This document shows, piece after piece, positions 1-64,000 of a stretch of 64,000 nt of DNA. Both the position numbers and the translations under genes were made by a program. The notes under the pieces are model-generated. The model searched no databases. It was not told the origin of the DNA and saw only the letters and a program-made list of their open reading frames with translations. The stretch spans positions 79,534-143,533 of the forward strand of contig JBLMZI010000005.1 of NCBI GenBank assembly GCA_050258755.1. The letters are read 5' to 3'. The DNA comes from Solirubrobacterales bacterium. GTDB lineage: Bacteria; Bacillota; Syntrophomonadia; Syntrophomonadales; DTU052. Numbering within the stretch: position 1 is the first letter of the stretch; each line of letters opens with the position of its first letter.

Positions 1-239
1 AGGAAAACAAACTTGGCGAAGCTCTTACGAGAGAATCAAATGTGGTAGACGTAGCTCAGACTTATGGGATTTAGCCCAAAGCTAAAAGAATGACCTGAGG
101 GTCAGCATGAATGAGTCGATGGAGCTGGACGGATAACAGATTTGATCGGGTGAGAGCGAAAAAATCCATATTCGGAGGTACTAGGTGCAGTACATCCAAC
201 ACGGACAAGGGTAGGACGATCCCGGCAGAAGACCGGCGC

Positions 240-2558
240 CTACCCTTGAACCGTTTCTTGGCCGATTGGATGGTCAAGGGGGAAGTGAATCGAGAAAGTC
301 GTACCGCCTGAAGCGGTTTGCATCTTAATACTGGCACCGTGATGGGCCGCGATGTGATGGCTTGTGGTTAAGCCAAGGCCGGGCGCATTGGGCTTGGTGC
401 TGAAAAAGGGCTTTTCCACTTTATCCTGCAGCTCCAACGGGATTCCGCTTCCGGTGTCTCGTATCGACAAGACCGCTTCCATTCCAATCAGTTCAGTTTC
501 GATGGTTAACCACCCACCGGGTTCCATAGCCTCCAGACCGTTGCGGGACAGGTTCAGGAGCAGCTGGCTGATCTCTTTCGTGTTCATAAGCAGCGGCGGC
601 AAATCTTGAGCGATAAACCGCACCCGTTTTTCACCGGCATGCGCATTCGCCTGAATCAAGGGGAGCACATCCCGGATCACGGCATTCAAGTTCTGTCTGA
701 CCCAGCGGGAGGGCTGGTGTTGGGCCAGGGTTAGAAATTCCGAAAGCACGGCATTGGCCTGGTCCACTTCTTCAATCATCACATCGCAGTAATTCAACAG
801 CCGCTGATCGCTTTGTTCCGCTTTCATCAATTGCAGAAAACCGCGCACCGTGGTCATCGGATTACGCAGCTCATGTCCAAGACTGGCGGCGATTTCCCCG
901 GCCATATTGACCCGGTCCAGACGAGCCATTTCCTGCTCTAACCGGCGCAGGTTGGTGATGTCGAAAAAGCCGCCGAGGTATCCGCTGGACGTATTCGGAT
1001 CGGTCTTTTGAAGCGAACACAGGACAACCCGCTGCAATCCGTCCCGAGCTCGAAACGCGATTTCTTCCTGTAATACGGGAAGTTCCCGGGCAAGCAGGGA
1101 AAGAATCCGGGTCCGATCATCCTGAGTGGCCCAGAAATCGAGGTCAAATACGCCATGATGAAGCAGTTCTTCGCACGAAAATCCGGTCATCGCGCAGAAG
1201 GCGTGGTTAACGTCCAAAAACCGAAATTCAGGCGGTCCTGAGATGATCATCAGCGGGGTCGGGCTGTACCGAAACGCTTTGTTAAACCGTTCTTCCGATT
1301 TGCGCAAGGCCAGCTCTCTGCGACGCTGCTCGGTCACTTCGCGCAGGGTTGAAACCGCGCCTACGATCTGGCCGTGGCCGTCACGAAGCGGGGTGGCGAC
1401 ATTCCACAGGTATACCTCGCGCCCGTTCAATGATGAATAATGCTCCCGCTTCGAAAGGCCGCCATTCGAATCACCTGATTCCGACAAGACTTTATCGATC
1501 AGCATTGGACCGGGTTCCCCAATGAAGGGAACCGAATATGCGTACTGATCCTGGTTCAGCATGTCAGCCGCAGCAATACCGGTGAGGGATTCCATCGCGC
1601 GATTCCACGCAATGATTCTCCCATCGGTATCAATCGCCAGAAGGGCATCAGGAAGAAAGTCCAGGATACCTTTATGCAGGTCCTTGGTTCGCTGCAGGCT
1701 GGCTTCAATTTGGTTGATTGCGGTCGTGTCTTCAACGGTGGTGTGAATCAGCGAATCCATTCCGAATTTGAACAGCTCGGCCGAGATTAAACCGTTTCGG
1801 ATGTCGCCGGTTTTTGTGCGATACTGCATCGGGACGCCGGACACGCGGCCAGTTTTTTGGGTCAGGCTCACGACATGTTCCCGGATTGAAGGATCGACCC
1901 ATATGTGCAGTTCATCCACGGTTTTTCCAATCACATTTTCCCGCCGGTAACCCAACATGGTCTCAAAGGCGTTGTTCACTTCGATCAAGCGGCCTTCCAC
2001 AAGGGTACTGATGGCCATAATCGACGGGTGATGGTAAAAGGATCGGTGATACAGGCTGGAATAGTCGTCGGCCGGGTTGGGTAGGGTATCTGACGTTTCG
2101 GGGATGGCGACATGCAGGGTCCCGGTCTGACCGTTTTGTAATGGGATTGGATAGGAATATAGGTTTACCGCTCCGGAAACCGGCGTATCAGCTTTCCAAA
2201 CGGCTGGAACCGCGGTGTCGGAACCGAAAAGTCCCCGGTTCGGGAAAAGGGGCCGTGTCAGTCCTTCATACAAGCGGTTTTCCGCGACGGTGCTTCCCTT
2301 AGAATCGGTAATCCAGGCTGGTGTTGAAAGGGCGTTGACAAGCGCATAGAGACCCGGGTATGGCGGGTCCAAAGGGAGCGCGGTCTGGCCGGACGCCTGT
2401 TTTGTGTTCCGGGATGAAAACCGGATTTCGGGACCCGGCAGATCGTTGATATGATGAGAAATACGCCGCTGCCGAACCGACGTGTCTTTGCGGGAAGCTT
2501 TCATATCCCGTTCCTCACTCGTCGACTGAATTGATCCTATAGTTCTCTTATTCGACAT
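240..2558 (-). CDS. Multi-PAS sensor histidine kinase, apparently cytoplasmic
   Basis: ORF 240..2570 (776 aa). Repeated PAS-like modules, H-box HELRNPMTTVRGFLQL, and C-terminal ATPase boxes (RDTGSGIP, APGLGLTTSHHIA). ATG at 2558 (MSNKRT) is preferred over TTG at 2570. Confidence 0.85.
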   Translation of the reverse strand: MSNKRTIGSIQSTSEERDMKASRKDTSVRQRRISHHINDLPGPEIRFSSRNTKQASGQTALPLDPPYPGLYALVNALSTPAWITDSKGSTVAENRLYEGLTRPLFPNRGLFGSDTAVPAVWKADTPVSGAVNLYSYPIPLQNGQTGTLHVAIPETSDTLPNPADDYSSLYHRSFYHHPSIMAISTLVEGRLIEVNNAFETMLGYRRENVIGKTVDELHIWVDPSIREHVVSLTQKTGRVSGVPMQYRTKTGDIRNGLISAELFKFGMDSLIHTTVEDTTAINQIEASLQRTKDLHKGILDFLPDALLAIDTDGRIIAWNRAMESLTGIAAADMLNQDQYAYSVPFIGEPGPMLIDKVLSESGDSNGGLSKREHYSSLNGREVYLWNVATPLRDGHGQIVGAVSTLREVTEQRRRELALRKSEERFNKAFRYSPTPLMIISGPPEFRFLDVNHAFCAMTGFSCEELLHHGVFDLDFWATQDDRTRILSLLARELPVLQEEIAFRARDGLQRVVLCSLQKTDPNTSSGYLGGFFDITNLRRLEQEMARLDRVNMAGEIAASLGHELRNPMTTVRGFLQLMKAEQSDQRLLNYCDVMIEEVDQANAVLSEFLTLAQHQPSRWVRQNLNAVIRDVLPLIQANAHAGEKRVRFIAQDLPPLLMNTKEISQLLLNLSRNGLEAMEPGGWLTIETELIGMEAVLSIRDTGSGIPLELQDKVEKPFFSTKPNAPGLGLTTSHHIAAHHGASIKMQTASGGTTFSIHFPLDHPIGQETVQG

Positions 2559-2624
2559 GATCAGACGCAATCCTTCATTACGGAAATAATGGAAAAATGA
2601 GTATTGTAAGGATTGGTATTGCCG

Positions 2625-3221
2625 CTACTGTAGCTTTTTCCCGCAGAACGGGCAGAAGTGAAACGCAGCGGTTTGAAGCGATTGGCCGCAAAAGGGGCAA
2701 AATTGAAACTGCGGATGATCAGTTGCTGGTTCCGGCGGTACGGGCTCTGGATGGACAGGCTCCGGCGCGGGTGCGACCGGTCCGGGTTCGGCAGCAGGTG
2801 GTTCCGGTGAGGACGCCTGCTGAGCTGCCGCTTCGAAGGTCTCTAATGAGGAAACGGCTGCATCTGCGGTCGCTTCCGTCGCTTTTTGATCGCTTGTTTC
2901 AAACAGACTGAGAAGAATGCGCGCGAGTTCTTCCTTTTTTATCGGAGTTTGAAAGGTCGCGTCAACGGCCTTGGAGACCATTTCCCGGCCGATCGGGCTG
3001 CACGAATCGACCACACCTTTCAGGTGCGGCATCACTGCCTTCGCCCGGCGGATAAACTCTTCACCGGAAATGGTGCTCATCAGCCGGTTGGCAATCAGGA
3101 TATCCGGCTGAAACGTTTCGACGACCCGAATCGCGGCATACTCATCTGCCGTACGTGTCTCGTAGCCCAAGAGTGTCAATTGATCCCGCAGAATCATCGC
3201 TTCGAAGCGTGAGTCGTTCAC
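2625..3221 (-). CDS. Pseudo-receiver domain protein with Pro-rich linker and C-terminal double zinc ribbon
   Basis: Receiver-like sequence with ND instead of DD, N at the phospho-acceptor position (PDILIANRLM) and the conserved Lys position reading FQTPI. C-terminus is FCPFCG...FCPFCG. The only canonical start is GTG 3221. In-frame upstream codons read SKILIV, so an ATC start at 3239 behind GAAGGTGA is possible. Confidence 0.75.
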   Translation of the reverse strand: MNDSRFEAMILRDQLTLLGYETRTADEYAAIRVVETFQPDILIANRLMSTISGEEFIRRAKAVMPHLKGVVDSCSPIGREMVSKAVDATFQTPIKKEELARILLSLFETSDQKATEATADAAVSSLETFEAAAQQASSPEPPAAEPGPVAPAPEPVHPEPVPPEPATDHPQFQFCPFCGQSLQTAAFHFCPFCGKKLQ

Positions 3222-3468
3222 GATGAGGATTTTACTGATAGTATCACCTTCAATCCCCTGGACTTGATATCATCATACCGTATGTTTCTCAATCAGAAAA
3301 CCTGTTTTAGCCCGAAATAATTCTGGTTGCGGCCGCTCAGGGCAGATCCTTCTCGATTTGCGTCAATGAAAAGAAGGAATTTGGCTTTGGAACACAAAAC
3401 TTTATCAAAAATGCGAGGAGGAAGGAAACGTCATCAAAGCCAGGATCAAGCTTTCGGACCGATTACAA

Positions 3469-4134
3469 ATGATTGCTGACATGGTGCTTCCGAATGAGCG
3501 AATGGCCGATATCGGATCCGACCATGCCCTTCTTCCGTGCTTTCTGGTGCTTGAAGGACGGTGTCCGTCCGCCATTGTCGGCGAACTCGGGGATGGTCCG
3601 TTCCAGCGCGCCCGGCAGGGTGTTGAGCGTTCAGGGCTTGCACAGCGGATCGACGTTCGGCAGGGCGACGGATTGGCGGTTTTGAGGCCGGGAGAAGCTG
3701 CTTCGGTTGTTTTGGCCGGGATGGGCGGAACGACAGCCGTGGAGATCCTGGAACGGGCGGCTTCCAAAGCGGCCAGTTTCCGGCGGTTGGTGGTTCAGGT
3801 GAACAACGGGCTGGAACTGGTTCGGGCGTACGCGGCCCGGAATGGGTGGAGGATTGCCGACGAGGCGGTTGCTTGGGATGATGATTACTATGTATGTATG
3901 GCACTGGAGCCGGCGTTCGGCCTGCCATACACGTTAAACCGGCTGGAATCTTTGTTTGGGCCGGTGCTGTTGAAACGAAAGAACGAACCTGACGTTCGGG
4001 CTTATTTTCAGTATTGGATCGGGAAGTACCGGGAGATTGCCGGGAACATCCCACCCGATGCCGGTGAGCGGGCGCAAGCCATCCGCTCGGACTACCTGGG
4101 CCTGGCTTGCGATCTTGAGGAGGTGCTGGCATGA
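3469..4134 (+). CDS. trmK: tRNA (adenine22-N1)-methyltransferase TrmK family
   Basis: ADIGSDHALLP, GPFQRARQGVERSGL, VRQGDGL and AGMGG motifs, as in Bacillus YqfN/TrmK. The in-frame upstream codons (KARIKLSDRLQ) match the conserved TrmK N-terminus, so the true start may be the non-canonical ATC at 3433 behind GGAGGAAGGA. Confidence 0.85.
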   Translation: MIADMVLPNERMADIGSDHALLPCFLVLEGRCPSAIVGELGDGPFQRARQGVERSGLAQRIDVRQGDGLAVLRPGEAASVVLAGMGGTTAVEILERAASKAASFRRLVVQVNNGLELVRAYAARNGWRIADEAVAWDDDYYVCMALEPAFGLPYTLNRLESLFGPVLLKRKNEPDVRAYFQYWIGKYREIAGNIPPDAGERAQAIRSDYLGLACDLEEVLA

Positions 4135-5243
4135 CCCGTATGGGAGATCTGTTTGAAGTTCTTGAGGAAATCGCGCCTTCATGGCTCGCGGAACCGTGGG
4201 ATCACAGCGGCTTGCAGACCGGGTGCCGCGATGACCGGGTGAACGGTGTGCTGGTGGCTTTGGATGCCGATGCCGGGAGTGTAACCGCCGCCTTATCGGC
4301 TGGCGCCAATCTGATCATCTGCCACCATCCGCTGCTGTTCAAACCGGTCAACACCATTGATTATGGGGAACCGCTCGGTGCGCTGTTAGCCCTTTTGTGC
4401 CGGGAGCGGATCACGGTATTTGCGGCGCATACCAATCTGGATGCGGCGCCGGCCGGCTTGAACCAGTATCTGGCCGAGCGAATCGGATTCGGTGAAATCG
4501 GCCTGCTGGGGATAACATCCCGGGAACCGCTGGTGAAAATGGCGGTGTTTGTTCCGGAGGATGCCGCTGAATCGGTGCGGATGGCAATCGATGCGGCGGG
4601 CGCCGGGCATATCGGCAAGTACAGCGGATGCACCTTCAACAGCCGAGGAAACGGCACTTTCCGTCCGCTGGAAAATGCCCGGCCGGCAATCGGCAAGATT
4701 GGTGAGTTGACCGTGGTTCCTGAAATCAAGGTCGAGACGGTTGTGCGGGAAAGCGCTCTGCCGCGGGTATTGCAGGCAATGCTTAAGGCGCATCCCTATG
4801 AGGAAGCGGCCTATGACCTGGTTCCGCTGAATCGCCAGGATATCCCATACAGCTATGGGCGCAAAGGGGTCCTGGTTCAGGAACGCCGGTTGGAAGAACT
4901 GGCGGCAGACGTCAAAGCCAGCCTTGGCCTCGCCTCAGTCAGAATCGTTGGGGCCAGAGACCGGAAGATCAAGCGCGTGGCACTGGTTTCCGGCGCGGGA
5001 GCCTCAATGATCGGCACCGCGGTTCGGGAGCAGTGTGATGTCTTGATTACCGGCGACCTTAAATATCACGACGCCCAGGAAGCACTGGCCCATGGATTGA
5101 CGCTAATCGACGCGGGCCATGACGGAATGGAGAAAGCGGCCGTAACGCTGCTGGGTGACTGGCTGGATCAGGCGAAAACCAACCGTGGATGGGATTTTCC
5201 GTTGGTCCGGCATCGTTCCGATACTGTTTTTCAGGCATTGTAA
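4131..5243 (+). CDS. Nif3-like dinuclear metal centre protein (YqfO family)
   Basis: 370 aa. 4-nt ATGA overlap with trmK, the conserved TrmK-YqfO gene pair. HHPLLF and TNLD motifs plus an inserted PII-like domain. Confidence 0.85.
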   Translation: MTRMGDLFEVLEEIAPSWLAEPWDHSGLQTGCRDDRVNGVLVALDADAGSVTAALSAGANLIICHHPLLFKPVNTIDYGEPLGALLALLCRERITVFAAHTNLDAAPAGLNQYLAERIGFGEIGLLGITSREPLVKMAVFVPEDAAESVRMAIDAAGAGHIGKYSGCTFNSRGNGTFRPLENARPAIGKIGELTVVPEIKVETVVRESALPRVLQAMLKAHPYEEAAYDLVPLNRQDIPYSYGRKGVLVQERRLEELAADVKASLGLASVRIVGARDRKIKRVALVSGAGASMIGTAVREQCDVLITGDLKYHDAQEALAHGLTLIDAGHDGMEKAAVTLLGDWLDQAKTNRGWDFPLVRHRSDTVFQAL

Positions 5244-5318
5244 ACGAAAATAATTTGGACGTACCGGCCCTGTAGACGGTAAAATGGATAAGGATGCTAA
5301 GCTTCGATTGGAGTTTGT

Positions 5319-6347
5319 ATGCAGAAGATCAGTATTGGCAATCTGAAATCAGGGACCAGCCTGGGAAGGGACATTTACTCCAGCACCGGACAGCTTTTGC
5401 TGAGAAAAGGTTCAATGCTGGATGAAAATGTGCTGTCTGCGTTCAAACGCCAGGGCATTGAGCACGTCTTTGTGCTCGACATTCCCCAGCGGCGGACGCA
5501 TGTGCAGGTTCCGTTTAATCAGGGTTACACCGACTCCGTTGATCAAATGAAAAACTTCCTGCTGGAAGCCCAGATTGGTCAGCCCCTTGAGCAGCCCGAG
5601 GTCGACCAGACGGTAAGCCGGCTTTTAAATCTGGTGTACGACGAAGTCGACATTTTCCAGCGGATCAGACAGATGAAAAATACTGACGAATACCTCTATA
5701 CGCATTCCTTAAACGTTTCACTGCTCTGCGTCATGATTGCCCGCTGGCTGAAGTGTCCCCCTAAGATGATCAAAGACATGGGTTTGGCGGGATTGCTTCA
5801 TGATATTGGCAAAGCGAACGTACCGACCGGGATCTTGACTAAACCCGAGCCATTGACGGAAGAGGAATTGCATGAGGTTCAATCACACGCCGTCAAAGGC
5901 TTTGAGATTGCCCAGAAGATCCCGTGGATTTCCAAGGATATTCTGGACGCGGTCCGGCTCCATCACGAACGGCTGGACGGCAGCGGTTATCCCGAAGGGC
6001 TCGAAGGGGATGCAATTCCCTTAATAGCCAGGGTGGTTGCGGTTGCCGATGTTTATGACGCGATCACTTCCGAACGGGTATATGCGGGCAAGATGTCCCC
6101 GTATCAGGCTGCCGAGGTCCTTTGGGACGAGTCATTCGGGCGGCTTGATCCCCGGATAGCCAAGGTGTTCTATGACCGCGCCAGCAATTTCTACATTGGA
6201 AATACGGTGATTCTTTCGAATGGGATGATTGGCAAGGTGGTTTACATTAACCCGACGATGCCCACCCGGCCGGTTGTCGAATCAAACGGTGAATACCATG
6301 ATTTATCCAGGAATCGCACTGTCACCATCACCGAGGTTGTAGACTGA
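5319..6347 (+). CDS. HD-GYP domain phosphodiesterase
   Basis: LLHDIGK and HHERLDGSGYPEGL signatures. Confidence 0.85.
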   Translation: MQKISIGNLKSGTSLGRDIYSSTGQLLLRKGSMLDENVLSAFKRQGIEHVFVLDIPQRRTHVQVPFNQGYTDSVDQMKNFLLEAQIGQPLEQPEVDQTVSRLLNLVYDEVDIFQRIRQMKNTDEYLYTHSLNVSLLCVMIARWLKCPPKMIKDMGLAGLLHDIGKANVPTGILTKPEPLTEEELHEVQSHAVKGFEIAQKIPWISKDILDAVRLHHERLDGSGYPEGLEGDAIPLIARVVAVADVYDAITSERVYAGKMSPYQAAEVLWDESFGRLDPRIAKVFYDRASNFYIGNTVILSNGMIGKVVYINPTMPTRPVVESNGEYHDLSRNRTVTITEVVD

Positions 6348-6362
6348 AGGGGGATTCGTTCG

Positions 6363-6515
6363 ATGACCGTTTCGACCAAAGTGATTCTGCTTACCCTGTT
6401 GGCGGCTTTTGTTCTCTTTATTGTGGCAATTCTTGTTGGAATGAGGGGATCCAAGCCCGGGCTTTCAGACGAAGAAGACGATGACGATATTCCATGGGGT
6501 GACGGGGAAGCATGA
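6363..6515 (+). CDS. Small membrane protein (50 aa), hypothetical
   Basis: Not in the ORF track (under 60 aa). MTVSTKVILLTLLAAFVLFIVAILVG then an acidic tail. Its stop overlaps the next ATG (ATGA at 6512..6515), suggesting translational coupling. Confidence 0.45.
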   Translation: MTVSTKVILLTLLAAFVLFIVAILVGMRGSKPGLSDEEDDDDIPWGDGEA

Positions 6516-6919
6516 AACTGAACGAAGGCAAAAACAACTGGGAACACTTTGCGAATGGCGGTGTTTCCAAAGCACGGCTCGAGTATGACGGAACAGAATT
6601 ATTCCGGCTCCGGTTCATCAATACCCAAAAAGCGGACGAATGCGAAGTTGGACTGGACTGGATCGAGGAAATCAAGTCATTTCGGAACGTTGTGGAAACC
6701 GCGCTGCAGAACCGGCAGGGGAGCATCAAGGTCTATCCTGATGATTACCGGGGCTTGATGATTCGCGTGGCCTGGCAATCTGACGAAGTGGAGCTGAACT
6801 TCTTAAAAGGCTTTGCCACGGTGCGGGTCATTTTGCCGGCGAATCATGGTGAGCAGATCTTGCTGGCAGCGGCTCAGCTGCTGCAAAAACCCGGTACAAT
6901 GGAGATTCAATTTAAATAG
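6512..6919 (+). CDS. Hypothetical protein (135 aa)
   Basis: Clean ORF followed by a strong terminator. No family recognised. Confidence 0.6.
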   Translation: MKLNEGKNNWEHFANGGVSKARLEYDGTELFRLRFINTQKADECEVGLDWIEEIKSFRNVVETALQNRQGSIKVYPDDYRGLMIRVAWQSDEVELNFLKGFATVRVILPANHGEQILLAAAQLLQKPGTMEIQFK

Positions 6920-6935
6920 GATCAGATGACCAGTA

Positions 6936-6966
6936 AGCCCGGCGCGGCGTGCGCCGGGCTTTTTTG
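6936..6966 (+). terminator. Rho-independent terminator
   Basis: AGCCCGGCGC / GCGCCGGGCT stem followed by TTTTTT. Confidence 0.8.
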
Positions 6967-7306
6967 CGCGTTTTTGCCGCTTTGTGTAATAACGAAGGCA
7001 TTCCGTGGTTAAAATTAGTAAATACCAGCGAAAAACAGTTGGCGGCTGGTATTTCGATCAAACAGACCCTCTAATTTGGTCTGGAACCCGAAAAAAAGCG
7101 GCTCAGCCCGGTCAGGAACTGAAGAGCGTTCTTTGCACAAAGAATCCCTAAAAATAGGCTTTTCTAAAGGGCCGAACGCGGATGGTTTCGAGTATAGCTG
7201 GTTATCTTAATAAAAAAATCAAAAAAAATGAGAAAAAAAGAAGGATTTCGAGCTTTCTTGATGAAGTCTAATTATGGCAGAAATTATTACAAGGGAGGAT
7301 TTCGTG

Positions 7307-7630
7307 GTGAACAAAACGGGACTTGTTAAAGCTTTGGCGGAAAAAGCGGGTGTAACTCAGAAGGATGCGGCAAAGGTACTGGATGCAGTATTTGATTCCA
7401 TCCAGGATACTCTGGCAAAAGGCGACAAAGTGCAGATTATCGGTTTCGGCACTTTCGAAGTCAGAGATCGCAAAGCGAGAAAGGTAATCAGCCCCGCTAC
7501 CGGTCAGGAAATCAAAGTTCCGGCCACCAAGGTTCCGGCTTTCAAACCGGGAAAATCCCTCAAAGAAGTAGTCGCCGCTTCCGCGAAGCCCGCAAAGAAA
7601 GCGGCCGCGAAACCGGCAAAGAAGAAGTAG
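7307..7630 (+). CDS. hup: HU-family DNA-binding protein with Lys/Ala-rich C-terminal tail
   Basis: NKTGLVKALAEKAG...GFGTFEVRDRKAR...PATKVPAFKPGK is canonical HU. The tail is AKPAKKAAAKPAKKK. AAGGGAGGA lies 7 nt before GTG 7307, giving the classic MNKT N-terminus. The ORF track start at 7274 adds 11 residues. Confidence 0.85.
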   Translation: MNKTGLVKALAEKAGVTQKDAAKVLDAVFDSIQDTLAKGDKVQIIGFGTFEVRDRKARKVISPATGQEIKVPATKVPAFKPGKSLKEVVAASAKPAKKAAAKPAKKK

Positions 7631-7654
7631 TCTGTTGTTTTTGATGTCAGTTTA

Positions 7655-7692
7655 GGGCAAACGCCTTCGTGCGTTTGCCTTCTGCTTTCTTG
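7655..7692 (+). terminator. Rho-independent terminator after hup
   Basis: GGCAAACGC / GCGTTTGCC stem plus a T-rich tail. Confidence 0.65.
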
Positions 7693-7745
7693 GGGATCAA
7701 ACCGGATCGCCAACGGTTTGAACGGATCCCGAGTAATGCAGCGCA

Positions 7746-7784
7746 CAAAAAAAGCCTTCCGATCTGTCGGAAGGCTTTTTTTGT
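7746..7784 (-). terminator. Terminator downstream of rnpB (bidirectional shape)
   Basis: AAAAAAAGCCTTCCGA...TCGGAAGGCTTTTTTT, a perfect stem flanked by A and T runs. Confidence 0.8.
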
Positions 7785-8120
7785 GCGAGTAAATCTATAA
7801 GCGGAGTTCTGTATTCGATAGTCATCTATCTGGGATGACAGTTGCCTGTCACCTCGAGCGACGCACCCGGAAGCGGAGCGGGCCACTCCACTGCTTCCCT
7901 ATTTGGTCTTGCTCCAGGTGGGGTTTACCGAGCCGGCCAGTCGCCTGACCGCTGGTGAGCTCTTACCTCACCTTTCCACCCTTACCGACAAAAGCCGGCG
8001 GTTTCTTTCTGTGGCACTATCCTTGGGGTTGCCCCCACTGGGCGTTACCCAGCACCCTGCCCTGTGGAGCTCCGACTTTCCTCAAGCTTTTTACAGCCTG
8101 CGACTATCCAATTTACTCGC
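7785..8120 (-). ncRNA. rnpB: RNase P RNA, bacterial type A
   Basis: The reverse strand reads GAGGAAAGTCGGAGCTCCACAGGGCAGGGTGCTGGGTAACGCC...GTGCCACAGAAA...GGTAAGAGCTCACC...ACAGAACTCCGCTTATAG. P1 pairs GCGAGTAAAT with ATTTACTCGC. The + strand ORF 7903..8136 is its antisense artefact. Confidence 0.9.
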
Positions 8121-8127
8121 AGTGATC

Positions 8128-8156
8128 ATTATATAGTGAATTCGGATCAGACACAA
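8128..8156 (-). promoter_or_regulatory. rnpB promoter
   Basis: On the reverse strand, TTGTGT-17 nt-TATAAT, with the -10 box ending 7 nt before the RNA 5' end. Confidence 0.6.
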
Positions 8157-8370
8157 CCGGGAACGACAGGAATTCAGAGTTGGGGAGTGTAATTGCGTGA
8201 ATTTTGCGCCGATAATAGCCCGAAAACGGCCATATTTCTTTCTGTAATTTCGCGATTTGATTGCAGGAATTGCCGGTTGAGAAGAGAATACTATTGATGA
8301 TATAAAAACCGGAATGAATCTCCGGCGTCGAACCGGGGTTCGAAGCATTTGAGGCTAAGGAGGTGAAAAG

Positions 8371-8715
8371 GTGCTTGAATCATTAGGTCACTTGATGGAA
8401 TCTCCCGCGAACATCATTGGAATCTCTTTCGGCCTTTTGGTCGCGGTGGTATTCATTATTTGGTTGTTCCTGAAATTCTGCGACTTTGCGAAGAAGTTTA
8501 CCCTTCCCGGCAAAGTGAAGATGTTCGTTTATCTGATCCTGACCGTTGGCGTCGGCCTGTTCAACTACATGTTCAGCAAGCTGTACACGGGTCGTGGCGA
8601 GGGTTTTGAAGTCTACGCCAATGAACAGCAAATGGCTATTTGGGTAGGGATTTCCCTCGCAACGGTTCTGCTGTTTACCTTTGCACTTGTTTCTGAGACC
8701 AAGACGGAAGAATAG
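8371..8715 (+). CDS. Hypothetical membrane protein (114 aa, about 3 TM)
   Basis: AAGGAGGTGA RBS before the GTG start. Hydrophobic segments. Terminator follows. Confidence 0.6.
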   Translation: MLESLGHLMESPANIIGISFGLLVAVVFIIWLFLKFCDFAKKFTLPGKVKMFVYLILTVGVGLFNYMFSKLYTGRGEGFEVYANEQQMAIWVGISLATVLLFTFALVSETKTEE

Positions 8716-8727
8716 GTTTTGCTTATA

Positions 8728-8752
8728 AAGGCGGCTTCGGCCGCCTTTTTTT
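8728..8752 (+). terminator. Rho-independent terminator
   Basis: AAGGCGGC TTCG GCCGCCTT followed by TTTTT. It lies inside the N-terminal extension of ORF 8719, which argues for the later mobB start. Confidence 0.75.
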
Positions 8753-8775
8753 ACTTTGTATCCAGGAGGCATTCT

Positions 8776-9282
8776 ATGGTACCGGTGATTTCGTTTGTCG
8801 GATGGCATAATGCGGGTAAAACAACGGTTTTGGAAAAAGTGGTCCGGGAATTGACGGAACGCGGTTTTCGGATCGGCCTGCTGAAACATACGGAAAAGCG
8901 GTTTCAACTGGATAAACCGGGATCGGACACCGCTCGGCTTGCCCAGGCAGGGGCCTGCCAGGTCGCGATCGCCTCACAGGAGCGGATCGGCTTTTATGGC
9001 CGGGTGGAGCAGGAACCGACCCTGGACGAGATGTGCGCTCTTTTCCGGGATGTCGATCTGATTATCACGGAAGGTTATAAACAAGGGGATAAACCTAAAA
9101 TATTCGTAGCCCGAAGCGAGATCAGCCGGGATATTCCCGCATTGTCTCAGCTGGCTGCGATTGTGGCCGATTTTGAGGTCGGCGACCAAAACATTCCTTG
9201 CTTTGGTCTGGAGGAAACCGATGCGCTGGCCGACTTTCTCGCGGTGCTGCTGCAAAACGGATCCGGGGGGTGCCGCCCATGA
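8776..9282 (+). CDS. mobB: Molybdopterin-guanine dinucleotide biosynthesis adapter MobB-like P-loop protein
   Basis: VISFVGWHNAGKTTVLEKVV...GLLKHT. AGGAGG lies 6 nt before ATG 8776. Confidence 0.8.
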   Translation: MVPVISFVGWHNAGKTTVLEKVVRELTERGFRIGLLKHTEKRFQLDKPGSDTARLAQAGACQVAIASQERIGFYGRVEQEPTLDEMCALFRDVDLIITEGYKQGDKPKIFVARSEISRDIPALSQLAAIVADFEVGDQNIPCFGLEETDALADFLAVLLQNGSGGCRP

Positions 9283-10886
9283 GCCATGGGATGATTCGGA
9301 TTGAGATTCGGACCCGTACGGAAACCCGAACGGTATATGCGGCTCCGGGATTAACCGCATGGGATGCTGTGCAGCGGTCCGGTTTATGGCCGGCCGGGGA
9401 CTGCGGGGGACGGGGTATCTGTGGGAAATGCCGGGTGAAAACCCTGGACGGATCGAGGATTACCGCCCAGGAAGCTGAATTGCTGACGGAAGCGGAGAGA
9501 AACCAGGGCATTCGGTTGGCGTGCAGCTGTCGCCTGGAGAATGACGCGGTCATGGAACTGCCGGAAAACAGAGCCGGTGTTTATAAATTGGAAACCACCC
9601 GCCGGCGCTGGCAGGGACGCATAGCCAGCCCGGAGGCCGAAATATTGGGTTTAGAGAGACCGCTTGGCGTGGCTCTGGATATTGGGACCACAACCATCGC
9701 GGCACTGCTCGTGGATTTGACCAGTGGTGAAATCCTGGCCGACCGGGGAACTGCCAATTCTCAGGGCGCGCTGGGGCGTGATGTCATGGCCCGCATCAGC
9801 TATGCGGCGGAAAACGATCGGGGATTGCAGATGCTTCAGTCCATGGTTCTGCGCGATATCCGCAATCTGCTGACCGGTTTGTGCGATGAAGCGGGTGCAG
9901 CCACGGAACAGCTTGCCGCGGTTACGGTCGTCGGAAATCCCGTGATGCTCCATCTGTTCATGGGCCGAAGCCCGGAAACGCTCGGGCGTTCACCCTATCA
10001 GGGGCTGTTTCGGACGGCCCAGACCATCGAACCGGCCTGGCTGGGCCTGCCGGCCCATGAACGCGGCAGAGTCTGGGTGCTGCCGCAGGTTGGTCATTTT
10101 CTGGGGGCCGATATCGTCGGCTGTCTGCTGGCCCTCGAAGGGTCTATGAGTGACCAGGCTTTGGTGCTGGACATTGGAACCAATGGGGAAATGATCTTGA
10201 AAACGAAGGACAGGCTGCTTGGCACATCAGCCGCTGCCGGACCAGCTTTTGAAGGGGCCGGCATCAGCTGCGGCATGACTGCGCGCGATGGCGCCATCGA
10301 CCGGGTATGGTTAGAATCCGGACGGATTTCTTTTCAGGTCCTTGGTGGCGGCGATGCGGCAGGTATCTGCGGCTCGGGACTGATTGACCTGCTGGCGGTT
10401 CTGCTCGAGTTGAAGGTGCTGGATCCGACGGGGCGGATCAATTCCGAAACGATGCTGGAAAGCATACGATCCACTTCCCGGGGAACCATGTTTGTGTTGA
10501 CCGAAACGGCCGACGGCAGCCAAATTGGGCTGACCCAGCAGGATGTTCGGGAATTGCAGCTCGCGAAAGGGGCCTTGCGGGCCGGGGTCGACACGCTCCT
10601 GGAGGAAGCCGGGATTCTTCCGGAAATGATCGAAAAGGTCTTCGTAGCCGGGGCGTTCGGCAATCACTTGAACCCGGTTTCCTTACTCCAAACCGGGATG
10701 CTGCCCCGATTTGAACTGGAATCAATCATCAACGCAGGAAATGCCGCTGTCGAAGGGGCGTTGGCCGCACTGCTCTCGCTATCCGCGCGGAATCGGGCGA
10801 CGGAGTTGGCGCAATCGATTGAATCGATCCAATTGGCTAACCGGTCCGACTTTTCGGCAGTTTTCATAAACAGTCTCAATTTTTAA
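9279..10886 (+). CDS. ASKHA-fold protein with N-terminal 2Fe-2S ferredoxin domain (RACo-like corrinoid reductive activase, DUF4445 type)
   Basis: CGGRGICGKCRV cluster motif, then LDIGTTT and LDIGTNGE ASKHA phosphate motifs. ATG 9279 overlaps the mobB stop (ATGA). Confidence 0.8.
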   Translation: MSHGMIRIEIRTRTETRTVYAAPGLTAWDAVQRSGLWPAGDCGGRGICGKCRVKTLDGSRITAQEAELLTEAERNQGIRLACSCRLENDAVMELPENRAGVYKLETTRRRWQGRIASPEAEILGLERPLGVALDIGTTTIAALLVDLTSGEILADRGTANSQGALGRDVMARISYAAENDRGLQMLQSMVLRDIRNLLTGLCDEAGAATEQLAAVTVVGNPVMLHLFMGRSPETLGRSPYQGLFRTAQTIEPAWLGLPAHERGRVWVLPQVGHFLGADIVGCLLALEGSMSDQALVLDIGTNGEMILKTKDRLLGTSAAAGPAFEGAGISCGMTARDGAIDRVWLESGRISFQVLGGGDAAGICGSGLIDLLAVLLELKVLDPTGRINSETMLESIRSTSRGTMFVLTETADGSQIGLTQQDVRELQLAKGALRAGVDTLLEEAGILPEMIEKVFVAGAFGNHLNPVSLLQTGMLPRFELESIINAGNAAVEGALAALLSLSARNRATELAQSIESIQLANRSDFSAVFINSLNF

Positions 10887-10904
10887 CACACAAGGAGGCG
10901 GTGT

Positions 10905-11201
10905 TTGATGGCACAGGTGCCGAAATTCCTGGAAGCCTATCGGGAAATCGATCCGGTCTTGTATGAAACAGTCGTCAAGGTAATTGAAATGGCTAATGCG
11001 CCGGGGGTGCTGGATCGAAAAACAAAGCTTCTGATCACCTTGGCCCTGGATGTTTTCAAGGGGGCCGACGAAGGTGTTCGGGTATTGGCCGCACAGGCAC
11101 GTGAAGTGGGCGCAACCGAGCAAGAATTGGCTGAGGCGATCCGCCTGGCGTATTACGTGGCTGGATTCGATCCGTTAAAAACGGCCCTGGCTGCGTTTTA
11201 A
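10905..11201 (+). CDS. Carboxymuconolactone decarboxylase (AhpD-like) family protein, lacking a CxxC
   Basis: 98 aa with LDRKTKLLITLALDV. No Cys pair at the usual position. Confidence 0.65.
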   Translation: MMAQVPKFLEAYREIDPVLYETVVKVIEMANAPGVLDRKTKLLITLALDVFKGADEGVRVLAAQAREVGATEQELAEAIRLAYYVAGFDPLKTALAAF

Positions 11202-11264
11202 GCAGCCTACCAGGTCCATGGAAGGCATTGCGATCCTTCCGGCAAGAGATGGAATCAAACCAAA

Positions 11265-11300
11265 CAAAAAGGGCTGCCGGCATCGCCGGCAGCCCTTTGA
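11265..11300. terminator. Bidirectional terminator between convergent genes
   Basis: AAAAAGGGCTGCCGG CATC GCCGGCAGCCCTTT. Confidence 0.75.
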
Positions 11301-11316
11301 TCGTTGAATGGGGGTA

Positions 11317-12633
11317 CTATTTGCTCACATTTTTGAAAATCGGGTTTAGGACCAGTCCGGTGATCAGTTTAGGGTAGAAGTAGGTGGACTTTTGAGGCAT
11401 CTTGTCTTTGGCCTCGGCAACGGCAACCACTTCTTCAACTTTGGTCGAGTTGATCAGGAACGCAAGCTGGTAGGCCCCGTTGTTGACCGCCTGGACCGCC
11501 CAGTTTTCATCGCGGGTGTACGCCAGGTTATCCTGGTTTTTCCGCTCGATCTCGCCAATACCCAGGAGGTGGTCCAAAATGAGGTTGTCCAATTGTGCCA
11601 CGTCGAGCTTTTTCCAGGCATCGGAGCGCTCTTTGGGGAGGAACTTCTTTGCCTGGGTAAAGTTTTTCAAGGTCAGGAAATACAGGGTTTTGTCTGAACC
11701 GTACATGCCGAAAACCCGCTTTTTCTTGCGGCGGCGGCCAAGTTCGGTCATGAATTCATCCAGCTTTTCCGCGGAACCGGCTTTTTCCACCTCAAACAGG
11801 TCGGACAGCGCGGTAATAAATTTTGGCATCTTGAGGCCTTTTACCGAACCGACCACGCGGTGGGTCGGGAGCACGACCAGCCCGTCGTCATGAAGATTGA
11901 CCAGGGTGGTCATTACATGATCGAAGCCGGGCTTCCCGGCCGCTTCCATGTCGCGCGAGTACTGCAGCGCAGTCTCATAGCGATGGTGGCCGTCGGCAAT
12001 ATAGATTTTCATGGCTTTAAAGGTTTCGACTACGAATTTAACGACTTTTTCATTGGTGACGACCCAAAGCCGGTGAATTTCGCCGGCTTCGTCCACGAAC
12101 TCGACATCGGGCTCCCGGCCGTCAATCGAACCGTGCAGAGCCTGGTCAATCTTCTTTTCAGGATCGTCGTACATGCCGAAGATCGAACTGAAATTGGACT
12201 GGGTGGCATGCATCAGCTTCAGCCGGTCGGCTTTGGGTTTGGACAGGGTCTCTTCATGAGGAAGGATGTTGCCCAGGCTGTAGTCCTCGGTTTTCATCCC
12301 GCAGATAAAACCGTTGCGGATCAAGGTGCCGTGCGGGCCTTCAAATTCCTGTTGGTAAACATACAGGGCCGGCTTAGACTCGGCGATGAGGACTTCATCT
12401 TCCTGCCACTTATCAAGATATTTTTTCGCGCGGGTGTAGCGATTGTTCTTTTCGGTGTCATCGGGGAAAATGAGTCCGAGTTCGAGGCGGATGATATTGA
12501 AAGGGTTTTCTGCATAATACCGTGCCTGGGCTTTCTCGTCGATCACGTCATAGGGCGGGGTTACCACCGATGCCGCGTTCGGGTTTTTCTCCGGATTGTA
12601 GCGCAGGCCGATCATGGGGCTGATTGAAGCCAT
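11317..12633 (-). CDS. DUF1015 family protein
   Basis: N-terminus ISPMIGLRYNP...VVTPPYDVIDE is typical of DUF1015. 438 aa. Confidence 0.8.
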   Translation of the reverse strand: MASISPMIGLRYNPEKNPNAASVVTPPYDVIDEKAQARYYAENPFNIIRLELGLIFPDDTEKNNRYTRAKKYLDKWQEDEVLIAESKPALYVYQQEFEGPHGTLIRNGFICGMKTEDYSLGNILPHEETLSKPKADRLKLMHATQSNFSSIFGMYDDPEKKIDQALHGSIDGREPDVEFVDEAGEIHRLWVVTNEKVVKFVVETFKAMKIYIADGHHRYETALQYSRDMEAAGKPGFDHVMTTLVNLHDDGLVVLPTHRVVGSVKGLKMPKFITALSDLFEVEKAGSAEKLDEFMTELGRRRKKKRVFGMYGSDKTLYFLTLKNFTQAKKFLPKERSDAWKKLDVAQLDNLILDHLLGIGEIERKNQDNLAYTRDENWAVQAVNNGAYQLAFLINSTKVEEVVAVAEAKDKMPQKSTYFYPKLITGLVLNPIFKNVSK

Positions 12634-12884
12634 GTGCCCTGAAACCTCCTATGGAATATGAATTCTTTCCAAATTGTATTATAACGGTTGAACCGGACGC
12701 AATGCTTTTCGACTTCGGCATCGCAAGAAACGCCGCCACTAAACGGGGAGTAAGCGCGATGAATTGGGAAGTTTGATGACCGGGTCAAATAAAAACGCAA
12801 TGTCGAAAGGGGCCTGAAGCCCGCAGGGGTGCGGCTTGCATTTTGAGGGGCAGAGTGCTTCAATAAATGTGGATGTAGAGGTAT

Positions 12885-13673
12885 TTGGAGGCATTTCATT
12901 TGGCACTGATCGACTATCATATCCATGCGCTGGCGCATGGCGAATACCAGCTCACAGCGGAATGGCTCACCGAGTATCTGGCCAGTGCAAAACAGCAGGG
13001 AATTATTGAGCTTGGGATCAGTGACCATGATGAGTTTCAGGGCACGTTCGACCCGGCGATGATTCTGGATGGCAATCGGATATCCGGGGGGAATCCCGTG
13101 GTACGCTTGGGGCTGGAAGTGGACTACAAACCGTCCCGGGAAACTGAACTGGCGCACCTTATCCGGAAAGCGCCTTATGATTACGTCATTGGTTCAGTGC
13201 ATCATATTGGCGAGTGGCTGTTCGACCATCCGGATTACCGGAGTGGCTATGATACCCGGTCCGTTGATGCGGTGTATGCGGAGTACTACACGCTGGTTGA
13301 GCGGATGTGCCGATCCGGGCTTTTTGATGTGGTTGGACATATCGATCTTGTGAAAATCTGGGGACACCGTCCGGCCGGAAACAGCGGGGCGGCTTTCGCC
13401 GGCTCGGCGCTTAAGGCCATTCGGGAATGCGGTATGGTGGTAGAGATTAACAGTGCCGGCCTCCGGAAACCGGTCGGAGAACTGTATCCGGAAGATGCGA
13501 TTATACGGCGCTTATTTGAAAGCAACATTCCGATTACGCTGGGTTCGGATGCGCACCGGCCCGACGATGTGGGTCTTGGCCTGGGAGAAGCGGCAGCTGC
13601 TGCCCGAAGGGCCGGATACCGCAAGGTTACCGGTTTCCAGCAGCACCAGCAGCTTTTATTTTCACTGGACTAA
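12885..13673 (+). CDS. Histidinol-phosphatase HisJ family (PHP domain)
   Basis: DYHIHA, GSVHH, VVGHIDL, EINSAGLRKP and LGSDAH motifs. The start is TTG 12885 or TTG 12900. Confidence 0.8.
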   Translation: MEAFHLALIDYHIHALAHGEYQLTAEWLTEYLASAKQQGIIELGISDHDEFQGTFDPAMILDGNRISGGNPVVRLGLEVDYKPSRETELAHLIRKAPYDYVIGSVHHIGEWLFDHPDYRSGYDTRSVDAVYAEYYTLVERMCRSGLFDVVGHIDLVKIWGHRPAGNSGAAFAGSALKAIRECGMVVEINSAGLRKPVGELYPEDAIIRRLFESNIPITLGSDAHRPDDVGLGLGEAAAAARRAGYRKVTGFQQHQQLLFSLD

Positions 13674-13696
13674 TCAACGAACAGGTGGTGTATCCA

Positions 13697-14707
13697 ATGC
13701 ATGATGCGGCAATTCTCTTGATCAGTCTTGGAATTATCCTGGTTGGTGCCGAGGCGTTCACCAATGCCGTCGAGTGGCTGGGCAAGCGGATGAATCTGCC
13801 GGAGGGCGCTGTTGGCAGCATCCTGGCCGCGGTCGGCACTGCACTGCCCGAAACCATGATTCCATTGATCGCACTGACTCTGGACCGCGGGGGGAACGCG
13901 AAAAGCATTGGCATTGGAGCTATCCTTGGTGCGCCATTGATGCTTTCGACCCTGGCGATGTTCGTGACCGGTACAGCGATTATCGCCTTTCGTCGGCGCC
14001 GGCGGGCCGGGACGGACGTGCTCGCTGATCCCGCGGTCATGTCACGGGACTTGAGCGTTTTCCTCGTCGTGTTCAGCGTTGCCATGCTGGCTGGACTGAT
14101 TCCGCCGCAATTCCGGTTTGGTCAGTTGATTCTCGCCGGATTGATGGTGCTTGCTTACATCTATTATGTATGGCTTACCCTTCAGGATGAGCGGTGCGAT
14201 GACGAAGAAGAGGATTTGCGCGCTTGCTATTTTGCCCCCAAGGCCGATCAGCCAGCCTACTTTTCGATCCTTGCTCAGTTGGGGTTTGCACTTGTCATGA
14301 TTGTCGGTGGTGCGCACCTTTTTGTCCAGGGCGTGGAGAGCCTGGCTATAGCTTTTGGGATTCCAGCGTTCGTGCTCGCGCTGGTGATCGCGCCGATCGC
14401 CACCGAACTCCCGGAAAAGTTCAACAGCGTGATCTGGGTATCCCGTGAGAAGGACACCCTGGCCCTGGGCAACATTACCGGCGCAATGGTGTTTCAAAGT
14501 TCCTTGATTCCGGCAATGGGGATCTTTCTTTCCGACTGGCAGCTCAGTTCCGGCGCCCTGCTGTCCGGACTGCTCACCCTGACCGCGGCGGGGGTTCTGT
14601 TCCTGGAAACCCATCACCATAAAAAATTGCAGGCAAGGACGCTGCTCCTTTCCGGCGCTTTTTATCTGTTGTTTCTGATCCTGGTATTAAAACGGGTGAT
14701 CGTATAG
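13697..14707 (+). CDS. Sodium/calcium exchanger (CaCA) family membrane protein
   Basis: Two alpha-repeat signatures, GTALPET and ATELPEK. AGGTGGTG lies 6 nt before ATG 13697. Confidence 0.8.
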   Translation: MHDAAILLISLGIILVGAEAFTNAVEWLGKRMNLPEGAVGSILAAVGTALPETMIPLIALTLDRGGNAKSIGIGAILGAPLMLSTLAMFVTGTAIIAFRRRRRAGTDVLADPAVMSRDLSVFLVVFSVAMLAGLIPPQFRFGQLILAGLMVLAYIYYVWLTLQDERCDDEEEDLRACYFAPKADQPAYFSILAQLGFALVMIVGGAHLFVQGVESLAIAFGIPAFVLALVIAPIATELPEKFNSVIWVSREKDTLALGNITGAMVFQSSLIPAMGIFLSDWQLSSGALLSGLLTLTAAGVLFLETHHHKKLQARTLLLSGAFYLLFLILVLKRVIV

Positions 14708-14756
14708 TTGAGCTGGTTAGCGAATGCCTGCCAACGGTTGTTGAAGGAGGTTTATC

Positions 14757-15218
14757 GTGAAGACAGAAGAAAAAATAGCTGCCTTGGGAATCACGCTTCC
14801 GGAGGCTCCAAGACCGCTTGCGGCCTACGTTCCTGCGGTTCAGTCCGGATCGCTGGTATTCATATCCGGGCAGCTGCCGGTGCTAAACGGGGCACTGATG
14901 ATGACCGGGAAGCTGGGCGCCGGGCTTTCGCTCGAAGATGGACAGGCTGCCGCTCGGCAGGCCGCAATCAACTGTCTCGGGGTGCTGAAAGCCACAGCCG
15001 GGGATTTGGACCGGGTGAAACGGATTGTAAAAATCACTGGATTTGTACAGTCAGATGGTACCTTTTACGATCAGCCGAAGGTGATCAACGGCGCTTCAGA
15101 GCTGTTTCAGGCGGTATTTGGCGAGGCCGGGGTCCATGCCCGGGCGGCCGTCGGTGTCAACGCGCTGCCGCTGAATGCGCCGGTGGAGGTTGAACTGATC
15201 GCCGAGCTCGCGGATTAA
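14757..15218 (+). CDS. RidA/YjgF family protein
   Basis: 153 aa. LPEAPRPLAAYVPAV...FISGQLP and a C-terminal RAAVGVNALPLNAPVEVE. Confidence 0.8.
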   Translation: MKTEEKIAALGITLPEAPRPLAAYVPAVQSGSLVFISGQLPVLNGALMMTGKLGAGLSLEDGQAAARQAAINCLGVLKATAGDLDRVKRIVKITGFVQSDGTFYDQPKVINGASELFQAVFGEAGVHARAAVGVNALPLNAPVEVELIAELAD

Positions 15219-15220
15219 TC

Positions 15221-16381
15221 ATGAAATATCGGGATTTTTACTGGGCATCTGGCGGTCATTTTGCCACAGATCTCTATTTTAATCTGCTTCCGGCCTTATT
15301 GCCGGTTGTCTCCCACCGCCTTGGCCTGTCACTCACCCAGGTCGGGTTTGTGACCATGGCCAGCATGGTGGCGGCCAACTTCTTCCAGCCGCTGCTCGGC
15401 CATCGGTTTGACCGGCGGCCAAACCGCTTGTGGCCGCGGGTATCACTGGTCGCTAGCGGGTTCTTTATGGTGTTGTGCGGGCTTCCGGTCGGTTACGGGC
15501 TGTTCGGGCTGCTGGCGGTGGTTGGCGGCTTTGCCAATGGCGCGTTCCACCCACTGGGTTCCGTGGTTGCTTATCAATCGAATCCCCGCCAGCGTGGTTT
15601 TTTTATGTCAATGTACTCAACGGCCGGATCGTTTGGCTTTGCAATCGGACCCGCGATCGCGGCGGTAATGATTCAAACCTTTCAAACGCCAGTCTCTTTG
15701 CTGGCCTTGGCTTTACCGCTGCCGCTTTTTTGGCATTATCTCGGAAAGATTGATCTGTCCAAGCTTCAGACCCAGTCGGAATCCGCCGGGGAGCCCAATG
15801 GGCTAAAGGGGATTCTGACAGCGGGTGTGGTTGTGCTCACCCTGATTATGATCCTCAGGGCGTGGGGGCATCTGGCCTTCTGCAGCTATCTGGTGTTTCT
15901 GCTCCAGGAACGGGGTTTTACCTATGTTGCAGCCGCAAACCTGCTGACTGCATTTTTGATCGCGGCATCGGTCGGCGGACTGGGGGGCGGAAAACTCTCG
16001 GACGGGATCGGCCGTCGGGCAGTGGTTCTGATAACCCTGGTTGGGTCCGCACTCTTTTCCGGACTTTTTTTAGTTTCGAGCGGCCCGCTTTCATTGGTTT
16101 TTTTGATCCTGGCCGGGCTCGGGATTGGGGGATCATTCCCGGTGCTGATTGTGCTGGGACAAGAACTGATGCCAAACAATATTGGCCTGGCATCGGGCAT
16201 TTCCATGGGATTCGCCTGGGGAATGGCTGCATTTGGGATCTACCTGAATGGTATTGTTGGGGATTTGTATGGTCTGACCGCGAGTTTTTGGATGACCACC
16301 GGAATCCTGGCTCTGGCTGCCATCATGACCGCTGGCGCGATCGCTGTTTTAGCCTGGCGCCGGCAAGCAAAGCAAGCATAA
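15221..16381 (+). CDS. MFS transporter
   Basis: 386 aa, about 12 hydrophobic segments, with DRRPNR-type loop motifs. Confidence 0.75.
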   Translation: MKYRDFYWASGGHFATDLYFNLLPALLPVVSHRLGLSLTQVGFVTMASMVAANFFQPLLGHRFDRRPNRLWPRVSLVASGFFMVLCGLPVGYGLFGLLAVVGGFANGAFHPLGSVVAYQSNPRQRGFFMSMYSTAGSFGFAIGPAIAAVMIQTFQTPVSLLALALPLPLFWHYLGKIDLSKLQTQSESAGEPNGLKGILTAGVVVLTLIMILRAWGHLAFCSYLVFLLQERGFTYVAAANLLTAFLIAASVGGLGGGKLSDGIGRRAVVLITLVGSALFSGLFLVSSGPLSLVFLILAGLGIGGSFPVLIVLGQELMPNNIGLASGISMGFAWGMAAFGIYLNGIVGDLYGLTASFWMTTGILALAAIMTAGAIAVLAWRRQAKQA

Positions 16382-16396
16382 AAAAGAGGTGTAAGC

Positions 16397-16741
16397 ATGA
16401 ACGTTTATGACAAAGCCCACGAAACCGCCCGGGCGCTGAAAGAGAGCCAGCAGGGCAAAAAGTATGAAACTGCGCGCGAGGCACTGAAAAAGAATGAAGA
16501 AAACTGGCAGGTTCTGCAGGATTTCAGGGTAAGGCAATCGGAGCTGCAGGCGAAGATCTTGGAGGGAGAACCGGTTCCGGGTGAAAAAATGGACGAATTG
16601 AACCGGCTGTTTCTCATCCTGACCCAGAATCCGGTCATTATGGAATACCTCCAGGCCGAATTGGAGCTGATCACGGTTATCGAAGACATTCAGCAGATTC
16701 TGCTGAAGGCGGTTGAACTGGGCAAACCAGCTCAGGAATAA
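16397..16741 (+). CDS. YlbF/YmcA family regulator
   Basis: 114-aa helical protein. MNVYDKAHETARALKES...LQDFRVRQSELQ resembles the YlbF family. Confidence 0.7.
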   Translation: MNVYDKAHETARALKESQQGKKYETAREALKKNEENWQVLQDFRVRQSELQAKILEGEPVPGEKMDELNRLFLILTQNPVIMEYLQAELELITVIEDIQQILLKAVELGKPAQE

Positions 16742-16869
16742 AGTGATTTGGGAACTCCGGACTTTTCGGGCTCGTCCAAAAAACAAATAGACAGAATATT
16801 CTAAACATTATCCGTGGATCTGACGATAATATACTCAGGAGGGAATTGGCCAGGGAAGGAGGGAGTTCA

Positions 16870-16983
16870 ATGAACGTCTATGCGGTTGCGTACCTTGCAG
16901 GGGTTACATTTTTAGGAATAACCGCTCCTGGATTCTTTTACACACTGTATCAAAATCAAATGAACCAGGAGGAGGAAATCTGA
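16870..16983 (+). CDS. Small hydrophobic protein (37 aa), hypothetical
   Basis: GGAAGGAGGGAG RBS before ATG 16870. MNVYAVAYLAGVTFLGITAPGFFY. Followed by a terminator. Below the ORF-track size cut-off. Confidence 0.4.
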   Translation: MNVYAVAYLAGVTFLGITAPGFFYTLYQNQMNQEEEI

Positions 16984-17021
16984 TGCTTTTTCATGGAATG
17001 GAATACCAGCCTCTGTGAATA

Positions 17022-17055
17022 AACTGCGAGGTACGCAAGCCTTCGCAGTTTTTTA
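17022..17055 (+). terminator. Rho-independent terminator
   Basis: AACTGCGAGG / CCTTCGCAGTT stem followed by TTTT. Confidence 0.75.
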
Positions 17056-17242
17056 TTGTCTTGATTTACCGCCGCGACAACAAGCCACCGGGCGACAAGA
17101 ATAGTTGTGAAAAAGGGAATACTCGGATACGGAAGACCTTCATCGTGGGAATACGGTCAGAGGGTCTTTTTTCAATGAAAAGACCGCAGTTTGCAGACCG
17201 GAAAACGATTTCTCCCCTTCGTTGAGTAAGTTTTTCGTTTGC

Positions 17243-17271
17243 TTGCGGGTATCTTGCGAGACGGCTATAAT
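17243..17271 (+). promoter_or_regulatory. Sigma-70-type promoter for the PrsA-like gene
   Basis: TTGCGG-17 nt-TATAAT. Its position makes the ORF-track start at 17239 untenable. Confidence 0.55.
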
Positions 17272-17298
17272 TTGACTAGTTTAATGCAAGGAGACGAC

Positions 17299-18255
17299 AT
17301 GACCATGAATAAAACCCTGCGAAACGTTTTTGTCCTCATTTTGGTATTGTCTTTGATGATCGGTGTTGCCGGGTGTTCCGGGGCTCAGGCGGCCGTTACG
17401 GTAAACGGTGAAAAGATCCCGCAAAAAACGATCGATAGTCGGAAACAAAGCTATATCGCGAATTATGAGCAGCAAAGCGGGAAAAAGCTTGACCCGAAAA
17501 CCGATACAGCGATCATGAAACAAATCGATGACGCTGTAGTCAATGAAGTCATTCAGGAAACAGTTGTGGCTCAGGATGCCAAGAAAAGTGGGATAAAAGT
17601 TACTAAAGCGGAAGTTGTCAAGCGAATCGCTGATTTCAAGAAGATGGTCGGGGGCGAAGAACGGTACAAGCAAGTGCTTGCTCAGATGAAGTTGACCGGC
17701 GCCGATGTGGAAACGATCTTTTCCAATCAGTTGCTGGCGGAAAAGCTGCAGAAGAAAGTTACCGCGAACATCAAGGTCAGTGACGCAGACGTACGGGCGT
17801 ATTACGCGGCCCACCAGGCGGACTACAACGAACTGCGCTCGCTCAAGATTTCTCATATTTTGGTGAAAACCGAACCCGAAGCGCTGGATATGATCAAACG
17901 GGTCAAGGCGGGTGAGGATTTTGCCACGCTTGCAAAAAAATACTCGATTGATCCCTCTGCCCAACAAAATGGCGGCGATCTTGGGATGGTCAATGAGAAG
18001 ACTTCTTTTGTTCCGGAATTTCTGGCAGCCGCAATGGCTTTAAAAGCCGGGCAGATGACCGAAAAGCCGGTAAAAAGCCAGTATGGGTATCATGTGATCA
18101 AAGCCTTTGAAGAGAAACCCGGGAAAACGGTAACTTTTGAGCAGGTAAAAGCCGATGTCCAGAAAGCCGCGCTGAATGACAAACAGCAAAAAGCGTGGAC
18201 GGCCTACCAGCAGAATCTGGTGAAAAAAGCGAAAGTTGACCGGAATAAAAAGTAA
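17299..18255 (+). CDS. prsA: Parvulin-type peptidyl-prolyl isomerase lipoprotein (PrsA-like foldase)
   Basis: Signal peptide with lipobox LMIGVAGC. Parvulin motifs ISHILV and YGYHVIK. AAGGAG lies before ATG 17299. Confidence 0.8.
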   Translation: MTMNKTLRNVFVLILVLSLMIGVAGCSGAQAAVTVNGEKIPQKTIDSRKQSYIANYEQQSGKKLDPKTDTAIMKQIDDAVVNEVIQETVVAQDAKKSGIKVTKAEVVKRIADFKKMVGGEERYKQVLAQMKLTGADVETIFSNQLLAEKLQKKVTANIKVSDADVRAYYAAHQADYNELRSLKISHILVKTEPEALDMIKRVKAGEDFATLAKKYSIDPSAQQNGGDLGMVNEKTSFVPEFLAAAMALKAGQMTEKPVKSQYGYHVIKAFEEKPGKTVTFEQVKADVQKAALNDKQQKAWTAYQQNLVKKAKVDRNKK

Positions 18256-18299
18256 CATCCAATGGGGTAATTTTCTCAGCATTCAGGAAGGTGGTTGCA

Positions 18300-19154
18300 A
18301 TGGCGGATAAAAAAGAGGCGTGCAAGAGCTGCAGTTCCAACACGGAGGGCGGGTGCAGCGCCAGTTCCTGCGAAACGCCCGAAAAATCGTTGTTTGGTTC
18401 ACTGAACGACATTAAAAACGTGGTAGCTATCATGAGCGGGAAAGGCGGCGTTGGCAAATCGACGGTAACCTGCCTGTTGGCCGTAAATTTGGCTCGGATG
18501 GGATACCGGGTCGGCGTGCTTGATGCCGATATCACCGGGCCAAGCATCCCGAAAGCGTTTGGCATTGAAGGCGGCCGTCTTAAGGCAACCGATTTTGGCA
18601 TTCTGCCGCCGCAGACCGACCGCGGCATCAAGATCATGTCGGTCAATCTGTTTCTCCCTGGCGAGGACGAGCCGGTGATCTGGCGCGGGCCAATGCTGGG
18701 CGGGCTGATTCACCAGTTCTGGGGGGAAAGCGATTGGCGTGAAATCGATTACCTGCTGGTCGACCTGCCGCCGGGCACGGGTGATGTGCCGCTGACGGTC
18801 ATGCAGTCCCTGCCGGTCAGCGGGATTGTCATCGTATCCTCTCCGCAGGAACTGGTTCAGATGGTGGTTAAGAAAGCCATTAAAATGGCCCAAAAAATGA
18901 ATGTTGAGATTCTCGGCCTGGTCGAGAATATGAGCTACGCGGTCTGTCCGCACTGCAGCCAGACGCTGAACCTGTTCGGCGAATCAAAGGCGGATAAAAT
19001 CGCCGCGCAGACCGGACTGAAGGTGCTGGCACAAATGCCGCTGGAACCAGCGATCAACCAGCTGATGGACCAGGGTAAAGTGGAGGAAGCCCAGAGCGAT
19101 GCAGCCAAGCAGCTTTCGGAGGCTGTGATTGCAGCCCTGCCGGTCGCCCGATAA
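18300..19154 (+). CDS. Mrp/NBP35 (ApbC) family Fe-S cluster carrier ATPase
   Basis: SGKGGVGKST deviant Walker A, DLPPGTGD, and a CPHC motif. Confidence 0.85.
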   Translation: MADKKEACKSCSSNTEGGCSASSCETPEKSLFGSLNDIKNVVAIMSGKGGVGKSTVTCLLAVNLARMGYRVGVLDADITGPSIPKAFGIEGGRLKATDFGILPPQTDRGIKIMSVNLFLPGEDEPVIWRGPMLGGLIHQFWGESDWREIDYLLVDLPPGTGDVPLTVMQSLPVSGIVIVSSPQELVQMVVKKAIKMAQKMNVEILGLVENMSYAVCPHCSQTLNLFGESKADKIAAQTGLKVLAQMPLEPAINQLMDQGKVEEAQSDAAKQLSEAVIAALPVAR

Positions 19155-19178
19155 CCTCAGTTTCACATTTGAGAGAAC

Positions 19179-19218
19179 GAAGCGGCAGATCATGAGGGAT
19201 CTGCCGCTTCTTTGTTTG
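19179..19218. terminator. Bidirectional terminator
   Basis: GAAGCGGCAGATC / GATCTGCCGCTTC stem followed by TTTGTTTG. Confidence 0.7.
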
Positions 19219-19231
19219 CATTCGAAATGGG

Positions 19232-19924
19232 CTACTTATCCTGTGATTCGGGCTTTTTGTAGATCACTGCCGAATAGATTATAGGAACCAGCGCAATGAC
19301 AGCCATGGCAGACAGAAAGAGGATAAACGCGATCCGGCCGGGCAGAAACGCCGCGCCAAGGCAGACCAGCCCACCGGCGACCCAGAGCCACGCAGCCATA
19401 CGGTGCGTACGGTTCCAGACTTCTTCGCTTGCCAGGGTCCAAGGGGTCTTAATCCCAACAAAGTAATTGTGCCGGAACTGTCCCATCCGGTTGCCGATCA
19501 TGATAATAAAAAGACCCAGTCCGGCGAGGATAATCATCGGGACATTCAACGTATATCCAAGGCCGATGACGATCGTGACCTCGTAAACCACTGTCAGGAA
19601 CAAGACCAAACCGCTGCGAATCATGCCATAAGCCTCATCAAACCGCGGGTAACTCGCGCGCTTGGGATCAATGAGCGGGAGCAAAGCCAGCCCGGCATAA
19701 ACGACCGCCGTTAAGACCGGCGGGAAGAAGGCGCCGACCGATCTTGCGGCATAGCGATCCACCTGCCCGTCGATATTCCAATGAAACGGCACCTGAGCGG
19801 GCAGGTGCGGGTAAACCAGGACGGCTTCAATCAGCAGTCCCACCAACACTAGCAGGATCCACCAGTCGTGCTTCAAAACGTTCTTGAAATCATAGTCTTT
19901 TTGGCTGTTCTCAATGTCGTTCAT
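19232..19924 (-). CDS. SdpI/YhfL-like membrane protein (DUF1648 plus SdpI)
   Basis: 230 aa, multi-TM, PxHWN-type motif (VPFHWNIDGQVDRY). 4-nt overlap with the upstream ArsR-family gene. Confidence 0.7.
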   Translation of the reverse strand: MNDIENSQKDYDFKNVLKHDWWILLVLVGLLIEAVLVYPHLPAQVPFHWNIDGQVDRYAARSVGAFFPPVLTAVVYAGLALLPLIDPKRASYPRFDEAYGMIRSGLVLFLTVVYEVTIVIGLGYTLNVPMIILAGLGLFIIMIGNRMGQFRHNYFVGIKTPWTLASEEVWNRTHRMAAWLWVAGGLVCLGAAFLPGRIAFILFLSAMAVIALVPIIYSAVIYKKPESQDK

Positions 19925-20223
19925 TTTTTAGATGCCTCCTTATTGCCCTTGGGGTCTTCCTGTGGACCCAGCAGATCAAGCATGTAGCTCATGACTTCCT
20001 GAAAAACCGTGGTATTGATCGAGTAAACCATGTTTTGCCCTTTTCGGACATCCTGCACCAGTTTTGCCTGCTTGAGCAGACCGAGATGATGAGAGATGCT
20101 TGGTTTGGTCATATCAAATTGGTCCGCGATCTCACCGGCTGTCAGGTCGCCGGCTTGCAGCATTTTCAAGATTTCCCGCCGGGTCTTGTCGGATAGAGCC
20201 TTAAACGCCAGGTTCAGCGACAT
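19921..20223 (-). CDS. ArsR-family (SdpR-like) transcriptional repressor
   Basis: FKALSDKTRREILKML...LTAGEIADQFDMTKPSISHHLGLLK. GGAAGGGAGG RBS before ATG 20223. The longer ORF to 20265 would swallow the operator. Confidence 0.8.
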   Translation of the reverse strand: MSLNLAFKALSDKTRREILKMLQAGDLTAGEIADQFDMTKPSISHHLGLLKQAKLVQDVRKGQNMVYSINTTVFQEVMSYMLDLLGPQEDPKGNKEASKK

Positions 20224-20248
20224 ATGCCGGGCCTCCCTTCCGCACCAG

Positions 20249-20281
20249 TTTAGACAATTAGACAATAATCTAAATATCTAA
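20249..20281. promoter_or_regulatory. Putative SdpR/ArsR operator (four TTAGA half-sites)
   Basis: TTAGACAATTAGACAATAATCTAAATATCTAA: two direct TTAGAC repeats facing two inverted TTAGAT repeats, immediately upstream of the repressor gene. Confidence 0.5.
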
Positions 20282-20455
20282 TAATAAGATACCGCGTGGG
20301 TGGTCAAATTGCAAGGGGGGACTCCGCTTTTCATCAGGATTCGCGAAGGTTATAATAAGAATGCATCACGGAAATACAATCTTTGGAATAGAACAGATTC
20401 GGAATACTCGCGATTTCACGCGTGATCAACTTAAAAGCCAAGGAGACAGTGCAAT

Positions 20456-21211
20456 ATGCTGCAGCTTCAGAACGTCAGTCTGAATATCGGCGAAAACGGC
20501 GATCAGAAGGAAATCCTGAAAGACATCAACCTTACCTTTGAAAAAGGAAAACTCTACGCGATCACCGGGCCGAACGGCGGCGGAAAAACCTCCATCGCCA
20601 AAACGATCATGGGCATCTATCAGCCTTCGGCGGGTCATATCCTGCTGGAGGGGCAGAACATCACTGATCTTAGCATCACCGAACGGGCGCGCAAAGGCAT
20701 TGCTTATGCGTTCCAGCAGCCGCCCCGCTTCAAGGGAATTCTCATCGATGACATGATGAAGATTGCCAGGACAGACATGGAGGCGCTTGAACTGCGCAGT
20801 ATTCTGCGCGATGTGGGCCTGTGCCCCGAGGATTATACCGGCCGCGACATGGGACCCGGCCTGTCCGGCGGGGAGATTAAACGGATCGAAGTCGCCCAGG
20901 TACTGGCGCGGGCGGCGCTGATTTCGATTTACGACGAACCAGAGGCCGGGGTCGACCTGTGGACGATTCAGAAGCTGGGTTCGCTGATTGTGCGCAAACA
21001 TAAGGAACACCCGGACCGGACCACGATCGTGATTACCCACAACGAGCAGTTTTTGCCCTTGTGTGATGAAATTATTCTGGTTGCCGGCGGGCAGATTGAG
21101 CAGAAAGGCCCGGCCGCCGAGATTTGGCCGATGATAAAAGACGAGATTATTTGTAAGCTGAGAGATCAATGCGGAGGTGTGGTCCCCCATGCAACTCAAT
21201 CCATTCGATAA
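20456..21211 (+). CDS. sufC: SufC-like ABC ATPase (Fe-S assembly)
   Basis: GPNGGGKTS Walker A, LSGGEIKR signature, and the ITH motif typical of SufC. Confidence 0.75.
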   Translation: MLQLQNVSLNIGENGDQKEILKDINLTFEKGKLYAITGPNGGGKTSIAKTIMGIYQPSAGHILLEGQNITDLSITERARKGIAYAFQQPPRFKGILIDDMMKIARTDMEALELRSILRDVGLCPEDYTGRDMGPGLSGGEIKRIEVAQVLARAALISIYDEPEAGVDLWTIQKLGSLIVRKHKEHPDRTTIVITHNEQFLPLCDEIILVAGGQIEQKGPAAEIWPMIKDEIICKLRDQCGGVVPHATQSIR

Positions 21212-22112
21212 ATCCATTCTCGCTGCGGTGGCCGATCTTCATGAGATCCCGCAGGGCGCAGTCAATATCCGGAAGGACGGCGGCGGCTTTTTCAGGCGCT
21301 CCACCGAAAACATTGAGATTGTAACCAAAGCGGACAAGCCAGGGATTGATGTGATTGTGAAACCGGGAACCGTCAATGAGTCGGTGCACATACCTGTGAT
21401 AGTGACCCAAACGGGTTTGAGCGACCTGGTGTACAATACCTTTGATATCGGGGCCGATGCTGACGTAACCATCATTGCCGGATGTGGAATCCATAATGAC
21501 GGCCACCAGGCGGCCAGACACGACGGGATTCATGAAATCATCGTCCGGCGCGGCGCTCGGATGAAGTATGTGGAAAAGCATTATGGTGAGGGAGAGGGAA
21601 CCGGCGACCGGATTCTGAACCCGACGACCCTGATTACGGTGGAAGAAGGCGGCTATCTGGAGATGGAACTCACCCAGATCCGGGGCGTGGACAGCACTAA
21701 ACGGATCACCGAGGCACGGCTGGAAAAAGGTGCCGGGCTGAAAATGGTTGAAAAACTGCTCACGCATGGCGCCCAGACCGCGGATTCGAGCATTGTAATC
21801 AATCTTGAAGGCGTTGACTCCTATGCGCAGGTGCTGGCCCGTTCCGTCGGACAGGATACTTCAAAACAGCTGTTCCGGGCCAGGATGGTCGGGAAGAGCC
21901 AGTGTACCGGTCATGTCGAGTGTGATTCGATTATCATGGACCAGGCCTTGATCAGCGCGGCGCCCGAACTGACCGCAGAAAGCGCCGACGCGGTGCTGAC
22001 CCACGAAGCGGCTATCGGCAGGATCGCGGGCGATCAGCTGGTCAAGCTAATGACCCTTGGCTTGAATGAAAAGGAAGCGGTTGACCGGATTTTATCCGGA
22101 TTCCTGAAATAG
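21189..22112 (+). CDS. SufB/SufD family protein
   Basis: C-terminal HEAAIGRIAGDQLVKLMTLGLNEKEA is the SufBD signature region. Overlaps sufC. Confidence 0.75.
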   Translation: MQLNPFDKSILAAVADLHEIPQGAVNIRKDGGGFFRRSTENIEIVTKADKPGIDVIVKPGTVNESVHIPVIVTQTGLSDLVYNTFDIGADADVTIIAGCGIHNDGHQAARHDGIHEIIVRRGARMKYVEKHYGEGEGTGDRILNPTTLITVEEGGYLEMELTQIRGVDSTKRITEARLEKGAGLKMVEKLLTHGAQTADSSIVINLEGVDSYAQVLARSVGQDTSKQLFRARMVGKSQCTGHVECDSIIMDQALISAAPELTAESADAVLTHEAAIGRIAGDQLVKLMTLGLNEKEAVDRILSGFLK

Positions 22113-22131
22113 GTTTATTGGGGAGAACGGC

Positions 22132-23040
22132 ATGAATCTTGGGCCTTTCCGGACCTTTGTCAAAGTGGTCGAAACCCAGAATCTGTCGCGGGCGGCGGCA
22201 GAGCTTGGGCTTTCCCAGCCTGCGGTCAGTAAACAGATTCAGGCCCTGGAAGATCATTACGGCGTTCTTCTGATGGAACGATCCGGGCGAAAGCTGAAAT
22301 TGACCGAAGCGGGTGAGGCCTTGTACGCCTGCGCGATGGAGCTGCTGCGGGTCATGGAAAAAACCACCCGGATGATGGAGGATATCTCGGAAAGCCGGCG
22401 GGGCAAGCTGTACATTGGAACCAGCACCATCCCCGGGCAGTATCTGATTCCGAGAATCATCAAATCATTCAAAGCCCGGTATCCAAATGTTGCGATTTTT
22501 ATGGATATGGCCGATACCGAAAAGATTTACACCAGGGTTGCCGAACGGGAAATGGATCTCGGTATCGTCGGCGCGTGGCTTGGAAACCGTAAAGTTGATG
22601 GGTTCAAGTGGGCTGAGGATGAACTGCTGGTTCTGGTGCCGGCGAATCACCGATTGGCCCAGGCAAAGGAAGTGGCCATCGGGGATCTGTTAAAAGAGCG
22701 CTGGCTGTTTCGTGAAAAAGGGTCGGGAACCCGGGTCGCGGTTGAGGAGATGCTCGGCCGGGTCTTCATCCGCAAAGAGGATTTGAACATTCAGGCAGAA
22801 GTCGGCAGTACCAGCGCCATGGTGGCAGCGGTCGAGGCGGATTTGGGCATCTCTATCGTATCCAGCCTGGTGATTTCCCATGGTTCGGCCGGCCAGGGCG
22901 TGATGGGCTTAAAACTGGCCAACGATGTTGGGAAACGCGATTTGTTTGTCATCTATCCAAAACAAAAGCATCGCCGGGTTACGGTGGAACGGTTTTTGGA
23001 TTTTCTGCGTAATAATGAGAGTGGGGAAGGGGGCTCGTAG
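22132..23040 (+). CDS. LysR family transcriptional regulator
   Basis: N-terminal HTH FVKVVETQNLSRAAAELGLSQPAVSKQIQALE, then a LysR substrate-binding region. Confidence 0.85.
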   Translation: MNLGPFRTFVKVVETQNLSRAAAELGLSQPAVSKQIQALEDHYGVLLMERSGRKLKLTEAGEALYACAMELLRVMEKTTRMMEDISESRRGKLYIGTSTIPGQYLIPRIIKSFKARYPNVAIFMDMADTEKIYTRVAEREMDLGIVGAWLGNRKVDGFKWAEDELLVLVPANHRLAQAKEVAIGDLLKERWLFREKGSGTRVAVEEMLGRVFIRKEDLNIQAEVGSTSAMVAAVEADLGISIVSSLVISHGSAGQGVMGLKLANDVGKRDLFVIYPKQKHRRVTVERFLDFLRNNESGEGGS

Positions 23041-23145
23041 ACGGGCCCCTGATTTATTTTTGTCTGGGTGCGATTTTCCTTGAACCCGGGTCAGTTTTTT
23101 GCTATCAATTATACTAGTTTGTTTTCGAAGGGGGTCGGATGTGCC

Positions 23146-24252
23146 GTGAATATCACGATGGAAGAAGCGCGCCGGCTGCGGGACCAGTACGGAACCCCGC
23201 TTCTGGTTGTATCGCGATCCCGCATTATGGAAAAGTTCCAGATCTTAAAGGATTATCTGCCGCGGATTGGAATGTATTATGCGGTGAAAGCCAATCCCAA
23301 TAAGGAAATCCTGAAGATCATCGATTCCTGTAACTCGTATTATGATGTCTGTTCGGACTGGGAGATCGAAACCGTCATGGAACTTGGGGTGCCCGGTGAA
23401 CGGATGATTCATACCCATCCGATGAAAAAGCCGGAAAACATCCAATTTGCTATCGAACGGGGGATCAAGTGGTTTGTCTTCGACAACGAGTGGGAACTGA
23501 GCAAGTTCCTGCCGTACAAGGATAAGATCAACCTGCTGATGCGGCTCAGCTTTCCGAACCCGGACTGCATGGTCAATCTGTCCTACAAGTTCGGGGTGGA
23601 CCCGGTTTCAGCCTTACCGTTGGCCCTGCGGGCCCGCGAGATGGGATTGAAGGTCAAAGGACTCTGCTTTCACGTCGGTTCACAGAGTCCGAACCCGTAC
23701 AAACATGTGGAAGCGATCATTGAATGCCGCCGCTTGTTCAACCTGATGACGCTGGAAGGCTTTCAGCTTGAAGTGGTCGATATCGGAGGCGGGTTCCCGG
23801 TCGAATACACGGACGGCATCATGCCCTTCAAAAGCTTTTTCGAGCCGATCCAGGAAGCCTGCAGCCGGTATTTCGGCAGTGTCCGGGTGATCGCCGAACC
23901 CGGGCGGTTCGTGGTCGGGGACGGGGTGGATTTGATCCTTTCGGTGGTGGGAAAATCCCGCCGCAGCGATATCTGGTGGTATTACCTGGATGACGGGGTT
24001 TATGGCTCCTTCTCCGGGAAGGTGTTTGACCACTGCGATTACCGGATGCGTTCCGAAAAGGAAGGCCCGCGCGAGCAGTGCATCGTGGCTGGCCCAACCT
24101 GTGACTCGTTTGATATAATCTATCATAACTCTACCCTCCCAAGTTTGGAAATCGGAGACATGCTGCTGGTCCCATCAATGGGGGCGTATACAAGCTGCAG
24201 CTCGACCTCCTTTAACGGAATCCTGCCTGCCAGGACTGTCGTGGTTGATTAA
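23146..24252 (+). CDS. Type III PLP-dependent (Orn/Lys/Arg/DAP) decarboxylase
   Basis: YAVKANP Lys-PLP motif, GGGFPV, and EPGR. Its position next to speE suggests polyamine synthesis. The start is GTG 23146 or ATG 23158. Confidence 0.8.
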   Translation: MNITMEEARRLRDQYGTPLLVVSRSRIMEKFQILKDYLPRIGMYYAVKANPNKEILKIIDSCNSYYDVCSDWEIETVMELGVPGERMIHTHPMKKPENIQFAIERGIKWFVFDNEWELSKFLPYKDKINLLMRLSFPNPDCMVNLSYKFGVDPVSALPLALRAREMGLKVKGLCFHVGSQSPNPYKHVEAIIECRRLFNLMTLEGFQLEVVDIGGGFPVEYTDGIMPFKSFFEPIQEACSRYFGSVRVIAEPGRFVVGDGVDLILSVVGKSRRSDIWWYYLDDGVYGSFSGKVFDHCDYRMRSEKEGPREQCIVAGPTCDSFDIIYHNSTLPSLEIGDMLLVPSMGAYTSCSSTSFNGILPARTVVVD

Positions 24253-24283
24253 AGCGCCGAAGATAGAAAGGGGTAACTGAAAC

Positions 24284-25162
24284 ATGAGCGAACTGATCCG
24301 GGAAGACTCGATGACCGATCTTTGGAACGTCTGGTTTACCGAACTGCACCAGAATCGTGCCGGGTTGACTTTGAAAGTGAACCGGCTGCTGTACAGCGGC
24401 GAAAGCGCTTTTCAGCGCATTGAAATTATGGATACCTATGAGTTCGGCAAGATGCTGGTTCTTTACGGTTCGATCATGATTACCGAGAAAGACGAGTTCG
24501 TCTATCATGAAATGATCAGCCACATTCCGCTGTTTACCCACCCGAATCCGAAAGAGGTTCTGGTCATCGGCGGCGGGGATGGCGGTACCATCCGTGAAGC
24601 CCTGAAACACCCCGAGGTAGAGCGGGCAACCCTGGTTGAAATTGATGAGATGGTGGTCCGCAAGTGCCAGGAGTACTTCCCGGAAGTAGCCGGCAAACTG
24701 GATGATCCACGGGTTCGGCTGAAATTTGAGGATGGCGAGAAATACCTGGCCACCACCAAGGATAAATACGATGTCATCATGTGTGACGCTTCCGACCCGA
24801 TCGGGCCGGCCGAAGTGCTGTTCCAGAAGCCATTCCATCAGACAGCCTATGACTGCCTGAATGATGACGGCATATTCGTTACCCAGTCGGAATCGCCGTT
24901 CTTCCACCAGCGGACCCTGCGGCGCATTTACGACAACCTGAAGTCCGTTTTCCCGATTGTTCGGGTTTACTGGGCGTATATTCCGACCTATCCGAGCGCG
25001 ATTTGGAGCTTTACGGTCTGCTCGAAGAAATACGATCCGATCAAGGACTTCGATCTGGCGCGTTACCAGGCGCAGAAACCGGTCACAAAGTACTACAATG
25101 ACGGAATCCACCAGGCCGCTTTCCAACTGCCGAACTTTGTTAAGGCGGCCCTGGGCGAATAG
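24284..25162 (+). CDS. speE: Spermidine synthase (polyamine aminopropyltransferase)
   Basis: VLVIGGGDGGTIRE, VEIDEMV and DASDPIGPA motifs. Confidence 0.9.
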   Translation: MSELIREDSMTDLWNVWFTELHQNRAGLTLKVNRLLYSGESAFQRIEIMDTYEFGKMLVLYGSIMITEKDEFVYHEMISHIPLFTHPNPKEVLVIGGGDGGTIREALKHPEVERATLVEIDEMVVRKCQEYFPEVAGKLDDPRVRLKFEDGEKYLATTKDKYDVIMCDASDPIGPAEVLFQKPFHQTAYDCLNDDGIFVTQSESPFFHQRTLRRIYDNLKSVFPIVRVYWAYIPTYPSAIWSFTVCSKKYDPIKDFDLARYQAQKPVTKYYNDGIHQAAFQLPNFVKAALGE

Positions 25163-25238
25163 GAAATCCGATGCGGAGCATTGATAGAGAAATACGGATA
25201 TTTCGCCCAAAACGGGGCGAAAATAATTGAAAATCCGT

Positions 25239-25267
25239 TTGACTCACATGTTCCACGGTGTTACAAT
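25239..25267 (+). promoter_or_regulatory. Promoter of the tRNA Asp-Phe-Gly operon
   Basis: TTGACT-17 nt-TACAAT, 14 nt before the tRNA-Asp 5' end. Confidence 0.65.
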
Positions 25268-25280
25268 AAGTCTTGCGTGT

Positions 25281-25356
25281 GGAGCTGTGGTGTAGTGGTT
25301 AACATGCCGGCCTGTCAAGCCGGAGACCGCGGGTTCAAGTCCCGTCAGCTCCGCCA
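25281..25356 (+). tRNA. tRNA-Asp (GTC)
   Basis: Cloverleaf read by eye: acceptor GGAGCTG/CAGCTCC, anticodon loop CTGTCAA, T-loop GGGTTCAAGTCCC, encoded CCA. Confidence 0.9.
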
Positions 25357-25360
25357 TCAC

Positions 25361-25436
<76 letters not shown>

Positions 25437-25441
25437 TAGTT

Positions 25442-25516
25442 GCGGAAGTGGCTCAGTGGTAGAGCATCGCCTTGCCAAGGCGAGGGTCGCGAGTTCGAAT
25501 CTCGTCTTCCGCTCCA
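25442..25516 (+). tRNA. tRNA-Gly (GCC)
   Basis: GCGGAAGTGGCTCAGTGGTAGAGC..., anticodon loop TTGCCAA, encoded CCA. Confidence 0.9.
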
Positions 25517-25527
25517 GAAGTAAACGG

Positions 25528-25550
25528 GCCGCCCGATTCGGGCGGCTTTT
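25528..25550 (+). terminator. Terminator after tRNA-Gly
   Basis: GCCGCCC GATTC GGGCGGC followed by TTTT. Confidence 0.7.
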
Positions 25551-25673
25551 CCAATCTCCAGGCCGTTCCAGTTGCTTTCGCCGAGCATAGGGCGGGAAAA
25601 GCTGACCGGTTACGGACCAGCGCGTTTTGGAAGGCACCGATTCATAGCCAAGTAAAAATGCCGTCGAATTGGC

Positions 25674-25704
25674 ATTGACGGGATTTTGGGAAATAAGCTA
25701 TAAT
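25674..25704 (+). promoter_or_regulatory. Promoter of the tRNA Cys-Leu operon
   Basis: TTGACG-19 nt-TATAAT. The spacer is slightly long. The -10 box lies about 18 nt before tRNA-Cys. Confidence 0.5.
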
Positions 25705-25722
25705 AGCTATGCTTGTGCTCGA

Positions 25723-25797
25723 GGGCGGATGGCGAAGTGGCAACGCTGCGGTCTGCAAAACCGCCATTCACCGGTTCAAATCCGGTTCCGCCCTCCA
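25723..25797 (+). tRNA. tRNA-Cys (GCA)
   Basis: Acceptor GGGCGGA/TCCGCCC, anticodon loop CTGCAAA, encoded CCA. Confidence 0.85.
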
Positions 25798-25809
25798 TTT
25801 TCCTTTCTT

Positions 25810-25898
25810 GCCGGAGTGGCGGAACAGGCAGACGCAACGGACTTAAAATCCGTCGATGGGTGACCATCGTACCGGTTCGACCCCGGTCTCCGGCACCA
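25810..25898 (+). tRNA. tRNA-Leu (TAA), class II with long variable arm; integration target
   Basis: GCCGGAGTGGCGGAACAGGCAGACGC..., anticodon loop CTTAAAA, variable arm CGATGGGTGACCATCGT, encoded CCA. Its 3' 64 nt are part of the attL repeat. Confidence 0.9.
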
Positions 25899-25901
25899 CT
25901 G
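25835..25901 (+). repeat. attL core (67-bp direct repeat)
   Basis: CAACGGACTTAAAATCCGTCGATGGGTGACCATCGTACCGGTTCGACCCCGGTCTCCGGCACCACTG, identical to 34493..34559. Confidence 0.9.
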
Positions 25902-26051
25902 AATTTATCAGGATTCTTGCCGGTGGAATAAAATGGCAGGAACCTCGAAAATGGCTCATAAAAGTGGGAGTCCGTAGTGTCTGGTGAAAACCGCAACGGA
26001 CCCGAGAAGGCTAATCCTCTTGCTTAACCAACAAGTAAGGGGGTTTTTTTA

Positions 26052-26987
26052 TTGGCAAAAGTGTTCAGTATCAGTAAGGAGATTCCGGAATCATGGGAAG
26101 ATGCACTTAAGGATTTCCTGCTCTGGAAAATGGCTGAAGGCGTGAGTAAAAGGACAATCCGGGATTACGATGAACACATCAGGTTTTTCTTTAATCGGTA
26201 TCCGGAAGCTTACCAAAGCAGATTGAAAGAGTCGATTTATGAATACTTGCAGCAGCCGGTAAAACCAGCGACCTACAATTTGAGGTTGGTCTATTTGAAA
26301 GGCTTCATTAGCTGGGGTGTCAAAGAGGGCATTTTCCCCGACAATCCGCTAATTGGCATGAAGAAGCGGCGTGATGAGGGCCGGACCGTTAATATCGACC
26401 CGGACATTTTGACCCGGTTAATCGGACTTCCAGACCAAAATACTTACGCTGGACTTCGAGACTATGCCCTGATTCTCATGACCTTGGATTGTGGTATCCG
26501 TCCTTCCGAAGCTCAGGGGCTAGTGCCGGAAGACATCAACACTCGGTCAATGGAAGTCACAATTAGAGCGGAAATCGCTAAAACCCGAGTTTCCCGAACG
26601 CTTCCGCTTTCTAAAATCACGATTCAAGCCATTCGTGACCTTATCAAAGCACGCCATTCTTCCTGGAAAGTTAATACCCCTTTGTTTTGCAGTGCGGACG
26701 GAACCCCATTGAACGCCTATACCTGGGGGGACAGACTGGAACATTACAGCCGAATTCTTGGTACGAAGATTCGACCGTATGACCTGAGACACAGCTTTGC
26801 TCTGCAATTCCTCCGTAACGGCGGGCACGCTTTGGCCCTTCAGAGGACACTAGGCCACAGCGACCTTGCCATGACCCGGCGATACATCAGCCTAACGCAG
26901 GAGGACTTGAGAAACCAGCATAACACCGCAAGTCCATTAAACACATTCGTAAACCAACGTAACAGGAAGAGAACCCTAGGTGATTGA
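26052..26987 (+). CDS. int: Tyrosine recombinase / phage-type integrase
   Basis: C-terminal catalytic region YDLRHSFALQFLRNGG...LQRTLGHSDLAMTRRY (R..HxxR..Y). Adjacent to the tRNA. Confidence 0.9.
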   Translation: MAKVFSISKEIPESWEDALKDFLLWKMAEGVSKRTIRDYDEHIRFFFNRYPEAYQSRLKESIYEYLQQPVKPATYNLRLVYLKGFISWGVKEGIFPDNPLIGMKKRRDEGRTVNIDPDILTRLIGLPDQNTYAGLRDYALILMTLDCGIRPSEAQGLVPEDINTRSMEVTIRAEIAKTRVSRTLPLSKITIQAIRDLIKARHSSWKVNTPLFCSADGTPLNAYTWGDRLEHYSRILGTKIRPYDLRHSFALQFLRNGGHALALQRTLGHSDLAMTRRYISLTQEDLRNQHNTASPLNTFVNQRNRKRTLGD

Positions 26988-27053
26988 GCGCGTCTGGGAT
27001 TTGGGGAATCTTTTCATAACCCCGCCGCGCGGATTTAAGGCCTTTTAACAGCA

Positions 27054-27088
27054 GAAGAGAGTATGAGTTCGGCTCATACTCTCTTTCT
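27054..27088. terminator. Bidirectional terminator between int and the Mrr-like gene
   Basis: AGAAGAGAGTATGAG TTCGG CTCATACTCTCTTTCT. Confidence 0.7.
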
Positions 27089-27227
27089 GTCTCACGATGA
27101 TGGCAAGCGCCTTTTCTACTGCGTAATACGTGCCCAATTGAGGCTCAAAGTCAGTTTTGGAAGGGTAACATATAGCCATTTTAAATAGGCGGCTTAGAAG
27201 TCAATTTCTCCTCCCAAGATGTACCAT

Positions 27228-27989
27228 TTACCGCTTCCGCTGATGCTCATAGCAGTAGATGGCTCCCCCAAACCGCTTCTCGTTATCTAAACAGTATTGA
27301 AGGACCTTCTCTGATACAGGTTTACCGCAATGAGCGCACACTGCTTGGGTAGGTTCTTCTGTTGCCGCCGCCTCCGGTTCGCTGGCTTCAGGTTGCATCT
27401 CATGAACCTGGGGCAAGGGGACAACTTCCGCTTCAGCCTTCGCTGGCAATGGGGCTGGCGTATCCTTGACCGACAGAAGTGCTCTTACCAAGTCATCTCG
27501 GTTCCAAAGCTCCACAGCATTGGCCTTGGCAAGTTCGATAGCTTGATTCGTGTAAAAACTATTTGTGACGACCATAGCTTTGGTGCAGCCGTACTTTCCC
27601 TTCGCCGCCACCGCTTCCTGAACCGCCTTAATCCCGACCTTGTTTTTGTATCGTTTGGCCTGGATGACCGTTTTCACGCCGTTTTTGCTTGTTATGAGGT
27701 CAGCCCCGTAATCGCCGATGTACTGTGTCCGCTCAACCTTGTATCCCAGCTTTGTAAATAGTACCTCCAAGTACTTCTCAAAGGTCTTTCCGCTCATTCC
27801 ATCAATCTGGTCGATACCCGATTCCGCCAGCCGCTTCTTCTCCCAAATGCGAAAGATAAACTTACCGATGACCACAAGTGCGATAAGCGCCCATATCGGC
27901 CATGTAACAGATAATCCGCTGAATGTTGCTTTCAATAAATCGAGGGTAGATATCAACGAAATTCCCCCTGTAATACTAGTTTTCACCAT
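27228..27989 (-). CDS. Membrane-anchored Mrr-like restriction endonuclease domain protein with C-terminal zinc finger
   Basis: One N-terminal TM (WPIWALIALVVIGKFIF). Mrr_cat-like core GKTFEKYLEVLF...GDYGADLI...VIQAKRYKNKVG. C-terminal CAHCG...CYEH. Confidence 0.75.
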   Translation of the reverse strand: MVKTSITGGISLISTLDLLKATFSGLSVTWPIWALIALVVIGKFIFRIWEKKRLAESGIDQIDGMSGKTFEKYLEVLFTKLGYKVERTQYIGDYGADLITSKNGVKTVIQAKRYKNKVGIKAVQEAVAAKGKYGCTKAMVVTNSFYTNQAIELAKANAVELWNRDDLVRALLSVKDTPAPLPAKAEAEVVPLPQVHEMQPEASEPEAAATEEPTQAVCAHCGKPVSEKVLQYCLDNEKRFGGAIYCYEHQRKR

Positions 27990-28217
27990 ATTCCACGCAA
28001 AAGGAGTAATCCCTTCTTCCGTCCTTGTTAACCGCCCGGTTTTTGTTCCTGATACCTTGTTTAGTTTTTCTTACTCCTGTTGTGATTAACATTCTGGTCA
28101 TCCGCCTAGCCTAGGTTTGAGGCCCAAGCTAGAGCCGGATGGAGGTGAATGAACTCCGAATATGGCCTCAAATATCAAACTCACCTTGAACGGCGAGTAT
28201 CGAAAGGAAGCGATAAT

Positions 28218-30416
28218 ATGTCTACAAGCCCTACCCATGCCACCTACATTTACAATCATGACCTTATCCCCGAAGAACTCAAGCAATTCCCCCAATGGAT
28301 TCACTGGAGGGGTGAATGGGATGAAAAGTCAGGGAAACTTAATAAGATTCCTCAGCAAGCCATTTTGGGGGGAAATGCCAAGGTTAATGACCCATCGTCG
28401 TGGTGTGACTACGAAACAGCCGTAAAGGAACAACGCGAAAGCCCGTTACCATTTGGACTGGGCTTTGTTCTTACTGAAGAAGACGACATTATCGGGTTTG
28501 ATTTTGACCATTGCATTGATGAGAACGGCAAAATAGCTGATTGGGTTCAGAATGACTTCATTTCAGTATTGCGTAGCTACTCCGAAGTATCTCCCTCAGG
28601 AAAAGGAGTGCGGATATTCGTCAGAGGTTTCTTGCCCGGTCCATCAAAGAAGACTCAACAAATTGAGGTTTACGACAAAGGAAGGTATTTAACCGTTACA
28701 GGTAACCACATCGAGGGCACTCCGACCAGCGTCGAACATCGGCAAAATGAAATCGAAGCCATCTATCAAAGGTATTTCGGGCCTATTGAGAAAGCCAAGA
28801 AAGCTAAGAATCAAGTGATGCATTCTAGCCACCCCGTATTGGCAAACTACGGTAATGGTCTTTCTGACAATCAGGTCCTGTATCTTGCACGTAGCGCCCA
28901 AAATCGCGACAAATTCAATGCATTATGGTCGGGAGAGTGGGACTCGATTGGATATCCTTCGCCGAGTGAAGCGGACCAAGCACTCTGTTCTATGCTTGCG
29001 TATTGGACAGCCAAGAACGCCGAACAAATAGACCGTTTGTTCAGGAAATCGGGGTTAATGCGGGATAAATGGGACGAGAATCGCGGCGAGCATACTTATG
29101 GGGAACTAACGCTAATCAAAGCGATTGGCGTAACACTGGAAACATATGACCCAGCCCATCTTCTCGGCACCGACCATGACAATGCCATCAAAATGAACCA
29201 TATTGATGTTGCCAAACACATTCTCACCAACTATCAGTGTTACTATTATCAAAACCACCTGTATATCTACAGCAACGGAGTTTACAGGGTTGGCGACTAC
29301 CTTATTGAAAAACAGGCCCACAATTTACTTGGTAAACACGCAACTTCCCGCAATGTTAGCGAAGTGATTGCCTGGATACAGCGAGAAACCCGTATTGATG
29401 ACCTCGCCATGAATCCGGATGATGGTCTAATTAATGTTCAGAATGGCCTACTGAACTGGCGGACGGGTGAACTCTTGCCGCATACGCCTGAACGGTTGTC
29501 CACGGTTCAGATTCCAGTTATCTATGACCCCGCCGCCAAGTGCGGAACGGTGGACATTTTTTTGAATAGTGTGCTGCCCCAAGACCTTATTCCGGTTTAC
29601 TACGAGATGCTCGGCTATTGCCTGGTACCTCATGCGAGGTATGAAAAAGCCTTTCTGTTTGTCGGTGAAGGGTTTAACGGTAAGACTACCGCTTTATCCA
29701 TTCCCCAAGCCCTGGTTGGTAGTGAAAACGTGGCAAATATGTCTTTACATCAAGTTGAGGGACGGTTTGGGGCGCAAAATCTTCGGGATAAAATGCTATG
29801 CGTAGATGATGACCTTCCTGGACGAAAGCTCGAAGAAACGTCAATATTCAAAAAAATAGTCTCAGGGCAATCGTTAACGGTGGAAGAAAAGGGTAAGCCG
29901 CACTTCAACATCAAACCCACTGTTAAGCTTCTTTTCGCTGCCAATCACTTGCCGGAATCAGCCGATAATTCGAACGGGTTCTGGCGTAGATGGATTGTGT
30001 TCCCTCTAAGTAATGTATTCGGAACAAATCCAGACCGCGAACTCGGTATGAAATTGACCTCTCCGGCCATGCTTTCAGGAGTATTGAACAAGGCAATCGA
30101 AGGGTTGCGCAGATTGGAGTCACAGAATGGATTCAGTTATGCGGATTCAGATAAATCAGGCCTTGAGGCATGGCGGTATGAGAACGACAATGTGCGGCAG
30201 TTCGTTGACGAATGCTGTGAGATGGCCGGGTATCAGTCAAAAGTTGAGATACACAGGCAGTACATGGTCTGGGTGGCTGAGTCTGGGCAAACCCCGGTAG
30301 GGCGTAATAAGTTTTACTCTCGAATTAAGACGATAAGTGGTGTCGAAGATAGAAAGGACGCCAACGGAATCCATTGCTTTTACGGTATCCAACTCAATCC
30401 ATCCGCAAACTTCTAA
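28218..30416 (+). CDS. Bifunctional prim-pol / P4-D5 family primase-helicase
   Basis: N-terminal AEP prim-pol motifs (GLGFVLTEEDDIIGFDFDHC, SPSGKGVRIF). D5_N-like middle region. Walker A GEGFNGKTT and Walker B LCVDD. AAGGAAG lies 7 nt before ATG 28218 (ORF opens at 28149). Confidence 0.85.
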   Translation: MSTSPTHATYIYNHDLIPEELKQFPQWIHWRGEWDEKSGKLNKIPQQAILGGNAKVNDPSSWCDYETAVKEQRESPLPFGLGFVLTEEDDIIGFDFDHCIDENGKIADWVQNDFISVLRSYSEVSPSGKGVRIFVRGFLPGPSKKTQQIEVYDKGRYLTVTGNHIEGTPTSVEHRQNEIEAIYQRYFGPIEKAKKAKNQVMHSSHPVLANYGNGLSDNQVLYLARSAQNRDKFNALWSGEWDSIGYPSPSEADQALCSMLAYWTAKNAEQIDRLFRKSGLMRDKWDENRGEHTYGELTLIKAIGVTLETYDPAHLLGTDHDNAIKMNHIDVAKHILTNYQCYYYQNHLYIYSNGVYRVGDYLIEKQAHNLLGKHATSRNVSEVIAWIQRETRIDDLAMNPDDGLINVQNGLLNWRTGELLPHTPERLSTVQIPVIYDPAAKCGTVDIFLNSVLPQDLIPVYYEMLGYCLVPHARYEKAFLFVGEGFNGKTTALSIPQALVGSENVANMSLHQVEGRFGAQNLRDKMLCVDDDLPGRKLEETSIFKKIVSGQSLTVEEKGKPHFNIKPTVKLLFAANHLPESADNSNGFWRRWIVFPLSNVFGTNPDRELGMKLTSPAMLSGVLNKAIEGLRRLESQNGFSYADSDKSGLEAWRYENDNVRQFVDECCEMAGYQSKVEIHRQYMVWVAESGQTPVGRNKFYSRIKTISGVEDRKDANGIHCFYGIQLNPSANF

Positions 30417-30421
30417 GCTGC

Positions 30422-30468
30422 GTGAGGAGGTTCATCCAGTATTGGGTGGACCTCCTCCGCTTTCATTC
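30422..30468 (+). terminator. Putative terminator after the primase gene
   Basis: GAGGAGGT...ACCTCCTC stem followed by a TTTCATT tail, which is weak. Confidence 0.45.
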
Positions 30469-30510
30469 CAGATTCTCATACGTAATTACGGCCAGCTTAT
30501 CGCTCCTTTT

Positions 30511-30700
30511 CCAGTTTTCCAACTTTATATAGACTTCTTCTTCAATGACATTCACGGGGGGATACCTCTTTTACCTTGCTTTTCAGCAGAAACCAAGAAA
30601 TAATTGGAAAACTGGCCTCCTTGTGAATATTTCGGGGCTTCTTTGGATTCATAAAGTGGACAACTGTTGGCTGAAAACTGGCGTTGGACCGAAAACTGGT
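30511..30700. repeat. Iteron cluster, putative replication origin of the element
   Basis: GTTGGAAAACTGG-type repeats: inverted copy at 30511..30523, direct copy at 30604..30616, and a tandem pair GTTGGCTGAAAACTGGC / GTTGGACCGAAAACTGGT at 30666..30700. An AT-rich stretch lies beside the first copy. There is no convincing ORF in 30417..31083. Confidence 0.5.
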
Positions 30701-31083
30701 AATCGAGTACCTTTGGGGGTATTTGTGAGAATGAAGCATGGCAATTACTTAACCGTCTTGATTTCCAACTCCGAACCAAACAAGCGGTTTGTAGCTGTAT
30801 TTCCGTCATGGTTTCTCGTATTGTCCGGTATTGCTTGCGACAGACCCTGATGATGAGGGCTCCCCTCTGCTCTCAGATTGGTCTGTGTTGCACTACACGC
30901 TCTCTTTGCCGCTGCCCCTTTTTATGCCTGGAATACCTGAGTTGTTCACGTTTCTGGCATCGGGGGTGGCTCAACAAAGAACAACGGCTACACACTCGTT
31001 GTGGATATCGGCAAGCTGCGTTAAGAAAACATCACCGCTGTCTATTCTAAGGTTAACAAGATAAATACAAAGGAGGTTTTGAA

Positions 31084-31341
31084 ATGATTAACCCGTTCGT
31101 CCAACTCTACCAAAATGAAGGTGTATCGCTTATGGCATTTTGCACAAAGCATGAGTTGCCTATACCCACGTTCAAGTCGCTAGTATCTGGTCAAGCCAGC
31201 GGTGTATCGCGAAATATGCGCAATATACTGACCCAAGCCGGATTTGATGGAAATATGTTGGATATCAACTACCAGGCGTGGTTAAATCGCCGAGCGGAAG
31301 AGGAGTACCGTCGCGTACGGGGGGAAGTTCAAAACGCCTAA
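31084..31341 (+). CDS. Hypothetical small protein, possible HTH
   Basis: AAGGAGG RBS. 85 aa. The segment SLMAFCTKHELPIPTFKSLVSG looks helix-turn-helix-like. Confidence 0.55.
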   Translation: MINPFVQLYQNEGVSLMAFCTKHELPIPTFKSLVSGQASGVSRNMRNILTQAGFDGNMLDINYQAWLNRRAEEEYRRVRGEVQNA

Positions 31342-31394
31342 ATGCGCTTCGGCGGCTAAGACATACGGCTTATACAATCAAGGAGGTTATTACA

Positions 31395-31688
31395 ATGAAA
31401 CGACTACCCGTTGACCAAGTATTCAGCTTGATGTCCTATGAAGACAGCAGACTGCATTTCGATACCGAACCAGTAAGAAAGGCATTCTTCAAATACATGA
31501 AGGACAAACTTGCCGATACCTGTGCTGAAAACTCTATCGCTCACTATCTTGCGGAAGCCACCTGGAGAGATGTCCAGGAACGTAATGCGCTCCTGGCGCG
31601 GCTTACAAGGTATTTCAACCGATACGGATGGGACCTGCCCCCGGACCCAAAGTATTATATGGGTAAGTACACCTCGCTATTTCGGTAA
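31395..31688 (+). CDS. Hypothetical protein (97 aa)
   Basis: AAGGAGG lies 8 nt before ATG 31395, inside ORF 31278..31688. No family recognised. Confidence 0.5.
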   Translation: MKRLPVDQVFSLMSYEDSRLHFDTEPVRKAFFKYMKDKLADTCAENSIAHYLAEATWRDVQERNALLARLTRYFNRYGWDLPPDPKYYMGKYTSLFR

Positions 31689-31708
31689 TTCTCGCTTCCT
31701 TCGCTCAG

Positions 31709-31745
31709 CCCCGCCCACAATCCACAGTGGGTGGGGTTACTCTTT
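31709..31745 (+). terminator. Rho-independent terminator
   Basis: CCCCGCCCAC / GTGGGTGGGG stem followed by a TTACTCTTT tail. Confidence 0.6.
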
Positions 31746-31794
31746 GGGTGTCAATACCAACCGAACTATTATCATTTCGAGGAGGCGCAATACA

Positions 31795-31827
31795 TACGAA
31801 AAGGGTGTAAGTTCAACCTACACCCTT
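31795..31827 (-). terminator. Terminator of the M-R-Vsr operon
   Basis: The reverse strand reads AAGGGTGTA GGTTGAACT TACACCCTT followed by TTTT. Confidence 0.7.
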
Positions 31828-31840
31828 TACAAGCAAATCA

Positions 31841-32326
31841 TTATTTCGTTGAGTCGGTATCATAGTCAGCCCGCGATTCTGCGGCGAGAAACCCTGAAGG
31901 CGGAGGAAAACCACTTTTGGCCTGAGCAATGAAGTTCGCTATCTGACTGATTGTCCCGTAGTAGTCTTCAATAAGTTGATGCTCCCAAACCCGGAGAATA
32001 TGCCAGCCGGATTCACAGTAATATTGGGTCACTTCAGCATCCCTTTGCCGGTTTCGCTCCATCTTCCTTTCCCAGAAGTCCACGTTGGATTTTGGCATTC
32101 TACAATGCTGTGGGCACCCATGCCAAAAACAAGAGTCCAGAAAGATTACAATGCGGTATTTCTTGATTGCTATATCCGGCTTACCGGGCAGGTCTTTTAC
32201 ATTTCTTCTGAATCTATGACCACGTTTCCACAATTCAACTGTTACGGAGTCCTCGAATTTTGTATGTTTGTTTTTTACAGCCCCCATTACCCGACTTCGA
32301 ACTTCCCGTGTTACGCTATCGGTCAT
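31841..32326 (-). CDS. vsr: Very-short-patch repair endonuclease
   Basis: SRVMGAVKNKHTKFE...GKPDIAIKKYRIVIFLDSCFWHGCPQHC is the Vsr signature. 4-nt overlap with the upstream gene. Confidence 0.9.
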   Translation of the reverse strand: MTDSVTREVRSRVMGAVKNKHTKFEDSVTVELWKRGHRFRRNVKDLPGKPDIAIKKYRIVIFLDSCFWHGCPQHCRMPKSNVDFWERKMERNRQRDAEVTQYYCESGWHILRVWEHQLIEDYYGTISQIANFIAQAKSGFPPPSGFLAAESRADYDTDSTK

Positions 32327-32928
32327 GATTCCAAAAGATATTGTTCCGCTTTGATGATTATTTCTTCCGCTGATTCATTCCGGGGGCGGAGCCTTTCGGC
32401 CCACGACCTACCTGGATGCAGGACATCCCAGCGTGAGACGTACTGATTATATCTACCGGAACCCGGGTCGTGGTTGCCGAAACCATCAATCAGATGATTC
32501 CATATCGGTTTGAACGTCTCAATTAACAGTGATTCAGCTAATGGAATCCAGATGTCATCAACCACAAGATACCTACATTTAAAATCGCTCAACTCAAGGT
32601 TTTCAGCTTGTTCAACAGATGAGGCGTGCTCTTGAAGCCTATTGAATAATGCTTTCCCCGGTGCGGCTCCCAGTCCGAACCCACCTTTTCGCGCGCCGGG
32701 AGGTACAGCTTTTCCGACATAAATAGGCTGTAAAAACATGTCATCTCTGTTTTGTTCGGCAATGCGGCGATAAGCAGTGAATGTACCAGTATAATACAGC
32801 GCATATATTCCCGCTCCTTCGAAAGGTTCTGCGGGAGGTAACGAACCAATTTCCCGGCTTAACATAGCATCGACAACGCTATCCGCCAAATTGCGCTTAT
32901 CTAATGGGTTGTACGGTGTTTCGCTCAT
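32323..32928 (-). CDS. GIY-YIG type II restriction endonuclease, Eco29kI-like
   Basis: Motif order GIYALYY ... PIYVGKA ... RLQEH ... LAESLLI ... PIWN, with the long GIY-to-YVG spacing I associate with the Eco29kI family. 4-nt overlaps with the methyltransferase and vsr. Confidence 0.7.
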   Translation of the reverse strand: MSETPYNPLDKRNLADSVVDAMLSREIGSLPPAEPFEGAGIYALYYTGTFTAYRRIAEQNRDDMFLQPIYVGKAVPPGARKGGFGLGAAPGKALFNRLQEHASSVEQAENLELSDFKCRYLVVDDIWIPLAESLLIETFKPIWNHLIDGFGNHDPGSGRYNQYVSRWDVLHPGRSWAERLRPRNESAEEIIIKAEQYLLES

Positions 32929-34106
32929 TGCGCCACCTCCAACCTTCGCTGTCCTTCCAATGTCCTACGGACACTTTCAACGACAATTTCTCCAAGCCTT
33001 ACAGGGACCGCGTTTCCAATCTGCCTCATACTTTCAGACCAGGAACCATCAAATGCGAAATCGTCCGGGAAGGTCTGTAATCGTGCGCTTTCCCTCACAG
33101 TGAAATACCTAACGCTACCGTCAGCTTTAACCACCATGTTTTCACCTCCAGGCACCCCATGGTCCCCGGCTTTCAATGTCTTTGCGGGTTCATCCATAGG
33201 ACTTCCTGTATGACCGTGATATGCCCGCGCACCGTCCCGGAATTCATGGTTCATTATGTTTCCGCGCTTATTAACTCTCTCGGGGTCAGGTAAGCCAACC
33301 AAAGCGTCCCTAACCGTTCTCCACGGCAGCGTAATGGGGGGGGTATCGCTTGCTTTAAGTCTACGAATACGCCCAGTTACAGCTTGCGGGTTTGTGGCAT
33401 TGCTCCTTACTCGATGACGGTCCCAATACTCACCTGAAACATATTGGCTCCATAACAGGGCACCGTAGGAATGGGTTGGTTCTGGGAAAGCCCATTCAAT
33501 ACCTAAATCGTTTCTGAACCCAACAATAAACACTCGTTCCCTTTTTTGGGGCACGCCGTAATCAGCGGCGTTAAGCATCCGGAAAACAACATTGTACGAT
33601 AACCCCTTGTGTCTACCTTGGGTATGATGTCGCTCAAGTCTGTCCAAATGCGCTGTCCATTGTTCGTTCTTTCGTTGTGTAAGCTCAGGATAGGTTACCT
33701 GAAGAAGTATGTATTCAAAATATCGGCTGAACGTTTCACGGAGTAATCCCTTTACGTTCTCGATTACTACAACCCTTGGTCTTAATTCCCTTATCGCCCG
33801 TATCATCTGGGGGAACATATTTCTGTGGTCCTCGTTGCCTCTGTGTTTTCCTCCAACAGAAAACGGCTGGCATGGCGGACCACCGGCTAGAAGGTCAATG
33901 TCGGTATACTTGGTGAAATCAATCAAAGCGACATCGCTTTCAACCAAAGGCCACTCCATTACCACAGGATTACCCCGGCGTTGGTTTAATCGGATTGTAT
34001 TACAGGCGTCGTTGTCCCATTCGACCAGTAATTTATGATTAAAACCCGCGTTTGAAATACCCAGAGCAAGTCCACCCGCACCGGCGAACAACTCAAGCGA
34101 ATTCAT
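32925..34106 (-). CDS. DNA (cytosine-5)-methyltransferase
   Basis: Motifs ELFAGAGGLALG (I), GGPPCQPFS (IV), ENV (VI), QKRERVFIVG (VIII), GNAVP (X). GGGGGAGG RBS before ATG 34106 (ORF opens at 34196). Confidence 0.9.
   Translation of the reverse strand: MNSLELFAGAGGLALGISNAGFNHKLLVEWDNDACNTIRLNQRRGNPVVMEWPLVESDVALIDFTKYTDIDLLAGGPPCQPFSVGGKHRGNEDHRNMFPQMIRAIRELRPRVVVIENVKGLLRETFSRYFEYILLQVTYPELTQRKNEQWTAHLDRLERHHTQGRHKGLSYNVVFRMLNAADYGVPQKRERVFIVGFRNDLGIEWAFPEPTHSYGALLWSQYVSGEYWDRHRVRSNATNPQAVTGRIRRLKASDTPPITLPWRTVRDALVGLPDPERVNKRGNIMNHEFRDGARAYHGHTGSPMDEPAKTLKAGDHGVPGGENMVVKADGSVRYFTVRESARLQTFPDDFAFDGSWSESMRQIGNAVPVRLGEIVVESVRRTLEGQRRLEVAQ
33336..33343 (-). repeat. C8 homopolymer inside the methyltransferase coding sequence
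   Basis: The + strand G8 run encodes Thr-Pro-Pro (ACC CCC CCC) in DTPPITLPW. Confidence 0.9.
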
Positions 34107-34296
34107 TACTTCATTCCTCCCCCGTGTAACTTGACAGTCTGGTTTTCTACCTGTATTTTCGCCTAAAATCACAAAACTCCTGCAATAACAGAACATTTGT
34201 TCCCTGGTTACCGCAACGACCTTTCAGGAAAAATCTCCTGTAAGATTGCCGTCACCACCAACGCCGCGAAACCCCTTTACCGATTTCCTAGGCACC

Positions 34297-34306
34297 GGGG
34301 GGGGGG
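34297..34306. repeat. G10 homopolymer about 190 bp upstream of the methyltransferase start
   Basis: ggcaccGGGGGGGGGGagga, read directly. Confidence 0.9.
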
Positions 34307-34471
34307 AGGAGTGATTGCTTTTTGTGTGGCTTTTTTAGATATTCTTCATTGTTGTGGTTTACTGAATGGCGATTACGTGTATTATGAAAGTACTTCGGAC
34401 CCTCTATCCGTAATCGTTGGTCCGTAGTGTTTCAATTTTATAAGCAAGAGGAAAACGCCGTAATTTCGGGG

Positions 34472-34556
34472 GCCGGAGTGGCTGAACATGACCAACGGAC
34501 TTAAAATCCGTCGATGGGTGACCATCGTACCGGTTCGACCCCGGTCTCCGGCACCA
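34472..34556 (+). pseudogene. Degenerate tRNA-Leu-like copy at attR
   Basis: It shares GCCGGAGTGGC and the 3' 64 nt with tRNA-Leu. The D-arm is GCTGAACATGACCA, so no D-stem can form, and the copy is 4 nt shorter. Confidence 0.75.
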
Positions 34557-34559
34557 CTG
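34493..34559 (+). repeat. attR core (67-bp direct repeat)
   Basis: Identical to 25835..25901. Confidence 0.9.
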
Positions 34560-34644
34560 GATTTTTCGAGGTTCTTGCTCCAGCGGCAAGACGTGAGATA
34601 CGTGAAAAATTGTAGGGCTCGTTGAGTCTCAATCGATGAACCAG

Positions 34645-34686
34645 AACCCCCTTGCCTCGCACGACGAACGGCAAGGGGTTTTCTTA
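34645..34686 (+). terminator. Terminator downstream of attR (likely the original tRNA operon terminator)
   Basis: AACCCCTTGCC ... GGCAAGGGGTT stem followed by TTCTT. Confidence 0.65.
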
Positions 34687-34923
34687 TGGGAAAAATCGTT
34701 GGCGGGTATCGAGATATAAAGACTGACGCGATTGTGCGCCAATGGTGCTAACGCAGGGCTGCGCCGGCATTCCGAACCGGTCTGCGAGTCGAACGCATTT
34801 CTAGTAAAACGGGGATAAAGACGATACAATAGAATCCAGGTAAATTATTCCTGTTCGATGAAATCGCTGCCGGGGACGGCTGATGGAGCGCGAACGGAAT
34901 TCATGGAACGAGGAGGGAACGGT

Positions 34924-36903
34924 ATGCCTGAACATGACAACAGCATTCTGCTAAACAAGGCTTCTTCACAGTATTCCAACACGGCGCGGGCAGATTATTC
35001 CGTTCCTGCGGATCACGAATCCCCGGATGTTGGGCGAGTGAAGCTCGCGGCTCAATTACCGGCGAGCGCAGCGCCGCGGGATGTATTGGCACTGCAGTCA
35101 GTGATCGGGAACCGGGCCGCGTCGCAGGTCGTTCACAATAAAACCAAGGCGCCTTTCGTGAGACCCCCGCTGAAACGTTCGGAGCAGCATGTTACTAAGG
35201 CAGATCTGGATCAGCCGGCCGTCCGTACGAAGCAGCCTGCCTCCAGTTCGAGCTCGAGTGCGTCCGATAACGTGCTTTCGGCCAACGAAAGCCCGAAAGC
35301 ACAGCCTATCGATACGAACCAGCCGGCTGCCAATCCGAGCACATCGTCCAGTTCTAATGCGAATACGGCGTCTGGGTTTCGGAGACCGGCGATTCAGCAC
35401 TTCCGCTTTTCATCGAAGCAAACGGCGCAGGGCCAGCCAACGGTTAACCCGAGCACATCGTCCAGTTCTAATACGACCGCGCCCACCGCGCAGCGCTCCG
35501 CGCCGAATGCGAGCGAAAACGGCTCGGCCACTGAAAAGGAGACGCCGATCGTCTCCCTGTGGAAGCAAATGAGCGGCAGAGAAATGAACCAGGCGCGGGT
35601 GGAACGGGAAAAACAAGAGGCTTCAAATCTGGAGAAGATCACGGATACCCATCAGAAAAAGACGAAGAGCGAACTGGAGTCGCTGGCACCCAGCAAGGAC
35701 AAAGCGCAAAAACCATCGGATTATGTAGCCGCGAAGCAAGGCACGGATGCGGGTGACATTTCCGCCACGGCAGATGATCCTCGGCTTGGGTATCAGTTTA
35801 ACCGATCATCGGACACCGGGAACTGGCTTTCCCGCAAGGTGAAGCGAGGCTGGGAGTTAACCAAAGAGGGCGGCGCCGATTTGTGGAGCAAGATGCCTTT
35901 AACCCACTCTGTGCTGCCTGGGGAAGACTATGCGACGCAGAAGCAGTCGCTGGGGGAGCGGGCCTGGGAGAGTACCAAAGCAACGGCTTCCGGCGCCCTT
36001 AGCAAAGGCGTCAGGTCGATTCCGCTGATTGGCAGCGGCGTGAAGGGCTATGATGCCTACAAAGCAAGCAAAAAAGAGGATGCGGCAAAACAAGTGGCGG
36101 AAAACGCCTCCAAAGCAAACGCGGACCCGAAGCATCCTTCGCTGCTGGAATCCATGGCGAAGGGGATGGAATCCGGGTATCACAAAGAAAAGTACAATAA
36201 GGGCGTTAATGCGGCGACCAGCTTGGTCGGAGACGCTTTGTCCGCATTAACGCTCGGCGGCAGCACCGCGGTAACCGGACCGCTCAGCAGCGCGTTGTCA
36301 AGCGTGGTGGATGTAGGGGCCTCGACCGTCAATTCAGGGTTGACCAACAGTGCCGACCTGACGACCAGTCTGGTTTCAAAGGCGATGGGTCCCAGCGCGC
36401 AGGAATCCAGGAAGCTGGTTGCCAGCAGCCATGACCAAAACGTCAGATCTGAGGCGGTGAAACAAGTGGTGAAGACCGATCCGAATGCCGCCAAAGCCAT
36501 GCTGAAACACTTGAAAAAAGGTCAGATGTCACACGATGAGGAGCTGTACACGAACACCCGTATTCAGCAGCCGAAGGGTGAGCATACAATGAAGCCCAGC
36601 CAGGTCAAGCAATTGGGCGATCAGGAAAAAGCCCGGCTTCGGCTTCGTGAAAACATGGGGGTCGATCCGCTGGATAACGCCGGCACGAAGGCGGAGAACA
36701 CCCCGCAGGTCAATCAGCAGGCAAAGCCGAAGCCAATCCTTGTTCGGCAGAAGAACGCGAAGAACCTGTTGAAGAACGACACCGGGGTCCCCGAAGCCCC
36801 GGATCTGCCGGAAATGGGTCCAAAGGAATTGCTGAAGACAAAAGTGAAACCACCCACGAAGAACAGCGGCCTCAATAAACTGATTTTGAACGATGAGTCG
36901 TAG
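34924..36903 (+). CDS. Large low-complexity hypothetical protein (Ser/Pro/Ala/Lys rich)
   Basis: GAGGAGGG lies 6 nt before ATG 34924 (ORF opens at 34858). N-terminal LALQSVIGNRAASQVV motif, Ser-rich internal repeats, and a Gly/Ala/Ser-rich amphipathic C-terminal half. Confidence 0.65.
   Translation: MPEHDNSILLNKASSQYSNTARADYSVPADHESPDVGRVKLAAQLPASAAPRDVLALQSVIGNRAASQVVHNKTKAPFVRPPLKRSEQHVTKADLDQPAVRTKQPASSSSSSASDNVLSANESPKAQPIDTNQPAANPSTSSSSNANTASGFRRPAIQHFRFSSKQTAQGQPTVNPSTSSSSNTTAPTAQRSAPNASENGSATEKETPIVSLWKQMSGREMNQARVEREKQEASNLEKITDTHQKKTKSELESLAPSKDKAQKPSDYVAAKQGTDAGDISATADDPRLGYQFNRSSDTGNWLSRKVKRGWELTKEGGADLWSKMPLTHSVLPGEDYATQKQSLGERAWESTKATASGALSKGVRSIPLIGSGVKGYDAYKASKKEDAAKQVAENASKANADPKHPSLLESMAKGMESGYHKEKYNKGVNAATSLVGDALSALTLGGSTAVTGPLSSALSSVVDVGASTVNSGLTNSADLTTSLVSKAMGPSAQESRKLVASSHDQNVRSEAVKQVVKTDPNAAKAMLKHLKKGQMSHDEELYTNTRIQQPKGEHTMKPSQVKQLGDQEKARLRLRENMGVDPLDNAGTKAENTPQVNQQAKPKPILVRQKNAKNLLKNDTGVPEAPDLPEMGPKELLKTKVKPPTKNSGLNKLILNDES
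35335..35472 (+). repeat. In-frame direct repeat within the low-complexity gene
   Basis: A 24-nt perfect repeat CCGAGCACATCGTCCAGTTCTAAT at 35335..35358 and 35449..35472 (114 nt apart) encodes PSTSSSSN twice. Confidence 0.85.
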
Positions 36904-36947
36904 GCGCGCCAGTTCTGCCGCAGTCTCCGGACCATTCAACAGATGCT

Positions 36948-36982
36948 GAAAAGGGTTCTGATTTCGATCAGAACCCTTTTTC
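36948..36982 (+). terminator. Rho-independent terminator
   Basis: AAAAGGGTTCTGAT TTC GATCAGAACCCTTTTT. Confidence 0.8.
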
Positions 36983-37163
36983 GGTTCGCTGACGCCCAAA
37001 CAGCGCCGAAGCTGATAAAAGTCACCCACATACTCCCATGATGCAGGAAAAAGACCGTTACTGGCGAAATATTAAAAATAGTTGGGATATTAAACAGAAA
37101 AACAAATGGGGAAGTGCGCTATTTGTCGAATGGCCGCATTTATGCAAAGGGGTGTGGAGAAGG

Positions 37164-38321
37164 ATGAGATGGAAGCACAGGGCAGGCAGGCTGTTGATCG
37201 CATTGGTATTGATGATGATGGTAGGCTTCGTCCCTTCCTGCGGTACGAAGAACCCGCCGCAGGAAAAGCTAAAGATCGGCGTGCTGGCAACCATGAGCGG
37301 GGATTTGGCGGTTTCCGGTCAGAACGCGCAAATGGCCATGGATATGTTGGTTCAGAAAATCAATGGTGGCGGCGGACTGAGTGTGGGTGGTAGTCAATAC
37401 CAGATCGAACTGGTCTATTTCGACGACTGCAACAATCCCGAAACGGCGGTGGCAGGCGCAACCCGGCTGATTAATAATGACAATGTGGTCGCCGTAGTCG
37501 GCCCCTCATTCAGCCGGCTGGCGATTCCGGTTTCCAAAGTGGCAGAACAGTCCGGAATCCCTATGATTACATCATCCAGCAATCCACTGACGACACAGAA
37601 CAAGACTTTTGTTTTTCGGCTGTCGTTTATTGATCCGGTGCAAAGCGATGTCCTGGCGCGCTTGGCGCGGGAGCAGCTGAAAGCGGAGAAAGCGGCGGTG
37701 CTCTTTGATATAACCAGCGAGTATAACCGCGGCCTGGCGGAAGTGTTTAAAGCATCTTTCGAAAAGGCCGGCGGTAAGGTTGTCGCCTATGAATCATATA
37801 CGCCCGACGAGAATAAGGACTTTTCGGCTCAAATCGCACGAATCAAGGCGAGCGGCGCCACGCTGCTGCTGCTGCCCAACTACCAGAACGAGCTTGTGGT
37901 GCAGGCGAAACAACTGCAGGAAGCGGGTCTGAAACTGATCCTTCTGGGCGGCGATTCCTGGGGCGGAAATGAAGCTGAACCCGGATTGGACGGTGGATAC
38001 TACACGGCGTTGTGGGCCCAGGATGATCCCAGCCCGGAAAATCAGGCATTTCTGAAGGAATACCGCAAGCTTTATCAAAAAGAACCGGACATGTCCAGCG
38101 CCTTATACTATGACGGTCTAGGTCTGGCGATCCAGGCGATGGAATCCCAGGGCGGGGTCACACCGGAAGCGATCCGCCAAGGGCTTGCCGCCATCAAGCA
38201 GTACAAAGGCGTGACTGGAAAGCTGACCTATGAGGGATTGCAGGATCCCAAACGCAGCATTCCGATTTTGAAGGTTACCAAAGGGAAAGCGATTTTTTAC
38301 AAACAGGTGGATATGCAATAA
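37164..38321 (+). CDS. ABC transporter substrate-binding lipoprotein, branched-chain amino acid (LivJ/type I PBP) family
   Basis: Lipobox FVPSCG. KIGVLATMSGDLAVSGQ and VVAVVGPSFS are typical of the family. No cognate permease or ATPase genes nearby. Confidence 0.8.
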   Translation: MRWKHRAGRLLIALVLMMMVGFVPSCGTKNPPQEKLKIGVLATMSGDLAVSGQNAQMAMDMLVQKINGGGGLSVGGSQYQIELVYFDDCNNPETAVAGATRLINNDNVVAVVGPSFSRLAIPVSKVAEQSGIPMITSSSNPLTTQNKTFVFRLSFIDPVQSDVLARLAREQLKAEKAAVLFDITSEYNRGLAEVFKASFEKAGGKVVAYESYTPDENKDFSAQIARIKASGATLLLLPNYQNELVVQAKQLQEAGLKLILLGGDSWGGNEAEPGLDGGYYTALWAQDDPSPENQAFLKEYRKLYQKEPDMSSALYYDGLGLAIQAMESQGGVTPEAIRQGLAAIKQYKGVTGKLTYEGLQDPKRSIPILKVTKGKAIFYKQVDMQ

Positions 38322-38351
38322 TGCGGTCGCCTGAAGGGGGAGCATAAACAA

Positions 38352-38387
38352 GAAAACGCCTGATTCATAGTGAAGTCAGGCGTTTTC
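38352..38387. terminator. Bidirectional terminator
   Basis: GAAAACGCCTGA ... TCAGGCGTTTTC. Confidence 0.75.
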
Positions 38388-38418
38388 CGTGCCAGTAATT
38401 ATTGGGGGTAACTTGTCG

Positions 38419-39372
38419 CTAATAAGCAATTTTAATTGCGGCTGCCTGATCCCACGGATAGCATTCGCATTTTCGCTGGTTCAGGGTTTCCGAGGCCAGA
38501 TAGGCGCTGTTTCCATTCTGCCCCTCGGTATAAGCTTTCAAGAGCATCTGAAAGGCCTTCTCGTAGTCGGTTGAACAGAACACTTTCAGAACTTTTCGAA
38601 GTGTATCCTGATCTCCGGGTGAATTAAGCCGGTTCACACAAAGCAGAAATACCTGTTCATCCTGAGAAGAAACGACTTGGAAGAGACCATTTCTGTCGGC
38701 CATGAAGTCGGCGGTAACGGTTGTTCCGTCCAATTCAACCACTTTCGCAAGCTCGGAGAATTCTCTCGGTGCCCCTGATGGGAGGACCAGATTTGGGTTT
38801 GGCCCGGCGAAAACAGGATTCGGCCCCGATGTTCCGGCAGGGCCGGCATTCGATTTTGCGGCATTTCCGGTCTGGGAGGAAAGTGCTGCCGTATCCGGGG
38901 TACTGGCCGTTCCGGAAGGAGCGATCGTCGGGACCGTTTTAGCAAGCGCCACTGTTCTCGTTGTTGGGTCCCACTGTACTTGAAGTCCAAGGATTTCCGA
39001 GATGAACCGCAAGGGAACCATGACCCGGCCATTCATCAACAGTGCGGGAGCGTCCAACGGTTTGGCCACACCGTCCACAAGCGGATTTTTAGATCCAACC
39101 GGCATTATAATCGTGGATTTGCCTTTGCGGATGATTGCCGCTGCGTCTTTGGCATTCCAGACCACATTCGCTTCCAGTGACTGCGCGACTGACCGGACGG
39201 GAATATACGTCCTTCCGTTTTGTATGTACGCCAATTGGTCGGGGAAAACCAGTTCAGTGCCGTCAAGGGTGACGGTGACATACACAGACCCGGCAGCAAA
39301 ACATGCGGAGGAAAACAAGATCGCGAAAAGAACTCCCAGAGAGACCAGAACCCATTTCGTTGTACCGTTCAT
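38419..39372 (-). CDS. Copper amine oxidase N-terminal (stalk) domain protein, secreted
   Basis: Signal peptide. Stalk-domain pattern DGTELVFPDQLAYIQNGRTYIPVRSVAQSL...MNGRVMVPLRFISEILG. Confidence 0.75.
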   Translation of the reverse strand: MNGTTKWVLVSLGVLFAILFSSACFAAGSVYVTVTLDGTELVFPDQLAYIQNGRTYIPVRSVAQSLEANVVWNAKDAAAIIRKGKSTIIMPVGSKNPLVDGVAKPLDAPALLMNGRVMVPLRFISEILGLQVQWDPTTRTVALAKTVPTIAPSGTASTPDTAALSSQTGNAAKSNAGPAGTSGPNPVFAGPNPNLVLPSGAPREFSELAKVVELDGTTVTADFMADRNGLFQVVSSQDEQVFLLCVNRLNSPGDQDTLRKVLKVFCSTDYEKAFQMLLKAYTEGQNGNSAYLASETLNQRKCECYPWDQAAAIKIAY

Positions 39373-39720
39373 AACATCGCCTCCAATGATTTACAAATAG
39401 TATGATACATGAACCTGCCCGTATATGTAAAATATTTCCATCGACAATTCCCGAACCCGTCGCTGCAGGGCGCCTGCCGAAAACATGTGAAAGCGCTGAC
39501 AGACGGGCATTTGTTGAATGCATAACCTCAGGCATTAATTGGAATTCTTTATCCATAAGCAGCGTATGTTGTGTGAGGGAGGCTGGGACTTACAGAATGG
39601 CTTTGAATATTTATGCTGGAGCGTTGATATGTAAAAATGAGGCCCGGCAGCAACATGTTCGACAATGGGGCGTCGAATGGGGTAATAAATGCTCAATTGA
39701 GTAAATAATTCAGAAAATAA

Positions 39721-39750
39721 TTGGATTATTGAGAATATGCGTAGTATAAT
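39721..39750 (+). promoter_or_regulatory. Putative promoter of the 97-aa gene
   Basis: TTGGAT-18 nt-TATAAT. Confidence 0.45.
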
Positions 39751-39804
39751 ATACACCAAGCGGCGATTGAACGCAGACTTGGAGAAGGGGAGGAGTAGAA
39801 AAAG

Positions 39805-40098
39805 ATGGAACAGAAGATTACCGAGAACATGGAAAACGCAACGAAATTCATGGACGAACTGAGTGAGAAGATGTGGGAAGCGTACATGAAGGGCCTTGAA
39901 GAAGGGCTCAAATTCACCAAAACCTGGACCGATATGATGATCTCTTCACTGGACCAGAGCAAGGAAGCCCAGAACAAGGCGGCGGTCATGGCCGAGGAAG
40001 CTATGAAAAACCTGAAAGACATGCAGTCCCAATTTCGGGTCAATTACACTGACGCGATGCGTCAGGTCTGGGAAAAGTATGCCATCAAGAAGTTTTAA
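39805..40098 (+). CDS. Hypothetical helical protein (97 aa, phasin-like composition)
   Basis: GGGGAGGAG RBS and a terminator after the stop. No firm family. Confidence 0.6.
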   Translation: MEQKITENMENATKFMDELSEKMWEAYMKGLEEGLKFTKTWTDMMISSLDQSKEAQNKAAVMAEEAMKNLKDMQSQFRVNYTDAMRQVWEKYAIKKF

Positions 40099-40121
40099 TG
40101 AATTGAAATAACGAGCGGTCT

Positions 40122-40153
40122 GCGGCGGTGAAAACCGCCGCTTTCTGTTTCTT
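40122..40153 (+). terminator. Rho-independent terminator
   Basis: GCGGCGGT GAAA ACCGCCGC followed by TTTCTGTTTCTT. Confidence 0.75.
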
Positions 40154-40161
40154 GGCTTGTA

Positions 40162-40728
40162 TTACGGCGCAAACCTGCGCTGCATTTCCGCCAGGAATAT
40201 ATCGACGGTTGGCTGATCGATGATGACAAAGCGGATGTCCCGCAGGATGCTGCTGGGGTTGTCGCTGCAGAAATCGATGACGGCCTGCAGCAGAATGCTT
40301 GCGCATTCCGTTTTTGGATAGCCAAAAATCCCGCTTGAAATGGCCGGAAAAGCGATAGAGCGCAGTCGGTGATGTTCCGCGAGCTGAAGGCTGTTTGTGG
40401 CTGCGCTGTATAACAATTCCGGCATGGTTTTATCGCCGCTCCGATAAATTGGACCAACCGCGTGAATCACACATTTCGCGTTCAGTTTACCGGGCCCGGT
40501 GAGTGCGGCTTGACCAGTCGGAACCCGCCCGATCTGGTTGCTTTCCGACTGGATTTCCGGACCGCCCCGGGATGCGATGGCGCCCGCCACGCCACCGCCG
40601 TGCTGAAGCCGTTCATCGGCGGCGTTGACGATGGCATCGACGGTTTGAACTGTGATGTCACCATGAATCAATTGGATGGTCTGGCCGGATGCCACCGTGT
40701 GCGCGGCGGTCGGACGCTGATGGGTCAT
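40162..40728 (-). CDS. Macro domain protein (ADP-ribose / O-acetyl-ADP-ribose hydrolase type)
   Basis: IQLIHGDITVQTVDAIVNAADERLQHGGGVAGAI and SSGIFGYP. ATG 40728 avoids overlap with the upstream EamA gene. Confidence 0.8.
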   Translation of the reverse strand: MTHQRPTAAHTVASGQTIQLIHGDITVQTVDAIVNAADERLQHGGGVAGAIASRGGPEIQSESNQIGRVPTGQAALTGPGKLNAKCVIHAVGPIYRSGDKTMPELLYSAATNSLQLAEHHRLRSIAFPAISSGIFGYPKTECASILLQAVIDFCSDNPSSILRDIRFVIIDQPTVDIFLAEMQRRFAP

Positions 40729-40744
40729 ATGAAACGCTCTCCTT

Positions 40745-41656
40745 TCAATCGCCTTCGCGGCAGCCAACTTCCAGTGGGTCAGCCGGCGGTACCTGTCGAG
40801 CGCGGTCCCGAAACACGCCGACCACACCCAGTACGACCATTGCGGCCCCACCGAGCACAGGAAGCGTGATTGTTTCATCCAGCAGCCACCAACCCAGAGC
40901 GAGAGCCAGAACCGGGTTTACATAGGAATAGGTCATCGCAATATTAATCGGGAGCAGCTCCAGGGCATAAATATAAGAAGTAAAAGCCAGGATGGAACCG
41001 AAGACCACCAGATAACCCCAGGCAGCCCAGGCAGTCACTGACGGATGAGGCATTTTTTCGCCCAACAGCAGAGAGATCAGCAAGAAAGCAACGCCGGCGG
41101 CGAGGTGTTGGTACGCCGAAGTTACCGGCGGCGACACCGAAACCGGGCGCCGGCTTTGCACCAGGGATCCGACGCCCCAGAGGAACGAGGCGCATACCAG
41201 CGCAGCGGGCGGAAGCCATCCCGTATTGCCAGGAGTCCCGATCGACGGGTACATCAAAACCACCAGACCGAGAAAGCCGACAATCAGGGAAACCGCCAGG
41301 AGCCATGATGGTTTTTTACGGTCCAGGACGGCATTCATTCCGGCAACCCAGATCGGGGTGGACGATACCATTAATGCGGCAAAGCCCGATGCGGCCGTTT
41401 GCTCGGCCCAAAGGACCAGGCCGTTGCCGCCGACCCAGAGCAGAATCCCGGAGACTGCAAGGGTGGCTAATTCGCGGCGATTTACCCGTACGCGATGTCC
41501 GCGCAGTGCGGCAATGCCCAGCAGAATGAAGCCGGCCACCGCTACGCGGCTGGCGCCCAGGGCAAAGGGGGCGAATCCGCCATTGGGGCCGACGGCCAAC
41601 CGAATCGCAAGATAGGTGCTGCTCCAAACGACATAGACGACAGAAAGGTACATCAT
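40745..41656 (-). CDS. EamA/DMT family transporter
   Basis: Ten hydrophobic segments in two EamA-like halves. The start is placed at MMYLSVVYVVW. The ORF opens at 41830, but that extension is not hydrophobic or family-like. Confidence 0.7.
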   Translation of the reverse strand: MMYLSVVYVVWSSTYLAIRLAVGPNGGFAPFALGASRVAVAGFILLGIAALRGHRVRVNRRELATLAVSGILLWVGGNGLVLWAEQTAASGFAALMVSSTPIWVAGMNAVLDRKKPSWLLAVSLIVGFLGLVVLMYPSIGTPGNTGWLPPAALVCASFLWGVGSLVQSRRPVSVSPPVTSAYQHLAAGVAFLLISLLLGEKMPHPSVTAWAAWGYLVVFGSILAFTSYIYALELLPINIAMTYSYVNPVLALALGWWLLDETITLPVLGGAAMVVLGVVGVFRDRARQVPPADPLEVGCREGD

Positions 41657-41898
41657 TCCGCGGGGTGTTACTTGTTTTGCCGGTGCGGTCAAAGGTTCAA
41701 CGCCTCTTTTCTGGAAGAATGGTGTGACTGATTTGATTGTACCATACCACCATTTTTCGGAGACTGCTGCCAGTTCGAGGTTTTGGATGGATTCAATCAG
41801 GAAAAGATGTAGACCAACAGGAAGAACCATGCTGATGGAAGAATAATATCCGGCAAAGAACCACCGGGAAAAATGGGAAAGGGAAAGGGGATAGGCGA

Positions 41899-42693
41899 TT
41901 GGCGCACGAGGTCGATTTTAAACTGTATGGGGACGACATGATGTTCGTCGAGGTTGAACTGGATCCGGGGGAAGCGGTCATTGCCGAAGCTGGTGCGATG
42001 ATGTTTATGGAAGACGGCATCGTGATGGAAACCATTTTTGGGGATGGCTCAGAGAAGTCAAACAGCGCCGGTCTGGCGGGAAAACTCCTGTCGGCGGGCA
42101 AAAGGCTGATTACTGGAGAAAGCCTTTTTATGACGGTGTTTTCCAATGCCGGGCAGGGGAAAAAACACGTTTCCTTTGCGGCGCCGTATCCGGGCAAGAT
42201 CATTCCGGTCAACTTGCCGGACGTCCAGGGAAAGATTATTTGCCAGAAGGATGCTTTTCTGTGTGCTGCCAAAGGGGTTTCGGTCGGGATTGATTTCAAA
42301 CGTAAACTTTCGGTGGGTCTGTTTGGCGGGGAAGGTTTCATCATGGAAAAGCTTGAGGGCGACGGAATGGCCTTTCTGCATGCGTGCGGCACGATCTATC
42401 AGCGGGATCTGGCCCCGGGCGAGCTGCTGCGGGTTGATACCGGATGCCTGGTTGCCTTGACCCGGGAGGTGAAATACGATATTGAGATGGTCCGCGGCAT
42501 CAAGTCCATGTTCTTCGGCGGCGAAGGGCTGTTTTTCGCGACCCTGCAAGGACCGGGCACGGTCTGGCTGCAGTCGCTCCCGTTCAACCGGCTGGCGGCC
42601 CGGGTGGCTGCCCTGATTCCGGCGCAGGGCCGAGGCGGTGAGGAGGGTTCGCTCCTGGGCGCCATCGGAAACATGATCGATGGGAACTCGTAA
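41899..42693 (+). CDS. AIM24 / TIGR00266 family protein
   Basis: FKLYGDDMMFVEVELDPGEAVIAEAGAMMFM and the C-terminal LQGPGTVWLQS are typical of the family. Confidence 0.8.
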   Translation: MAHEVDFKLYGDDMMFVEVELDPGEAVIAEAGAMMFMEDGIVMETIFGDGSEKSNSAGLAGKLLSAGKRLITGESLFMTVFSNAGQGKKHVSFAAPYPGKIIPVNLPDVQGKIICQKDAFLCAAKGVSVGIDFKRKLSVGLFGGEGFIMEKLEGDGMAFLHACGTIYQRDLAPGELLRVDTGCLVALTREVKYDIEMVRGIKSMFFGGEGLFFATLQGPGTVWLQSLPFNRLAARVAALIPAQGRGGEEGSLLGAIGNMIDGNS

Positions 42694-42712
42694 ATCTCGA
42701 CGGATCGAACGT

Positions 42713-42750
42713 AAAAAAAAGAACGCCGATGAAATCGGCGTTCTTTTTTA
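42713..42750. terminator. Bidirectional terminator
   Basis: AAAAAAAAGAACGCCGAT GAA ATCGGCGTTCTTTTTT. Confidence 0.8.
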
Positions 42751-42769
42751 CGGTGCTTGGAAGCGGTAA

Positions 42770-43258
42770 TTAGGACGCTTCCTGGTCATTGGACTGATCC
42801 CGTCCGCGCAGGTAGAGAAAGGCTCCGGCCCCGATCAGCAGCGCGGGCGGACCGAACTGCCGGACATAGTGGCCGACTTGGTGCCACGGGTCCAAGGCGT
42901 CGATGAGGTTATTTCCGAGCGCAAACACGCCGATCACCATCATCGCAATCCCAACCACTGTGAACCGGCTTTCTCCCAACTGTGAAAAAAAGTCCAGCAT
43001 ACCGCGGTCGGGAAGGTCTTCTCCGGCTTGGAACTTGCGGGCAACCGCAAAGGTATCGAAGAAGAAGTAGAAATACAGCGGAATCCCAAACATCGGGATC
43101 AACAGGTCTTCCAGACCAATCCAATTGCTGACCGCCATAATTGAAAAGAACAGGACCATGGCCTCAAAGCCCTTTTGGGTCAGACCGAGGTACATATACC
43201 CTGCGCCCGGCAGCAGGGAGAAGCAAAACAGCAGGAATTTGTTTACTTGCTTATCCAC
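42770..43258 (-). CDS. Hypothetical membrane protein (about 4 TM)
   Basis: Last gene of the ECF sigma operon. Overlaps the anti-sigma-like gene. Confidence 0.6.
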   Translation of the reverse strand: MDKQVNKFLLFCFSLLPGAGYMYLGLTQKGFEAMVLFFSIMAVSNWIGLEDLLIPMFGIPLYFYFFFDTFAVARKFQAGEDLPDRGMLDFFSQLGESRFTVVGIAMMVIGVFALGNNLIDALDPWHQVGHYVRQFGPPALLIGAGAFLYLRGRDQSNDQEAS

Positions 43259-43611
43259 TTGGCGGCATCCTCCTTAATAAGGTCATATTGAAGAAATATC
43301 CGATCGAGCAGCCGATCTCCCAAACCCTGGCTCTGCCGGGTGGTCTCGGCTGTTGCCGATTTTACTGAAACGGCGAGCGTTTGTACCTGGCTGCCGAAAG
43401 GCGTTACATTTAAAAACAGGATCAGGAACCCGGCCACAATCAGGCTGGCGCCGGCGGTCCGAAACTCGATGATCGGGCCTGGCTTGCGCTTTGCCGCCGG
43501 TTTTACCCCGGCGATTGCAGCCATCACCCGGCGGTCAAAATCCGGGGAGAGTTCGAATTCGCTGCGAGCCGAGCGCAGCAGTTGATCTAGCCGCCGTTCA
43601 TCTTGTTCCAT
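43243..43611 (-). CDS. Putative single-pass anti-sigma factor
   Basis: 122 aa with one TM (GASLIVAGFLILFLNV). Overlaps the stop of the ECF sigma gene. The call is by position only. Confidence 0.5.
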   Translation of the reverse strand: MEQDERRLDQLLRSARSEFELSPDFDRRVMAAIAGVKPAAKRKPGPIIEFRTAGASLIVAGFLILFLNVTPFGSQVQTLAVSVKSATAETTRQSQGLGDRLLDRIFLQYDLIKEDAAKWISK

Positions 43612-44153
43612 GCCGTTTCACCTCCCGGGTCCAGTTTTCTGGCCAGCATAGTCCGGCCGCGGGCCAGCTGGGTTTCAATCGTTTTTCTGGGTATATCCAG
43701 TGTTTCGGCAATCTCCTGACAGGGGAGATCGTGAAAGTAGTAAAGAATAATGACAGTCCGGTATTTTTCTGGGAGTTCCCGGACCGCATCCCGAACCTCG
43801 GCGCGCTCCGCCACCCGTTCTGCCGGAGGTGAGGCGCGGTCCCGCCAAATTTCAATCAGACGGGCCGGGCTTCGGGTCTGTTGGCGCCGCTGCCAGTCCC
43901 GGCATTTATTGACCGTGATCCGGTACAGCCAGGTTGAAAAGCGGCTGCGGTATTCAAACACCTTCAGGTTTTTGTATGCCGCAATAAAGACGTCCTGGGC
44001 AATATCCTCGGTATCCGCGTGAGACCCGGTCATATGGTACACCATACCGGCCACCTTGGTCCGGTAGCGCCGCAGAATCTCCGCGTATAATTCCGTATCG
44101 CCCTGAAGGATCAGGCGTACCACGTCTTCATCGGCAATGTCGTTGCTTTGCAT
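43587..44153 (-). CDS. ECF-type RNA polymerase sigma-70 factor
   Basis: Region 2 (DIAQDVFIAAYKNL, FSTWLYRITVNKCRDW) and region 4 (LPEKYRTVIILYYFHDLPCQEIAETLDIPRKTIETQLARGR). Confidence 0.85.
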   Translation of the reverse strand: MQSNDIADEDVVRLILQGDTELYAEILRRYRTKVAGMVYHMTGSHADTEDIAQDVFIAAYKNLKVFEYRSRFSTWLYRITVNKCRDWQRRQQTRSPARLIEIWRDRASPPAERVAERAEVRDAVRELPEKYRTVIILYYFHDLPCQEIAETLDIPRKTIETQLARGRTMLARKLDPGGETAWNKMNGG

Positions 44154-44161
44154 TACACCAG

Positions 44162-45337
44162 CTACCTTATCGTAATCGATCCGGTTTCACAGGAGAGTTG
44201 AACCGGTATTCGCCCTGTTCCCAGGCGAAGGGTCTGTTTGGCTGGATCTGCACCTTCAGCGGCGACACGGTTTGGATTGGCCGTGCCTGGCTTGATACCG
44301 CCGCGGGCTGCCAGTCCGGGTGCGATCGTGATGCCGCCCGTTTCCGTGACTGCCGATATTGAACAGTTGTTCAGCCTGGCTGCTTCAAACCGGATGTCGC
44401 CGTTTTCGGCGGTTATGGAGCAGCCGTCGGTCAGATTCTGCGAATTGCTCAGACGAACCGAACCGGTTTGACTGGCAACCGAGATTGAACCCGACAGGTT
44501 GGTTAGCGACGTATCCCCGCTTTCCGTTTGGGTGCGGACCCGCCCCTCAATACCGTCTAAGGTCAGTGAGCCGCTGACCAGCTGCACATCCAGATCACCG
44601 CGTATCCCACTTGCCTTAACATCGCCGGAATCGCCGCGAAAGATGACTGGACCGGACAGATCGGTCAACTGTACCGAGCCGGAACCGCAGGTGAGATACA
44701 GCGGGTTTTTCGTACCGCGAATCGATAAATCGCCGCTGTCGAGGCTGAAATGGGTTTTTATCCCCGCGGGCAGGTAAATCGTAATCGCGGTATCCGTTTG
44801 TTCAAAACGGCTTCGGACCAGTTTCGGGTTTTCCGTTAGAAAGATCCGGCTGCCTTCCCGGTGCATTGTGACATAGGATGTCGGGTAACGGTACCGGCGA
44901 TTCGTATGGTACGTGATTTCTGCCTGCGCGCGGACGGTTTGGTCGGCGGCCGGGAGCACCGTCACCTGTCCGGCGGACAGGTCTATATCAAGATTGGTGA
45001 CACCCTGTGCTGATTCCTGCTGTCGGTCGATTTTTCGTTCATGGTATTTCCATCCCATCATGCCGGTTTCGTCAATCAACTGCCGGGATAGGGACCAGCC
45101 GCCGGCGAGCAGGATCCCGATAAAAAACACGATGACCAGGCCGTCCAGCTTGGGCGCTTCGTCGGGTTTAGCCGCGCGCCAGACGATGAGTTCCACCCCG
45201 AGACCGATCAATACCAGCGGCCACCATTGGAGCGGCTGTTTCAGCCACTGAATATCCGGGTAAAACTGGCCGGCGAACAGGGCCAGGCCAAGCGTCACCA
45301 GGCCTATGGCGGTGGTCAGGGTCCCGACTTTCTTCAT
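44162..45337 (-). CDS. DUF4097-type beta-strand repeat protein with N-terminal TM region (LiaG-like)
   Basis: N-terminal TMs, then repeated GDxxxxxxSGSV/L beta-solenoid-like units. Confidence 0.65.
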   Translation of the reverse strand: MKKVGTLTTAIGLVTLGLALFAGQFYPDIQWLKQPLQWWPLVLIGLGVELIVWRAAKPDEAPKLDGLVIVFFIGILLAGGWSLSRQLIDETGMMGWKYHERKIDRQQESAQGVTNLDIDLSAGQVTVLPAADQTVRAQAEITYHTNRRYRYPTSYVTMHREGSRIFLTENPKLVRSRFEQTDTAITIYLPAGIKTHFSLDSGDLSIRGTKNPLYLTCGSGSVQLTDLSGPVIFRGDSGDVKASGIRGDLDVQLVSGSLTLDGIEGRVRTQTESGDTSLTNLSGSISVASQTGSVRLSNSQNLTDGCSITAENGDIRFEAARLNNCSISAVTETGGITIAPGLAARGGIKPGTANPNRVAAEGADPAKQTLRLGTGRIPVQLSCETGSITIR

Positions 45338-45484
45338 GAGCCACCTCGATCCTGTACCGGAATGCCCTTAAAGCCGGTTGGGCCAGCCGGAGCATTCCGG
45401 TGCGTTTGTATTTAATGATATAGACGCCGCCTAACGGCGTCTGCCTTCAAGCGACGGGCATTTTTTTGACGGTAAAATATTACA

Positions 45485-45515
45485 GCGCAGAGTCCGGGAC
45501 TGCCGGACTCTGCGC
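45485..45515 (-). terminator. Putative terminator
   Basis: GCGCAGAGTCCGG ... CCGGACTCTGCGC stem. T-rich but interrupted tail. Confidence 0.45.
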
Positions 45516-45551
45516 CGCAAGGCATGTTTTTTGATTTCGCCGGACCTCTCG

Positions 45552-46190
45552 CTAGATCCAGTTCAGGAATCCTGCAAAAACAATCAGGCACAAGAGGTCG
45601 AATCCTAGGATCGTACCCACAGTAACGGCCTGTTTTTTGCGGCTTTCCATATCGTGTACCCAGAAGCTGACCGCAAAAAAGGGAAGATAGCCAATCAGGA
45701 AAATCAGCCAGGGATTGTGTGCGTTCCACCAGGGCCATTCCCAGGTGAGCGCACCGGCCTGGTTGAGGATGATTTCCACAATCACGGCGGCGATCGAATT
45801 GGCAACCGCCAGGACCCATCGATTCGGCAGCCCTAAGATTCTGGCCGATTTATCGGCTGGCAGCAAATGAGCGGCGGCGATTCCCATGACGGCGAACATG
45901 AATGTGATTTCCACGTTCAGCCCGATCAGGAGATTGAACGCGGTGCCGCCGCCGGGCGTTCCCCAGACCGGTGCATAGTTTGAGAAATGAAAGATAAGTC
46001 CGTTCCAGATTTCGTTGAATAGATCCATTCCCCAGAGTGCGAGGCCGGCGAAAACAATCGACCAGTTTTTGCGGCCGATTTCTACGCTATAGATGTAAAA
46101 GACGATGATGAAAAGCGGAATGACATACCAATGAAACTGGCTGGGATCACGCAGAATGGATAAAGCCTGCGCTGCGGACGGTGTGGGCAT
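45552..46190 (-). CDS. Hypothetical integral membrane protein (212 aa)
   Basis: About 6 hydrophobic segments. Downstream of the TetR gene, so a probable regulated partner. Confidence 0.6.
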   Translation of the reverse strand: MPTPSAAQALSILRDPSQFHWYVIPLFIIVFYIYSVEIGRKNWSIVFAGLALWGMDLFNEIWNGLIFHFSNYAPVWGTPGGGTAFNLLIGLNVEITFMFAVMGIAAAHLLPADKSARILGLPNRWVLAVANSIAAVIVEIILNQAGALTWEWPWWNAHNPWLIFLIGYLPFFAVSFWVHDMESRKKQAVTVGTILGFDLLCLIVFAGFLNWI

Positions 46191-46283
46191 ATAAAGGGTA
46201 CCTCCTTGCAGTCTGCTCTTCTCTTAGTTTCAAACGGCAAAGTGGGTTCGTCAAGAGAAAAATGAAAAAATGAACAAAACGTT

Positions 46284-46880
46284 CTAGAAATCAGTAGTCG
46301 GTTGGGCGAGCAGCCCATGGAGCGCCAGATCCAAAGCGCTTTCAAACAGAGCCTCGGCCGCACTTCCCTCGTTTTTCACATAAGCCCGGTGAACAAACAT
46401 GATGTAGACGGCATACATGAACTGCGTAAACTGCTCGACATCCACCGAGCGAAAACGGCCTTCGTCGATCCCGCGCTGCAGAATGTGGCGCAGTGCGTCC
46501 ATCGATTCACGGTTAATTTCGTAAAACGGGTCATCGCGCGGGTACAGCGGAAAGACCGCCGGGTCGTTGATCACGATCGCACGCATCTCGGGATCAACGG
46601 CCAGATACCGAATCGAGGCCCGGCTGATGTCAACAAACAGCTGAACCGGGTCGGCGGAAAAGTCCATCGCGGATAAAACATGCTTCTGCCACCGGCGCAG
46701 CCCGAAGGCTACCGCTTTTTCATATAGATTCCGTTTGTCACGGGCGTAAACGTAAAGATTGCCTTTGCTCATGTCGAGATCGGCAGCGATATCCTCTATG
46801 GTCGTTTTTTTATAGCCATAGCGGGCAAAGTTTTTGAGTGCGGCTGCCCAGACCCGCTCTTCGCGCGCGTCACGTTTCAT
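46284..46880 (-). CDS. TetR/AcrR family transcriptional regulator
   Basis: N-terminal HTH AALKNFARYGYKKTTIEDIAADLDMSKGNLYVYARDK. Confidence 0.85.
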   Translation of the reverse strand: MKRDAREERVWAAALKNFARYGYKKTTIEDIAADLDMSKGNLYVYARDKRNLYEKAVAFGLRRWQKHVLSAMDFSADPVQLFVDISRASIRYLAVDPEMRAIVINDPAVFPLYPRDDPFYEINRESMDALRHILQRGIDEGRFRSVDVEQFTQFMYAVYIMFVHRAYVKNEGSAAEALFESALDLALHGLLAQPTTDF

Positions 46881-47079
46881 GGTTTTCCCCCATTTTCAGC
46901 GTATGCAGATACCATTATAACCGATCCGCTTGCCAAATAGCAGGGCTCCCTGGTCGGTTTGCCCAAGGTTGGTTCCCAATTCCAGAAACCGCCGGGGTGC
47001 AGGAAAACCGCTAAAAAGGGCGAAATATTATGAATATAGGTGATGGTGATCATCGGTTTTCGAAAAGGGGTAAACAGGC

Positions 47080-49848
47080 ATGCAGTTTTTCAAACGCAGT
47101 CTGACAACCCGTTTGGTCGTGTCATTCTTGCTCCTTTCAGCGTTCACGGTGAGCGCGGCTGGGGGCATTGCCTATGCGCTTGCGCTCAAAGCGCTGAAGA
47201 ACAATATTTACGCCCGCCTGGAAGAAGCCTCCCAGCACAAGGTAGATGGCATCACGCAGTGGATCGGCGAGCAGCGGTCTCAGGTGGTTTTTATTTCCAG
47301 GATGGACGCGGTGAATGATCAAGCGCGGGTTTTAAACCGCGCTGCACCCGGCAGCGCCGAATACCGAAAGGCCGAACAGGGGCTGCGCAACCTCTTTGCG
47401 GCCGCAAACAGCAGCAACCCTTCTTTTTCCGAGGTCTTTTTACTTTCCGACATTGGGGGCAAAGTCCTTCTGTCCTCCAACCCAACCAATGAGGGGACAT
47501 ACCGGATCAACGACACGTATTATGTCATGGGACGGAAACGCACCTATGTCCAGCCGATCTATCCCTCACCGGTCACCCTGCAGCCGACTATGACCATCGC
47601 AACCCCATTAAGTGATGCCATGACCACCCCACAGAGTGAAGCCCGAGGGCAAATCCGGGGTGTTATCGCGGTACACCTGAATCTGCGGATCATGGACAAT
47701 CTGGTCTGGAGTCACTCCGGACTGGGCAATACCGGACGCGCATATCTGGTCGAAAGGAGTAATATCCTGCTGGACTTCGCCCCGACCGTATCGAACGCCT
47801 ACCGCCGGGGCGTGCATTCTCCGGCGATTGATGCCGCTACCCGGGGACAAAGCGGAAAAGGCGTTTACGTGAACCACCTGCAGCGGGAAGTCATCGGAAG
47901 TTACCGGTGGATTGAGGAAGCGGGCGTCGCACTCATCACGGAAATGGATACCGGCGAAGCACTCGGGCCGGCCCGGGATCTGGCGTGGGCCATCCTGTTA
48001 GCCGGGCTGTTTCTGGTTGGCCTGATGGCGGTCGGATTCATGATGATGTCCCGCCGAATTGCCGGACCGATTCTGGCTATCAAAGAAAGCGCGCTCCAGG
48101 TGGCGGCCGGAAACTGGGATGCCCAGGCGCCGGTTGTGTCCGAAGACGAGGTTGGCACCCTGGCCCGGGCTTTTAATCAGATGGTTCTCCAACTGAATCG
48201 ATACCAGGAGATCCTCAGCGCCAGTGAAGCTTATTTTCGGGCACTGATTGAAAACGGTTATGATATTACGCTGGTGATTAACTTGAACGGGAAGACGCAG
48301 TACTGCAGCCCGGCTGTGAAACGGGTGCTTGGTTATGACCCCGAGGAAATGCTGGAACGCTCGCCGCTGGAACTGGTTCACCCGGAGGATCGCGAACGAT
48401 TGGTGCACTCAATGACCCATCCGACGGAAGGAAACCGTTTTATTGAGTTCCGCATGCAGCATGCGGACGGGAGCTGGCGGGCGCTGGAAGGGGCCGGAAA
48501 CGCATTTGAGGCGGGCGGTGTGGTCGGATATGTGATTAACTCACGCGACATCACCATTCGAAAGCAGGCTTTATCGGCGTTGGCTGTTTCGGAAGAGAAG
48601 TTTTCCAAGGCGTTTCATTACGCGGCCGATATTGTCTGCGTGGTGCGCATGGAAGACCAGCATATTATTGAGGTCAGCGACGCTTTCTTTAATCTTCTGG
48701 GCTATCAGCCGGAAGAGGTGCTGAACCACTCGTCGGAAGAATTCCATCTCTGGGTCGACCCGGAACAGCGGCAGGCGATTTACGAGCAGCTTGGCCGCTA
48801 TGAGGCCATTCGGAATGTGGAAGCCCTGTGGCGGACGAAGAGCGGCATGGTACTCACCGGGGTGGTTTCCGCCGAACTCGTCGATATTGGGGACGAGCCG
48901 TGCCAGATCATTGCCTGGCATGATATCACGGAACAGAAGCAGGCTCAAGATGCCCTGCAGCAGGCCAACGATGAACTGGAAATGAAGGTTCAGCTCAGGA
49001 CCGAGGATCTGCTGGCGATGAATCAGGAGCTTCAGGCCATGAATGAAGAACTGATGAATACCCTGGAAACGCTCCGCAACACCCAGATGCAGCTGGTTCA
49101 ATCCGAGAAAATGGCAGCCCTTGGGAACTTAGTGGCCGGGGTTGCGCATGAAATCAACACCCCGGTTGGGATTGCCGTTACCGCGATCACCAACCTGGAA
49201 AAGCTGTCCGGTACGTTTCAGGACCGATACTCCACCAAAAACGCCACCCGGCAGGAATTGGAAAGCTTCCTGCGAGACTGCGAAACAGCGGTGTCCATTA
49301 TCAAGCCGAACCTGGAACGGTCTTCCCGGCTAATCCAGAGTTTCAAGCAGGTGTCAGTCGACCAATCCAATGAAACCAAGCGGGTTTTCAGGATGCGGGA
49401 ATATCTGGACGAAATCCTGACCAGCCTGCATCCGCTGCTTCGGAAAACGAGAATTTCGGTCAAGGTGGAGTCGGATGAGATCACCATTGATTCGTATCCG
49501 GGCGATTACGCGCAGATTATCACCAATCTGATCACCAATTCGCTGACCCATGCTTTTGATCTGGGGGCGGAAGGCATGATCAATATTGAGGTGCGGCAGT
49601 ATGGTCAGCGCATCCGGATCATCTATGCCGACAATGGCAGGGGAATGGTGCCGGAGGTGATGAACCGCATTTTTGAGCCGTTCTTCACCACCCGGCGCGG
49701 AACCGGCGGCACCGGCCTTGGCATGCACATCGTGTACAATCTGGTTACCCTGCGTCTGGGCGGATCCATTGACTGTGAAAGCCTGCCGGGGCAGGGAGCC
49801 AAGTTTATCATTTGGCTGCCGATTGAAGAGGAATTGGTTTCCGTTTAA
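47080..49848 (+). CDS. Membrane sensor histidine kinase (extracytoplasmic Cache-like domain, HAMP, two PAS, kinase core)
   Basis: Two TMs flank a ~270-aa loop. HAMP (EDEVGTLARAFNQM), PAS regions, H-box AGVAHEINTPVG, ATPase GGTGLGMHIV. Confidence 0.85.
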   Translation: MQFFKRSLTTRLVVSFLLLSAFTVSAAGGIAYALALKALKNNIYARLEEASQHKVDGITQWIGEQRSQVVFISRMDAVNDQARVLNRAAPGSAEYRKAEQGLRNLFAAANSSNPSFSEVFLLSDIGGKVLLSSNPTNEGTYRINDTYYVMGRKRTYVQPIYPSPVTLQPTMTIATPLSDAMTTPQSEARGQIRGVIAVHLNLRIMDNLVWSHSGLGNTGRAYLVERSNILLDFAPTVSNAYRRGVHSPAIDAATRGQSGKGVYVNHLQREVIGSYRWIEEAGVALITEMDTGEALGPARDLAWAILLAGLFLVGLMAVGFMMMSRRIAGPILAIKESALQVAAGNWDAQAPVVSEDEVGTLARAFNQMVLQLNRYQEILSASEAYFRALIENGYDITLVINLNGKTQYCSPAVKRVLGYDPEEMLERSPLELVHPEDRERLVHSMTHPTEGNRFIEFRMQHADGSWRALEGAGNAFEAGGVVGYVINSRDITIRKQALSALAVSEEKFSKAFHYAADIVCVVRMEDQHIIEVSDAFFNLLGYQPEEVLNHSSEEFHLWVDPEQRQAIYEQLGRYEAIRNVEALWRTKSGMVLTGVVSAELVDIGDEPCQIIAWHDITEQKQAQDALQQANDELEMKVQLRTEDLLAMNQELQAMNEELMNTLETLRNTQMQLVQSEKMAALGNLVAGVAHEINTPVGIAVTAITNLEKLSGTFQDRYSTKNATRQELESFLRDCETAVSIIKPNLERSSRLIQSFKQVSVDQSNETKRVFRMREYLDEILTSLHPLLRKTRISVKVESDEITIDSYPGDYAQIITNLITNSLTHAFDLGAEGMINIEVRQYGQRIRIIYADNGRGMVPEVMNRIFEPFFTTRRGTGGTGLGMHIVYNLVTLRLGGSIDCESLPGQGAKFIIWLPIEEELVSV

Positions 49849-50152
49849 ACCGGCAGGCTTTGAGCGGCCAGCCGGTCAAACACTTCTGTACAGCGCCTGC
49901 ACAGCCGAGATGGATCGGGACTCCCTTCGACCGGACTTAAACTCCAGAACTTGGCTGCCGGTTTGCACAGCGCATCGGCCGGCTGGCGGTGGAGCCGCCC
50001 GACCGAGAGCTGGTTTTCGGTAACAATGTGGATGTTGCCGCGCGGTTTTTCCTTTTCCCGGGGATGAAGCGCCCAAGCGTAATACATTCGGATCATTCCT
50101 TTTTTCGCTTAGTCTGTACGCGGCGAAACGGAAATAAACACGATTGCCGGCT

Positions 50153-52057
50153 TTATTCGAGCAGCGATCCCAGCAGCGATTCCGTCTGCGCGGGTTCCTC
50201 GATGATTGGTTCAAATATCAGCGTATTTTGGTTGAGCGACACTTTGCCCGCCGTACCAAGGAGCCGTTCGGCATCAGCCAGCGAGATCCAGAAACGGCCT
50301 TCCATCGGCACTGGTTCATTCTCCAACGATAGAACCTGATTGGCAGCATGGCCGGATCGTTCGCCGAGCCGGACCGAAAATAAACCGGTGAGTGTCAGCG
50401 TGCCTTTTGAATCAGTGCTCAGCTTGGAACCGAGCCGGCTGGCCAGATCGTCCAGCGGAATCCAGGGTAAGTCCTGCACGCTCAAACGGTCGATATTTCC
50501 ATACACCGTGTTATTGACCTGGATGGTCAGGGGACTGCTGATCCGTTTCGGGGCCGGGTCCACACACCAGGAGCGAACCGGTTTGCCCGGCCGGGCCGAT
50601 GCGACGAGGCCAGCCGGTGTTTTCACCAGAGTGCCGCCAACCAGTACATACTGAACGCCGATCGAAGGAATCACCGGTTTTTCCACCGTGGCGCGGTCCA
50701 GGATCGTATTCGGATTAAAAAGGGTCAGATCCGCATCGGCACCAAGCGCGATCCGACCTTTCAGCCGCATGGCGGGTGCGATGGTCTGCATGCGCACAGC
50801 CGGAAGATAGGAAACTTTGCGCAGGGCTTCGACCAGGGTCAGCGCTTTTCGTTCCCGGGAATAGTAGCCGAGCAGGCGGGCGTAGGTTCCCGAGCCGCGG
50901 GGGTGATTGTTCGAACGTGGTTCGATGATGGTATCCGAGCCGATCATCACCGTACGATCTGATAAGGCCCGCAGCAGATCGCTTTCCGGCATCGAATTAT
51001 TGGCGACCACCAAAATGTTGGGATTACGCCGATATTTTTTGAAGGTCGCCGGGGTCAGGGTTTCGTGCGTCCCGCCCAGCTGCAGATCCTGGTAATTCAG
51101 GCTGAACCGCTGCTGCCAGCCAGTATCAAAACGGGCCGAAGCCAGGTAGGTTGCCCAGGAAGTATACGGATACAGACAGCTGGTGACATCAAGCCCTTCC
51201 GCCCGGGCTTTCGCGATCCGGTCCAAGGCCTGATCCATCACCCGGGTCCCGCCGGTACTGTTAATATGCATGATATGAGTAGCGACCCCGGTCTGACGGG
51301 CATAACCGATAACCTCGTCCACACCCTCCAGGTTGGTTCCCGGGGCTTGATTGTCCGAGTAACGGGTATGGTAGAAGGCCGGGGCATTGAATTCCTTTGC
51401 GACTCGAAGCAGCGGCAGGATTTCCGGCCCGCGCACCCCGGGGAAGTACTCCGGGCTGAAAGAGACGCCAAGCGCGCCTTCCCGCAGATTCTGGCGCACC
51501 ATGTCAGCTTCGCGCGCGATTTGCTTGGGATCTGTCATGACCCGGTACCGGTTCCCGCCGATGATTTTGGCCCGCATTTTAATGGTAAAACTAGAGGCGC
51601 CGTAATTGATGCGGCATCCGTTGCGGGCCAGCCGGGCATACCAGGCTTTCGCGTTATCGGTTCCGCCATGCATCAGCAGATTACTGGTGACCCCATCCTG
51701 GATTTTCAACTTGATCCCAACTTCATTCGGTTCATAAGAAATAAGATCAATAAAACCGGGAGCGACCACCAAACCGGCAGCATCAATGCTTGCACGGCCG
51801 TGAATTTCCTCCCGCGTGATGCGGACGATCTTGCCCTGCGAAATGCCAAGGTTGCAGTGTTCCAGGGTTTGCTCAGTCGCCGGATCAATTACCGTGCCGT
51901 GCAGGATGACCAGCTCGTAAGTCGGCGACGGTTTGGGCGGTTTCGGGGGTGGAACATTTAATTCCCCGATGGTGGCCCGGGCCGGCAGAATCAGGCCTAT
52001 AGCCAATAGAACCGTTATGAAAACGGAAAACGGTCTGGTTTTTCTGCTGAAAAACAT
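50153..52057 (-). CDS. Secreted amidohydrolase-superfamily (D-aminoacylase-like) protein with C-terminal stalk-like domain
   Basis: Signal peptide. HGTVIDP...APGFID start of the amidohydrolase fold. The usual DxHxH reads DLISY. The C-terminal ~110 aa resemble copper-amine-oxidase-N stalk domains. Confidence 0.7.
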   Translation of the reverse strand: MFFSRKTRPFSVFITVLLAIGLILPARATIGELNVPPPKPPKPSPTYELVILHGTVIDPATEQTLEHCNLGISQGKIVRITREEIHGRASIDAAGLVVAPGFIDLISYEPNEVGIKLKIQDGVTSNLLMHGGTDNAKAWYARLARNGCRINYGASSFTIKMRAKIIGGNRYRVMTDPKQIAREADMVRQNLREGALGVSFSPEYFPGVRGPEILPLLRVAKEFNAPAFYHTRYSDNQAPGTNLEGVDEVIGYARQTGVATHIMHINSTGGTRVMDQALDRIAKARAEGLDVTSCLYPYTSWATYLASARFDTGWQQRFSLNYQDLQLGGTHETLTPATFKKYRRNPNILVVANNSMPESDLLRALSDRTVMIGSDTIIEPRSNNHPRGSGTYARLLGYYSRERKALTLVEALRKVSYLPAVRMQTIAPAMRLKGRIALGADADLTLFNPNTILDRATVEKPVIPSIGVQYVLVGGTLVKTPAGLVASARPGKPVRSWCVDPAPKRISSPLTIQVNNTVYGNIDRLSVQDLPWIPLDDLASRLGSKLSTDSKGTLTLTGLFSVRLGERSGHAANQVLSLENEPVPMEGRFWISLADAERLLGTAGKVSLNQNTLIFEPIIEEPAQTESLLGSLLE

Positions 52058-52274
52058 GGATATTCCCTCCAGGCGGCTTGTTCATCACAGCAACGAAATC
52101 GAAAACCGAATAATCCTACTTTTGTTCGCCAGAAAGGGAAATGAATCCTGCAAAGGTGACAGAATTCGAGGCCGACAAATTGGAGAAAACCTTCAAACTT
52201 TTCGCGACATGGTTCAGCGATCTCCCTGTATATATTGTGACAGGGCATTTTTTATAAAGGTGGGTGGCAGCGCA

Positions 52275-53732
52275 GTGGGTACAGATCTGACAGCACTGGC
52301 AATTGCGGCGATCACCGCAAGATGTTATCAGGTATCCGTCAAAGCTTTCGGGGCCAAAGGTGATGGCGTCACCGATGATACCGCAGCGATCCGCTCAGCA
52401 CTCAATTCGATTACGGGAAAGGCGGTTCTGGTCTTTCCACCGGGAAACTATCTGGTCACCGGCACGATACCCGTCAAAGGGGATGTGATCTATGATTTCT
52501 GTGGGTCAACCGTCCATTTTACCGGCTCGGGAAGCTGTTTTTCGTGCGTTTTCCCGGAAGGGAACCCCCAGAGTGCCTTTTTTCGGGATTTGACCCTGAC
52601 CATGACCGAGGGCAGCCAGAATCAAATTGGTTTCGACTTGTTCGCGTTCGGCGGCGGGCTTTTCGAAAATATTCAAATTCAAGGCGGGGCATATGGGATC
52701 AAGTCGGTCCATTCCTGGATGTGGACCGTCAACAATCTCCGGATCACAAACGCATCCTATGCCGGTATTTATCATCAAGGCGATCATGGCAGCGAATTCA
52801 ACTGGAATGATATTTACATTTCGATTCAGGCGTTTTCCGGGAAATATGGCATCGAAATCGAACGGACCACACCGGCGGACGTGGGCGGCTACTACTGGAA
52901 TAAGGTGCTGGTTGTGGTCAATTCCAATCATGGCGGGTCGCTGGAGCAAGGCATCCATATCCACAGCAGCGCGAGTGAGCGAACGCCGATTATTCTTGCC
53001 ATGCTGGACGGCGGCGCGGATGGACTTGGGCCGGAAGCGGCGGCGGTCGGGCATTTTGGGCTCAATCTGGTGAATGTAAGCGCCATTCGGGTCACGAATA
53101 GCTGGGTATCAACCATTCGACTCTCCAACACGGATACCACCATTTTCAGCGGAAGTTACGTTCCCTATGGCTTCTGGTTCAAAGGAACCGGGATTGTCAG
53201 CCGGGCGTTCATGGCGGCCAATGTGAACTGCGGGGAGGGAAGGGCGTTTTTCTTCGACGACGGAGCCGCCGTTGAAAACTTTTTCTACCAGAGCGTCTAT
53301 TGTCATCCAGCGATGTCTCTGAGTACGCACATGGAAAAGATCACAGCCGGGTATGACCCACAAGTGAATAAAATCTATACCGATCCAACCGTTGGTTCAG
53401 GTGCGCTTTGCATTGAAAACGCTGCCGATGCGGCTAAAAAGAAGTACTTTCGGCTTGATGCCTATGGCAGCCTGGTTACCCTGAACGCCGATTTTACGGC
53501 GGCCATTGCGGAATTGCGGGATTCCGGCATTTTAAACCTGCCGGTGAACACCTCGGCTTTGCTGATCGGGGGTACCCAGGTGGTTAAAAGCCGTATTGGC
53601 GGGTGGACCACCCCAACCGGCGCCTCCCGCCGAACCGGATATAACACGGCAGCGGCCACGGCCGCGCAGGTTGCGGAAACTTTACGGGCGCTGATCGAGG
53701 ACTTAAAAGCGCACGGCTTGATTGGGGATTGA
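52275..53732 (+). CDS. Right-handed beta-helix (pectate-lyase-3 / tailspike-like) protein
   Basis: YQVSVKAFGAKGDGVTDDTAAIRSALNS...LVFPPGNYLV is the Pectate_lyase_3 N-terminal signature. The ORF opens at 51933 but overlaps the convergent amidohydrolase gene. GTG 52275 (behind AAAGGTGGGTGG) or ATG 52209 are plausible starts. Confidence 0.65.
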   Translation: MGTDLTALAIAAITARCYQVSVKAFGAKGDGVTDDTAAIRSALNSITGKAVLVFPPGNYLVTGTIPVKGDVIYDFCGSTVHFTGSGSCFSCVFPEGNPQSAFFRDLTLTMTEGSQNQIGFDLFAFGGGLFENIQIQGGAYGIKSVHSWMWTVNNLRITNASYAGIYHQGDHGSEFNWNDIYISIQAFSGKYGIEIERTTPADVGGYYWNKVLVVVNSNHGGSLEQGIHIHSSASERTPIILAMLDGGADGLGPEAAAVGHFGLNLVNVSAIRVTNSWVSTIRLSNTDTTIFSGSYVPYGFWFKGTGIVSRAFMAANVNCGEGRAFFFDDGAAVENFFYQSVYCHPAMSLSTHMEKITAGYDPQVNKIYTDPTVGSGALCIENAADAAKKKYFRLDAYGSLVTLNADFTAAIAELRDSGILNLPVNTSALLIGGTQVVKSRIGGWTTPTGASRRTGYNTAAATAAQVAETLRALIEDLKAHGLIGD

Positions 53733-53741
53733 CCGAAAAAA

Positions 53742-53770
53742 GGGAAGGAGCCTTTTAAAGCTCCTTCCCG
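53742..53770. terminator. Terminator between convergent genes
   Basis: GGGAAGGAGC ... GCTCCTTCCC stem with an A-run on the + side, which is a T-run for the reverse-strand gene. Confidence 0.65.
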
Positions 53771-53815
53771 GGTCTAATACCTATTGTTTTCGGGCTAACG
53801 CAGGGTTTAGCCGGC

Positions 53816-55054
53816 CTACTTAGCCAGTAAATCCTTGACCTTCGCCTGGGACACGTCGATTTGGGTGATTGGTTTGCCATAATCGTACAGGTCGTAGGAC
53901 ATTTTCATGTCCATCTTCATATTGGTGGTTGCCGAACCGATCGTCATGGGCAGGTTCATGAAAGCCGTTTCTTCGAAGCAATCAATTAATTTGGTCTGCT
54001 GATTGATATAGATCTTCGCGTTGAACCGCATCGACATCCCCTTGTTCGCACCGGGTTGGATGAGCTTTTCGAACGTCGGATTGCTCTTGCTGAGCAGAGC
54101 CGTAACGGACTTTTCATCCATATCCAGGTTGATGACCCAGTACGTTTGACCATTTCGAACCTGATCCGCTTCCTGCACCAATTTGGCGCCCATATCCTTC
54201 ATTTGCTGGATCGAACTGAGCGGATCGCTGCTCTTGGATGCTTCAATGGCCTTTTTTAATTGTGCCTCATCAAGACCGGTAAGCTTGTACCAGCCTTCGT
54301 TTTCCACGTTTGTGTACATGCCGTTTTCGGTCACAATCGTTTCCGAACTGGCATTGCTGAGCTTTTCGGTCGCGCTTGCGGAATTCATCTTCATATTCAT
54401 CTTCATGAAAAGGTACATGGGTTTCTGCTGCATTTCCATCAGATAATCAATGACGGATTTCATGTTTTCCGGCGCAGATCCTTTTCCGTCATCGACCGTC
54501 ATATCCATGTCCATGCTCCCTTTGATCTTCACCGTATTGGCTTCGATCATCAGACGGCTCGCCTCGGCATACAGCGTGTCAGCGGTGGTCGGGACCGTCT
54601 GGACGATTGGCCGGGCGGCGTAGTTGATCGCAGCAATCTGCCGGGCCGCATTCCAATTGAACACGGCGCCCAGCGCGGAACAGAGGTTCTGGGCCGGGAG
54701 CAGCAATTTTCTTTTCTGGATAAACGGAGCCCGGTTCAATTTGATGGAGATCCCATTCAGCTTTGCTTTGGTGCTGCCAACCGTCATGACCAGCACCTGC
54801 TTTTCTTTTTTAACCGTAATTGTCTTTCCGGCAACCGAAATATCGGCGCCGAGCAATGCTTTAACCGAAACCGAGGGCAGATAAACCGTTCCTTTCGAGA
54901 CCACGGGCGGATTGGGAACAGTCACATTCGCACCGTTCACCTGAACGGTAACAGCGGCCGCGGCGGTTGTGGCCAGCATAAGTACAAACAACAGAGCAAC
55001 GACGAAGACAATAGGTTTCCTTGACAAAATTTCCATCACCTTTCTTTTTCCCAC
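53816..55054 (-). CDS. Secreted stalk-domain (copper amine oxidase N-terminal) protein with LolA-like or unknown C-terminal domain
   Basis: Signal peptide VVALLFVLMLATTAAAA. The stalk pattern VQVNGANVTVPNPPVVSKGTVYLPSVSVKALLG occurs twice. The start is uncertain (GTG 55054 or ATG 55036). Confidence 0.7.
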   Translation of the reverse strand: MGKRKVMEILSRKPIVFVVALLFVLMLATTAAAAVTVQVNGANVTVPNPPVVSKGTVYLPSVSVKALLGADISVAGKTITVKKEKQVLVMTVGSTKAKLNGISIKLNRAPFIQKRKLLLPAQNLCSALGAVFNWNAARQIAAINYAARPIVQTVPTTADTLYAEASRLMIEANTVKIKGSMDMDMTVDDGKGSAPENMKSVIDYLMEMQQKPMYLFMKMNMKMNSASATEKLSNASSETIVTENGMYTNVENEGWYKLTGLDEAQLKKAIEASKSSDPLSSIQQMKDMGAKLVQEADQVRNGQTYWVINLDMDEKSVTALLSKSNPTFEKLIQPGANKGMSMRFNAKIYINQQTKLIDCFEETAFMNLPMTIGSATTNMKMDMKMSYDLYDYGKPITQIDVSQAKVKDLLAK

Positions 55055-55181
55055 GATTGATCCATATTATAAATCATCCCAAAACGAATTGGAAAAGATT
55101 TCTCGATCAACCATAAAAACCAAAATCGTCGCAATTTTGTGTGCTTGGCTCAGATTGGTTTGGGAAAAAACTTGATAATGA

Positions 55182-55214
55182 AATCAGGGCTCCCGGTTTT
55201 CGGGAAGCCCTGAT
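55182..55214 (-). terminator. Putative terminator after the CorA-like gene; left edge of the AT-richer block
   Basis: ATCAGGGCTTCCCG AAAAC CGGGAGCCCTGAT on the reverse strand (one bulge). Weak T tail. Confidence 0.45.
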
Positions 55215-55248
55215 CTGTTCAGACATACCGTGTTGGATGGAAGCGAGG

Positions 55249-57936
55249 CTAATGGCGGGAGACTTTTTTTGAATGTCTGCTTTTTGCCGACTTACCGGAT
55301 TCCTTTACGTGATCGACGCCCGCTCGTGACCGGAGTGGATTAAAATCCATCCATTTCCACCAGCCAAGCTGAAGAACCACAAAAACAGCCAACCAGACCC
55401 ATTCCCAGACAATCGCGCGGCCAAAGACGTTTGGAAGATGTTCATTCAAATCGCTTAATACCGCGTAAAAACCGCCAAAAGCCAGAAGCGGAAAGACTAC
55501 GGCTGATACTGTATCCATGGTTTTGGCAAAACTGGCCTGGTTGAACTCGTCAAAGGCGGTGATCTGTTCTGACACCTCTTCGTAGATGATCTGGTTTTCA
55601 AAAATATCCTGCCATCGGCGGAAGAGTTCCATCCCGTTTTCATCGTTCGTAATCTGGCTGAACCAGCTTCTGATAGTGAATTCCAGGAAGGACTCGCGAA
55701 GCACGCTGACCATGGCCCCAGCTGATTTGTTATCCTTGCTGTGCACGGACAGCTCTGACGCCATGCCCAGAAGAATGTGCCGCTGATGCAGGGCCAGCAG
55801 GGCGATGATAAAGCCTAAATCCCAGTAAACGCTTCCAGTTAACGTTTGTTGCGCGAATCGCGCATTGTCCCTTGCTGATACCAGGCCCGCGCCGTTTTTA
55901 CTGATGCAGTATGTGATCAGGGGATTTTCTTTAAAGAGCATCTTGCCCGCGAGATCGTCATTGGCCCCAATCGGCAGCTTTTCATGCCAGTCTTTATGGG
56001 ACGCCAGTTTTAAAGCGACTTCGTGGACCCGCTTCTGGTGCAGGCTGTTTGGAACCATGTTGATGGCGCTGTAAATAAAGTGATCCAGGCTGGTCATCGA
56101 GACGATCTGGCTTTTGCCAGCCGCCTCCTGGATCAGCCGAACAAAGACTTCTTTCATGTCCCGAATTCTGCGGTTGAAAGCACTCAGCTGCTCGATCGTG
56201 ATCCAGTTTGCAGGATCGCTGTTTGAGAACGGTGCGGTCTGAACAAATGGCAAATCGGAGCGGTACCCATTGCCGAGTTCGACTTCGATGACAAAGAATC
56301 CGACACCGTATCGAAACAATCCGATATATGCGTCTTTGATCCGCGCTCTGAGGCTTCCCAAGAGGGCGTGCTGCCCGTCAATTATCTGAGAACGCATTTC
56401 GTTGATAACTTGCAAAAAGGAATCTTCCGGATCGGAACCAAGCCTGAAAAAGGCGCAATGATCGGCCTTCTCATCAAATAAATAGGTTTGTATATACGAG
56501 AGAAAGAAATTGTCATGATCGTTTAACAGATATTTCGTGTAATTGAGAGCATTGACGAAGTGTTTCTCGAGAGAAGGATAATCCAAGGAGTCAAACGAAA
56601 ACGGGATCACATGCCGCGAGCTGTTGAAATCCAGCACGGGAACGTGAAAACGCTTGCTGATTTCCATGATTTCAGCAATAGGCAGCAGGCTGTAATGGTT
56701 TCCTGGCGCGTCAACGATCGTATAATTCTGGTTCCGGCCGTCGTACCAGGGATCCACATTTGTGCACCACGCATCTTTCGGCCAGCGTGCCTGGGCACGC
56801 GAGCGCCATCGCCCAATGTCAAAGTTACCTTGATCAATGAGCCGTTGTTCCGCTGCCAGTTCTGCGGCTTCCAGCGCTTCGCCGAGGCCAAGGAGGGACG
56901 TTTGGGCGCCTTCTTTCAAGGCAATGACGACGCGGTTCGTTTTCACTTCGTTGCCATTCGGGAGGGTTTGGGGTTTGGTGCCGGGCATAGGAATAAAGGT
57001 GAATTCGAAGCCCCTTCCGGAAGGGCTGCTTTTATCCGACCGGGCCCAATGCTTGTGTAACGAACAGGTCGGCGGTTCGGTGAAGAAGAGCGCGTCCGCT
57101 TCCTCCATCATAACCCCGTTTTCTGTGATTCGGGGCAGACTGACCGTGCGGTCCGGCGCGCTGCGCCGGGCCAAATCATCAGTATAGCGGCTGAAGTCGT
57201 CAGCCAGAAAAGTCATTTCAGCTTCGAAACCAGACAGAGCAACCAATTCGTTGTCATGCAGAACGGTGATATCGTTCGGCAGTTTGTCGTTGTTCTGCTG
57301 ATATCGGCGCTGCTTTTCCACAAATCCGGTTTCCATCGCCTTTATCAGGGCAAGTCCGCGATTCAGGATCAGATGATCAGCCGTATGCCGGTCCGGCGGC
57401 GCGCCGTTCGGATTGGCGTAAATCGTTTCGGCGATCACGCTGGCTATCGCATAAGGGGTCTTTAACTGCGCTCCGTCGAGAATGATCGAACCGGAATCGA
57501 TTCGATCGGCATAGTCGGCAAGGTGTCTGAAGAACGCATTGCGTACTGCGGGTTCCGGCCGCTGCTCAGCGGCGATTTCAGCATCGCTGACCGCGCACAG
57601 CAGATCCCGAAGGATATAGATCGATGCAAAACAGTCAAAATCCGGGAAGGTATGGCAGATGATCGTGAAAACGACCGCTTCACCGCTGCCGGCAGCATCC
57701 AGCGAGACATTGGCCTTTACTTTGTCTGGATGGACCAGAATCATGCCGGCTGTACTTTCGAAATGATGCGGGTCCCCCGATCTGGACGACTTGTGGTGCT
57801 GATCCAGGACACCGTACTCGTCACTGTTGCCGACATCGATGTAGTACCGGTTGCGGGCAGGTTCAAACGGCAGACCCGGCCGAACTGTGGTTCCCTGGGG
57901 GACAAACTGAAACTCAAACCGGGCTGTACGCGCCAT
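55249..57936 (-). CDS. Large hypothetical protein: DHH/MYG1-like N-terminal motifs, long middle region, CorA-like C-terminal two-TM hairpin
   Basis: GGAGGCGG RBS 6 nt before ATG 57936 (ORF opens at 58020). N-terminal motifs YYIDVGNSDEYGVLDQHH, STAGMILVH and ICHTFPDFDCFASIYILRDLL. C-terminal VVFPLLAFGGFYAVLSDLNEHLPNV...IVWEWVWLAVFVVLQLGWWKW parallels the CorA IFxPLTFIxGxYGMNFxxMPEL layout but has no GMN. Confidence 0.7.
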   Translation of the reverse strand: MARTARFEFQFVPQGTTVRPGLPFEPARNRYYIDVGNSDEYGVLDQHHKSSRSGDPHHFESTAGMILVHPDKVKANVSLDAAGSGEAVVFTIICHTFPDFDCFASIYILRDLLCAVSDAEIAAEQRPEPAVRNAFFRHLADYADRIDSGSIILDGAQLKTPYAIASVIAETIYANPNGAPPDRHTADHLILNRGLALIKAMETGFVEKQRRYQQNNDKLPNDITVLHDNELVALSGFEAEMTFLADDFSRYTDDLARRSAPDRTVSLPRITENGVMMEEADALFFTEPPTCSLHKHWARSDKSSPSGRGFEFTFIPMPGTKPQTLPNGNEVKTNRVVIALKEGAQTSLLGLGEALEAAELAAEQRLIDQGNFDIGRWRSRAQARWPKDAWCTNVDPWYDGRNQNYTIVDAPGNHYSLLPIAEIMEISKRFHVPVLDFNSSRHVIPFSFDSLDYPSLEKHFVNALNYTKYLLNDHDNFFLSYIQTYLFDEKADHCAFFRLGSDPEDSFLQVINEMRSQIIDGQHALLGSLRARIKDAYIGLFRYGVGFFVIEVELGNGYRSDLPFVQTAPFSNSDPANWITIEQLSAFNRRIRDMKEVFVRLIQEAAGKSQIVSMTSLDHFIYSAINMVPNSLHQKRVHEVALKLASHKDWHEKLPIGANDDLAGKMLFKENPLITYCISKNGAGLVSARDNARFAQQTLTGSVYWDLGFIIALLALHQRHILLGMASELSVHSKDNKSAGAMVSVLRESFLEFTIRSWFSQITNDENGMELFRRWQDIFENQIIYEEVSEQITAFDEFNQASFAKTMDTVSAVVFPLLAFGGFYAVLSDLNEHLPNVFGRAIVWEWVWLAVFVVLQLGWWKWMDFNPLRSRAGVDHVKESGKSAKSRHSKKVSRH

Positions 57937-58238
57937 TGATGTCCGCCTCCAAGCTAACGTGATTACGAATCCATACAAAGACGGTGCTAGCGGGGAAGCC
58001 GATGCTTCGCCGTAACCCATAAAGTATTTCGGCTATTAAGAGCATTTTCCTGCTCCCTGGATGAATTGACCTTGGGGGAGAATTCGACGAATGCTTTGCG
58101 GGATTCCGACACAAAAGCCGCTAATCTATCAAAAAAGGAGATAATTTGACCCATATGGCAGGAACTCGTTGGTGCAAGTGGAATATCACTCTTGGGTAAT
58201 CTCAAGGGATATTTCGATGGACCAACAGGAGGCGTTCT

Positions 58239-61200
58239 ATGTTCACGAACAATAATGGCTTAAAGGAATTTGATCTGATCTCCAAAGAACGCAGAAACAA
58301 CGAGGATCAGGACTACATCAATCTGCCTGAGGTGGTTTACGCAAAATCCCTTGAAGCCTATAACAGATATGAGAAAACCGGTGAACTGCCAGAGTACAAC
58401 TGGAACAGCACCTTCCTGAAACAGATCGGCAGGACCTACGGCGAAAAGCTGGTTGATTTCAAACTGCTGAGTTTTGTTGAGTTTACGCTGTACAAAGATA
58501 CGTATAAATCACAGAACTTTGTTGTGTTGAAAGACAATGAAACCAACCGGGTCTTTGATGCCGAAGGACAATTCATCTTACCGCGCTACCAATATGATTT
58601 TCCCGTCGACAAGGAGCATTCGAAGAAACTTTTAAATATTCTGCTCGATTACTTATATCAGACGCGATTCAAGCTGGAAAGCCATACACATTTTATTGAT
58701 ACCGGGGAACAGGTCGGGCACAGCAGTTATCAAGACGTGGATTCCTATACCAAGGCATTGCTGAAAAACTTCATGCAGGACTACGCGTTAAATAACAACG
58801 CCTATGGATTTGCCGGCTACCCAGCCATTCACTTTGCCGTTACCAGGGACGTTGTCATCATGATCGCCTTTAAGCCGATGAATAGTTTCTTTGTGGATGA
58901 CAGTATCGACGAACTCGAGAATATTTTTGATATCAGCATTGGTTTTTTTGCGAATACCCGCAAGATCTATAACTTTGAATATAAGAACCTGCTGAATCAA
59001 TACCGAGCCTATTCAATGTTTATCTACAAAAACGAGTTGGAGAGAAGTATCCGCGACTCCATTGGCGAGGCATCGTTGATTTCAAGATATTGGTACACTG
59101 AGGGTTTGCAGAAGGTAACGGAAAAGCAGGAGAAAACCAATCACGCCACCGACTCGTTTGATTTCTCGCAGATTTTCGTGAACGAGATTCTGAACGCACA
59201 GATTGACGGGGTGGAGAACATTGAGATATACCCGTTTGACCGGTGTTTCATTTTCAAAGATTCGGCGCTGATCAAGGCCGATCAAAACGATGAGGAAGAT
59301 GTGAAGCTGGTTACCTGCGAAACCTTGTTGATGAAGAAGAGTATTTCGGAGATCGAGAGCATCAAGCAGCGCAATAATTACGTGTATGAGTGGGACCGGC
59401 TGTTGTACGACATCAAGGACTATGACATTGATTACAGCAAAAAAAATGTCGAGTTCAGCGACTGGAGAATCGAATACAAAGATCGGCTTCAGTTCGAACA
59501 CAATTTAACCGAATCGTATTCCGGGCTTAAAGACGATCCGGCGAAAGCCATCGATTTCATGCTTTACAATCTGATCTGTAAAAAGGCCAGCACCAAACAG
59601 CTGCTCGAACTGGAAAAGGAATGTTTCAGCAATGATGACGGCTTGTGTTACATCTACCTCAAAAACGTGGATTTGAACACCATGCAGATGTTGACCGCTC
59701 TGCAGGAAAAATATTTGCGGGAAATTTACAAAGATGTGAAGCAGATGGAGGAGTTTCTCAGCCAGGTCGACACGAAAAACGCCAAAGTCGTTTTTGTTTC
59801 ATATGACCCGAGCAGGGTTAAGTCGGAAAACAATATTAAGATCGAGCAGAAACACGCATTCAGTATTTTGATTGTGGTCGACGCGGACATTCAAAAGAGT
59901 GTAATGGAAATTCAGTCCGAAAAAGAAGATTTAAAAACCGCGGTGAAACTGATTGTCCGGCAAAAAACCGAAGCCGCCGAGCTGGTCAAAATGGAACGTG
60001 AGAAGCAGAAAAGCTTCATTTTAAACCAACTCAAATCGACTTTGCACAGTATCAAGGGCAGAGTGCACGACATGAAGGCAAAACAGGAATTGGATCAGAT
60101 GCTGCGCGATTTCAGCCAAAAGCTGAAGGAAGATACCCTTGAACTGAAAACGACCTTGGTCAATCAAAGCACCCCGCAAGAGCGTTTTAAATGCCTGTTC
60201 CGCGAGATTACCGGCGACATGTTCGAAAGGTCGGGCGGCAGGTTGTGGGATAAAATCGTGCAGGAAATTGCGAACTCGAATGATCCCGCCTTTTTCAATA
60301 CCCGAAGAAGCCTCGAGTGCACAGACCCTTTGGAGTCGGTCGGCATCATTGTCTATGAGAGTTTCCTGCCGGAGTTTAGTATTCTGATGGATAAGATCAC
60401 ACTTCAGGAAGCCTTTCATGTCGTCCTGAAAAACACCGTGGAAGAGGCGAAATCGACCGACGACAAATTCGTGGCCATCCAGTTCAATGTTGGGTATGGC
60501 GACAAGGACCGGGGGGTTCTAAGCATCCAGCTCATCAATTCCTGTCATCCGATTACCGAAGAAAGGCTGCAGGAGATGAATACGGCGGTCGAAGAAGTCT
60601 CAATCAACGAAAACAAAGAGGGTTCAACCGGCTTTGGCGTGGCTTCGTCCCGAGCCCAGCTCACCAGCCGTTTCGGAGCAGAGGCCTCGATCAAGTACCG
60701 CCTGCTGACCAAAAACCAGATTAGCACAACCTTGACGATGCCCATTGTCTTCCTACAGAATGACACGATTTTCGGGGACGGGCGGGTTGCCCACGAGGTA
60801 AAAGAAAGCTGCAAAGTCGTTTACCTTGAAGATGAGAAAACATACTATCAGGAATCCTGCGCGTATTTGGACGGGATGATCAAAGGGCATTACCGCCATA
60901 CCACCACGGCGAACCTGTTTGAGGAATACTGGAAAAAGGCCGATATTCTCTTTACCGATATTAGCGTGCCCAACAAGGAAGGGGGTAAGGCGTCTCCAAC
61001 GTTCGGACTCAGCGCAATCAACAACTTCTTCCGATTGGGTCAGGGCAAAACCATTTTCGTGCTGTCCAACAGCGAGTCCCAGGGGATTAAAGAGGATATC
61101 CTCACGCGGAGCGGCTTAACCAGCGGCAGTATTACGGAGCAGGATATCCTGCTTGATCTAAATGAGATTAAAAAAGGGAAAATCTACGTCGCGGATAATG

Positions 61201-61985
61201 TGAAATCGATTAAGACCCTGATGGAGAACCATCCGGCGGTGATCGATTTTCTCAAGCAGCATTTTGGGATTGACGACGACGGTGAGGCGGAGCCAGTGCC
61301 GGATGACAGCGGCCAAGCGGAGGCGTATACTATCGAGTCAGCCGAAAGCTTTGAACAAATCCTGGAAACCATCTCGATGGACACGCTGGCAAGTCGGTAT
61401 GTTCTGCGAGATGTAACGAATGATCAGCTGCCGGAAGTCTTTCGAAGGTGGACCACTAAAATGATTTACCTTCCGGATATTGAGGACCAGGAGTGCCTTT
61501 CGAATCCGGATTTGGTGGATACGCTGCTGTTTATCCAATTGAGTGACTGCTCGGCGTTTAATGTCATGGACTCCACGCTGTTCGGTTTGAAAAACAACGT
61601 CGTTTTCGTACCGTCTGCCTACTCCAATACCCAGCAAGCCTGCCTTGAGATTGCCCGGCAGTATCAGGAGCGCATCAGTCTGACCAGCAGTGGGATTTTG
61701 TCAGCCCTGAACCATGATTTGGCGAAGTATGAAGATCCGGCCGTCAAAATGATTCGGGAAAAAATCATCAGCAGCAAAGCCTACACTGTCGCAAAGACCT
61801 ATAAAATCGATTCGCTGATATTGGCCGAACCGAAAGCCGATTTAGACGAACTGCGTTATATCCAGGACATTAAGCAGGAATTAGAGATCTATGCCCGGGA
61901 AACGAAAGACCAAATCCTGCTGAAACATGTTGAGAACCTAACCTTCTGCCTGACGCTTTGCCAGGCCATGGCTGGAGGTGAGTAA
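58239..61985 (+). CDS. Giant soluble histidine-kinase-like / receiver hybrid protein with unknown N- and C-terminal domains
   Basis: ACAGGAGG RBS. 1248 aa, no TM. Coiled-coil then LKSTLHSIKGRVH (His603, nt 60045). N-box-like HVVLKNTVEEA. G2-like EGSTGFGVASS. Receiver VVYLEDE...ADILFTDISVP (Asp907, nt 60957)...FVLSNS...VADNVKS. A ~240-aa C-terminal region includes ILSALNHDLAKY. Confidence 0.75.
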   Translation: MFTNNNGLKEFDLISKERRNNEDQDYINLPEVVYAKSLEAYNRYEKTGELPEYNWNSTFLKQIGRTYGEKLVDFKLLSFVEFTLYKDTYKSQNFVVLKDNETNRVFDAEGQFILPRYQYDFPVDKEHSKKLLNILLDYLYQTRFKLESHTHFIDTGEQVGHSSYQDVDSYTKALLKNFMQDYALNNNAYGFAGYPAIHFAVTRDVVIMIAFKPMNSFFVDDSIDELENIFDISIGFFANTRKIYNFEYKNLLNQYRAYSMFIYKNELERSIRDSIGEASLISRYWYTEGLQKVTEKQEKTNHATDSFDFSQIFVNEILNAQIDGVENIEIYPFDRCFIFKDSALIKADQNDEEDVKLVTCETLLMKKSISEIESIKQRNNYVYEWDRLLYDIKDYDIDYSKKNVEFSDWRIEYKDRLQFEHNLTESYSGLKDDPAKAIDFMLYNLICKKASTKQLLELEKECFSNDDGLCYIYLKNVDLNTMQMLTALQEKYLREIYKDVKQMEEFLSQVDTKNAKVVFVSYDPSRVKSENNIKIEQKHAFSILIVVDADIQKSVMEIQSEKEDLKTAVKLIVRQKTEAAELVKMEREKQKSFILNQLKSTLHSIKGRVHDMKAKQELDQMLRDFSQKLKEDTLELKTTLVNQSTPQERFKCLFREITGDMFERSGGRLWDKIVQEIANSNDPAFFNTRRSLECTDPLESVGIIVYESFLPEFSILMDKITLQEAFHVVLKNTVEEAKSTDDKFVAIQFNVGYGDKDRGVLSIQLINSCHPITEERLQEMNTAVEEVSINENKEGSTGFGVASSRAQLTSRFGAEASIKYRLLTKNQISTTLTMPIVFLQNDTIFGDGRVAHEVKESCKVVYLEDEKTYYQESCAYLDGMIKGHYRHTTTANLFEEYWKKADILFTDISVPNKEGGKASPTFGLSAINNFFRLGQGKTIFVLSNSESQGIKEDILTRSGLTSGSITEQDILLDLNEIKKGKIYVADNVKSIKTLMENHPAVIDFLKQHFGIDDDGEAEPVPDDSGQAEAYTIESAESFEQILETISMDTLASRYVLRDVTNDQLPEVFRRWTTKMIYLPDIEDQECLSNPDLVDTLLFIQLSDCSAFNVMDSTLFGLKNNVVFVPSAYSNTQQACLEIARQYQERISLTSSGILSALNHDLAKYEDPAVKMIREKIISSKAYTVAKTYKIDSLILAEPKADLDELRYIQDIKQELEIYARETKDQILLKHVENLTFCLTLCQAMAGGE

Positions 61986-61986
61986 G

Positions 61987-64000
61987 ATGCAGCGATCGTC
62001 ATATAAGAAAGCGGAAATCGTCTGGATCGATGACGTCTTCGGCCTTGAGGAAATGACCCGCCGCCTGGATTCCGGCATCAATTTCTGGGAAGAGATGTTC
62101 GGCGCTCCGGAAAAAATCTACCGCCTGATGAACATAAAAATCAAACTGATCACCAATTACAGCGATGCGATCAGCTACATCAACTCCTTGTCCCAAAATC
62201 GTTCAACGTATTACTATTTCATCGTCGACTTGACCCTCCCTAAAAACCTCGATGATTTACGAAAGAAGGAAGCCTATCCGTCCTACGGCAAAAAGATTGG
62301 CAAAAAACTTGTGGACAAGGGTTTCGCGTTTTCATTTCTGACCAGCGCCAGCGAATTGGGATCACTCCGGGCTGAAGAAAAGGATCTGTTACTGGCCGAT
62401 TTTCACATCAAGGAATACCACAAAAGCCTATCCCTGCCGGATTCTCTGAAAAACAAATTATTGTTCCACCTGCAGTCACATATCAACTGGATCAACATCA
62501 AAGAGAATTTTTTCACCAAAATCAGTGAATCGTCTAACATCAGCAATAACCAGGAAGAGGCTTTTGAGTACTTCCCGTATCTCGACGCATACAAGGATTT
62601 TGTTAATATTGCCGAATTCAACGAGTTGGACTTGAGCCATCCGATCTTTATCAAGAGCCATCTCTTCAACAACAAATACTATGAGCAGCAGTGCGTGCTT
62701 CTGCTGTTGTCCGAAACGTTCCATGTCAACCGGTACCGGAAACTGGACGTGCATTATATCGACTTATCGTTAAGCGATCCCGGTGAAAGCGATATCCGGA
62801 TGAACGAGTTCTATGCCCAATTCAAGGACAAAATTGACAAAGACGTCATCTGGATCATCAAGCTGGCCTTGCTCGACAAGAAACACTTCAAGCAGCTGCA
62901 GGAAACGCTGAGAAACCAGAAATGCATTTTCATCGTGAACGACGAAGAATATGAAAGCTATCTTGAACAGGTGAACTCCAGCTACGGACTGTCCGAGCTG
63001 CCGTACTTCAAAGACGATGACTACATCCAGAAAAAGAACCTGCTGGACCACATTCTTAACCTAAAAATCGAGGAAAAACTGGCCGACCGTGAGATTGAGG
63101 TCGCGTCCATTTACCAGGAGCACCCGGAACTGCTGATGGATGTTCAGGCTTATATCGCCTTAATCAATCCCGCATTCGGGATTCAGGAGCTGTCAGACTC
63201 GTATGAAATGGTCGAGTGGGTGGTCAAGCTGTTTAATCGGCTCGAGAAAGAGATCGTGGTCAACATGGTCCACAACCGGCCGATTTCCTATGACAAACTG
63301 ATCGGGAAAGAAATCCTGGAAAATTTGCAGAAGGCGCATTTGCAGCGGATAAAGGAAGAAAGCGCGGCTTACTGGCTGAAGACGTCCTGGGGTTTTCCGC
63401 ATGGGGTCTCGATTGATAAATACGGGCTTTCAACCGAGGCGAATGATGCGTGGGAAATGAACTCGCTGCGGATTTTATCCCATCTGCTGACTGATCTGGA
63501 CGGTACCCGGAATGAGACCCTGCGCAACCTGAAAGAGATTTTCCGCCATGAATACATTCGGACGATTGTCGATGAAAAGGACCGCCGGAAAGTCTCCAAA
63601 GAGGTCGACACCATGATCAAATGGCCGCACCGTGAATACCCGATGCCGTCGATCCTGCATAAGAAGTTTGAAGAAGACAATAAACACCTGTGGTTTAACC
63701 ATACCAAGCTGAACTATGTGAGCTACTCCCGGAAACTATCGCTGTATTTCCGTCAGCTCGACCTTTACCTGGACTATTACGACATTGTCCTGGAGTTCAT
63801 CCACAATACCTACCAGATGCTCCCCAGGATTTCACATCGGTTTATTGAAATGGCGCTTGGCGACATCACTGAGAAGAAGTTCTCCGCGAAAGACAGTGAG
63901 TTCAAGGAGGAGTTCAAGAAATACCTGTACGGCATGCTGAGTATCTCTCTGATTTTTACCGAAATAATCGAGAAAAACGAAATATCGGATATCGAGTTTT
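61987..64000 (+). CDS. Receiver-domain protein with large unknown output region (partial, continues beyond the window)
   Basis: Not in the ORF track because it has no stop. I translated it by hand: 671 codons with no stop. ATG lies 1 nt after the upstream TAA. N-terminus EIVWIDDV...YYYFIVDLTLP (Asp81, nt 62227)...FSFLTSAS...FHIKEY is a complete receiver signature. The rest has no recognised motifs. Confidence 0.7.
   Translation, partial: MQRSSYKKAEIVWIDDVFGLEEMTRRLDSGINFWEEMFGAPEKIYRLMNIKIKLITNYSDAISYINSLSQNRSTYYYFIVDLTLPKNLDDLRKKEAYPSYGKKIGKKLVDKGFAFSFLTSASELGSLRAEEKDLLLADFHIKEYHKSLSLPDSLKNKLLFHLQSHINWINIKENFFTKISESSNISNNQEEAFEYFPYLDAYKDFVNIAEFNELDLSHPIFIKSHLFNNKYYEQQCVLLLLSETFHVNRYRKLDVHYIDLSLSDPGESDIRMNEFYAQFKDKIDKDVIWIIKLALLDKKHFKQLQETLRNQKCIFIVNDEEYESYLEQVNSSYGLSELPYFKDDDYIQKKNLLDHILNLKIEEKLADREIEVASIYQEHPELLMDVQAYIALINPAFGIQELSDSYEMVEWVVKLFNRLEKEIVVNMVHNRPISYDKLIGKEILENLQKAHLQRIKEESAAYWLKTSWGFPHGVSIDKYGLSTEANDAWEMNSLRILSHLLTDLDGTRNETLRNLKEIFRHEYIRTIVDEKDRRKVSKEVDTMIKWPHREYPMPSILHKKFEEDNKHLWFNHTKLNYVSYSRKLSLYFRQLDLYLDYYDIVLEFIHNTYQMLPRISHRFIEMALGDITEKKFSAKDSEFKEEFKKYLYGMLSISLIFTEIIEKNEISDIEF

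Follow-up and report, generated by a model that had tools for sequence, protein, structure and literature searches.

A putative Detocs-like phosphorelay module with radical-SAM and membrane-protein outputs

Introduction

Two described kinds of bacterial defence stand closest to the locus reported here. In Detocs, a two-component phosphorelay is used directly as a phage defence (10.1101/2023.01.24.525353). In type III CRISPR systems, CorA and an obligatory phosphodiesterase form an effector pair, the two sometimes being fused (PMC10600005; PMC12255297). We analysed a 64,000-nucleotide stretch of DNA (the window) from a genome labelled Solirubrobacterales. At its end lies a locus of four genes, which we call A, B, C and D; the last of these is beyond the window, in public data for the same contig. 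The original prediction, made from the window alone, had described three genes and missed D, a radical-SAM gene. It had also judged the locus a new combination rather than a known system, and our searches of Pfam, NCBIfam and PADLOC indeed returned no annotated system that covers it. Our reading is that the genes make up a new phosphorelay module, Detocs-like, whose outputs would be a radical-SAM enzyme and a membrane protein.

B and C resemble Detocs in several ways. B is an operon-encoded soluble protein of sensor-kinase type with a large, non-canonical N-terminal domain as presumed sensor; the next protein, C, has a receiver-type domain and a C-terminal part other than a DNA-binding domain; and the effector parts are modular, transmembrane variants included. 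However, the Detocs HMMs of PADLOC find neither B nor C, and the locus is without a TPR sensor. A stand-alone receiver of the DtcB type is missing, as predicted, from the window locus and also from 19 related loci. B is a hybrid kinase that carries a REC domain of its own, which could serve the phosphate-buffer role of DtcB, and it has a second invariant histidine. On C neither PNP nor any other domain of recognised toxicity is seen; its body is AAA+-like and lacks a P-loop, and the usual third component is a radical-SAM gene.

The likeness to the CorA/NrN pair of type III CRISPR lies mainly in A. Its C-terminal half matches CRISPR-associated CorA-like models and is fused to a DHH-family-like phosphoesterase, recalling the neighbouring or fused corA and nrn of type III-B loci; WYL regulators are also found near related loci. 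The earlier analysis had named a DHH phosphodiesterase only as an analogy, whereas a DHH-like module is in fact present inside A. It was right that cas genes and a repeat array are absent: neither cas10 nor other cas genes nor a CRISPR array was found in the 64-kb window and the 4.4 kb beyond it. There are no tandem repeats in the 64-kb window, and precomputed Pfam annotations, which cover 10 kb upstream of B and about 8.6 kb downstream, contain no cas family. A further departs from the CRISPR pair in that its DHH-like domain is not detected as NrN and has its DHH-type histidine pair on the N-terminal side of the DxD motif, not behind it. In CRISPR CorA the N-terminal ligand-binding part is unmatched (the match covers profile positions 257-394 only), and no SAM-AMP synthase is evident.

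Results

The features of the locus are collected in Table 1. A public copy of the same contig (L001), identical to the window over their overlap (offset 48238), supplied C in full (L001:13749-16517) and D, which starts 14 nt after C and is followed by pflB/pflA. The open reading frames had been correctly sized at 895 aa, 1248 aa and more than 670 aa. The longest possible frame for A reaches 58020 (923 aa); public gene calls take the 895-aa start. The predicted 302-bp divergent spacer between A and B is borne out by the sequence, as is the junction of B and C, GAGTAAGATGCAG (TAAgATG), with its single intervening base. A promoter scan of the spacer gave nothing above shuffle expectation.

Table 1. 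Features of the locus, in window coordinates.
Feature	Position	Strand	Description or basis
Stem-loop	55182..55214	-	just 3' of A stop codon; 15-bp stem, then U-rich interrupted tail
Gene A, 895 aa	55249..57936	-	DHH-like phosphoesterase module fused to CRISPR-type CorA-like membrane module
A residues 676-895	55249..55911	-	CorA-like region and two C-terminal TM helices; PADLOC models, hydropathy
A residues 1-440	56617..57936	-	DHH-like phosphoesterase module; family DHH matches, stand-alone homologue in L005, invariant residues
Divergent intergenic region A/B, 302 bp	57937..58238	.	ends in GGAGG ribosome-binding site before B ATG
Gene B, 1248 aa	58239..61985	+	soluble hybrid histidine-kinase-like protein
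B residues 1-550	58239..59888	+	uncharacterised N-terminal domain, presumed sensor; family alignment
B residues about 555-840	59901..60758	+	predicted DHp hairpin and GHKL/CA ATP-binding domain; AlphaFold model, Foldseek, motifs
B residues about 858-1010	60810..61268	+	predicted receiver (REC); E864-D865, D907, S943, K989
B residues about 1055-1248	61401..61985	+	small alpha/beta unit and helical C-terminal domain; alignment, model
Gene C, first 671 of 922 aa in window	61987..64000	+	continues past window; end at window-equivalent 64755
C residues 1-150	61987..62436	+	receiver-type domain; D15-D16, D81, S120, K142
C residues about 220-450	62644..63336	+	AAA+/clamp-loader/STAND-like alpha/beta domain and helical lid; AlphaFold model, Foldseek
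Gene D, 496 aa	window-equivalent 64770-66260, beyond window		follows C; radical-SAM enzyme, Elp3/RaSEA-type

The hairpin noted earlier downstream of A is unusually stable: folded as RNA within a 101-nt segment of the minus strand, it has an MFE of -27.8 kcal/mol (z -3.1, 0 of 200 shuffles as stable). It is likely to be the intrinsic terminator of A. Its T-run is interrupted, which is why a simple terminator scan passed over it.

The claim of an AT-rich locus fared less well. Hand counts had given 38-43% GC for 58.2-64 kb, and the computed values are 46.6% for B and 46.3% for C, with 49.2% for D. A had been placed at 45-53%, against 55-67% for most backbone genes; its computed 52.3% is in line with a backbone value of 53.0% (sd 3.6% per kb). 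Elsewhere in the backbone, a stretch of equal length drops to 46.9%. Moreover, GC3 across A-D (0.61-0.65, versus 0.62-0.67 in neighbouring genes) is host-like, so the lower GC comes from amino-acid composition and not from foreign codon usage. The signal of an AT-rich island is weak. In the source genome the locus is flanked by metabolic genes, with no integrase.

B has no transmembrane segment (maximum hydropathy 1.25). Its N-terminal domain carries two invariant motifs, GEAxxIxxYWY (276-286) and YPFDRxF (331-337), and has no match in Pfam, NCBIfam, PADLOC or the PDB. For the region that follows, the AlphaFold model (pLDDT 72.6) points to the DHp and CA fold of a histidine kinase. The models of B and C are moderate in confidence (pLDDT 73-74, pTM 0.38-0.49). 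Foldseek found 133 PDB matches to the B model at E ≤ 1e-3, and among the 50 listed almost all are histidine kinases or kinase-type sensors, with RetS at the top (5.9e-7) and LvrB, HK853, CpxA, GacS and ShkA also represented. The predicted helical hairpin of DHp bears the invariant His603 (HxIKG), and the CA domain has an N-box Asn732 and a G2 box, S796-T-G798-x-G800, that are likewise invariant.

The G1 box of B is atypical. In GHKL ATPases the G1-box aspartate binds adenine; its counterpart in B is Asn767, which is invariant and lacks a following GxG. RetS has been described as a non-canonical kinase, and given the invariant asparagine and RetS as the top structural match, B might differ from conventional ATP-dependent kinases. 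Pfam returned no match for B itself, the gathering thresholds of HisKA and HATPase_c not being reached; HATPase_c weakly matches 2 of the 12 B-family members (best E 0.0027).

Downstream of the kinase core, the model has a (beta-alpha)5 pattern at fragment residues 320-470, into which the hybrid-kinase Foldseek matches 8vc9 and 6qrj extend. The residues E864, D865, D907, S943 and K989 are invariant in the family, save for one Thr at 943, and an hhalign alignment with CheY, itself non-significant, set D12/D13 and D57 on E864/D865 and D907. The modelled region is thus predicted to be a REC fold with the full receiver residue set. A kinase-like protein with its own receiver had been proposed for B. 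The Foldseek kinase matches, the invariant His, N-box and G2 box, and the receiver set of D-D-D-S-K type all agree with this, as far as structure prediction goes in the form of a kinase fold and a REC pattern.

The C-terminal domain of B, modelled as helices (pLDDT mostly 72-91), contains an invariant His1159-Asp1160 within an H-box-like motif (S/N-H-D-L/I-x-N/K), which makes His1159 a candidate second phosphotransfer site. A profile search of the PDB with this domain gave only coiled-coil noise, so its role is one that we infer. Across the B family the invariant positions include H603, N732, G798, G800, D865, D907, K989 and H1159. The residues singled out beforehand for mutation, His603 and Asp907 of B and Asp81 of C, are invariant in their families.

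In placing DHp and CA before REC on one polypeptide, B resembles the hybrid kinases of the ShkA, GacS/RetS and CckA-ChpT-CtrA phosphorelays. Its structural neighbours belong to such multi-step His-Asp-His-Asp relays, and the extra helical domain with its conserved His, together with the downstream receiver protein C, adds to the likeness. Unlike those proteins, B has the atypical G1 box and is without membrane or PAS/GAF/HAMP input domains, Pfam thresholds are unmet, and the output protein C is neither a transcription factor nor a cyclase. The weak profile support from Pfam and hhalign, Asn767 and the moderate model confidence speak against a phosphorelay.

C appears from its conserved residues to begin with a receiver-type domain, as predicted. 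D15, D16, D81, S120 and K142 are invariant in 10 close homologues; among 46 diverse members D81 never varies, and conservation of D15, D16 and K142 is 90% or more. This domain aligns in register with the REC of B by hhalign, at a non-significant score. The body of C (model pLDDT 73.6) matches RNF213, Apaf-1, ClpC, ORC, a clamp loader and NLRP3 in the PDB, with best E values of 2.5e-3 to 3e-2, and an RFC subunit in BFVD at 4.1e-4. These top structural matches are weak but all consistent with an AAA+ fold, and the two structure libraries agree. The Walker A motif GxxxxGK[ST] is found in 0 of 46 family members, and no recognised toxic domain was found on the body. A receiver-type domain followed by an AAA+-like one recalls the NtrC-type architecture, in which phosphorylation controls oligomerisation. 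However, C is without Walker A or B, a sigma-54 interaction motif or an HTH, and no NtrC-type protein is among its listed Foldseek matches.

D matches TIGR01210 (E 2.3e-29, aa 206-451), and its cysteine triad C217/C222/C225 is invariant in the family, as CX4CX2C or CX8CX2C. It is predicted to have a radical-SAM core with a three-cysteine [4Fe-4S] motif, the spacing being the extended one of the Elp3/RaSEA branch, and its nearest solved relative is Elp3. The characterised members of this branch are tRNA-modifying enzymes. D differs from them in a unique N-terminal extension of roughly 200 aa and in having neither an ArcS partner nor a GNAT domain. We rejected RaSEA itself as its identity (102.6 bits against the TIGR01210 equivalog cut-off of 212.15).

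A belongs to a family of only 16 proteins. Its DHH-like module has conserved motifs D34xG36, D45-H47, H95xxPD99xD101, D147xG149 and DPWYDG (395-400), which retain residues of metal-ligand type. Pfam DHH matches 7 of 10 family members, with a best E of 3.1e-5 and all below the gathering cut-off. The forecast of a membrane protein with a CorA-like part proved accurate: the PADLOC CorA-like model PDLC01043 matches A at E 1.9e-17 (aa 676-820) and PDLC01174 at E 4.9e-13, and hydropathy places transmembrane helices at about aa 809-828 and 837-855. The sequence has no GMN motif. CRISPR ancillary CorA models are the closest named relatives of A.

The invariant core of the system is the pair B-C, usually followed by D. 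B and C are adjacent in 19 of 19 loci found: C comes immediately after B wherever there is downstream DNA (16 of 16), and B is directly upstream of C in the three loci found through C (3 of 3). Their spacing is 1 nt or an overlap. Of the 14 loci whose DNA extends far enough, 10 have D after C, and in the other 4 it is replaced or absent. This radical-SAM gene is found with B-C more often than the CorA-like gene is. Co-occurrence of the three originally described genes was found in part: B and C are always together, but A accompanies them in only 2 loci, a count that also tells against a four-gene system.

These families are rare and scattered across phyla. The B family comprises 12 proteins among 5.8 billion, and the C family about 85 clusters among 1.84 billion representatives; among 185,579 species genomes these families occur in 4 (Herbivorax, Sulfurimonas twice, and an Enterobacterales MAG). 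Accessory genes differ by locus and include the proteins F5 and F10 with C-terminal TM segments, F8 with an N-terminal one, a mad8-like protein and Metallophos or DHH phosphoesterases. WYL/WCX regulators occur in three loci (L003, L004, L005). In locus L013, B-C-D stand alone between apparent housekeeping genes, whose products, judged by eye, look like an RluA-like pseudouridine synthase and a DEAD-box helicase.

As to whether homologues sit in defence islands, PADLOC applied to 10 neighbours from homologous loci detected no known defence gene, save one weak STAND_TPR match at an A-family locus. No homologues were found on plasmids, phages or IMG/VR contigs. The B and C families have no qualifying match in Pfam or PADLOC, and D too is unmatched in PADLOC (2023); the sole hit of B in PADLOC-DB v2 is the weak and irrelevant PDC-M52A (E 0.026). 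The defence-poor neighbours and the missing PADLOC and mobile-element matches run counter to a defence role.

Discussion

We see an even chance that B-C(-D) is a horizontally scattered, uncharacterised signalling-effector module, triggered by a phosphorelay and acting in defence or conflict. A defence role is plausible: the rare and patchy families, the accessory genes that vary by locus, the WYL/WCX regulators and the A relatives with TIR or STAND all have the flavour of conflict systems.

The 550-aa N-terminal domain of B, a cytoplasmic hybrid histidine kinase, would sense an intracellular cue, most plausibly a component of a phage or other invader. The kinase core would then autophosphorylate on His603 and pass the phosphate to Asp907 of its own receiver, which might either hand it on, as a relay step, through the invariant His1159 or take it up as a built-in sink. 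Transfer would presumably proceed to Asp81 of C, whose receiver sits on an AAA+-like scaffold devoid of nucleotide motifs; phosphorylated C may change conformation or oligomerise, and so switch on the output. That output would be D, the Elp3/RaSEA-type radical-SAM enzyme translationally coupled to C, whose relatives act on bases of tRNA. In the source genome, A could be wired to B-C-D as an extra output at the membrane, joining a CorA-like pore module to a phosphoesterase of DHH type. The infected cell would be expected to stop growing or die.

The relay at the centre of this scheme might be illusory, B and C being degenerate folds that serve as protein-protein interaction modules in a constitutive complex with D, after the manner of RetS-type or pseudo-receiver proteins. 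Asn767 in place of the G1 aspartate, without a following GxG, would suit such a scaffold, as would RetS as the best match of B, the missing Walker A in 46 of 46 members of the C family, and Pfam models that barely detect the domains of either protein. We nevertheless regard it as very unlikely. It is precisely the residues of phosphochemistry that are invariant (H603, N732, the G2 glycines, the acidic pairs, D907, D81 and the lysines), S943 and S120 being kept less strictly, in sequences that have otherwise diverged to 20-25% identity. B and C also keep residues that pseudo-receivers typically lose, according to a published account (PMC12632262).

A working relay need not serve defence. It could control a radical-SAM enzyme that modifies RNA or tRNA, and here an ion channel as well, on a cue from metabolism or stress. 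The placing of D in a tRNA-modifying branch fits this reading, and the host-like codon usage (GC3), the metabolic flanks without an integrase, the housekeeping-like flanks of L013, the want of known defence genes among the tested neighbours and the absence from plasmids and phages favour it over defence. Yet a very sparse distribution that crosses phyla is hard to square with housekeeping. The sets of accessory genes (membrane proteins, phosphoesterases, the mad8-like protein, WYL/WCX regulators) are interchangeable, D itself is replaced or absent in 4 of 14 loci, the closest named relatives of A are CRISPR ancillary CorA models, and the A family includes TIR fusions. Taken together, we find regulation outside defence unlikely.

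The place of A in the putative defence module is less clear. A-type genes occur in only 2 of the B-C loci examined and have unrelated partners elsewhere, which leaves the link of A to B-C-D uncertain. B-C-D might form one module and A be merely its neighbour, a separate membrane effector that is self-contained or differently partnered; we consider this possible, if somewhat doubtful. A is divergent, with its own terminator hairpin and a backbone-like GC unlike that of B-D. Full-length homologues of A live without B-C-D, beside twin STAND/NACHT giants (L006/L007), beside a Lon-like protease (L008) or alone (L009/L010); some relatives bring TIR or protein-kinase domains of their own, and most B-C loci, L013 included, have no A-type gene. 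Against such independence, F5, F10 or Metallophos phosphoesterases hold the positions equivalent to A in other B-C loci. F5 and F10 show a weak, collinear similarity to the C-terminal half of A (hhalign P 0.004-0.012), which an HMM search did not confirm. Within the B-C-D operon of L005, moreover, a stand-alone 318-aa homologue of the DHH module (BLAST E 2e-11; DHH E 2e-4) directly follows F5, and the two together look like a split A.

Results

The right end of the window carries a divergent DHH/CorA-like membrane protein gene (A) beside genes for a hybrid-kinase-like protein (B) and a receiver protein (C), and the public copy of the source contig (L001) adds a radical-SAM gene (D). L001 was found by exact-sequence look-up of B and is identical to the window across the overlap, at an offset of 48238. 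Our ORF search placed A, B and C exactly where the original prediction had them, and bore out both the 302-bp divergent spacer between A and B and the TAAgATG junction between B and C. The predicted hairpin is real as well, its RNA fold being more stable than 200 of 200 shuffles (z −3.1). It reads as the terminator of A, though its U-tract is interrupted. An alternative ATG for A lies at 58020, 84 nt upstream, and would lengthen the protein to 923 aa and cut the A–B spacer to 218 bp; the 895-aa start is favoured by public gene calls, and the A-family alignment also begins at that methionine.

Features of the locus and of its continuation in the public contig
Feature	Window position	Strand	Size	Basis or remark
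A	55249..57936	-	895 aa	ORF search and public gene calls
B	58239..61985	+	1248 aa	ORF search
C	starts at 61987, runs past the window end	+	922 aa in full	from L001
D	outside the window, 14 nt downstream of C		496 aa	from L001
Stem-loop	55182..55214		15-bp stem	directly past the stop of A on the minus strand

The locus had also been described as AT-rich. This holds in part: GC is 46.6% in B, 46.3% in C and 49.2% in D, but A at 52.3% sits at the level of the backbone (53.0%, s.d. 3.6% per kb); one backbone stretch of equal length drops to 46.9%. GC3 is 0.61–0.65 for A–D against 0.62–0.67 for neighbouring genes. Because GC3 is host-like, we attribute the lower GC of B–D to proteins rich in Lys, Asn, Ile and Glu rather than to foreign codon usage, which weakens the case for an AT-rich island as a sign of recent transfer. 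A second low-GC stretch (46–49%), comparable to B–C, lies at 26000-35000 of the window and holds ORFs of 311, 253, 755, 201 and 423 aa.

In L001, D is followed by pflB and pflA. The left flank encodes a Cu-amine-oxidase-N1/DUF6612 protein, a pectate-lyase-like protein, an amidohydrolase and a dCache-HAMP-PAS sensor kinase. The last of these, at 47080-49848 of the window and 5.4 kb left of A, is a conventional membrane sensor histidine kinase (dCache_1, HAMP, PAS, HATPase_c; 922 aa); it is unrelated to B, and shares the length of C by coincidence. We saw no cas gene, no repeat array and neither an integrase nor a transposase here. The source is entered at NCBI as a Solirubrobacterales MAG, and the locus tags run from ACM3QZ_07065 to 07075.

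B is a hybrid histidine-kinase-like protein at the level of fold. Pfam, NCBIfam and PADLOC scans and PDB sequence and profile searches gave no useful match to B itself, and Pfam HATPase_c is marginal in two of the 12 members of its family (best E 0.0027), which is drawn from 5.8 billion proteins. The family keeps His603 (in an HxIKG motif), Asn732 (in an LKNxxE N-box) and the G2 box S796-T-G798-x-G800 invariant, and its alignment shows a receiver quintet of E864-D865, D907, S943 and K989. We modelled residues 541-1248 with AlphaFold2 (pLDDT 72.6). Foldseek found 133 PDB matches to the model at E<=1e-3. Of the 50 listed, nearly every one is a histidine kinase or a kinase-type sensor, with RetS (5.9e-7), the hybrid LvrB, HK853, CpxA, GacS and full-length ShkA at the top. 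Together with a (beta-alpha)5 unit after the CA domain, these matches support a kinase with its own receiver, as originally proposed. Profile alignment by hhalign of the B family with E. coli CheY did align the expected Asp residues, at a probability of ~1%, and was discarded as evidence.

The first 550 residues of B contain GEAxxIxxYWY and YPFDRxF motifs, and the protein has no TM segment. A PDB profile search with the C-terminal domain gave noise alone; near the C-terminus of the protein H1159-D1160 is invariant, within an H-box-like S/N-H-D-L-x-N motif. His603, in the DHp helix (window 60045-60059), stands in a motif that resembles the HPt consensus HxxKG, and His1159 (window 61713-61730) in one that resembles the HisKA H-box. 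The two motifs look swapped, and either invariant histidine may be the autophosphorylation site.

C is predicted to join a receiver to a degenerate AAA+-like scaffold. Its N-terminus bears D15-D16, D81, S120 and K142. Pfam, NCBIfam and PADLOC scans of C found nothing useful. In an exhaustive profile search of 1.84 billion representatives the family came to 85 clusters, 72 of which scored E<=1e-30, and the search did not spill over into ordinary response regulators. In a set of 46 diverse members D81 never varies, and D15, D16 and K142 each reach 90% conservation or more; Pfam returned nothing in these 46 save three isolated, weak and apparently spurious matches, each in a single member. In a model of residues 150-922 (pLDDT 73.6), long helical regions come after an alpha/beta domain. 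Its PDB matches in Foldseek are weak and uniformly AAA+/STAND ATPases (RNF213, Apaf-1, ClpC, ORC, clamp loader, NLRP3; E 2.5e-3 to 3e-2), and its best BFVD match is a replication factor C subunit (4.1e-4). Walker A is absent from all 46 members examined. It is the receiver residues, the weak uniform fold matches and the missing Walker A that lead us to this reading.

We also considered a HEPN RNase at the C-terminus of C, where 'TRNKALEH' (R835-N836...H841) resembled Rx4-6H in close homologues. Across the 46 diverse members R835 alone is kept and the His is not conserved, and we rejected this candidate. An hhalign comparison of the C and B families aligned the expected Asp at a probability of ~1% and was likewise set aside.

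D belongs to the Elp3/RaSEA branch of radical-SAM enzymes, yet is neither Elp3 nor RaSEA itself. Its match to TIGR01210, the RaSEA model (E 2.3e-29), scores far under the equivalog cut-off, and its nearest solved relative is Elp3. The Cys triad is invariant, as CX4CX2C or CX8CX2C. D also has an SNNG motif and a unique N-terminal region of roughly 200 aa before the core.

A is predicted, by homology, to be a DHH-like phosphoesterase joined to a CorA-like membrane protein. A itself matches no Pfam family, and searching PDB with it, by sequence and by profile, yielded noise alone. Residues 676-820 match PADLOC CorA-like models (E 1.9e-17 and 4.9e-13), and hydropathy places two C-terminal TM helices after them. 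A separate module occupies the N-terminal 440 residues and is homologous (E 2e-11) to a stand-alone 318-aa protein of a related locus (L005) that itself matches Pfam DHH (E 2e-4). Pfam DHH is also matched by seven of ten A-family members (best E 3.1e-5), all under the gathering score. D34, D45, H47, H95, D99, D101 and D147 are conserved in a layout like that of DHH metal ligands, and a DPWYDG motif is invariant in the family. The pairing of CorA with a DHH phosphodiesterase had been cited as an analogy; a like pairing is present inside A, where the DHH-like module had been overlooked.

The A family comprises 16 proteins among 5.8 billion. In some members (relatives P0027, P0032-P0035 and P0038) a TIR or Ser/Thr protein-kinase domain precedes the CorA-like half in place of the DHH module. 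Elsewhere, full-length homologues have twin STAND/NACHT giants or a Lon-like protease as neighbours, or stand on their own.

B and C form a constant pair. Related loci came from exact look-ups and from a single scan each of genomes and of metagenomes, and we then clustered their ORFs. C lies directly 3' of B in all 16 loci whose downstream DNA is available, and B precedes C in all three loci reached through C. D lies 3' of C in 10 of 14 loci with enough sequence, the exceptions being L003, L014, L022 and L026. D is present in 8/9 against 2/5 loci when these are divided by the C-terminal domain of C, numbers too small for a conclusion.

The accessory genes vary between loci, and several recur. 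Clusters of C-terminal-TM proteins occur in three loci (F5) and two (F10), an N-terminal-TM protein (F8) in two, and a Metallophos phosphoesterase in two. L005 has a DHH-only protein directly after F5, L004 a mad8-like protein and L026 a 942-aa multi-TM protein; WYL/WCX regulators occur in L003, L004 and L005. There is a hint that F5 and F10 are homologous to the CorA-like half of A (hhalign P 0.004-0.012, with collinear motifs; an HMM search gave noise alone). In L013, a Sulfurimonas MAG, B-C-D stand alone, between a putative RluA-like pseudouridine synthase gene on one side and a putative DEAD-box helicase gene on the other.

In Herbivorax (L003) a split P-loop STAND-TPR gene takes the place of D. 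At L003:6891-10480 (Herbivorax sp. ANBcel31, GCA_030848475.1), ORFs of 491 and 670 aa follow B-C. The first has an RNDTIGH motif and closes on a Walker A, GERGTGKT; a Walker-B-like LIILDGIDE opens the second, whose far end carries TPR repeats. The pair has the look of a single STAND-type NTPase broken in two, whether by a frameshift or through faulty assembly. WCX-domain regulators and AgrB lie downstream.

B occurs in 4 of 185,579 species genomes: Herbivorax, two Sulfurimonas and one Enterobacterales MAG. We found no C homologues on plasmids, phages or IMG/VR contigs.

Discussion

We rate the locus a candidate conflict system, built on two-component signalling and with a borrowed CorA/phosphodiesterase effector. 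The best-supported reading, to which we give about even chances, is a phosphorelay-controlled effector module of the conflict or defence type. The B sensor kinase would hand phosphate to the C receiver scaffold, and D would provide the output; membrane and phosphoesterase partners would be optional, A being the form they take in this genome. We infer the defence role, as we do the direction of phosphotransfer, the substrate of D and the coupling of A. A conflict or defence role is suggested by the extremely patchy, phylum-crossing distribution, the modular and interchangeable accessory genes, the presence of WYL regulators, the ties of A to TIR and STAND contexts, and its kinship with a CRISPR ancillary effector.

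This module and its rivals are not all mutually exclusive. A may be an independent neighbour of B-C-D, which we regard as possible though doubtful. An A-type gene accompanies B-C in the window locus only, and the DHH part alone recurs in L005. A regulatory role outside defence is unlikely. PADLOC recognised no known defence genes among nine neighbours in B-C loci, and a tenth protein, the STAND giant of the A-family locus L006, gave one weak STAND_TPR match. That B is a pseudokinase scaffold seems quite unlikely. The G1 Asp that binds adenine in GHKL proteins is an invariant Asn767 in 12 of 12 B proteins (window 60537-60539), with no GxG after it, and this could alter nucleotide specificity or lower kinase activity; the other catalytic motifs and the phosphoacceptor residues are invariant.

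A more specific proposal, which we consider quite unlikely, is a CRISPR-independent second-messenger immune pathway, in which a radical-SAM-made, SAM-derived nucleotide signal gates CorA-like pores independently of Cas10. The B-to-C phosphorelay would activate D, with C as scaffold, to make the signal; the signal would open CorA-like membrane effectors such as A, and would be cleared by the fused DHH domain of A or by the stand-alone DHH and Metallophos enzymes of sister loci. If true, SAM-AMP-type CorA signalling would extend beyond Cas10, with the first radical-SAM-made immune messenger.

We found no described system with the A-B-C-D gene set in the literature. Qualifying matches to Pfam, NCBIfam and PADLOC (2023) across the four families are confined to the CorA-like half of A and the radical-SAM core of D; no family among the four has a functional annotation at present, or a Pfam match that qualifies. 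The defensive two-component system Detocs (10.1101/2023.01.24.525353) is parallel in logic, a two-component phosphorelay serving as the switch, but no Detocs HMM matches and there is no stand-alone receiver here. Type III-B CRISPR loci pair CorA with a phosphodiesterase, as A appears to. In those loci SAM-AMP activates CorA, whose obligatory partner, a phosphodiesterase (NrN or DEDD) or a lyase, is in some cases fused to it (PMC10600005; PMC12255297). The present locus has no Cas10 and so falls outside this class. Ophion (rSAM+PHP+PRTase) and Ambrosia (HK+REC+MTase+HNH) were compared with the gene set, and each is a different system.

Should the locus prove defensive, it would be the second phosphorelay, after Detocs and structurally unrelated to it, to serve directly as an immune switch. 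Its intracellular sensor domain would be new, its receiver protein AAA+-like and P-loop-less, and its output a radical-SAM enzyme. The CorA and phosphodiesterase pair, described in the cited papers as a type III CRISPR accessory, would gain a Cas10-free context, and one would ask which ligand opens these pores where CRISPR is absent. Should defence assays prove negative, dark-matter families would still be given a biology. With ~85 clusters in 15 billion proteins, rarity limits the practical reach.

Other arrangements were seen among the related loci. At L004:5665-8482 an AAA_5 ATPase (451 aa) and a 489-aa partner lie upstream of B-C-D in a McrBC-like arrangement; PADLOC recognised neither, and a homologue of the partner lies at the edge of L005 (L005:1-645). 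A multi-TM GGDEF diguanylate-cyclase-like protein adjoins B-C-D in related metagenomic loci (L024:9586-10470 and L025:336-1433). At L006:438-12430 and in L007 (Logan DRR182646; GCA_964574195.1), an 809-aa full-length A homologue lies directly 3' of two paralogous STAND/NACHT giants (1606 and 1549 aa) and is followed by an HSP70/AAA fusion. This may be a different system with the same DHH-CorA-like effector.

Follow-up and report, generated by a model that had tools for sequence, protein, structure and literature searches.

An orphan bacterial gene joins a CRISPR-type CorA-like module to an N-terminal module with DHH-like motifs

Organisation of the gene and its product

The window, which is the whole stretch of DNA analysed here (64 kb), contains at 55249..57936 on the reverse strand a complete coding sequence of 895 amino acids plus stop codon, in which an N-terminal module (N-module) is joined to a CRISPR-type CorA-like module (C-module). 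The stop-to-stop reading frame covers 55249..58020 (reverse strand) and yields 923 amino acids if counted from its first ATG; the start at 57936 (MARTARFEF) is backed by the N-termini of all homologues and by the NCBI model of 895 amino acids (P0001), which is 100% identical. The positions of the parts are compiled in Table 1. Between IDVGNSDEYGVLDQHH and ICHTFPDFDCFASIYILRDLL lies the motif STAGMILVH (aa 61-69). The C-terminal region has AVVFPLLAFGGFYAVLSDLNEHLPNV at aa 812-837; the Trp-rich IVWEWVWLAVFVVLQLGWWKWM comes next (aa 842-863), and a tail rich in Lys, Arg and His ends the protein. Whole-protein sequence searches of Pfam, NCBIfam and PDB gave nothing useful, and the promoter and terminator scan stayed at chance level.

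Table 1. Parts of the fusion protein and their positions in the window (motif numbers refer to the DHH motifs)
Feature	Position	Strand	Basis or remark
N-module, aa 1-435	56632..57936	-	autonomous, unannotated; DHH-like Asp/His core and second subdomain
IDVGNSDEYGVLDQHH, aa 33-48: motif II-like D34, motif III-like D45-Q46-H47(H48)	57793..57840	-	conservation
ICHTFPDFDCFASIYILRDLL, aa 93-113: DHH motif I (H95-x-x-P98-D99-x-D101)	57598..57660	-	Pfam DHH and conservation
RIDSG, aa 145-149: motif IV-like Asp D147, and G149	57490..57504	-	D147 92%, G149 96%
HKHWARSD, aa 294-301: conserved block of the second subdomain	57034..57057	-	W297 92%, R299 94%; invariant in A1/A2
DPWYDGRNQNYTIVDAP, aa 395-411: signature motif of the N-module family	56704..56754	-	conservation; DNA-pattern match at 56710-56754
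CorA-like cytoplasmic alpha/beta domain, aa 436-690 (RHVIPFSF ... FRYGVGFFVIEV ...)	55867..56631	-	AF2 secondary structure, Foldseek
Stalk helices, aa 694-805 (LALHQRHILL; LRESFLEFTIRSWFSQITNDENGMELF)	55522..55857	-	PADLOC, hhalign; Q718 91%, R747 86%
TM1, aa 809-828: FPL (P816); A825-V826-L827 replaces GMN (nt 55456-55464)	55453..55512	-	P816 90% conserved
TM2, aa 842-863, Trp-rich	55348..55413	-	hydropathy peak 845-851; AF2 helix 843-865
Basic C-terminal tail, aa 864-895	55252..55347	-	direct sequence reading; pLDDT <50

The C-terminal module is a CRISPR-type CorA homologue

The C-terminal 460 amino acids are a genuine CRISPR-type CorA homologue. The PADLOC CorA-like model PDLC01043 matches the window protein with E=1.9e-17 and 9 of 9 full-length relatives (best E=4.3e-22), and the CorA-like models span aa 676-848. 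Alignment of 66 C-modules to six CorA-1 sequences of the experimentally studied clade (PMC10600005, Suppl. Fig. 10) with hhalign gave 98.6% and E=9.8e-16 over 166 columns, which cover only the stalk and TM1. When the C-module model (pLDDT 71) was compared to PDB with Foldseek, the best 12 matches were all CorA, ZntB or CmaX proteins over 240-330 columns, with E values of 3e-3 to 5e-2 and a probability of 0.84-0.99, except for the twelfth match 8tmb_A (0.54); the TM-scores of the monomer model are weak (0.15-0.29). The top seven matches of a PDB profile search with the C-module were also all CorA, though with E ~0.3. Foldseek against BFVD found one unnamed viral protein of 346 amino acids (A0A8F8SLI1; probability 0.91, E=1e-2, TM 0.24-0.29), and a C-module profile search of a word-indexed protein database returned 3 proteins only.

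A prior reading of the DNA without database searches (the sequence-only reading) had described a CorA-like hairpin in which GMN is replaced by AVL plus a short insertion, and this was borne out as more than a chance likeness. The C-module profile aligns TM1-loop-TM2 with the corresponding segment of T. maritima CorA (FfPl..Ygl...lP vs FMPLTFIAGIYGMNFEYMP), which puts A825-V826-L827 on the GMN columns and reveals a loop that is 3 residues longer. The hydropathy maxima of the protein (aa 816-822 and 845-851), the AF2 helices at aa 781-832 and 843-865 and the profile alignment to T. maritima CorA agree in placing a stalk and a TM1-loop-TM2 hairpin of the CorA/MIT type at the C-terminus. The alpha/beta domain, the long stalk helix and the FxPL ahead of the pore loop are likewise shared with the CorA/ZntB/CmaX MIT channels (T. 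maritima CorA 3jcf, 2iub, 8tmb); unlike these, the window protein has neither GMN nor a match to Pfam CorA (PF01544), and it carries the longer periplasmic loop and an additional N-terminal module of 435 amino acids. Among 78 C-modules the GMN position is variable, with GMN in 5, GxN in 11 and AVL in a single one.

The putative SAM-AMP site of Bacteroides fragilis CorA consists of R152/R153 and D219/D220 (PMC10600005). The N-terminal cytoplasmic part of the C-module is not aligned to CorA-1 by hhalign, and FNRRIRD and LDHF lie near the landmarks of this site by eye only, so their placement is unreliable.

The Foldseek matches to CorA, CmaX and ZntB would also suit a housekeeping divalent-cation channel of this type that has acquired a regulatory domain. 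We consider this most improbable, since GMN is absent and its position unconstrained in the family, the CRISPR-type CorA models match whereas PF01544 does not, relatives are located inside cas operons and the occurrence of the family is rare and patchy.

The N-terminal module carries DHH-like motifs in a non-canonical order

A stand-alone N-module copy of 403 amino acids aligns with aa 7-434 of the window protein, and aa 1-435 are therefore deemed autonomous. The N-module family comprises 1,060 representative clusters at E<=1e-3 (more than 1,000 clusters at 50% identity). In 208 modules the best-conserved columns include D34 (93%), D45 (97%), H47 (96%) and H95 (93%), together with D99 (91%), D101 (100%), D147 (92%) and G36 (99%). 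Thus, the N-terminal Asp/His motifs that the sequence-only reading had pointed out are kept in homologues, at 91-100% in seven ligand positions. Position 46, the first His of DHH, is His in 74% of the modules and Gln in the window protein (DQHH). High values were also obtained for the DPWYDGRNQNYTIVDAP signature (D395-G400 93-100%, T406 93%, D409 91%, P411 99%); these values are in part inflated, as that motif had served to collect 50 of the 208 modules.

The metal-ligand-type motifs follow one another as II-III-I-IV, with a conservation of 91-100% for each; we take the conserved D (DVG), D-H-H and D-S-G to be the counterparts of DHH motifs II, III and IV. Motif I (H-x-x-P-D-x-D-x-x-x-S) is shared with the DHH superfamily (NrnA, RecJ, GdpP, PggH; PF01368, PF02272), as had been proposed: positions 1-30 of the Pfam DHH profile PF01368 match it in the N-module segments of 6 of 9 members with 13.7-28.4 bits. 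It is the only N-module motif that Pfam DHH recognises. In contrast to the DHH superfamily, motif I comes after motifs II and III, DHHA1 (PF02272) has no match at E<=10 in N-module members, the sequence contains no GGGH, and the second subdomain has a signature of its own (HKHWAR-D, DPWYDGR, YTIVDAP).

The motif order had been read as a permuted DHH/MYG1-like arrangement. DVG and DHH indeed come before HxxPDxD, but a true permutation of the DHH fold was confirmed neither by Foldseek nor by re-ordering. Putting the segments into canonical order changed the score by -1.9 to +1.4 bits compared to a matched native-order control; an apparent gain from un-permutation was rejected as evidence because this control revealed an effect of sequence length. 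The AF2 model of the N-module (pLDDT 81, pTM 0.81, with low pLDDT in the DPWYDGRNQNYTIVDAP region), which like that of the C-module was built on an alignment of 8-9 sequences, retrieved no DHH/DHHA1 protein from PDB (best E=0.12, TM ~0.1); Foldseek depends on sequence order, so that a permuted fold could escape detection. A phosphoesterase fold, which had been put forward beforehand, has no match among the PDB structures in this search, and DHH-family NrN membership of the N-module is therefore not established.

The resemblance to MYG1/UPF0160 was not upheld. By eye, DVGxxx...DHH...S(S/T)AG with its short II-III spacing resembles DVGG...DHHQ...SSAG of MYG1. In MYG1 the HxDE helix comes ahead of the DVGG/DHHQ motifs, whereas HxxPDxD of the N-module follows DVG/DHH, and PF03690 does not match at E<=10 in any of the 9 members or in the re-ordered constructs. 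The near-invariant set of Asp and His residues of metal-ligand type suggests that the N-module is catalytic and does more than bind a ligand.

Fusions and partners of the N-module

The C-module is carried by 67 of the best 158 N-module proteins. At six loci a stand-alone N-module of ~308 amino acids is encoded immediately beside a C-module homologue of 482-510 amino acids (hhalign 96.5%, E=8.8e-10), and at another locus (L003) a stand-alone N-module adjoins a full-length member. These fusions and adjacent genes indicate that the two modules are functionally coupled. P0010-P0016 had been considered as proteins sharing the CorA-like half; their sequences have the N-module in common instead.

The 64 non-CorA members show N- or C-terminal fusions to Pkinase (21), TIR_2 (17), Guanylate_cyc (5), HD-CE (4), TCAD9 (4) and NACHT/AAA_16 (3), and in P0005 a TIR domain takes the place of the TM hairpin while the remainder is kept. 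One locus (L014) is a frameshifted kinase-N-module gene. A single module joined to many effectors (TIR, HD, membrane, kinase), in and out of CRISPR loci, is also found for CARF/SAVED in type III CRISPR and CBASS; this likeness is one of distribution logic alone and not of sequence or fold, and unlike CARF/SAVED the N-module bears an enzyme-like set of metal ligands.

The sequence-only reading had seen the N-module as a built-in signal-degrading domain. The TIR, kinase, cyclase and HD fusions suit a sensor no less well than an off-switch, and the N-module may be a sensor or regulator and not just an off-switch. Taken to its end, this would make the N-module a CARF/SAVED-like ligand sensor, possibly with self-limiting hydrolysis, and not an accessory off-switch; the same sensor would act on TIR, kinase, cyclase and HD outputs in other proteins, with the CorA part as membrane output only. 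Such a role would account for the whole range of fusions, for the exchange of the hairpin in P0005, for the stand-alone copies and for an N-module protein without detectable C-module beside RT-Cas1 and a 28-repeat array (L054). It is at odds with the Asp/His set that suggests catalysis, with the split gene pairs, which mirror the enzyme-plus-effector layout of NrN and CorA, and with CRISPR CorA-1, in which the cytoplasmic domain of CorA itself binds SAM-AMP (PMC10600005). We regard this version as doubtful, if worth serious attention.

CRISPR context of the relatives and of the window

A relative of the window protein is encoded within a type III operon at locus L046, with the gene order array, cas6, fusion, cmr3, cmr5, cmr4, cas10c, cmr6 (E 1e-36 to 1e-141). 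The alignment of the window protein with this fusion runs the full length of both (28% identity, E=7e-104). L070 is a second locus with the fusion inside a type III operon; both are metagenomic. The Cas10 encoded with the CRISPR-embedded relative fits the III-C model and has no GGDD/GGDE; the III-C type is usually held to be non-signalling (PMC12669027). In the 64 kb of the window no CRISPR array was found, and tblastn with Cas6, Cmr3-6, Cas10 and RT-Cas1 of L046/L054 gave no match. Relatives reside in type III cas operons while the window has neither array nor cas gene in these searches, which supports the proposal that this copy is an orphan from CRISPR. Outside visible CRISPR loci there are also at least 8 further full-length relatives. 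The window contains no signal-generating enzyme (Cas10, CD-NTase, TIR synthase), and none is conserved beside the non-CRISPR relatives. A tblastn search of plasmids gave no match and a GTDB scan with very narrow protein patterns found nothing; a DNA motif pattern proved valid when checked against the window and 13 loci.

The window copy might be a decaying, non-functional relic whose CRISPR-cas partner has been lost, as the surroundings free of cas genes and arrays, the AVL that is unique among the 78 C-modules and Q46 in place of the first DHH His could indicate. The frame of 895 amino acids is intact, however, both modules keep every other invariant residue, and the full-length relatives mentioned above share the location outside visible CRISPR loci. 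AVL is no sign of decay, since the GMN position varies across the whole family. Decay is thus an unlikely explanation.

The divergent neighbour heads a separate operon

Divergently to the fusion gene and separated by a spacer of 218 bp lies a gene for 1248 amino acids. The G+C content is 0.44 at 58-60 kb and 0.46-0.50 at 60-64 kb, compared to 0.50-0.57 upstream. The divergent arrangement and the lower G+C content at 58-64 kb might suggest that both proteins work together as sensor and effector, and the neighbour had been called a two-component-like module. This idea did not survive: the neighbour has no match to HK, REC, another family or PDB. Its homologues head a conserved operon (1248, ~929 and ~491 amino acids) in Herbivorax sp. 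and in a metagenome, without N-module or CorA-like gene alongside, and the window carries on that operon from 61987. No homologue of the neighbour occurs at the other loci of the CorA-fusion family. A partnership of the two is therefore very unlikely.

Proposed mechanism and comparison with CRISPR CorA effectors

The earlier interpretation as a whole is partly supported. Our best explanation is that the gene is a stand-alone, non-CRISPR member of the CRISPR-type CorA membrane-effector family with an N-terminal DHH-like module, acting as outlined below; we give this explanation, mechanism included, one joint probability of about 0.6. The protein would form a CorA-like membrane oligomer, and binding of a small, presumably nucleotide-type ligand to its cytoplasmic part would open or distort the TM hairpin. 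As AVL stands in place of the Mg2+-selectivity motif GMN, the pore would have lost its selectivity for Mg2+, and its output may be membrane depolarisation and growth arrest (abortive infection), which would give the window copy a role in defence. The N-module would hydrolyse and/or sense the ligand, as NrN, DEDD nucleases and SAM-AMP lyases do for CRISPR CorA. Several results count against an effector of this kind: the RR/DD site of CorA-1 is not aligned to the cytoplasmic part of the window protein, Cas10 of the embedded relative is of the III-C type without GGDD/GGDE, a signal-generating enzyme is absent from the window and from beside the non-CRISPR relatives, the N-module has no DHH fold match or DHHA1 and reads DQHH in this copy, it is fused elsewhere to TIR, kinase, cyclase and HD domains, and the structure models rest on alignments of 8-9 sequences.

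CRISPR CorA binds SAM-AMP and requires a degrading enzyme; CorA and NrN occur together in the type III-B system of B. fragilis, and an nrn-corA fusion is known from Aliarcobacter butzleri (PMC10600005, PMC12255297). The closest structural matches of NrN are PggH and GdpP (PMC10600005). The window protein resembles this pair in its stalk and TM hairpin with a larger cytoplasmic domain ahead, in the partnership with, or fusion to, an enzyme-like module bearing DHH-type motifs, in the existence of split and fused forms, and in having relatives within type III cas operons. It differs in that no CRISPR-cas is nearby, the cytoplasmic sensor region including RR/DD cannot be aligned with CorA-1, GMN is found in 8 of 11 CorA-1 proteins compared to 5 of 78 in the window family, and the partner module is non-canonical (order II-III-I-IV, no DHHA1, no GdpP/PggH fold match). 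Furthermore, the embedded relatives belong to Cas10c (III-C-type) operons and not to III-B or III-D. The window protein is a variation on the known NrN/CorA theme, with a mechanism that we infer.

Significance

Among the outputs of type III CRISPR signalling, the CorA effectors are understood least. The need of CorA for a degrading enzyme has been called enigmatic (PMC12255297), and the ligands of CorA clades other than III-B are described as unresolved in the literature (PMC12669027, PMC11229360). The family adds a CorA clade with a built-in partner module that is not a canonical NrN and has a predicted enzyme role, with members in Cas10c operons lacking the cyclase GGDD motif and many members without CRISPR. 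These properties make it a compact single-gene test bed for the gating of CorA effectors. For the window alone the result is modest: it plausibly holds an orphan defence effector beside a separate low-G+C operon of unassigned kind.

We tentatively consider a wider possibility, in which the N-module would be a widespread signalling domain that has not been described so far. It would be a DHH-like metallo-phosphoesterase in rearranged form, would sense a nucleotide messenger, degrade it, or do both, and would connect type III CRISPR (including the III-C type) and STAND-type sensors to interchangeable outputs (Ser/Thr kinase, cyclase, HD, TIR or a CorA-like pore). On this view the window copy would be an immune effector, either self-contained or acting in trans, whose messenger is made elsewhere or by the invader. 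Should the N-module turn out to be a general sensor or degrader for TIR, kinase, cyclase and HD proteins, bacterial immune signalling would gain a new node.

Gene Start and Sequence Motifs

The minus-strand open reading frame 55249..58020 encodes 923 aa when counted from the first ATG. The start at 57936, already proposed in the sequence-only reading, is correct because the N-termini of the homologues agree with it (the equivalent Met opens all of them and is followed by F-x-Y-x-F-x-P-x-G-T), as does NCBI protein P0001 ('MAG: hypothetical protein ACM3QZ_07065'), which is identical to the window protein with 895 aa. All strings quoted in that reading are likewise present where it had placed them. 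The whole window protein matched no Pfam or NCBIfam family.

Features of the window, motifs of the window protein and CRISPR-linked loci of its relatives
Feature	Position	Strand	Remarks
Bacterial RNase P class A RNA	7782-8119	-	317 bits
Cluster of five tRNA genes	25281-25895	+	
Cu_amine_oxidN1/DUF6612 protein		-	upstream
Pectate-lyase-like protein		-	upstream
Amidohydrolase		-	upstream
dCache-HAMP-PAS histidine kinase	47080-49848	-	upstream
1248-aa gene	58239-61985	+	divergent from the window-protein gene; operon head
IDVGNSDEYGVLDQHH	aa 33-48	-	window protein; read in sequence
STAGMILVH	aa 61-69	-	window protein; read in sequence
ICHTFPDFDCFASIYILRDLL	aa 93-113	-	window protein; read in sequence
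AVVFPLLAFGGFYAVLSDLNEHLPNV	aa 812-837	-	window protein; then Trp-rich hydrophobic helix (aa 842-863) and basic tail
Locus L046	10,976 bp	one strand	array, cas6, 900-aa N+C fusion, cmr3, cmr5, cmr4, cas10c, cmr6 (PADLOC)
Locus L070			partial cmr3, fusion, LeoBC, LeoA, cas6; second locus of the L046 kind
Locus L054	2016-10087		787-aa N-module protein, RT-Cas1 fusion, 28-repeat array

The C-Terminal Module Is a CRISPR-Type CorA Homologue

A C-terminal CorA-like hairpin without GMN had been claimed from the sequence, and this claim holds. The PADLOC 'CorA-like' models represent a family of CRISPR ancillary proteins; they hit aa 676-848 (E=1.9e-17 and 4.9e-13) and all full-length relatives (9/9, best E 4.3e-22). 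In a PDB search with the profile of the C-module (aa 436-895), T. maritima CorA was the only protein matched, with sub-threshold hits (E about 0.3). The alignment covers exactly TM1-loop-TM2 and places A825-V826-L827 on G-M-N, with a loop that is three residues longer in the C-module. The TM hairpin is confirmed by two hydropathy maxima (aa 816-822 and 845-851). AF2 models the C-module (pLDDT 71, pTM 0.69) as an alpha/beta domain with long stalk helices and a terminal pair of helices; like that of the N-module, this model rests on an alignment of 8-9 sequences. Its 12 best Foldseek matches in the PDB are exclusively CorA, CmaX or ZntB (240-330 columns; probability 0.54-0.99, at least 0.84 for 11 of the 12; E 3e-3 to 5e-2; low TM-scores).

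The CorA-1 clade was represented by six sequences, transcribed from the OCR-affected text of Supplementary Fig. 10 in Chi et al. (PMC10600005). With hhalign, 66 C-modules were aligned to these six over 166 columns comprising the stalk and TM1 (probability 98.6%, E=9.8e-16). The cytoplasmic part of CorA-1, which carries the putative SAM-AMP site (R152/R153, D219/D220), was not aligned with the C-modules by hhalign; therefore the ligand identity is not transferable from CorA-1. GMN is retained in 8 of 11 CorA-1 proteins (Supplementary Fig. 10, PMC10600005), whereas it is present in 5/78 C-modules; G-x-N is found in 11/78 and AVL in the window protein only. The GMN position is free in the C-module family.

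The N-Terminal Module Has a DHH-Like Motif Constellation

The extent of the N-module (aa 1-435) is defined by a stand-alone copy: at locus L003, a gene of 403 aa beside a full-length relative can be aligned with residues 7-434 of the window protein (31% identity, E=2e-41). The same locus (L003:1123-6929) contains an AAA-Lon protease upstream of the full-length member P0008 and a stand-alone N-module paralogue downstream.

In 6/9 members the HxxPDxDxxxS block is recognized by Pfam DHH (PF01368), which scores 13.7-28.4 bits on N-module segments compared with a gathering score of 28.1. Across 208 modules, the DHH-type ligand residues D34 (93%), D45 (97%), H47 (96%), H95 (93%), D99 (91%), D101 (100%) and D147 (92%) are almost invariant. 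We take D34 to be motif II, D45/H47 motif III (DHH), H95/D99/D101 motif I (H-x3-D-x-D) and D147 motif IV, and the order in the N-module is thus II-III-I-IV. The window copy reads DQHH, with Q46 where 74% of the members have His. A second subdomain (HKHWAR-D, DPWYDGR, YTIVDAP) is without known counterpart; the conservation of its DPWYDG/TIVD motif is in part overstated, since this motif served to fish 50 of the 208 modules.

From the sequence, motifs resembling those of DHH and MYG1/UPF0160 in permuted order had been noted, and a signal-degrading domain, for which a phosphoesterase fold was expected, had been proposed. The DHH-like motif I and the unusual motif order stand, but moving aa 85-127 before aa 1-84, which gives the canonical order, changed the score by -1.9 to +1.4 bits relative to an equal-length native-order control and thus brought no gain. 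The MYG1 resemblance was not borne out, since UPF0160/MYG1, like DHHA1, gave no match at E<=10 in N-module searches. Nor was a phosphoesterase fold recovered: the N-module model (pLDDT 81, pTM 0.81) had no significant match in the PDB (best E=0.12, TM about 0.1), a library that holds many DHH structures. Altogether, the N-module is DHH-like in its motif I and in its constellation of ligand residues; a true permutation and membership in the family of DHH or of NrN, the DHH-family phosphodiesterase accompanying CRISPR CorA, are not established.

The N-Module Is Widespread and Joined to Many Outputs

The N-module is an autonomous, widespread and unannotated module. When 1.84 billion representatives were searched exhaustively with its profile, 1,060 proteins had E<=1e-3, and 314 reached E<=1e-30. 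Among the best 158 proteins the fusion to a CorA-like module is the commonest architecture (67), 21 are stand-alone and the remainder carry other domains. Partners in 64 members lacking the CorA-like module include Pkinase (21), TIR_2 (17), Guanylate_cyc (5), HD-CE (4), TCAD9 (4) and AAA_16/NACHT (3). The full-length relative P0005 (L010:1176-4100) retains the N-module together with the cytoplasmic and stalk parts of the CorA-like module and has a TIR domain (TIR_2 E=1e-16) where the C-terminal TM hairpin would be, which suggests that its cytoplasmic scaffold is able to drive a non-membrane output. Because the module is joined to so many alternative outputs, the main rival to an enzyme-like role is that it acts as a sensor.

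Giant P-loop (STAND-type) proteins recur beside N-module genes of three architectures (fused, split and kinase-fused; L001:438-9948, L053, L056, L066, L073, L078, L096). Some are ~1600 aa long with C-terminal repeats that, read by eye, are apparently WD40-like; the 967-aa protein of L096 is homologous to the 1549-aa NACHT protein of L001 (E=1e-12). A search of BFVD with the N-module model returned an unnamed 346-aa viral protein, A0A8F8SLI1 (probability 0.91, E=1e-2, 282 columns, TM 0.24-0.29), whereas the N-module motif was absent from 2.9 million viral contigs in an IMG/VR scan.

The N- and C-modules also occur as neighbors. A motif-pattern scan of JGI metagenomes gave 80 loci, six of which have a stand-alone N-module of ~308 aa directly beside a 482-510-aa protein on the same strand. 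This neighbor is homologous to the C-module (hhalign 96.5%, E=8.8e-10, 338 columns) and terminates in a hydrophobic hairpin of two helices. The N- and C-modules thus belong together, and they show the same pattern as nrn and corA, which were reported in split and fused forms (PMC10600005).

Two Relatives Are Located in Type III CRISPR Operons

The window protein aligns over its full length with the fusion encoded in L046 (28% identity, E=7e-104). The cas genes of L046 have PADLOC E-values of 1e-36 to 2e-141, and its array has three copies of a 37-nt repeat at the contig edge. Its Cas10 (6609-9782, minus) matches the III-C model (E=2e-141), and GGDD/GGDE was not found in it by regex; L046 presents a signaling-type effector within a subtype supposed to be non-signaling. 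The type III cas operon of L070 (1-7746) has an insertion that separates the N-module/CorA fusion from cas6 and consists of an Eleos pair (LeoBC E=1e-80, LeoA E=5e-88); it is missing from the closely related L046. The L054 array has a 35-nt repeat, GTGCAGTGAGCGTCCGCACCGGACGCAATTGAGAC, and the C-terminal ~320 aa of the 787-aa protein are not matched by the C-module profile.

In the window itself, no repeat array was found and tblastn with Cas proteins of the CRISPR-linked loci gave no similarity; the nine first-found relatives have no cas genes on their contigs, many of which are short. Together with the type III operons of L046 and L070, this agrees with the earlier proposal that the protein is orphaned from CRISPR.

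The Neighboring Operon Is a Separate System

A two-component-like partner module had been suspected beside the gene, which we did not find. The 1248-aa protein has no family or PDB match and few homologues; these head a conserved operon (1248, ~929 and ~491 aa) that is shared by Herbivorax sp. ANBcel31 (L015) and a metagenome contig (L016). The operon resumes in the window at 61987 with 57% identity to the 929-aa protein and runs past the window end. None of the proteins matches Pfam, PADLOC, NCBIfam or PDB entries. Since the 929-aa protein is unrelated to the window protein and the 1248-aa neighbor is absent from all other loci of the family, this is a separate system and not a partner. The operon (58239-64000, +) has a lower G+C content (0.44-0.50) and may be another uncharacterized system in a small island.

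The minus-strand genes upstream of the window-protein gene are ordinary ones. The RNase P RNA and the tRNA genes show that the window is chromosomal. Two 44-nt direct repeats (35319-35476, +; 114 nt apart, 84% identity) within the 34858-36903 ORF probably reflect a repeated protein segment. The Solirubrobacterales label (NCBI, source MAG) seems odd given the G+C content of about 52%, the Cu_amine_oxidN1-domain proteins and the closest homologue of the neighboring operon, which is from a Clostridia genome.

A Proposed Membrane Effector Carrying Its Own Enzyme-Like Domain

The evidence is best read as a membrane effector of the CRISPR-type CorA kind that carries an enzyme-like module of its own and, in this window, is orphaned from CRISPR. 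The analysis shows the homologies, the coupling of the two modules, the location of relatives within CRISPR operons and the lack of CRISPR-cas in the window. If the protein works like B. fragilis CorA/NrN (PMC10600005, PMC12255297) and III-D2 CorA (PMC13294483), its membrane lesion would be non-selective and gated by a ligand, presumably of nucleotide type, which the N-module would turn over. We infer that the window copy may oligomerize, be gated by such a ligand, be catalytically active and act in defense.

NrN/CorA pairs and fusions are already known. New is a partner module that differs from canonical NrN and escapes Pfam, NCBIfam and PADLOC. Its family is large and includes fusions to TIR, kinase, cyclase and HD domains; members are found in Cas10c operons and, for the most part, away from any visible CRISPR locus.

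Follow-up and report, generated by a model that had tools for sequence, protein, structure and literature searches.

Hybrid histidine kinases such as ArcB, BvgS and TorS, represented structurally by ShkA (6qrj) and LvrB (8vc9), combine a DHp hairpin carrying a conserved His with a GHKL CA domain and a receiver with acidic pocket, Asp, Ser/Thr and Lys, followed by an extra C-terminal His domain and a downstream receiver protein. In Detocs (DtcA, DtcB, DtcC), anti-phage activity can arise from a kinase that works with a buffer receiver and a receiver-effector (bioRxiv 10.1101/2023.01.24.525353). CRISPR-associated CorA, as found in the type III SAM-AMP module, occurs only together with the NrN (DHH) phosphodiesterase, as a pair or as a fusion, and wyl regulators lie close by (PMC10600005).

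Gene A, located in a window of 64,000 nucleotides (the whole stretch of DNA that was analysed), shares the complete domain order of the hybrid kinases, but at a sequence identity of only 10-15%. By its domain composition the gene product is a real, extremely divergent, membrane-less hybrid histidine kinase with a DHp and CA core and a receiver, and it would be expected to act as a kinase, probably as a dimer. The features of gene A are as follows.

58239..61985, + strand: gene A, 1248-aa soluble hybrid histidine-kinase-like protein (ORF, ATG start)
58239..59903, + strand: residues 1-555, N-terminal alpha/beta input module (AF2 model, conservation)
59901..60128, + strand: residues 555-630, signalling helix and DHp-like helical hairpin, with H603 at 60045-60047 (predicted model, Foldseek)
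60147..60758, + strand: residues 637-840, CA (GHKL ATP-binding) domain (HHalign, Foldseek, Pfam HATPase_c in 8/34 relatives)
60432-60434, + strand: N-box N732 (HHalign register)
60537-60539, + strand: N767 at the G1 position (HHalign register)
60624-60638, + strand: G2 box, S796-G800 (HHalign register)
60810..61268, + strand: residues 858-1010, receiver domain (HHalign, model, Pfam Response_reg in 4/34 relatives)
60828-60833, 60957-60959, 61065-61067 and 61203-61205, + strand: receiver residues E864/D865, D907, S943 and K989
61269..61388, + strand: residues 1011-1050, acidic, poorly conserved, disordered linker (pLDDT 23-43; low conservation, many gaps)
61389..61982, + strand: residues 1051-1248, C-terminal domain with a three-stranded alpha/beta sub-domain, then a helical bundle (model)
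61713-61715, + strand: H1159 (invariant, 34/34)

An earlier sequence-only reading had described this ORF as a kinase-like protein, and the ORF and all quoted motifs were recovered at the residues given: TLHSIKGRVHDM with H603, LKNTVEEA with N732, INSCHP with N767, GSTGFG at 795-800, EDE at 864-866, D907, S943, K989, DDDGEAEPVPDD at 1012-1023 and ILSALNHDLAKYEDP with H1159. The hydropathy scan likewise agreed that the protein lacks TM segments, since no 19-residue window reaches a Kyte-Doolittle hydropathy of 1.7. Searches of Pfam, NCBIfam and PDB sequences with the window protein returned zero matches, and it lies below all curated HATPase_c thresholds. Conservation was assessed in 34 sequences (16-46% identity to the window protein) drawn from a family with about 75 cluster representatives. 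Invariant columns number only 15 in this sample, and 11 of them are residues named in the earlier reading or lie inside its motifs (H603, N732, N767, G798, G800, E864, D865, D907, W1071, G1152 and H1159), which makes these motifs more than a chance pattern; in addition, K989 is kept in 33/34 sequences and all 34 have S or T at position 943.

The assignment of a kinase core and a receiver is based on structural matches, profile alignments and distant relatives that reach Pfam models themselves. A model of residues 551-1248 gave 98 Foldseek matches at E<=1e-3 on DHp+CA structures of histidine kinases, headed at E ~1e-6 by LvrB, RetS, CpxA, HK853, ShkA, AgrC, BceS and KinB. In HHalign comparisons the CA segment aligned to canonical kinases (97.9%, E 3e-13) and the receiver to canonical receivers (99.2%, E 4e-19), where D907 falls on the acceptor Asp as had been proposed, and the modelled receiver shows (beta-alpha)5 secondary structure. 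Among the 34 relatives, HATPase_c is matched by eight and Response_reg by four (best 1.2e-8). When 1.84 billion proteins were searched with the family profile, matches at E 1e-5 to 1e-3 included canonical kinases and receivers, and the 19 proteins of this weak tail carry HATPase_c (13/19), Response_reg (9/19) and HisKA (9/19).

The earlier reading had left open whether residues 590-660 form a DHp hairpin or an Hpt bundle. The model of residues 555-630 gives a helical hairpin and no Hpt bundle, with helices at 555-608 and 612-630, at moderate confidence (pLDDT about 60-70). Where a Lys/Glu-rich coiled coil had been proposed, ahead of H603, the segment is predicted as a single long helix with 32% Lys+Glu. 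H603 stands five residues ahead of the hairpin loop, a distance that is larger in canonical kinases, and 129 residues before N732. The H-box consensus of the family is H-[RSK]-[AILV]-K-[GN] (H603 in 34/34, K606 in 27/34). HisKA_2/HWE-type kinases have the H-box H-R-V-K-N, which resembles this consensus, and HWE kinases carry W-x-E at G1, whereas the family of gene A has N-[TS]-[TGS]-x-P-I; the likeness is one of motifs, and Pfam HisKA_2 or HWE_HK matched none of the 34 scanned members.

N-terminal to this core, the absence of a recognisable sensor fold had been reported. This holds insofar as Foldseek at E<=1e-3 matched nothing in PDB or in the viral structure library BFVD for residues 1-555, and neither PAS, GAF, HAMP nor TPR input was detectable by sequence in gene A, which sets it apart from hybrid kinases and, for the TPRs, from the Detocs kinase. 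However, the model is confident (pLDDT 88.2, pTM 0.84), and this half of the protein is predicted to be a well-folded orphan module, which had been overlooked. It is built around a 52-residue spine helix (248-299) and has a conserved core with GEA..ISR.WY and YPFDR; W285, R335 and K402 are invariant. The sole extensive Foldseek matches, all weak, were phytochrome PAS-GAF-PHY modules (Cph1 3zq5, 8rvx), which likewise arrange tandem alpha/beta lobes along an extended helical spine that continues into a kinase; yet the match to 3zq5 falls short of significance (E 0.08, probability 0.38, TM 0.25), sequence similarity is missing, and a chromophore-binding Cys or pocket is not evident.

At the other end, the C-terminal domain contains helices at pLDDT 80-92, and W1071, G1152 and H1159 are invariant. 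H1159 lies in the motif G-P-L-S-x-L-R-H-D-[IL]-K-N (H1159 34/34, D1160 30/34, R1158 28/34, N1163 25/34), which shares H-x-[ILV]-K-N with the HisKA_2/HWE H-box. The suggested resemblance to a HisKA H-box is seen in the R-H-D-[IL]-K-N motif around the invariant His, but the only profile match in this region covers nine columns at 4% probability, and HHalign gave no supporting similarity to Hpt or DHp. The domain differs from the recognisable Hpt of hybrid kinases in being an alpha/beta sub-domain with helices, and given the short profile match the four-step His-Asp-His-Asp relay through H1159 that had been put forward is no more than plausible.

Gene A is part of a conserved multi-gene cassette that the single-gene reading did not consider. 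The gene immediately downstream was annotated as follows.

61987..64000, + strand: gene B, first 671 of 922 residues, continuing past the window end (translation; full gene in locus L001)
62029-62034, 62227-62229, 62344-62346 and 62410-62412, + strand: gene B residues D15/D16, D81, S120 and K142

Gene B starts one base past the stop codon of gene A and is found directly 3' of A in 18/18 independent loci. Its N-terminus appears receiver-like, with HHalign probabilities of 64% against canonical receivers and 78% against the receiver of A; D81, previously named as a phosphoacceptor, falls on the acceptor Asp, and D15, D16, D81 and K142 are invariant in 10/10 compared loci. A conserved region of about 780 residues follows. 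For gene B, zero matches were obtained in Pfam and PADLOC searches, no nucleotidyltransferase or cyclase motif was recognisable, and a DNA-binding or other known output domain was not found. A HEPN-like RN-x3-4-H motif is kept in 13 close members and absent from a distant branch.

In both the cassette and Detocs, the sensor kinase is soluble, an additional receiver may buffer phosphate, and a further receiver is joined to a large output that does not bind DNA; the genes form a compact operon in which accessory or effector genes can be exchanged. They differ in that the kinase input of Detocs consists of TPRs whereas gene A has the orphan alpha/beta module, the extra receiver is the separate DtcB in Detocs and fused inside the kinase in A, the output of B is no PNP ATP nucleosidase and no recognised effector, and radical-SAM and CorA-like/DHH-like genes are additional. 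Of these, gene C follows B in 11/16 loci with enough downstream sequence and matches TIGR01210 RaSEA (2.3e-29) and queuine lyase 6p78 (5e-4), which suggests a RaSEA-like, queuine-lyase-type radical-SAM enzyme that would bind SAM. A further gene of the window, also passed over before, appears to belong to the A-B-C cassette.

55249..58020, - strand: gene D, 923 aa, DHH-like N-terminal and CorA-like C-terminal region (PADLOC, BLAST)

Gene D is transcribed divergently from A (the public gene call on the same contig has 895 aa), carries an HTFPDFD motif and has two C-terminal TM helices (837-856 and 865-883). Genes C and D invite a different reading of the cassette, in which the phosphorelay would not switch on a toxin directly. 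Phosphorylated B, alone or with C, would make or modify a small signal derived from a nucleotide or SAM; this signal would open the CorA-like membrane protein and be degraded by the DHH-like phosphoesterase, so that the cassette would parallel the type III CRISPR SAM-AMP/CorA/NrN pathway independently of Cas10. Residues 704-848 of D match the PADLOC CorA-like model (E=2e-17), as does the third gene of locus L010 (7e-25), and another CorA-like gene is present in L006. D homologues lie immediately 3' of gene C in L016, L017 and L018, and C is followed by split CorA-like and DHH genes in L005, so that the CorA-DHH pairing or fusion of the CRISPR module, including nearby WYL-type regulators, is repeated here; the putative SAM binding of C would also fit, as would the lack of a CRISPR array or Cas10-like ORF in the window and the loci. 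Unlike the CRISPR module, however, the cassette has no Cas10 or other cas gene, its upstream sensor would be a His-Asp phosphorelay, and since CorA-like/DHH-like genes occur in only about 7/18 loci and C in 11/16, neither is obligatory. Moreover, B offers neither a nucleotidyltransferase or cyclase motif nor a Pfam match, D has a host-like GC content of 0.52, nearer the host than A-B-C, and the DHH assignment is derived from weak matches: residues 46-439 of D are linked by BLAST (1e-7, small database) to a 318-aa protein of L005, which matches Pfam DHH at 2e-4. A second-messenger function is considered unlikely.

The distribution of the cassette bears on whether A and B form a divergent housekeeping phosphorelay for metabolism or development, for example controlling the radical-SAM enzyme, with no role in conflict. 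The core domains are all standard two-component parts, and in the window the cassette is flanked by metabolic genes (an amidohydrolase; pyruvate formate-lyase and its activase). PADLOC defence models matched none of A, B and C, and only CorA-like on D, in a release that may or may not include Detocs models. Against such a role, the cassette is rare and horizontally scattered: only 12 clusters among 5.8 billion and 7/185,579 species genomes contain a relative, and these span Actinomycetota, Clostridia, Campylobacterota, Planctomycetota and Alpha- and Gammaproteobacteria. The GC content of A-B-C (0.46-0.49) is below that of the flanks (0.54-0.60), the neighbours recurring across loci are WYL/WCX regulators, an AAA_5 protein, a KAP NTPase and IS elements besides the CorA-like genes, B has no known output domain, and the third gene varies between loci, as is typical of defence cassettes. 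Ordinary signalling is regarded as quite improbable.

Equal doubt attaches to the proposal that the CA-like domain has lost the ability to phosphorylate His owing to an Asp-to-Asn exchange at G1, and that A is a phosphatase, phosphotransferase or scaffold, with phosphate supplied by another kinase or with the GHKL domain as a nucleotide-sensing switch. In GHKL proteins the Asp equivalent to the G1 Asp contacts adenine N6. HHalign places N732 on the N-box Asn, STGxG on G2 and N767 exactly on the G1 Asp, a difference from hybrid kinases that may impair or alter ATP binding; furthermore, the window protein escapes every curated HATPase_c threshold, and one of the best structural matches is RetS, a kinase-like protein that is not known to depend on autophosphorylation. 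The G1 box had been called degenerate, which is correct in that it is not DxGxG but misleading in that N767 is invariant in 34/34 sequences; this invariance makes it a selected substitution and not decay. Asn likewise occupies this position in at least one Pfam-canonical HisKA+HATPase_c protein, P0095, and the N-box Asn, G2 glycines, K793, S796 and H603 are all conserved; because the whole ATP-lid region is conserved, it is argued that nucleotide binding is retained. The non-kinase GHKL module offered earlier as an alternative is unlikely, since the adjoining hairpin carries an invariant His and the operon has two receivers.

In the preferred explanation, gene A would encode a cytoplasmic hybrid sensor histidine kinase of a deeply divergent, uncharacterised family. 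Its orphan N-terminal module would sense an intracellular cue and the long helix would relay the signal to the DHp-like hairpin, where H603 would be phosphorylated by the GHKL domain with its N732, intact G2 and invariant Asn at G1. The phosphoryl group would pass to D907 of the protein's own receiver and then to D81 of B, possibly via H1159; alternatively, H603 might serve D81 directly, while D907 would drain off phosphate within the protein, as DtcB does in Detocs. B, translationally coupled to A, would act as the response regulator through its output region of roughly 780 residues. What the analysis shows are the identities of the domains, the conservation of the residues and the linkage of the genes; kinase activity, phosphotransfer route, cue, output and a role in defence are inferred. 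As the cassette is rare, patchy and often found beside defence-island genes, it is most likely a conflict or anti-phage system triggered by a phosphorelay and, by analogy, a functional counterpart of Detocs, and the explanation as a whole is considered probable.

The reading of this locus that we regard as best supported is that protein A, a soluble hybrid sensor kinase, probably relays phosphate to protein B, encoded directly downstream. The genes concerned are the following, L001 being the locus on the same contig that reaches past the window end.

55249..58020 (-): gene D, 923 aa, divergent from A; its C-terminal part matches the PADLOC CorA-like profile (2e-17) and it has two C-terminal TM helices
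58239..61985 (+): gene A, 1248 residues (translation of the window)
from 61987 (+): gene B, 922 aa at full length, starting one base past the A stop and running off the window end
L001:16532-18022, about 4.5 kb past the window end on the same contig: gene C, 496 aa, a radical-SAM domain with about 200 N-terminal residues without known match

Translation of A placed the motifs quoted in the sequence-only reading exactly where they had been reported: TLHSIKG (H603), LKNTVEEA (N732, 129 residues past H603), INSCHP (N767), GSTGFG (795-800), EDE (864-866), D907, S943, K989, the acidic linker (1012-1023) and ILSALNHDLAKYEDP, which contains H1159. A check for hydrophobic segments found none that qualifies, in agreement with the claimed absence of a TM helix. 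In 34 diverse members of the A family (16-46% identity to the window protein) only 15 columns are invariant, namely W285, R335, K402, E561, W1071 and G1152 together with the residues singled out beforehand, H603, N732, N767, G798, G800, E864, D865, D907 and H1159. K989 is kept in 33 of the 34 members and position 943 is Ser or Thr in all of them, and the family consensus reads H-[RSK]-[AILV]-K-[GN] at the first H-box and R-H-D-[IL]-K-N at the second H-box-like site. Judged from this alignment, the motifs are real and evidently under selection.

Residues 551-1248 were modelled with AF2 (mean pLDDT 70). From its N-terminus on, the model shows a 54-residue helix followed by a return helix, then an alpha/beta sandwich and a (beta-alpha)5 domain; past a disordered acidic linker come a small alpha/beta sub-domain and a bundle of helices. 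Foldseek comparison of this model with the PDB gave 98 matches at E<=1e-3, and the top matches were all histidine-kinase cores (LvrB, RetS, CpxA, HK853, ShkA, AgrC, BceS, KinB and GacS; ~1e-6, 10-15% identity) composed of a His-bearing hairpin (DHp) and a GHKL/HATPase_c catalytic domain (CA). H603, present in 34/34 members, sits in helix 555-608, which is part of a helix-loop-helix hairpin adjoining the CA domain; the DHp segment has moderate pLDDT only and yielded no HHalign alignment. HHalign aligned the CA segment with canonical kinases (97.9%, E 3e-13) and put the invariant N732 on the N-box Asn and S796-T-G798-x-G800 on the canonical G2 box, with G798 and G800 invariant and S796 conserved in at least 90% of members. 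The weak tail of the exhaustive A-profile search consisted of canonical proteins (HATPase_c in 13/19, Response_reg in 9/19, HisKA in 9/19). Whether residues 590-660 form a DHp hairpin or an Hpt bundle, a question left by the ambiguous H-box, was settled by structure, profile-profile and transitivity evidence together: the segment is a two-helix, DHp-type hairpin attached to the CA domain and its structural matches are DHp+CA cores, so that the Hpt bundle was ruled out.

The internal receiver proposed from the sequence was borne out as well. Its segment was aligned by HHalign at 99.2% (E 4e-19), with E864/D865, D907 and S943 on canonical positions and D907 as the acceptor Asp, and it combines the full, conserved residue set with five beta-alpha units in the model. 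Kinase core and receiver are thus confirmed via three independent routes, i.e. structure, profile-profile comparison and transitivity. Protein A is homologous to the hybrid histidine kinase superfamily and, as a predicted kinase, would work like a member of it. Outside the A family, three small receiver-like proteins recovered by the profile search (P0102, P0104 and P0106) share two unusual features of A, an E-D acidic pair and a long beta3-alpha3 loop insertion (D-x-x-x-P-x7-10-G), a hint that atypical receivers may form a larger subfamily.

The regions on either side of this core are less familiar. For the N-terminal part, the earlier statement that no sensor fold is recognisable held in so far as Foldseek searches of the 1-555 model against the PDB and BFVD (a viral structure library) gave no match at E<=1e-3; it has to be amended in that the region is a confidently folded module (pLDDT 88.2, pTM 0.84) in which a spine helix of 52 residues bears alpha/beta lobes. 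Its only extensive resemblance, to phytochrome PAS-GAF-PHY modules, was non-significant. At the other end, residues 1051-1248 contain a helical region (pLDDT 80-92) carrying the invariant H1159 within R-H-D-[IL]-K-N, a motif that we take to resemble the H-boxes of HisKA (S-H-[ED]-x-x-[TN]) and HisKA_2/HWE (H-R-V-K-N). Neither Pfam Hpt nor HisKA was detected in the C-terminal domain of A or the 34 members. Since the sole profile match of the motif, to the HisKA H-box by HHalign, spans 9 columns at 4% probability, a phosphotransfer role for the H1159 domain is plausible but unproven.

Gene B was found directly 3' of A in 18/18 independent loci, with stop and start codons frequently overlapping. 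In its product D15, D16, D81 and K142 are invariant in 10/10 loci, S120 is conserved among closer relatives, and the N-terminus was aligned by HHalign to canonical receivers (64%, E 6e-5) and to the A receiver (78%, E 2e-5) with D81 on the acceptor Asp. Among B proteins, neither the 13 close nor the 9 distant ones scanned yielded a Pfam domain, and the remaining ~780 residues matched nothing in Pfam, PADLOC or profile searches. A B profile likewise found nothing among PDB sequences, a profile of the C-terminal region retrieved just one new, unannotated protein from a large protein collection, and HHalign showed no relationship of the output region to the N-terminal, C-terminal or kinase segments of A. 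An RN-x3-4-H motif in the 13 close members and a weak HEPN_Apea match of one member (0.018) had suggested a HEPN RNase; this reading is not endorsed, because the distant branch (L010, L012 and L013) retains the Arg without the His and so lacks the R-x4-6-H that a HEPN RNase would show within an all-alpha domain.

In the relay that we favour, the orphan N-terminal module of A would sense an intracellular cue, upon which A would autophosphorylate on H603 and pass the phosphate to D907. From there it might reach D81 of B through H1159; alternatively, H603 might donate straight to D81, and D907 would then serve as a fused buffer in the manner of DtcB in the Detocs system. Phosphorylated B would then turn on an output, and a radical-SAM enzyme and a CorA-like/DHH-like protein would serve as frequent accessories. 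Of this picture, the domain identities, the conserved residues and the linkage of the genes are shown by the analysis; enzymology, cue, output and a part in defence are inferred. With Detocs (bioRxiv 10.1101/2023.01.24.525353) the A-B cassette shares the overall logic only. DtcA is a TPR sensor kinase, whereas A has no Pfam TPR and its N-terminal model is alpha/beta and not a TPR solenoid; Detocs has the separate receiver DtcB, whereas the cassette lacks a standalone receiver gene; and DtcC is a receiver-PNP protein (or carries another known effector), whereas B has no PNP or known effector domain. The cassette therefore does not qualify as Detocs.

The accessories were traced through the neighbouring genes; what of D-A-B-C is not inside the window lies on the MAG contig (NCBI proteins ACM3QZ_07070 and ACM3QZ_07075). 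C follows B in 11/16 informative loci and belongs to the RaSEA/queuine-lyase/Elp3 clade of radical-SAM enzymes (TIGR01210 at 2.3e-29, below the equivalog cutoff; 6p78 at 5e-4). Its Cys cluster reads C-x4-C-x2-C in L001 and C-x8-C-x2-C in some orthologues, the canonical CxxxCxxC not being present, and the occurrence of a 7-deazaguanine-related enzyme clade inside a defence-like cassette is intriguing. Elsewhere the third gene encodes a P-loop protein (Herbivorax), a CorA-like protein (L010) or a KAP NTPase (L012); a fixed third component was consequently dropped, radical-SAM being present in most loci and replaced in others.

The divergent neighbour D appears to be part of the system. Homologues with the D architecture lie directly after C in three alphaproteobacterial loci (L016-L018), in L005 C is followed by a CorA-like gene and a DHH gene as a split pair, and a CorA-like gene is located after C in L006 and after B in L010 (PADLOC 7e-25). 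Residues 46-439 of D match the L005 neighbour protein (BLAST 1e-7), which itself reaches Pfam DHH at 2e-4, and D contains an HTFPDFD motif; the pairing of a CorA-like membrane effector with a DHH/DEDD phosphodiesterase was thus recognised, the CorA-like part from the PADLOC scores of D and L010 and the DHH part from these weaker links. No Pfam family was detected in D itself, its GC content (0.52) is nearer to that of the host than to that of A-B-C, and in its DHH-like region the motif order is odd, DQHH and DPHH (residues 73-86) preceding HTFPDFD (123-129), so that from the sequence this region could be a permuted or degenerate phosphoesterase. A scan of the D-A intergenic region for promoters and terminators found no consensus sites.

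Type III CRISPR systems that signal by SAM-AMP characteristically have CorA paired or fused with NrN (DHH) (PMC10600005), an arrangement reproduced by the D genes of the cassette. In contrast to those systems, the cassette has no CRISPR array or Cas10: tandem repeats were absent from the 64-kb window, GGDD or GGDE was not present in any large ORF, and the flanks contained no cas Pfam families. Membership of D in a type III CRISPR locus was dropped, as both array and Cas10 are absent. Among the alternatives to the favoured relay, with which they partly overlap, a second-messenger pathway feeding CorA fits the recurrent CorA-like genes and meets in B an output region without known match; we consider it unlikely, if the least so of them. 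A more far-reaching version is an undescribed immune pathway in which a cytoplasmic His-Asp(-His-Asp) phosphorelay would replace Cas10 as the trigger of the CorA-like membrane effector, an NrN-like protein would provide the off-switch, and the B output domain and/or C would make or modify a small molecule that acts as the signal; this we hold to be improbable.

Among 185,579 species-representative genomes a relative was found in only 7 (Sulfurimonas, two Planctomycetota, three Alphaproteobacteria and an Enterobacterales MAG), a spread widened by the MAG of the window itself, labelled Solirubrobacterales, and a Herbivorax genome. The GC content of A-B-C is 0.46-0.49 in comparison with 0.54-0.60 in the flanks, and WYL/WCX regulators, an AAA_5 protein, IS elements and Metallophos genes are frequent neighbours. 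Distribution, GC content and neighbours are, as circumstantial evidence, typical of mobile defence cassettes; that the genes serve ordinary regulation, as two-component proteins may, is accordingly given little credence.

Several further features of the surroundings were recorded. A second low-GC stretch at 26000-34000 of the window (0.46-0.48 vs ~0.54) suggests another horizontally acquired island. In L004:17973-20262 and L008:1062-3520 the cassette is flanked by a Metallophos phosphoesterase (231-237 aa) and a homologous 527/583-aa protein (39% identity), a pair that may replace the DHH/CorA-like pair. Directly upstream of A, L004:8629-10008 and L005:8739-9992 encode proteins of 417-459 aa that are homologous to each other (40% identity) and begin with two TM helices, the L004 gene overlapping the A start; the kinase may here have a membrane-anchored partner that is optional. 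In the distant locus L013 (1336-9928) the genes ahead of A-B encode a Tubulin_2-domain protein of 1010 aa and, next, three large proteins that lack annotation (687, 629 and 539 aa), of which the 539-aa protein has a marginal CorA-like profile match (3e-4).

Protein A departs from the formal definition of a histidine kinase at two points, the G1 DxGxG box and the thresholds of curated profiles. The G1 Asp of GHKL ATPases contacts adenine. In the Asp column N767 is found in 34/34 members, within the local motif N-[TS]-[TGS]-x-P-I. The sequence-only reading was right about the kinase core, the receiver and a G1 position other than DxGxG, and its label 'degenerate' has to be withdrawn, since an invariant N767 indicates a selected substitution and not decay. 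Asn also occupies this position in P0095, one Pfam-canonical kinase from the search tail, and, in the immune-pathway version held improbable above, the invariant Asn might reflect the use of a nucleotide other than ATP. That A is a pseudokinase or scaffold, as the missing Asp could be taken to mean, is held to be quite unlikely.

With regard to curated profiles, Pfam assigned zero families to the window protein at E<=1, HATPase_c and HisKA included, and NCBIfam and PDB sequence searches with the single sequence gave nothing meaningful. The only PADLOC match, PDC-M52A (0.026), was dismissed as it sits on the coiled coil, and against PDB sequences the A-family profile retrieved neither a kinase nor a receiver, its sole match being a designed helical protein (0.019). 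Pfam HATPase_c was reached by 8/34 relatives at E<=0.01 (best 7e-5), Response_reg by 4/34 (best 1.2e-8) and a HisKA-type model by 0/34. The family comprises 12 clusters among 5.8 billion in a large protein collection, all of them devoid of Pfam domains, and ~75 family-sized representatives among 1.84 billion proteins in the profile search; this architecture was not found described in literature searches. A 922-aa canonical sensor kinase at 47080-49848 (+), 8 kb upstream of A, with dCache_1, HAMP, several PAS and HATPase_c (precomputed Pfam), provides an internal contrast, because ordinary kinases of this genome are readily detected.

Protein A is unusual in its 555-residue, confidently folded input module without structural relative, its invariant G1 Asn and a further domain with an invariant His. 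That it is strictly paired with the equally orphan, receiver-like protein B and frequently associated with radical-SAM and CorA-like/DHH-like proteins makes the cassette a concrete, testable candidate for a new defence system and, as the CorA-like/DHH-like module is otherwise known from type III CRISPR signalling, a means of finding out if CorA/NrN effectors function without CRISPR. If a phosphorelay did stand in for Cas10, CorA/NrN modules would be portable effectors outside CRISPR and two-component phosphotransfer could gate second-messenger immunity. A large sensor kinase family was missed by every curated profile library in spite of keeping its phospho-acceptor residues and a catalytic set with a G1 Asn, and the A family thereby illustrates how much two-component signalling is left invisible by standard annotation.
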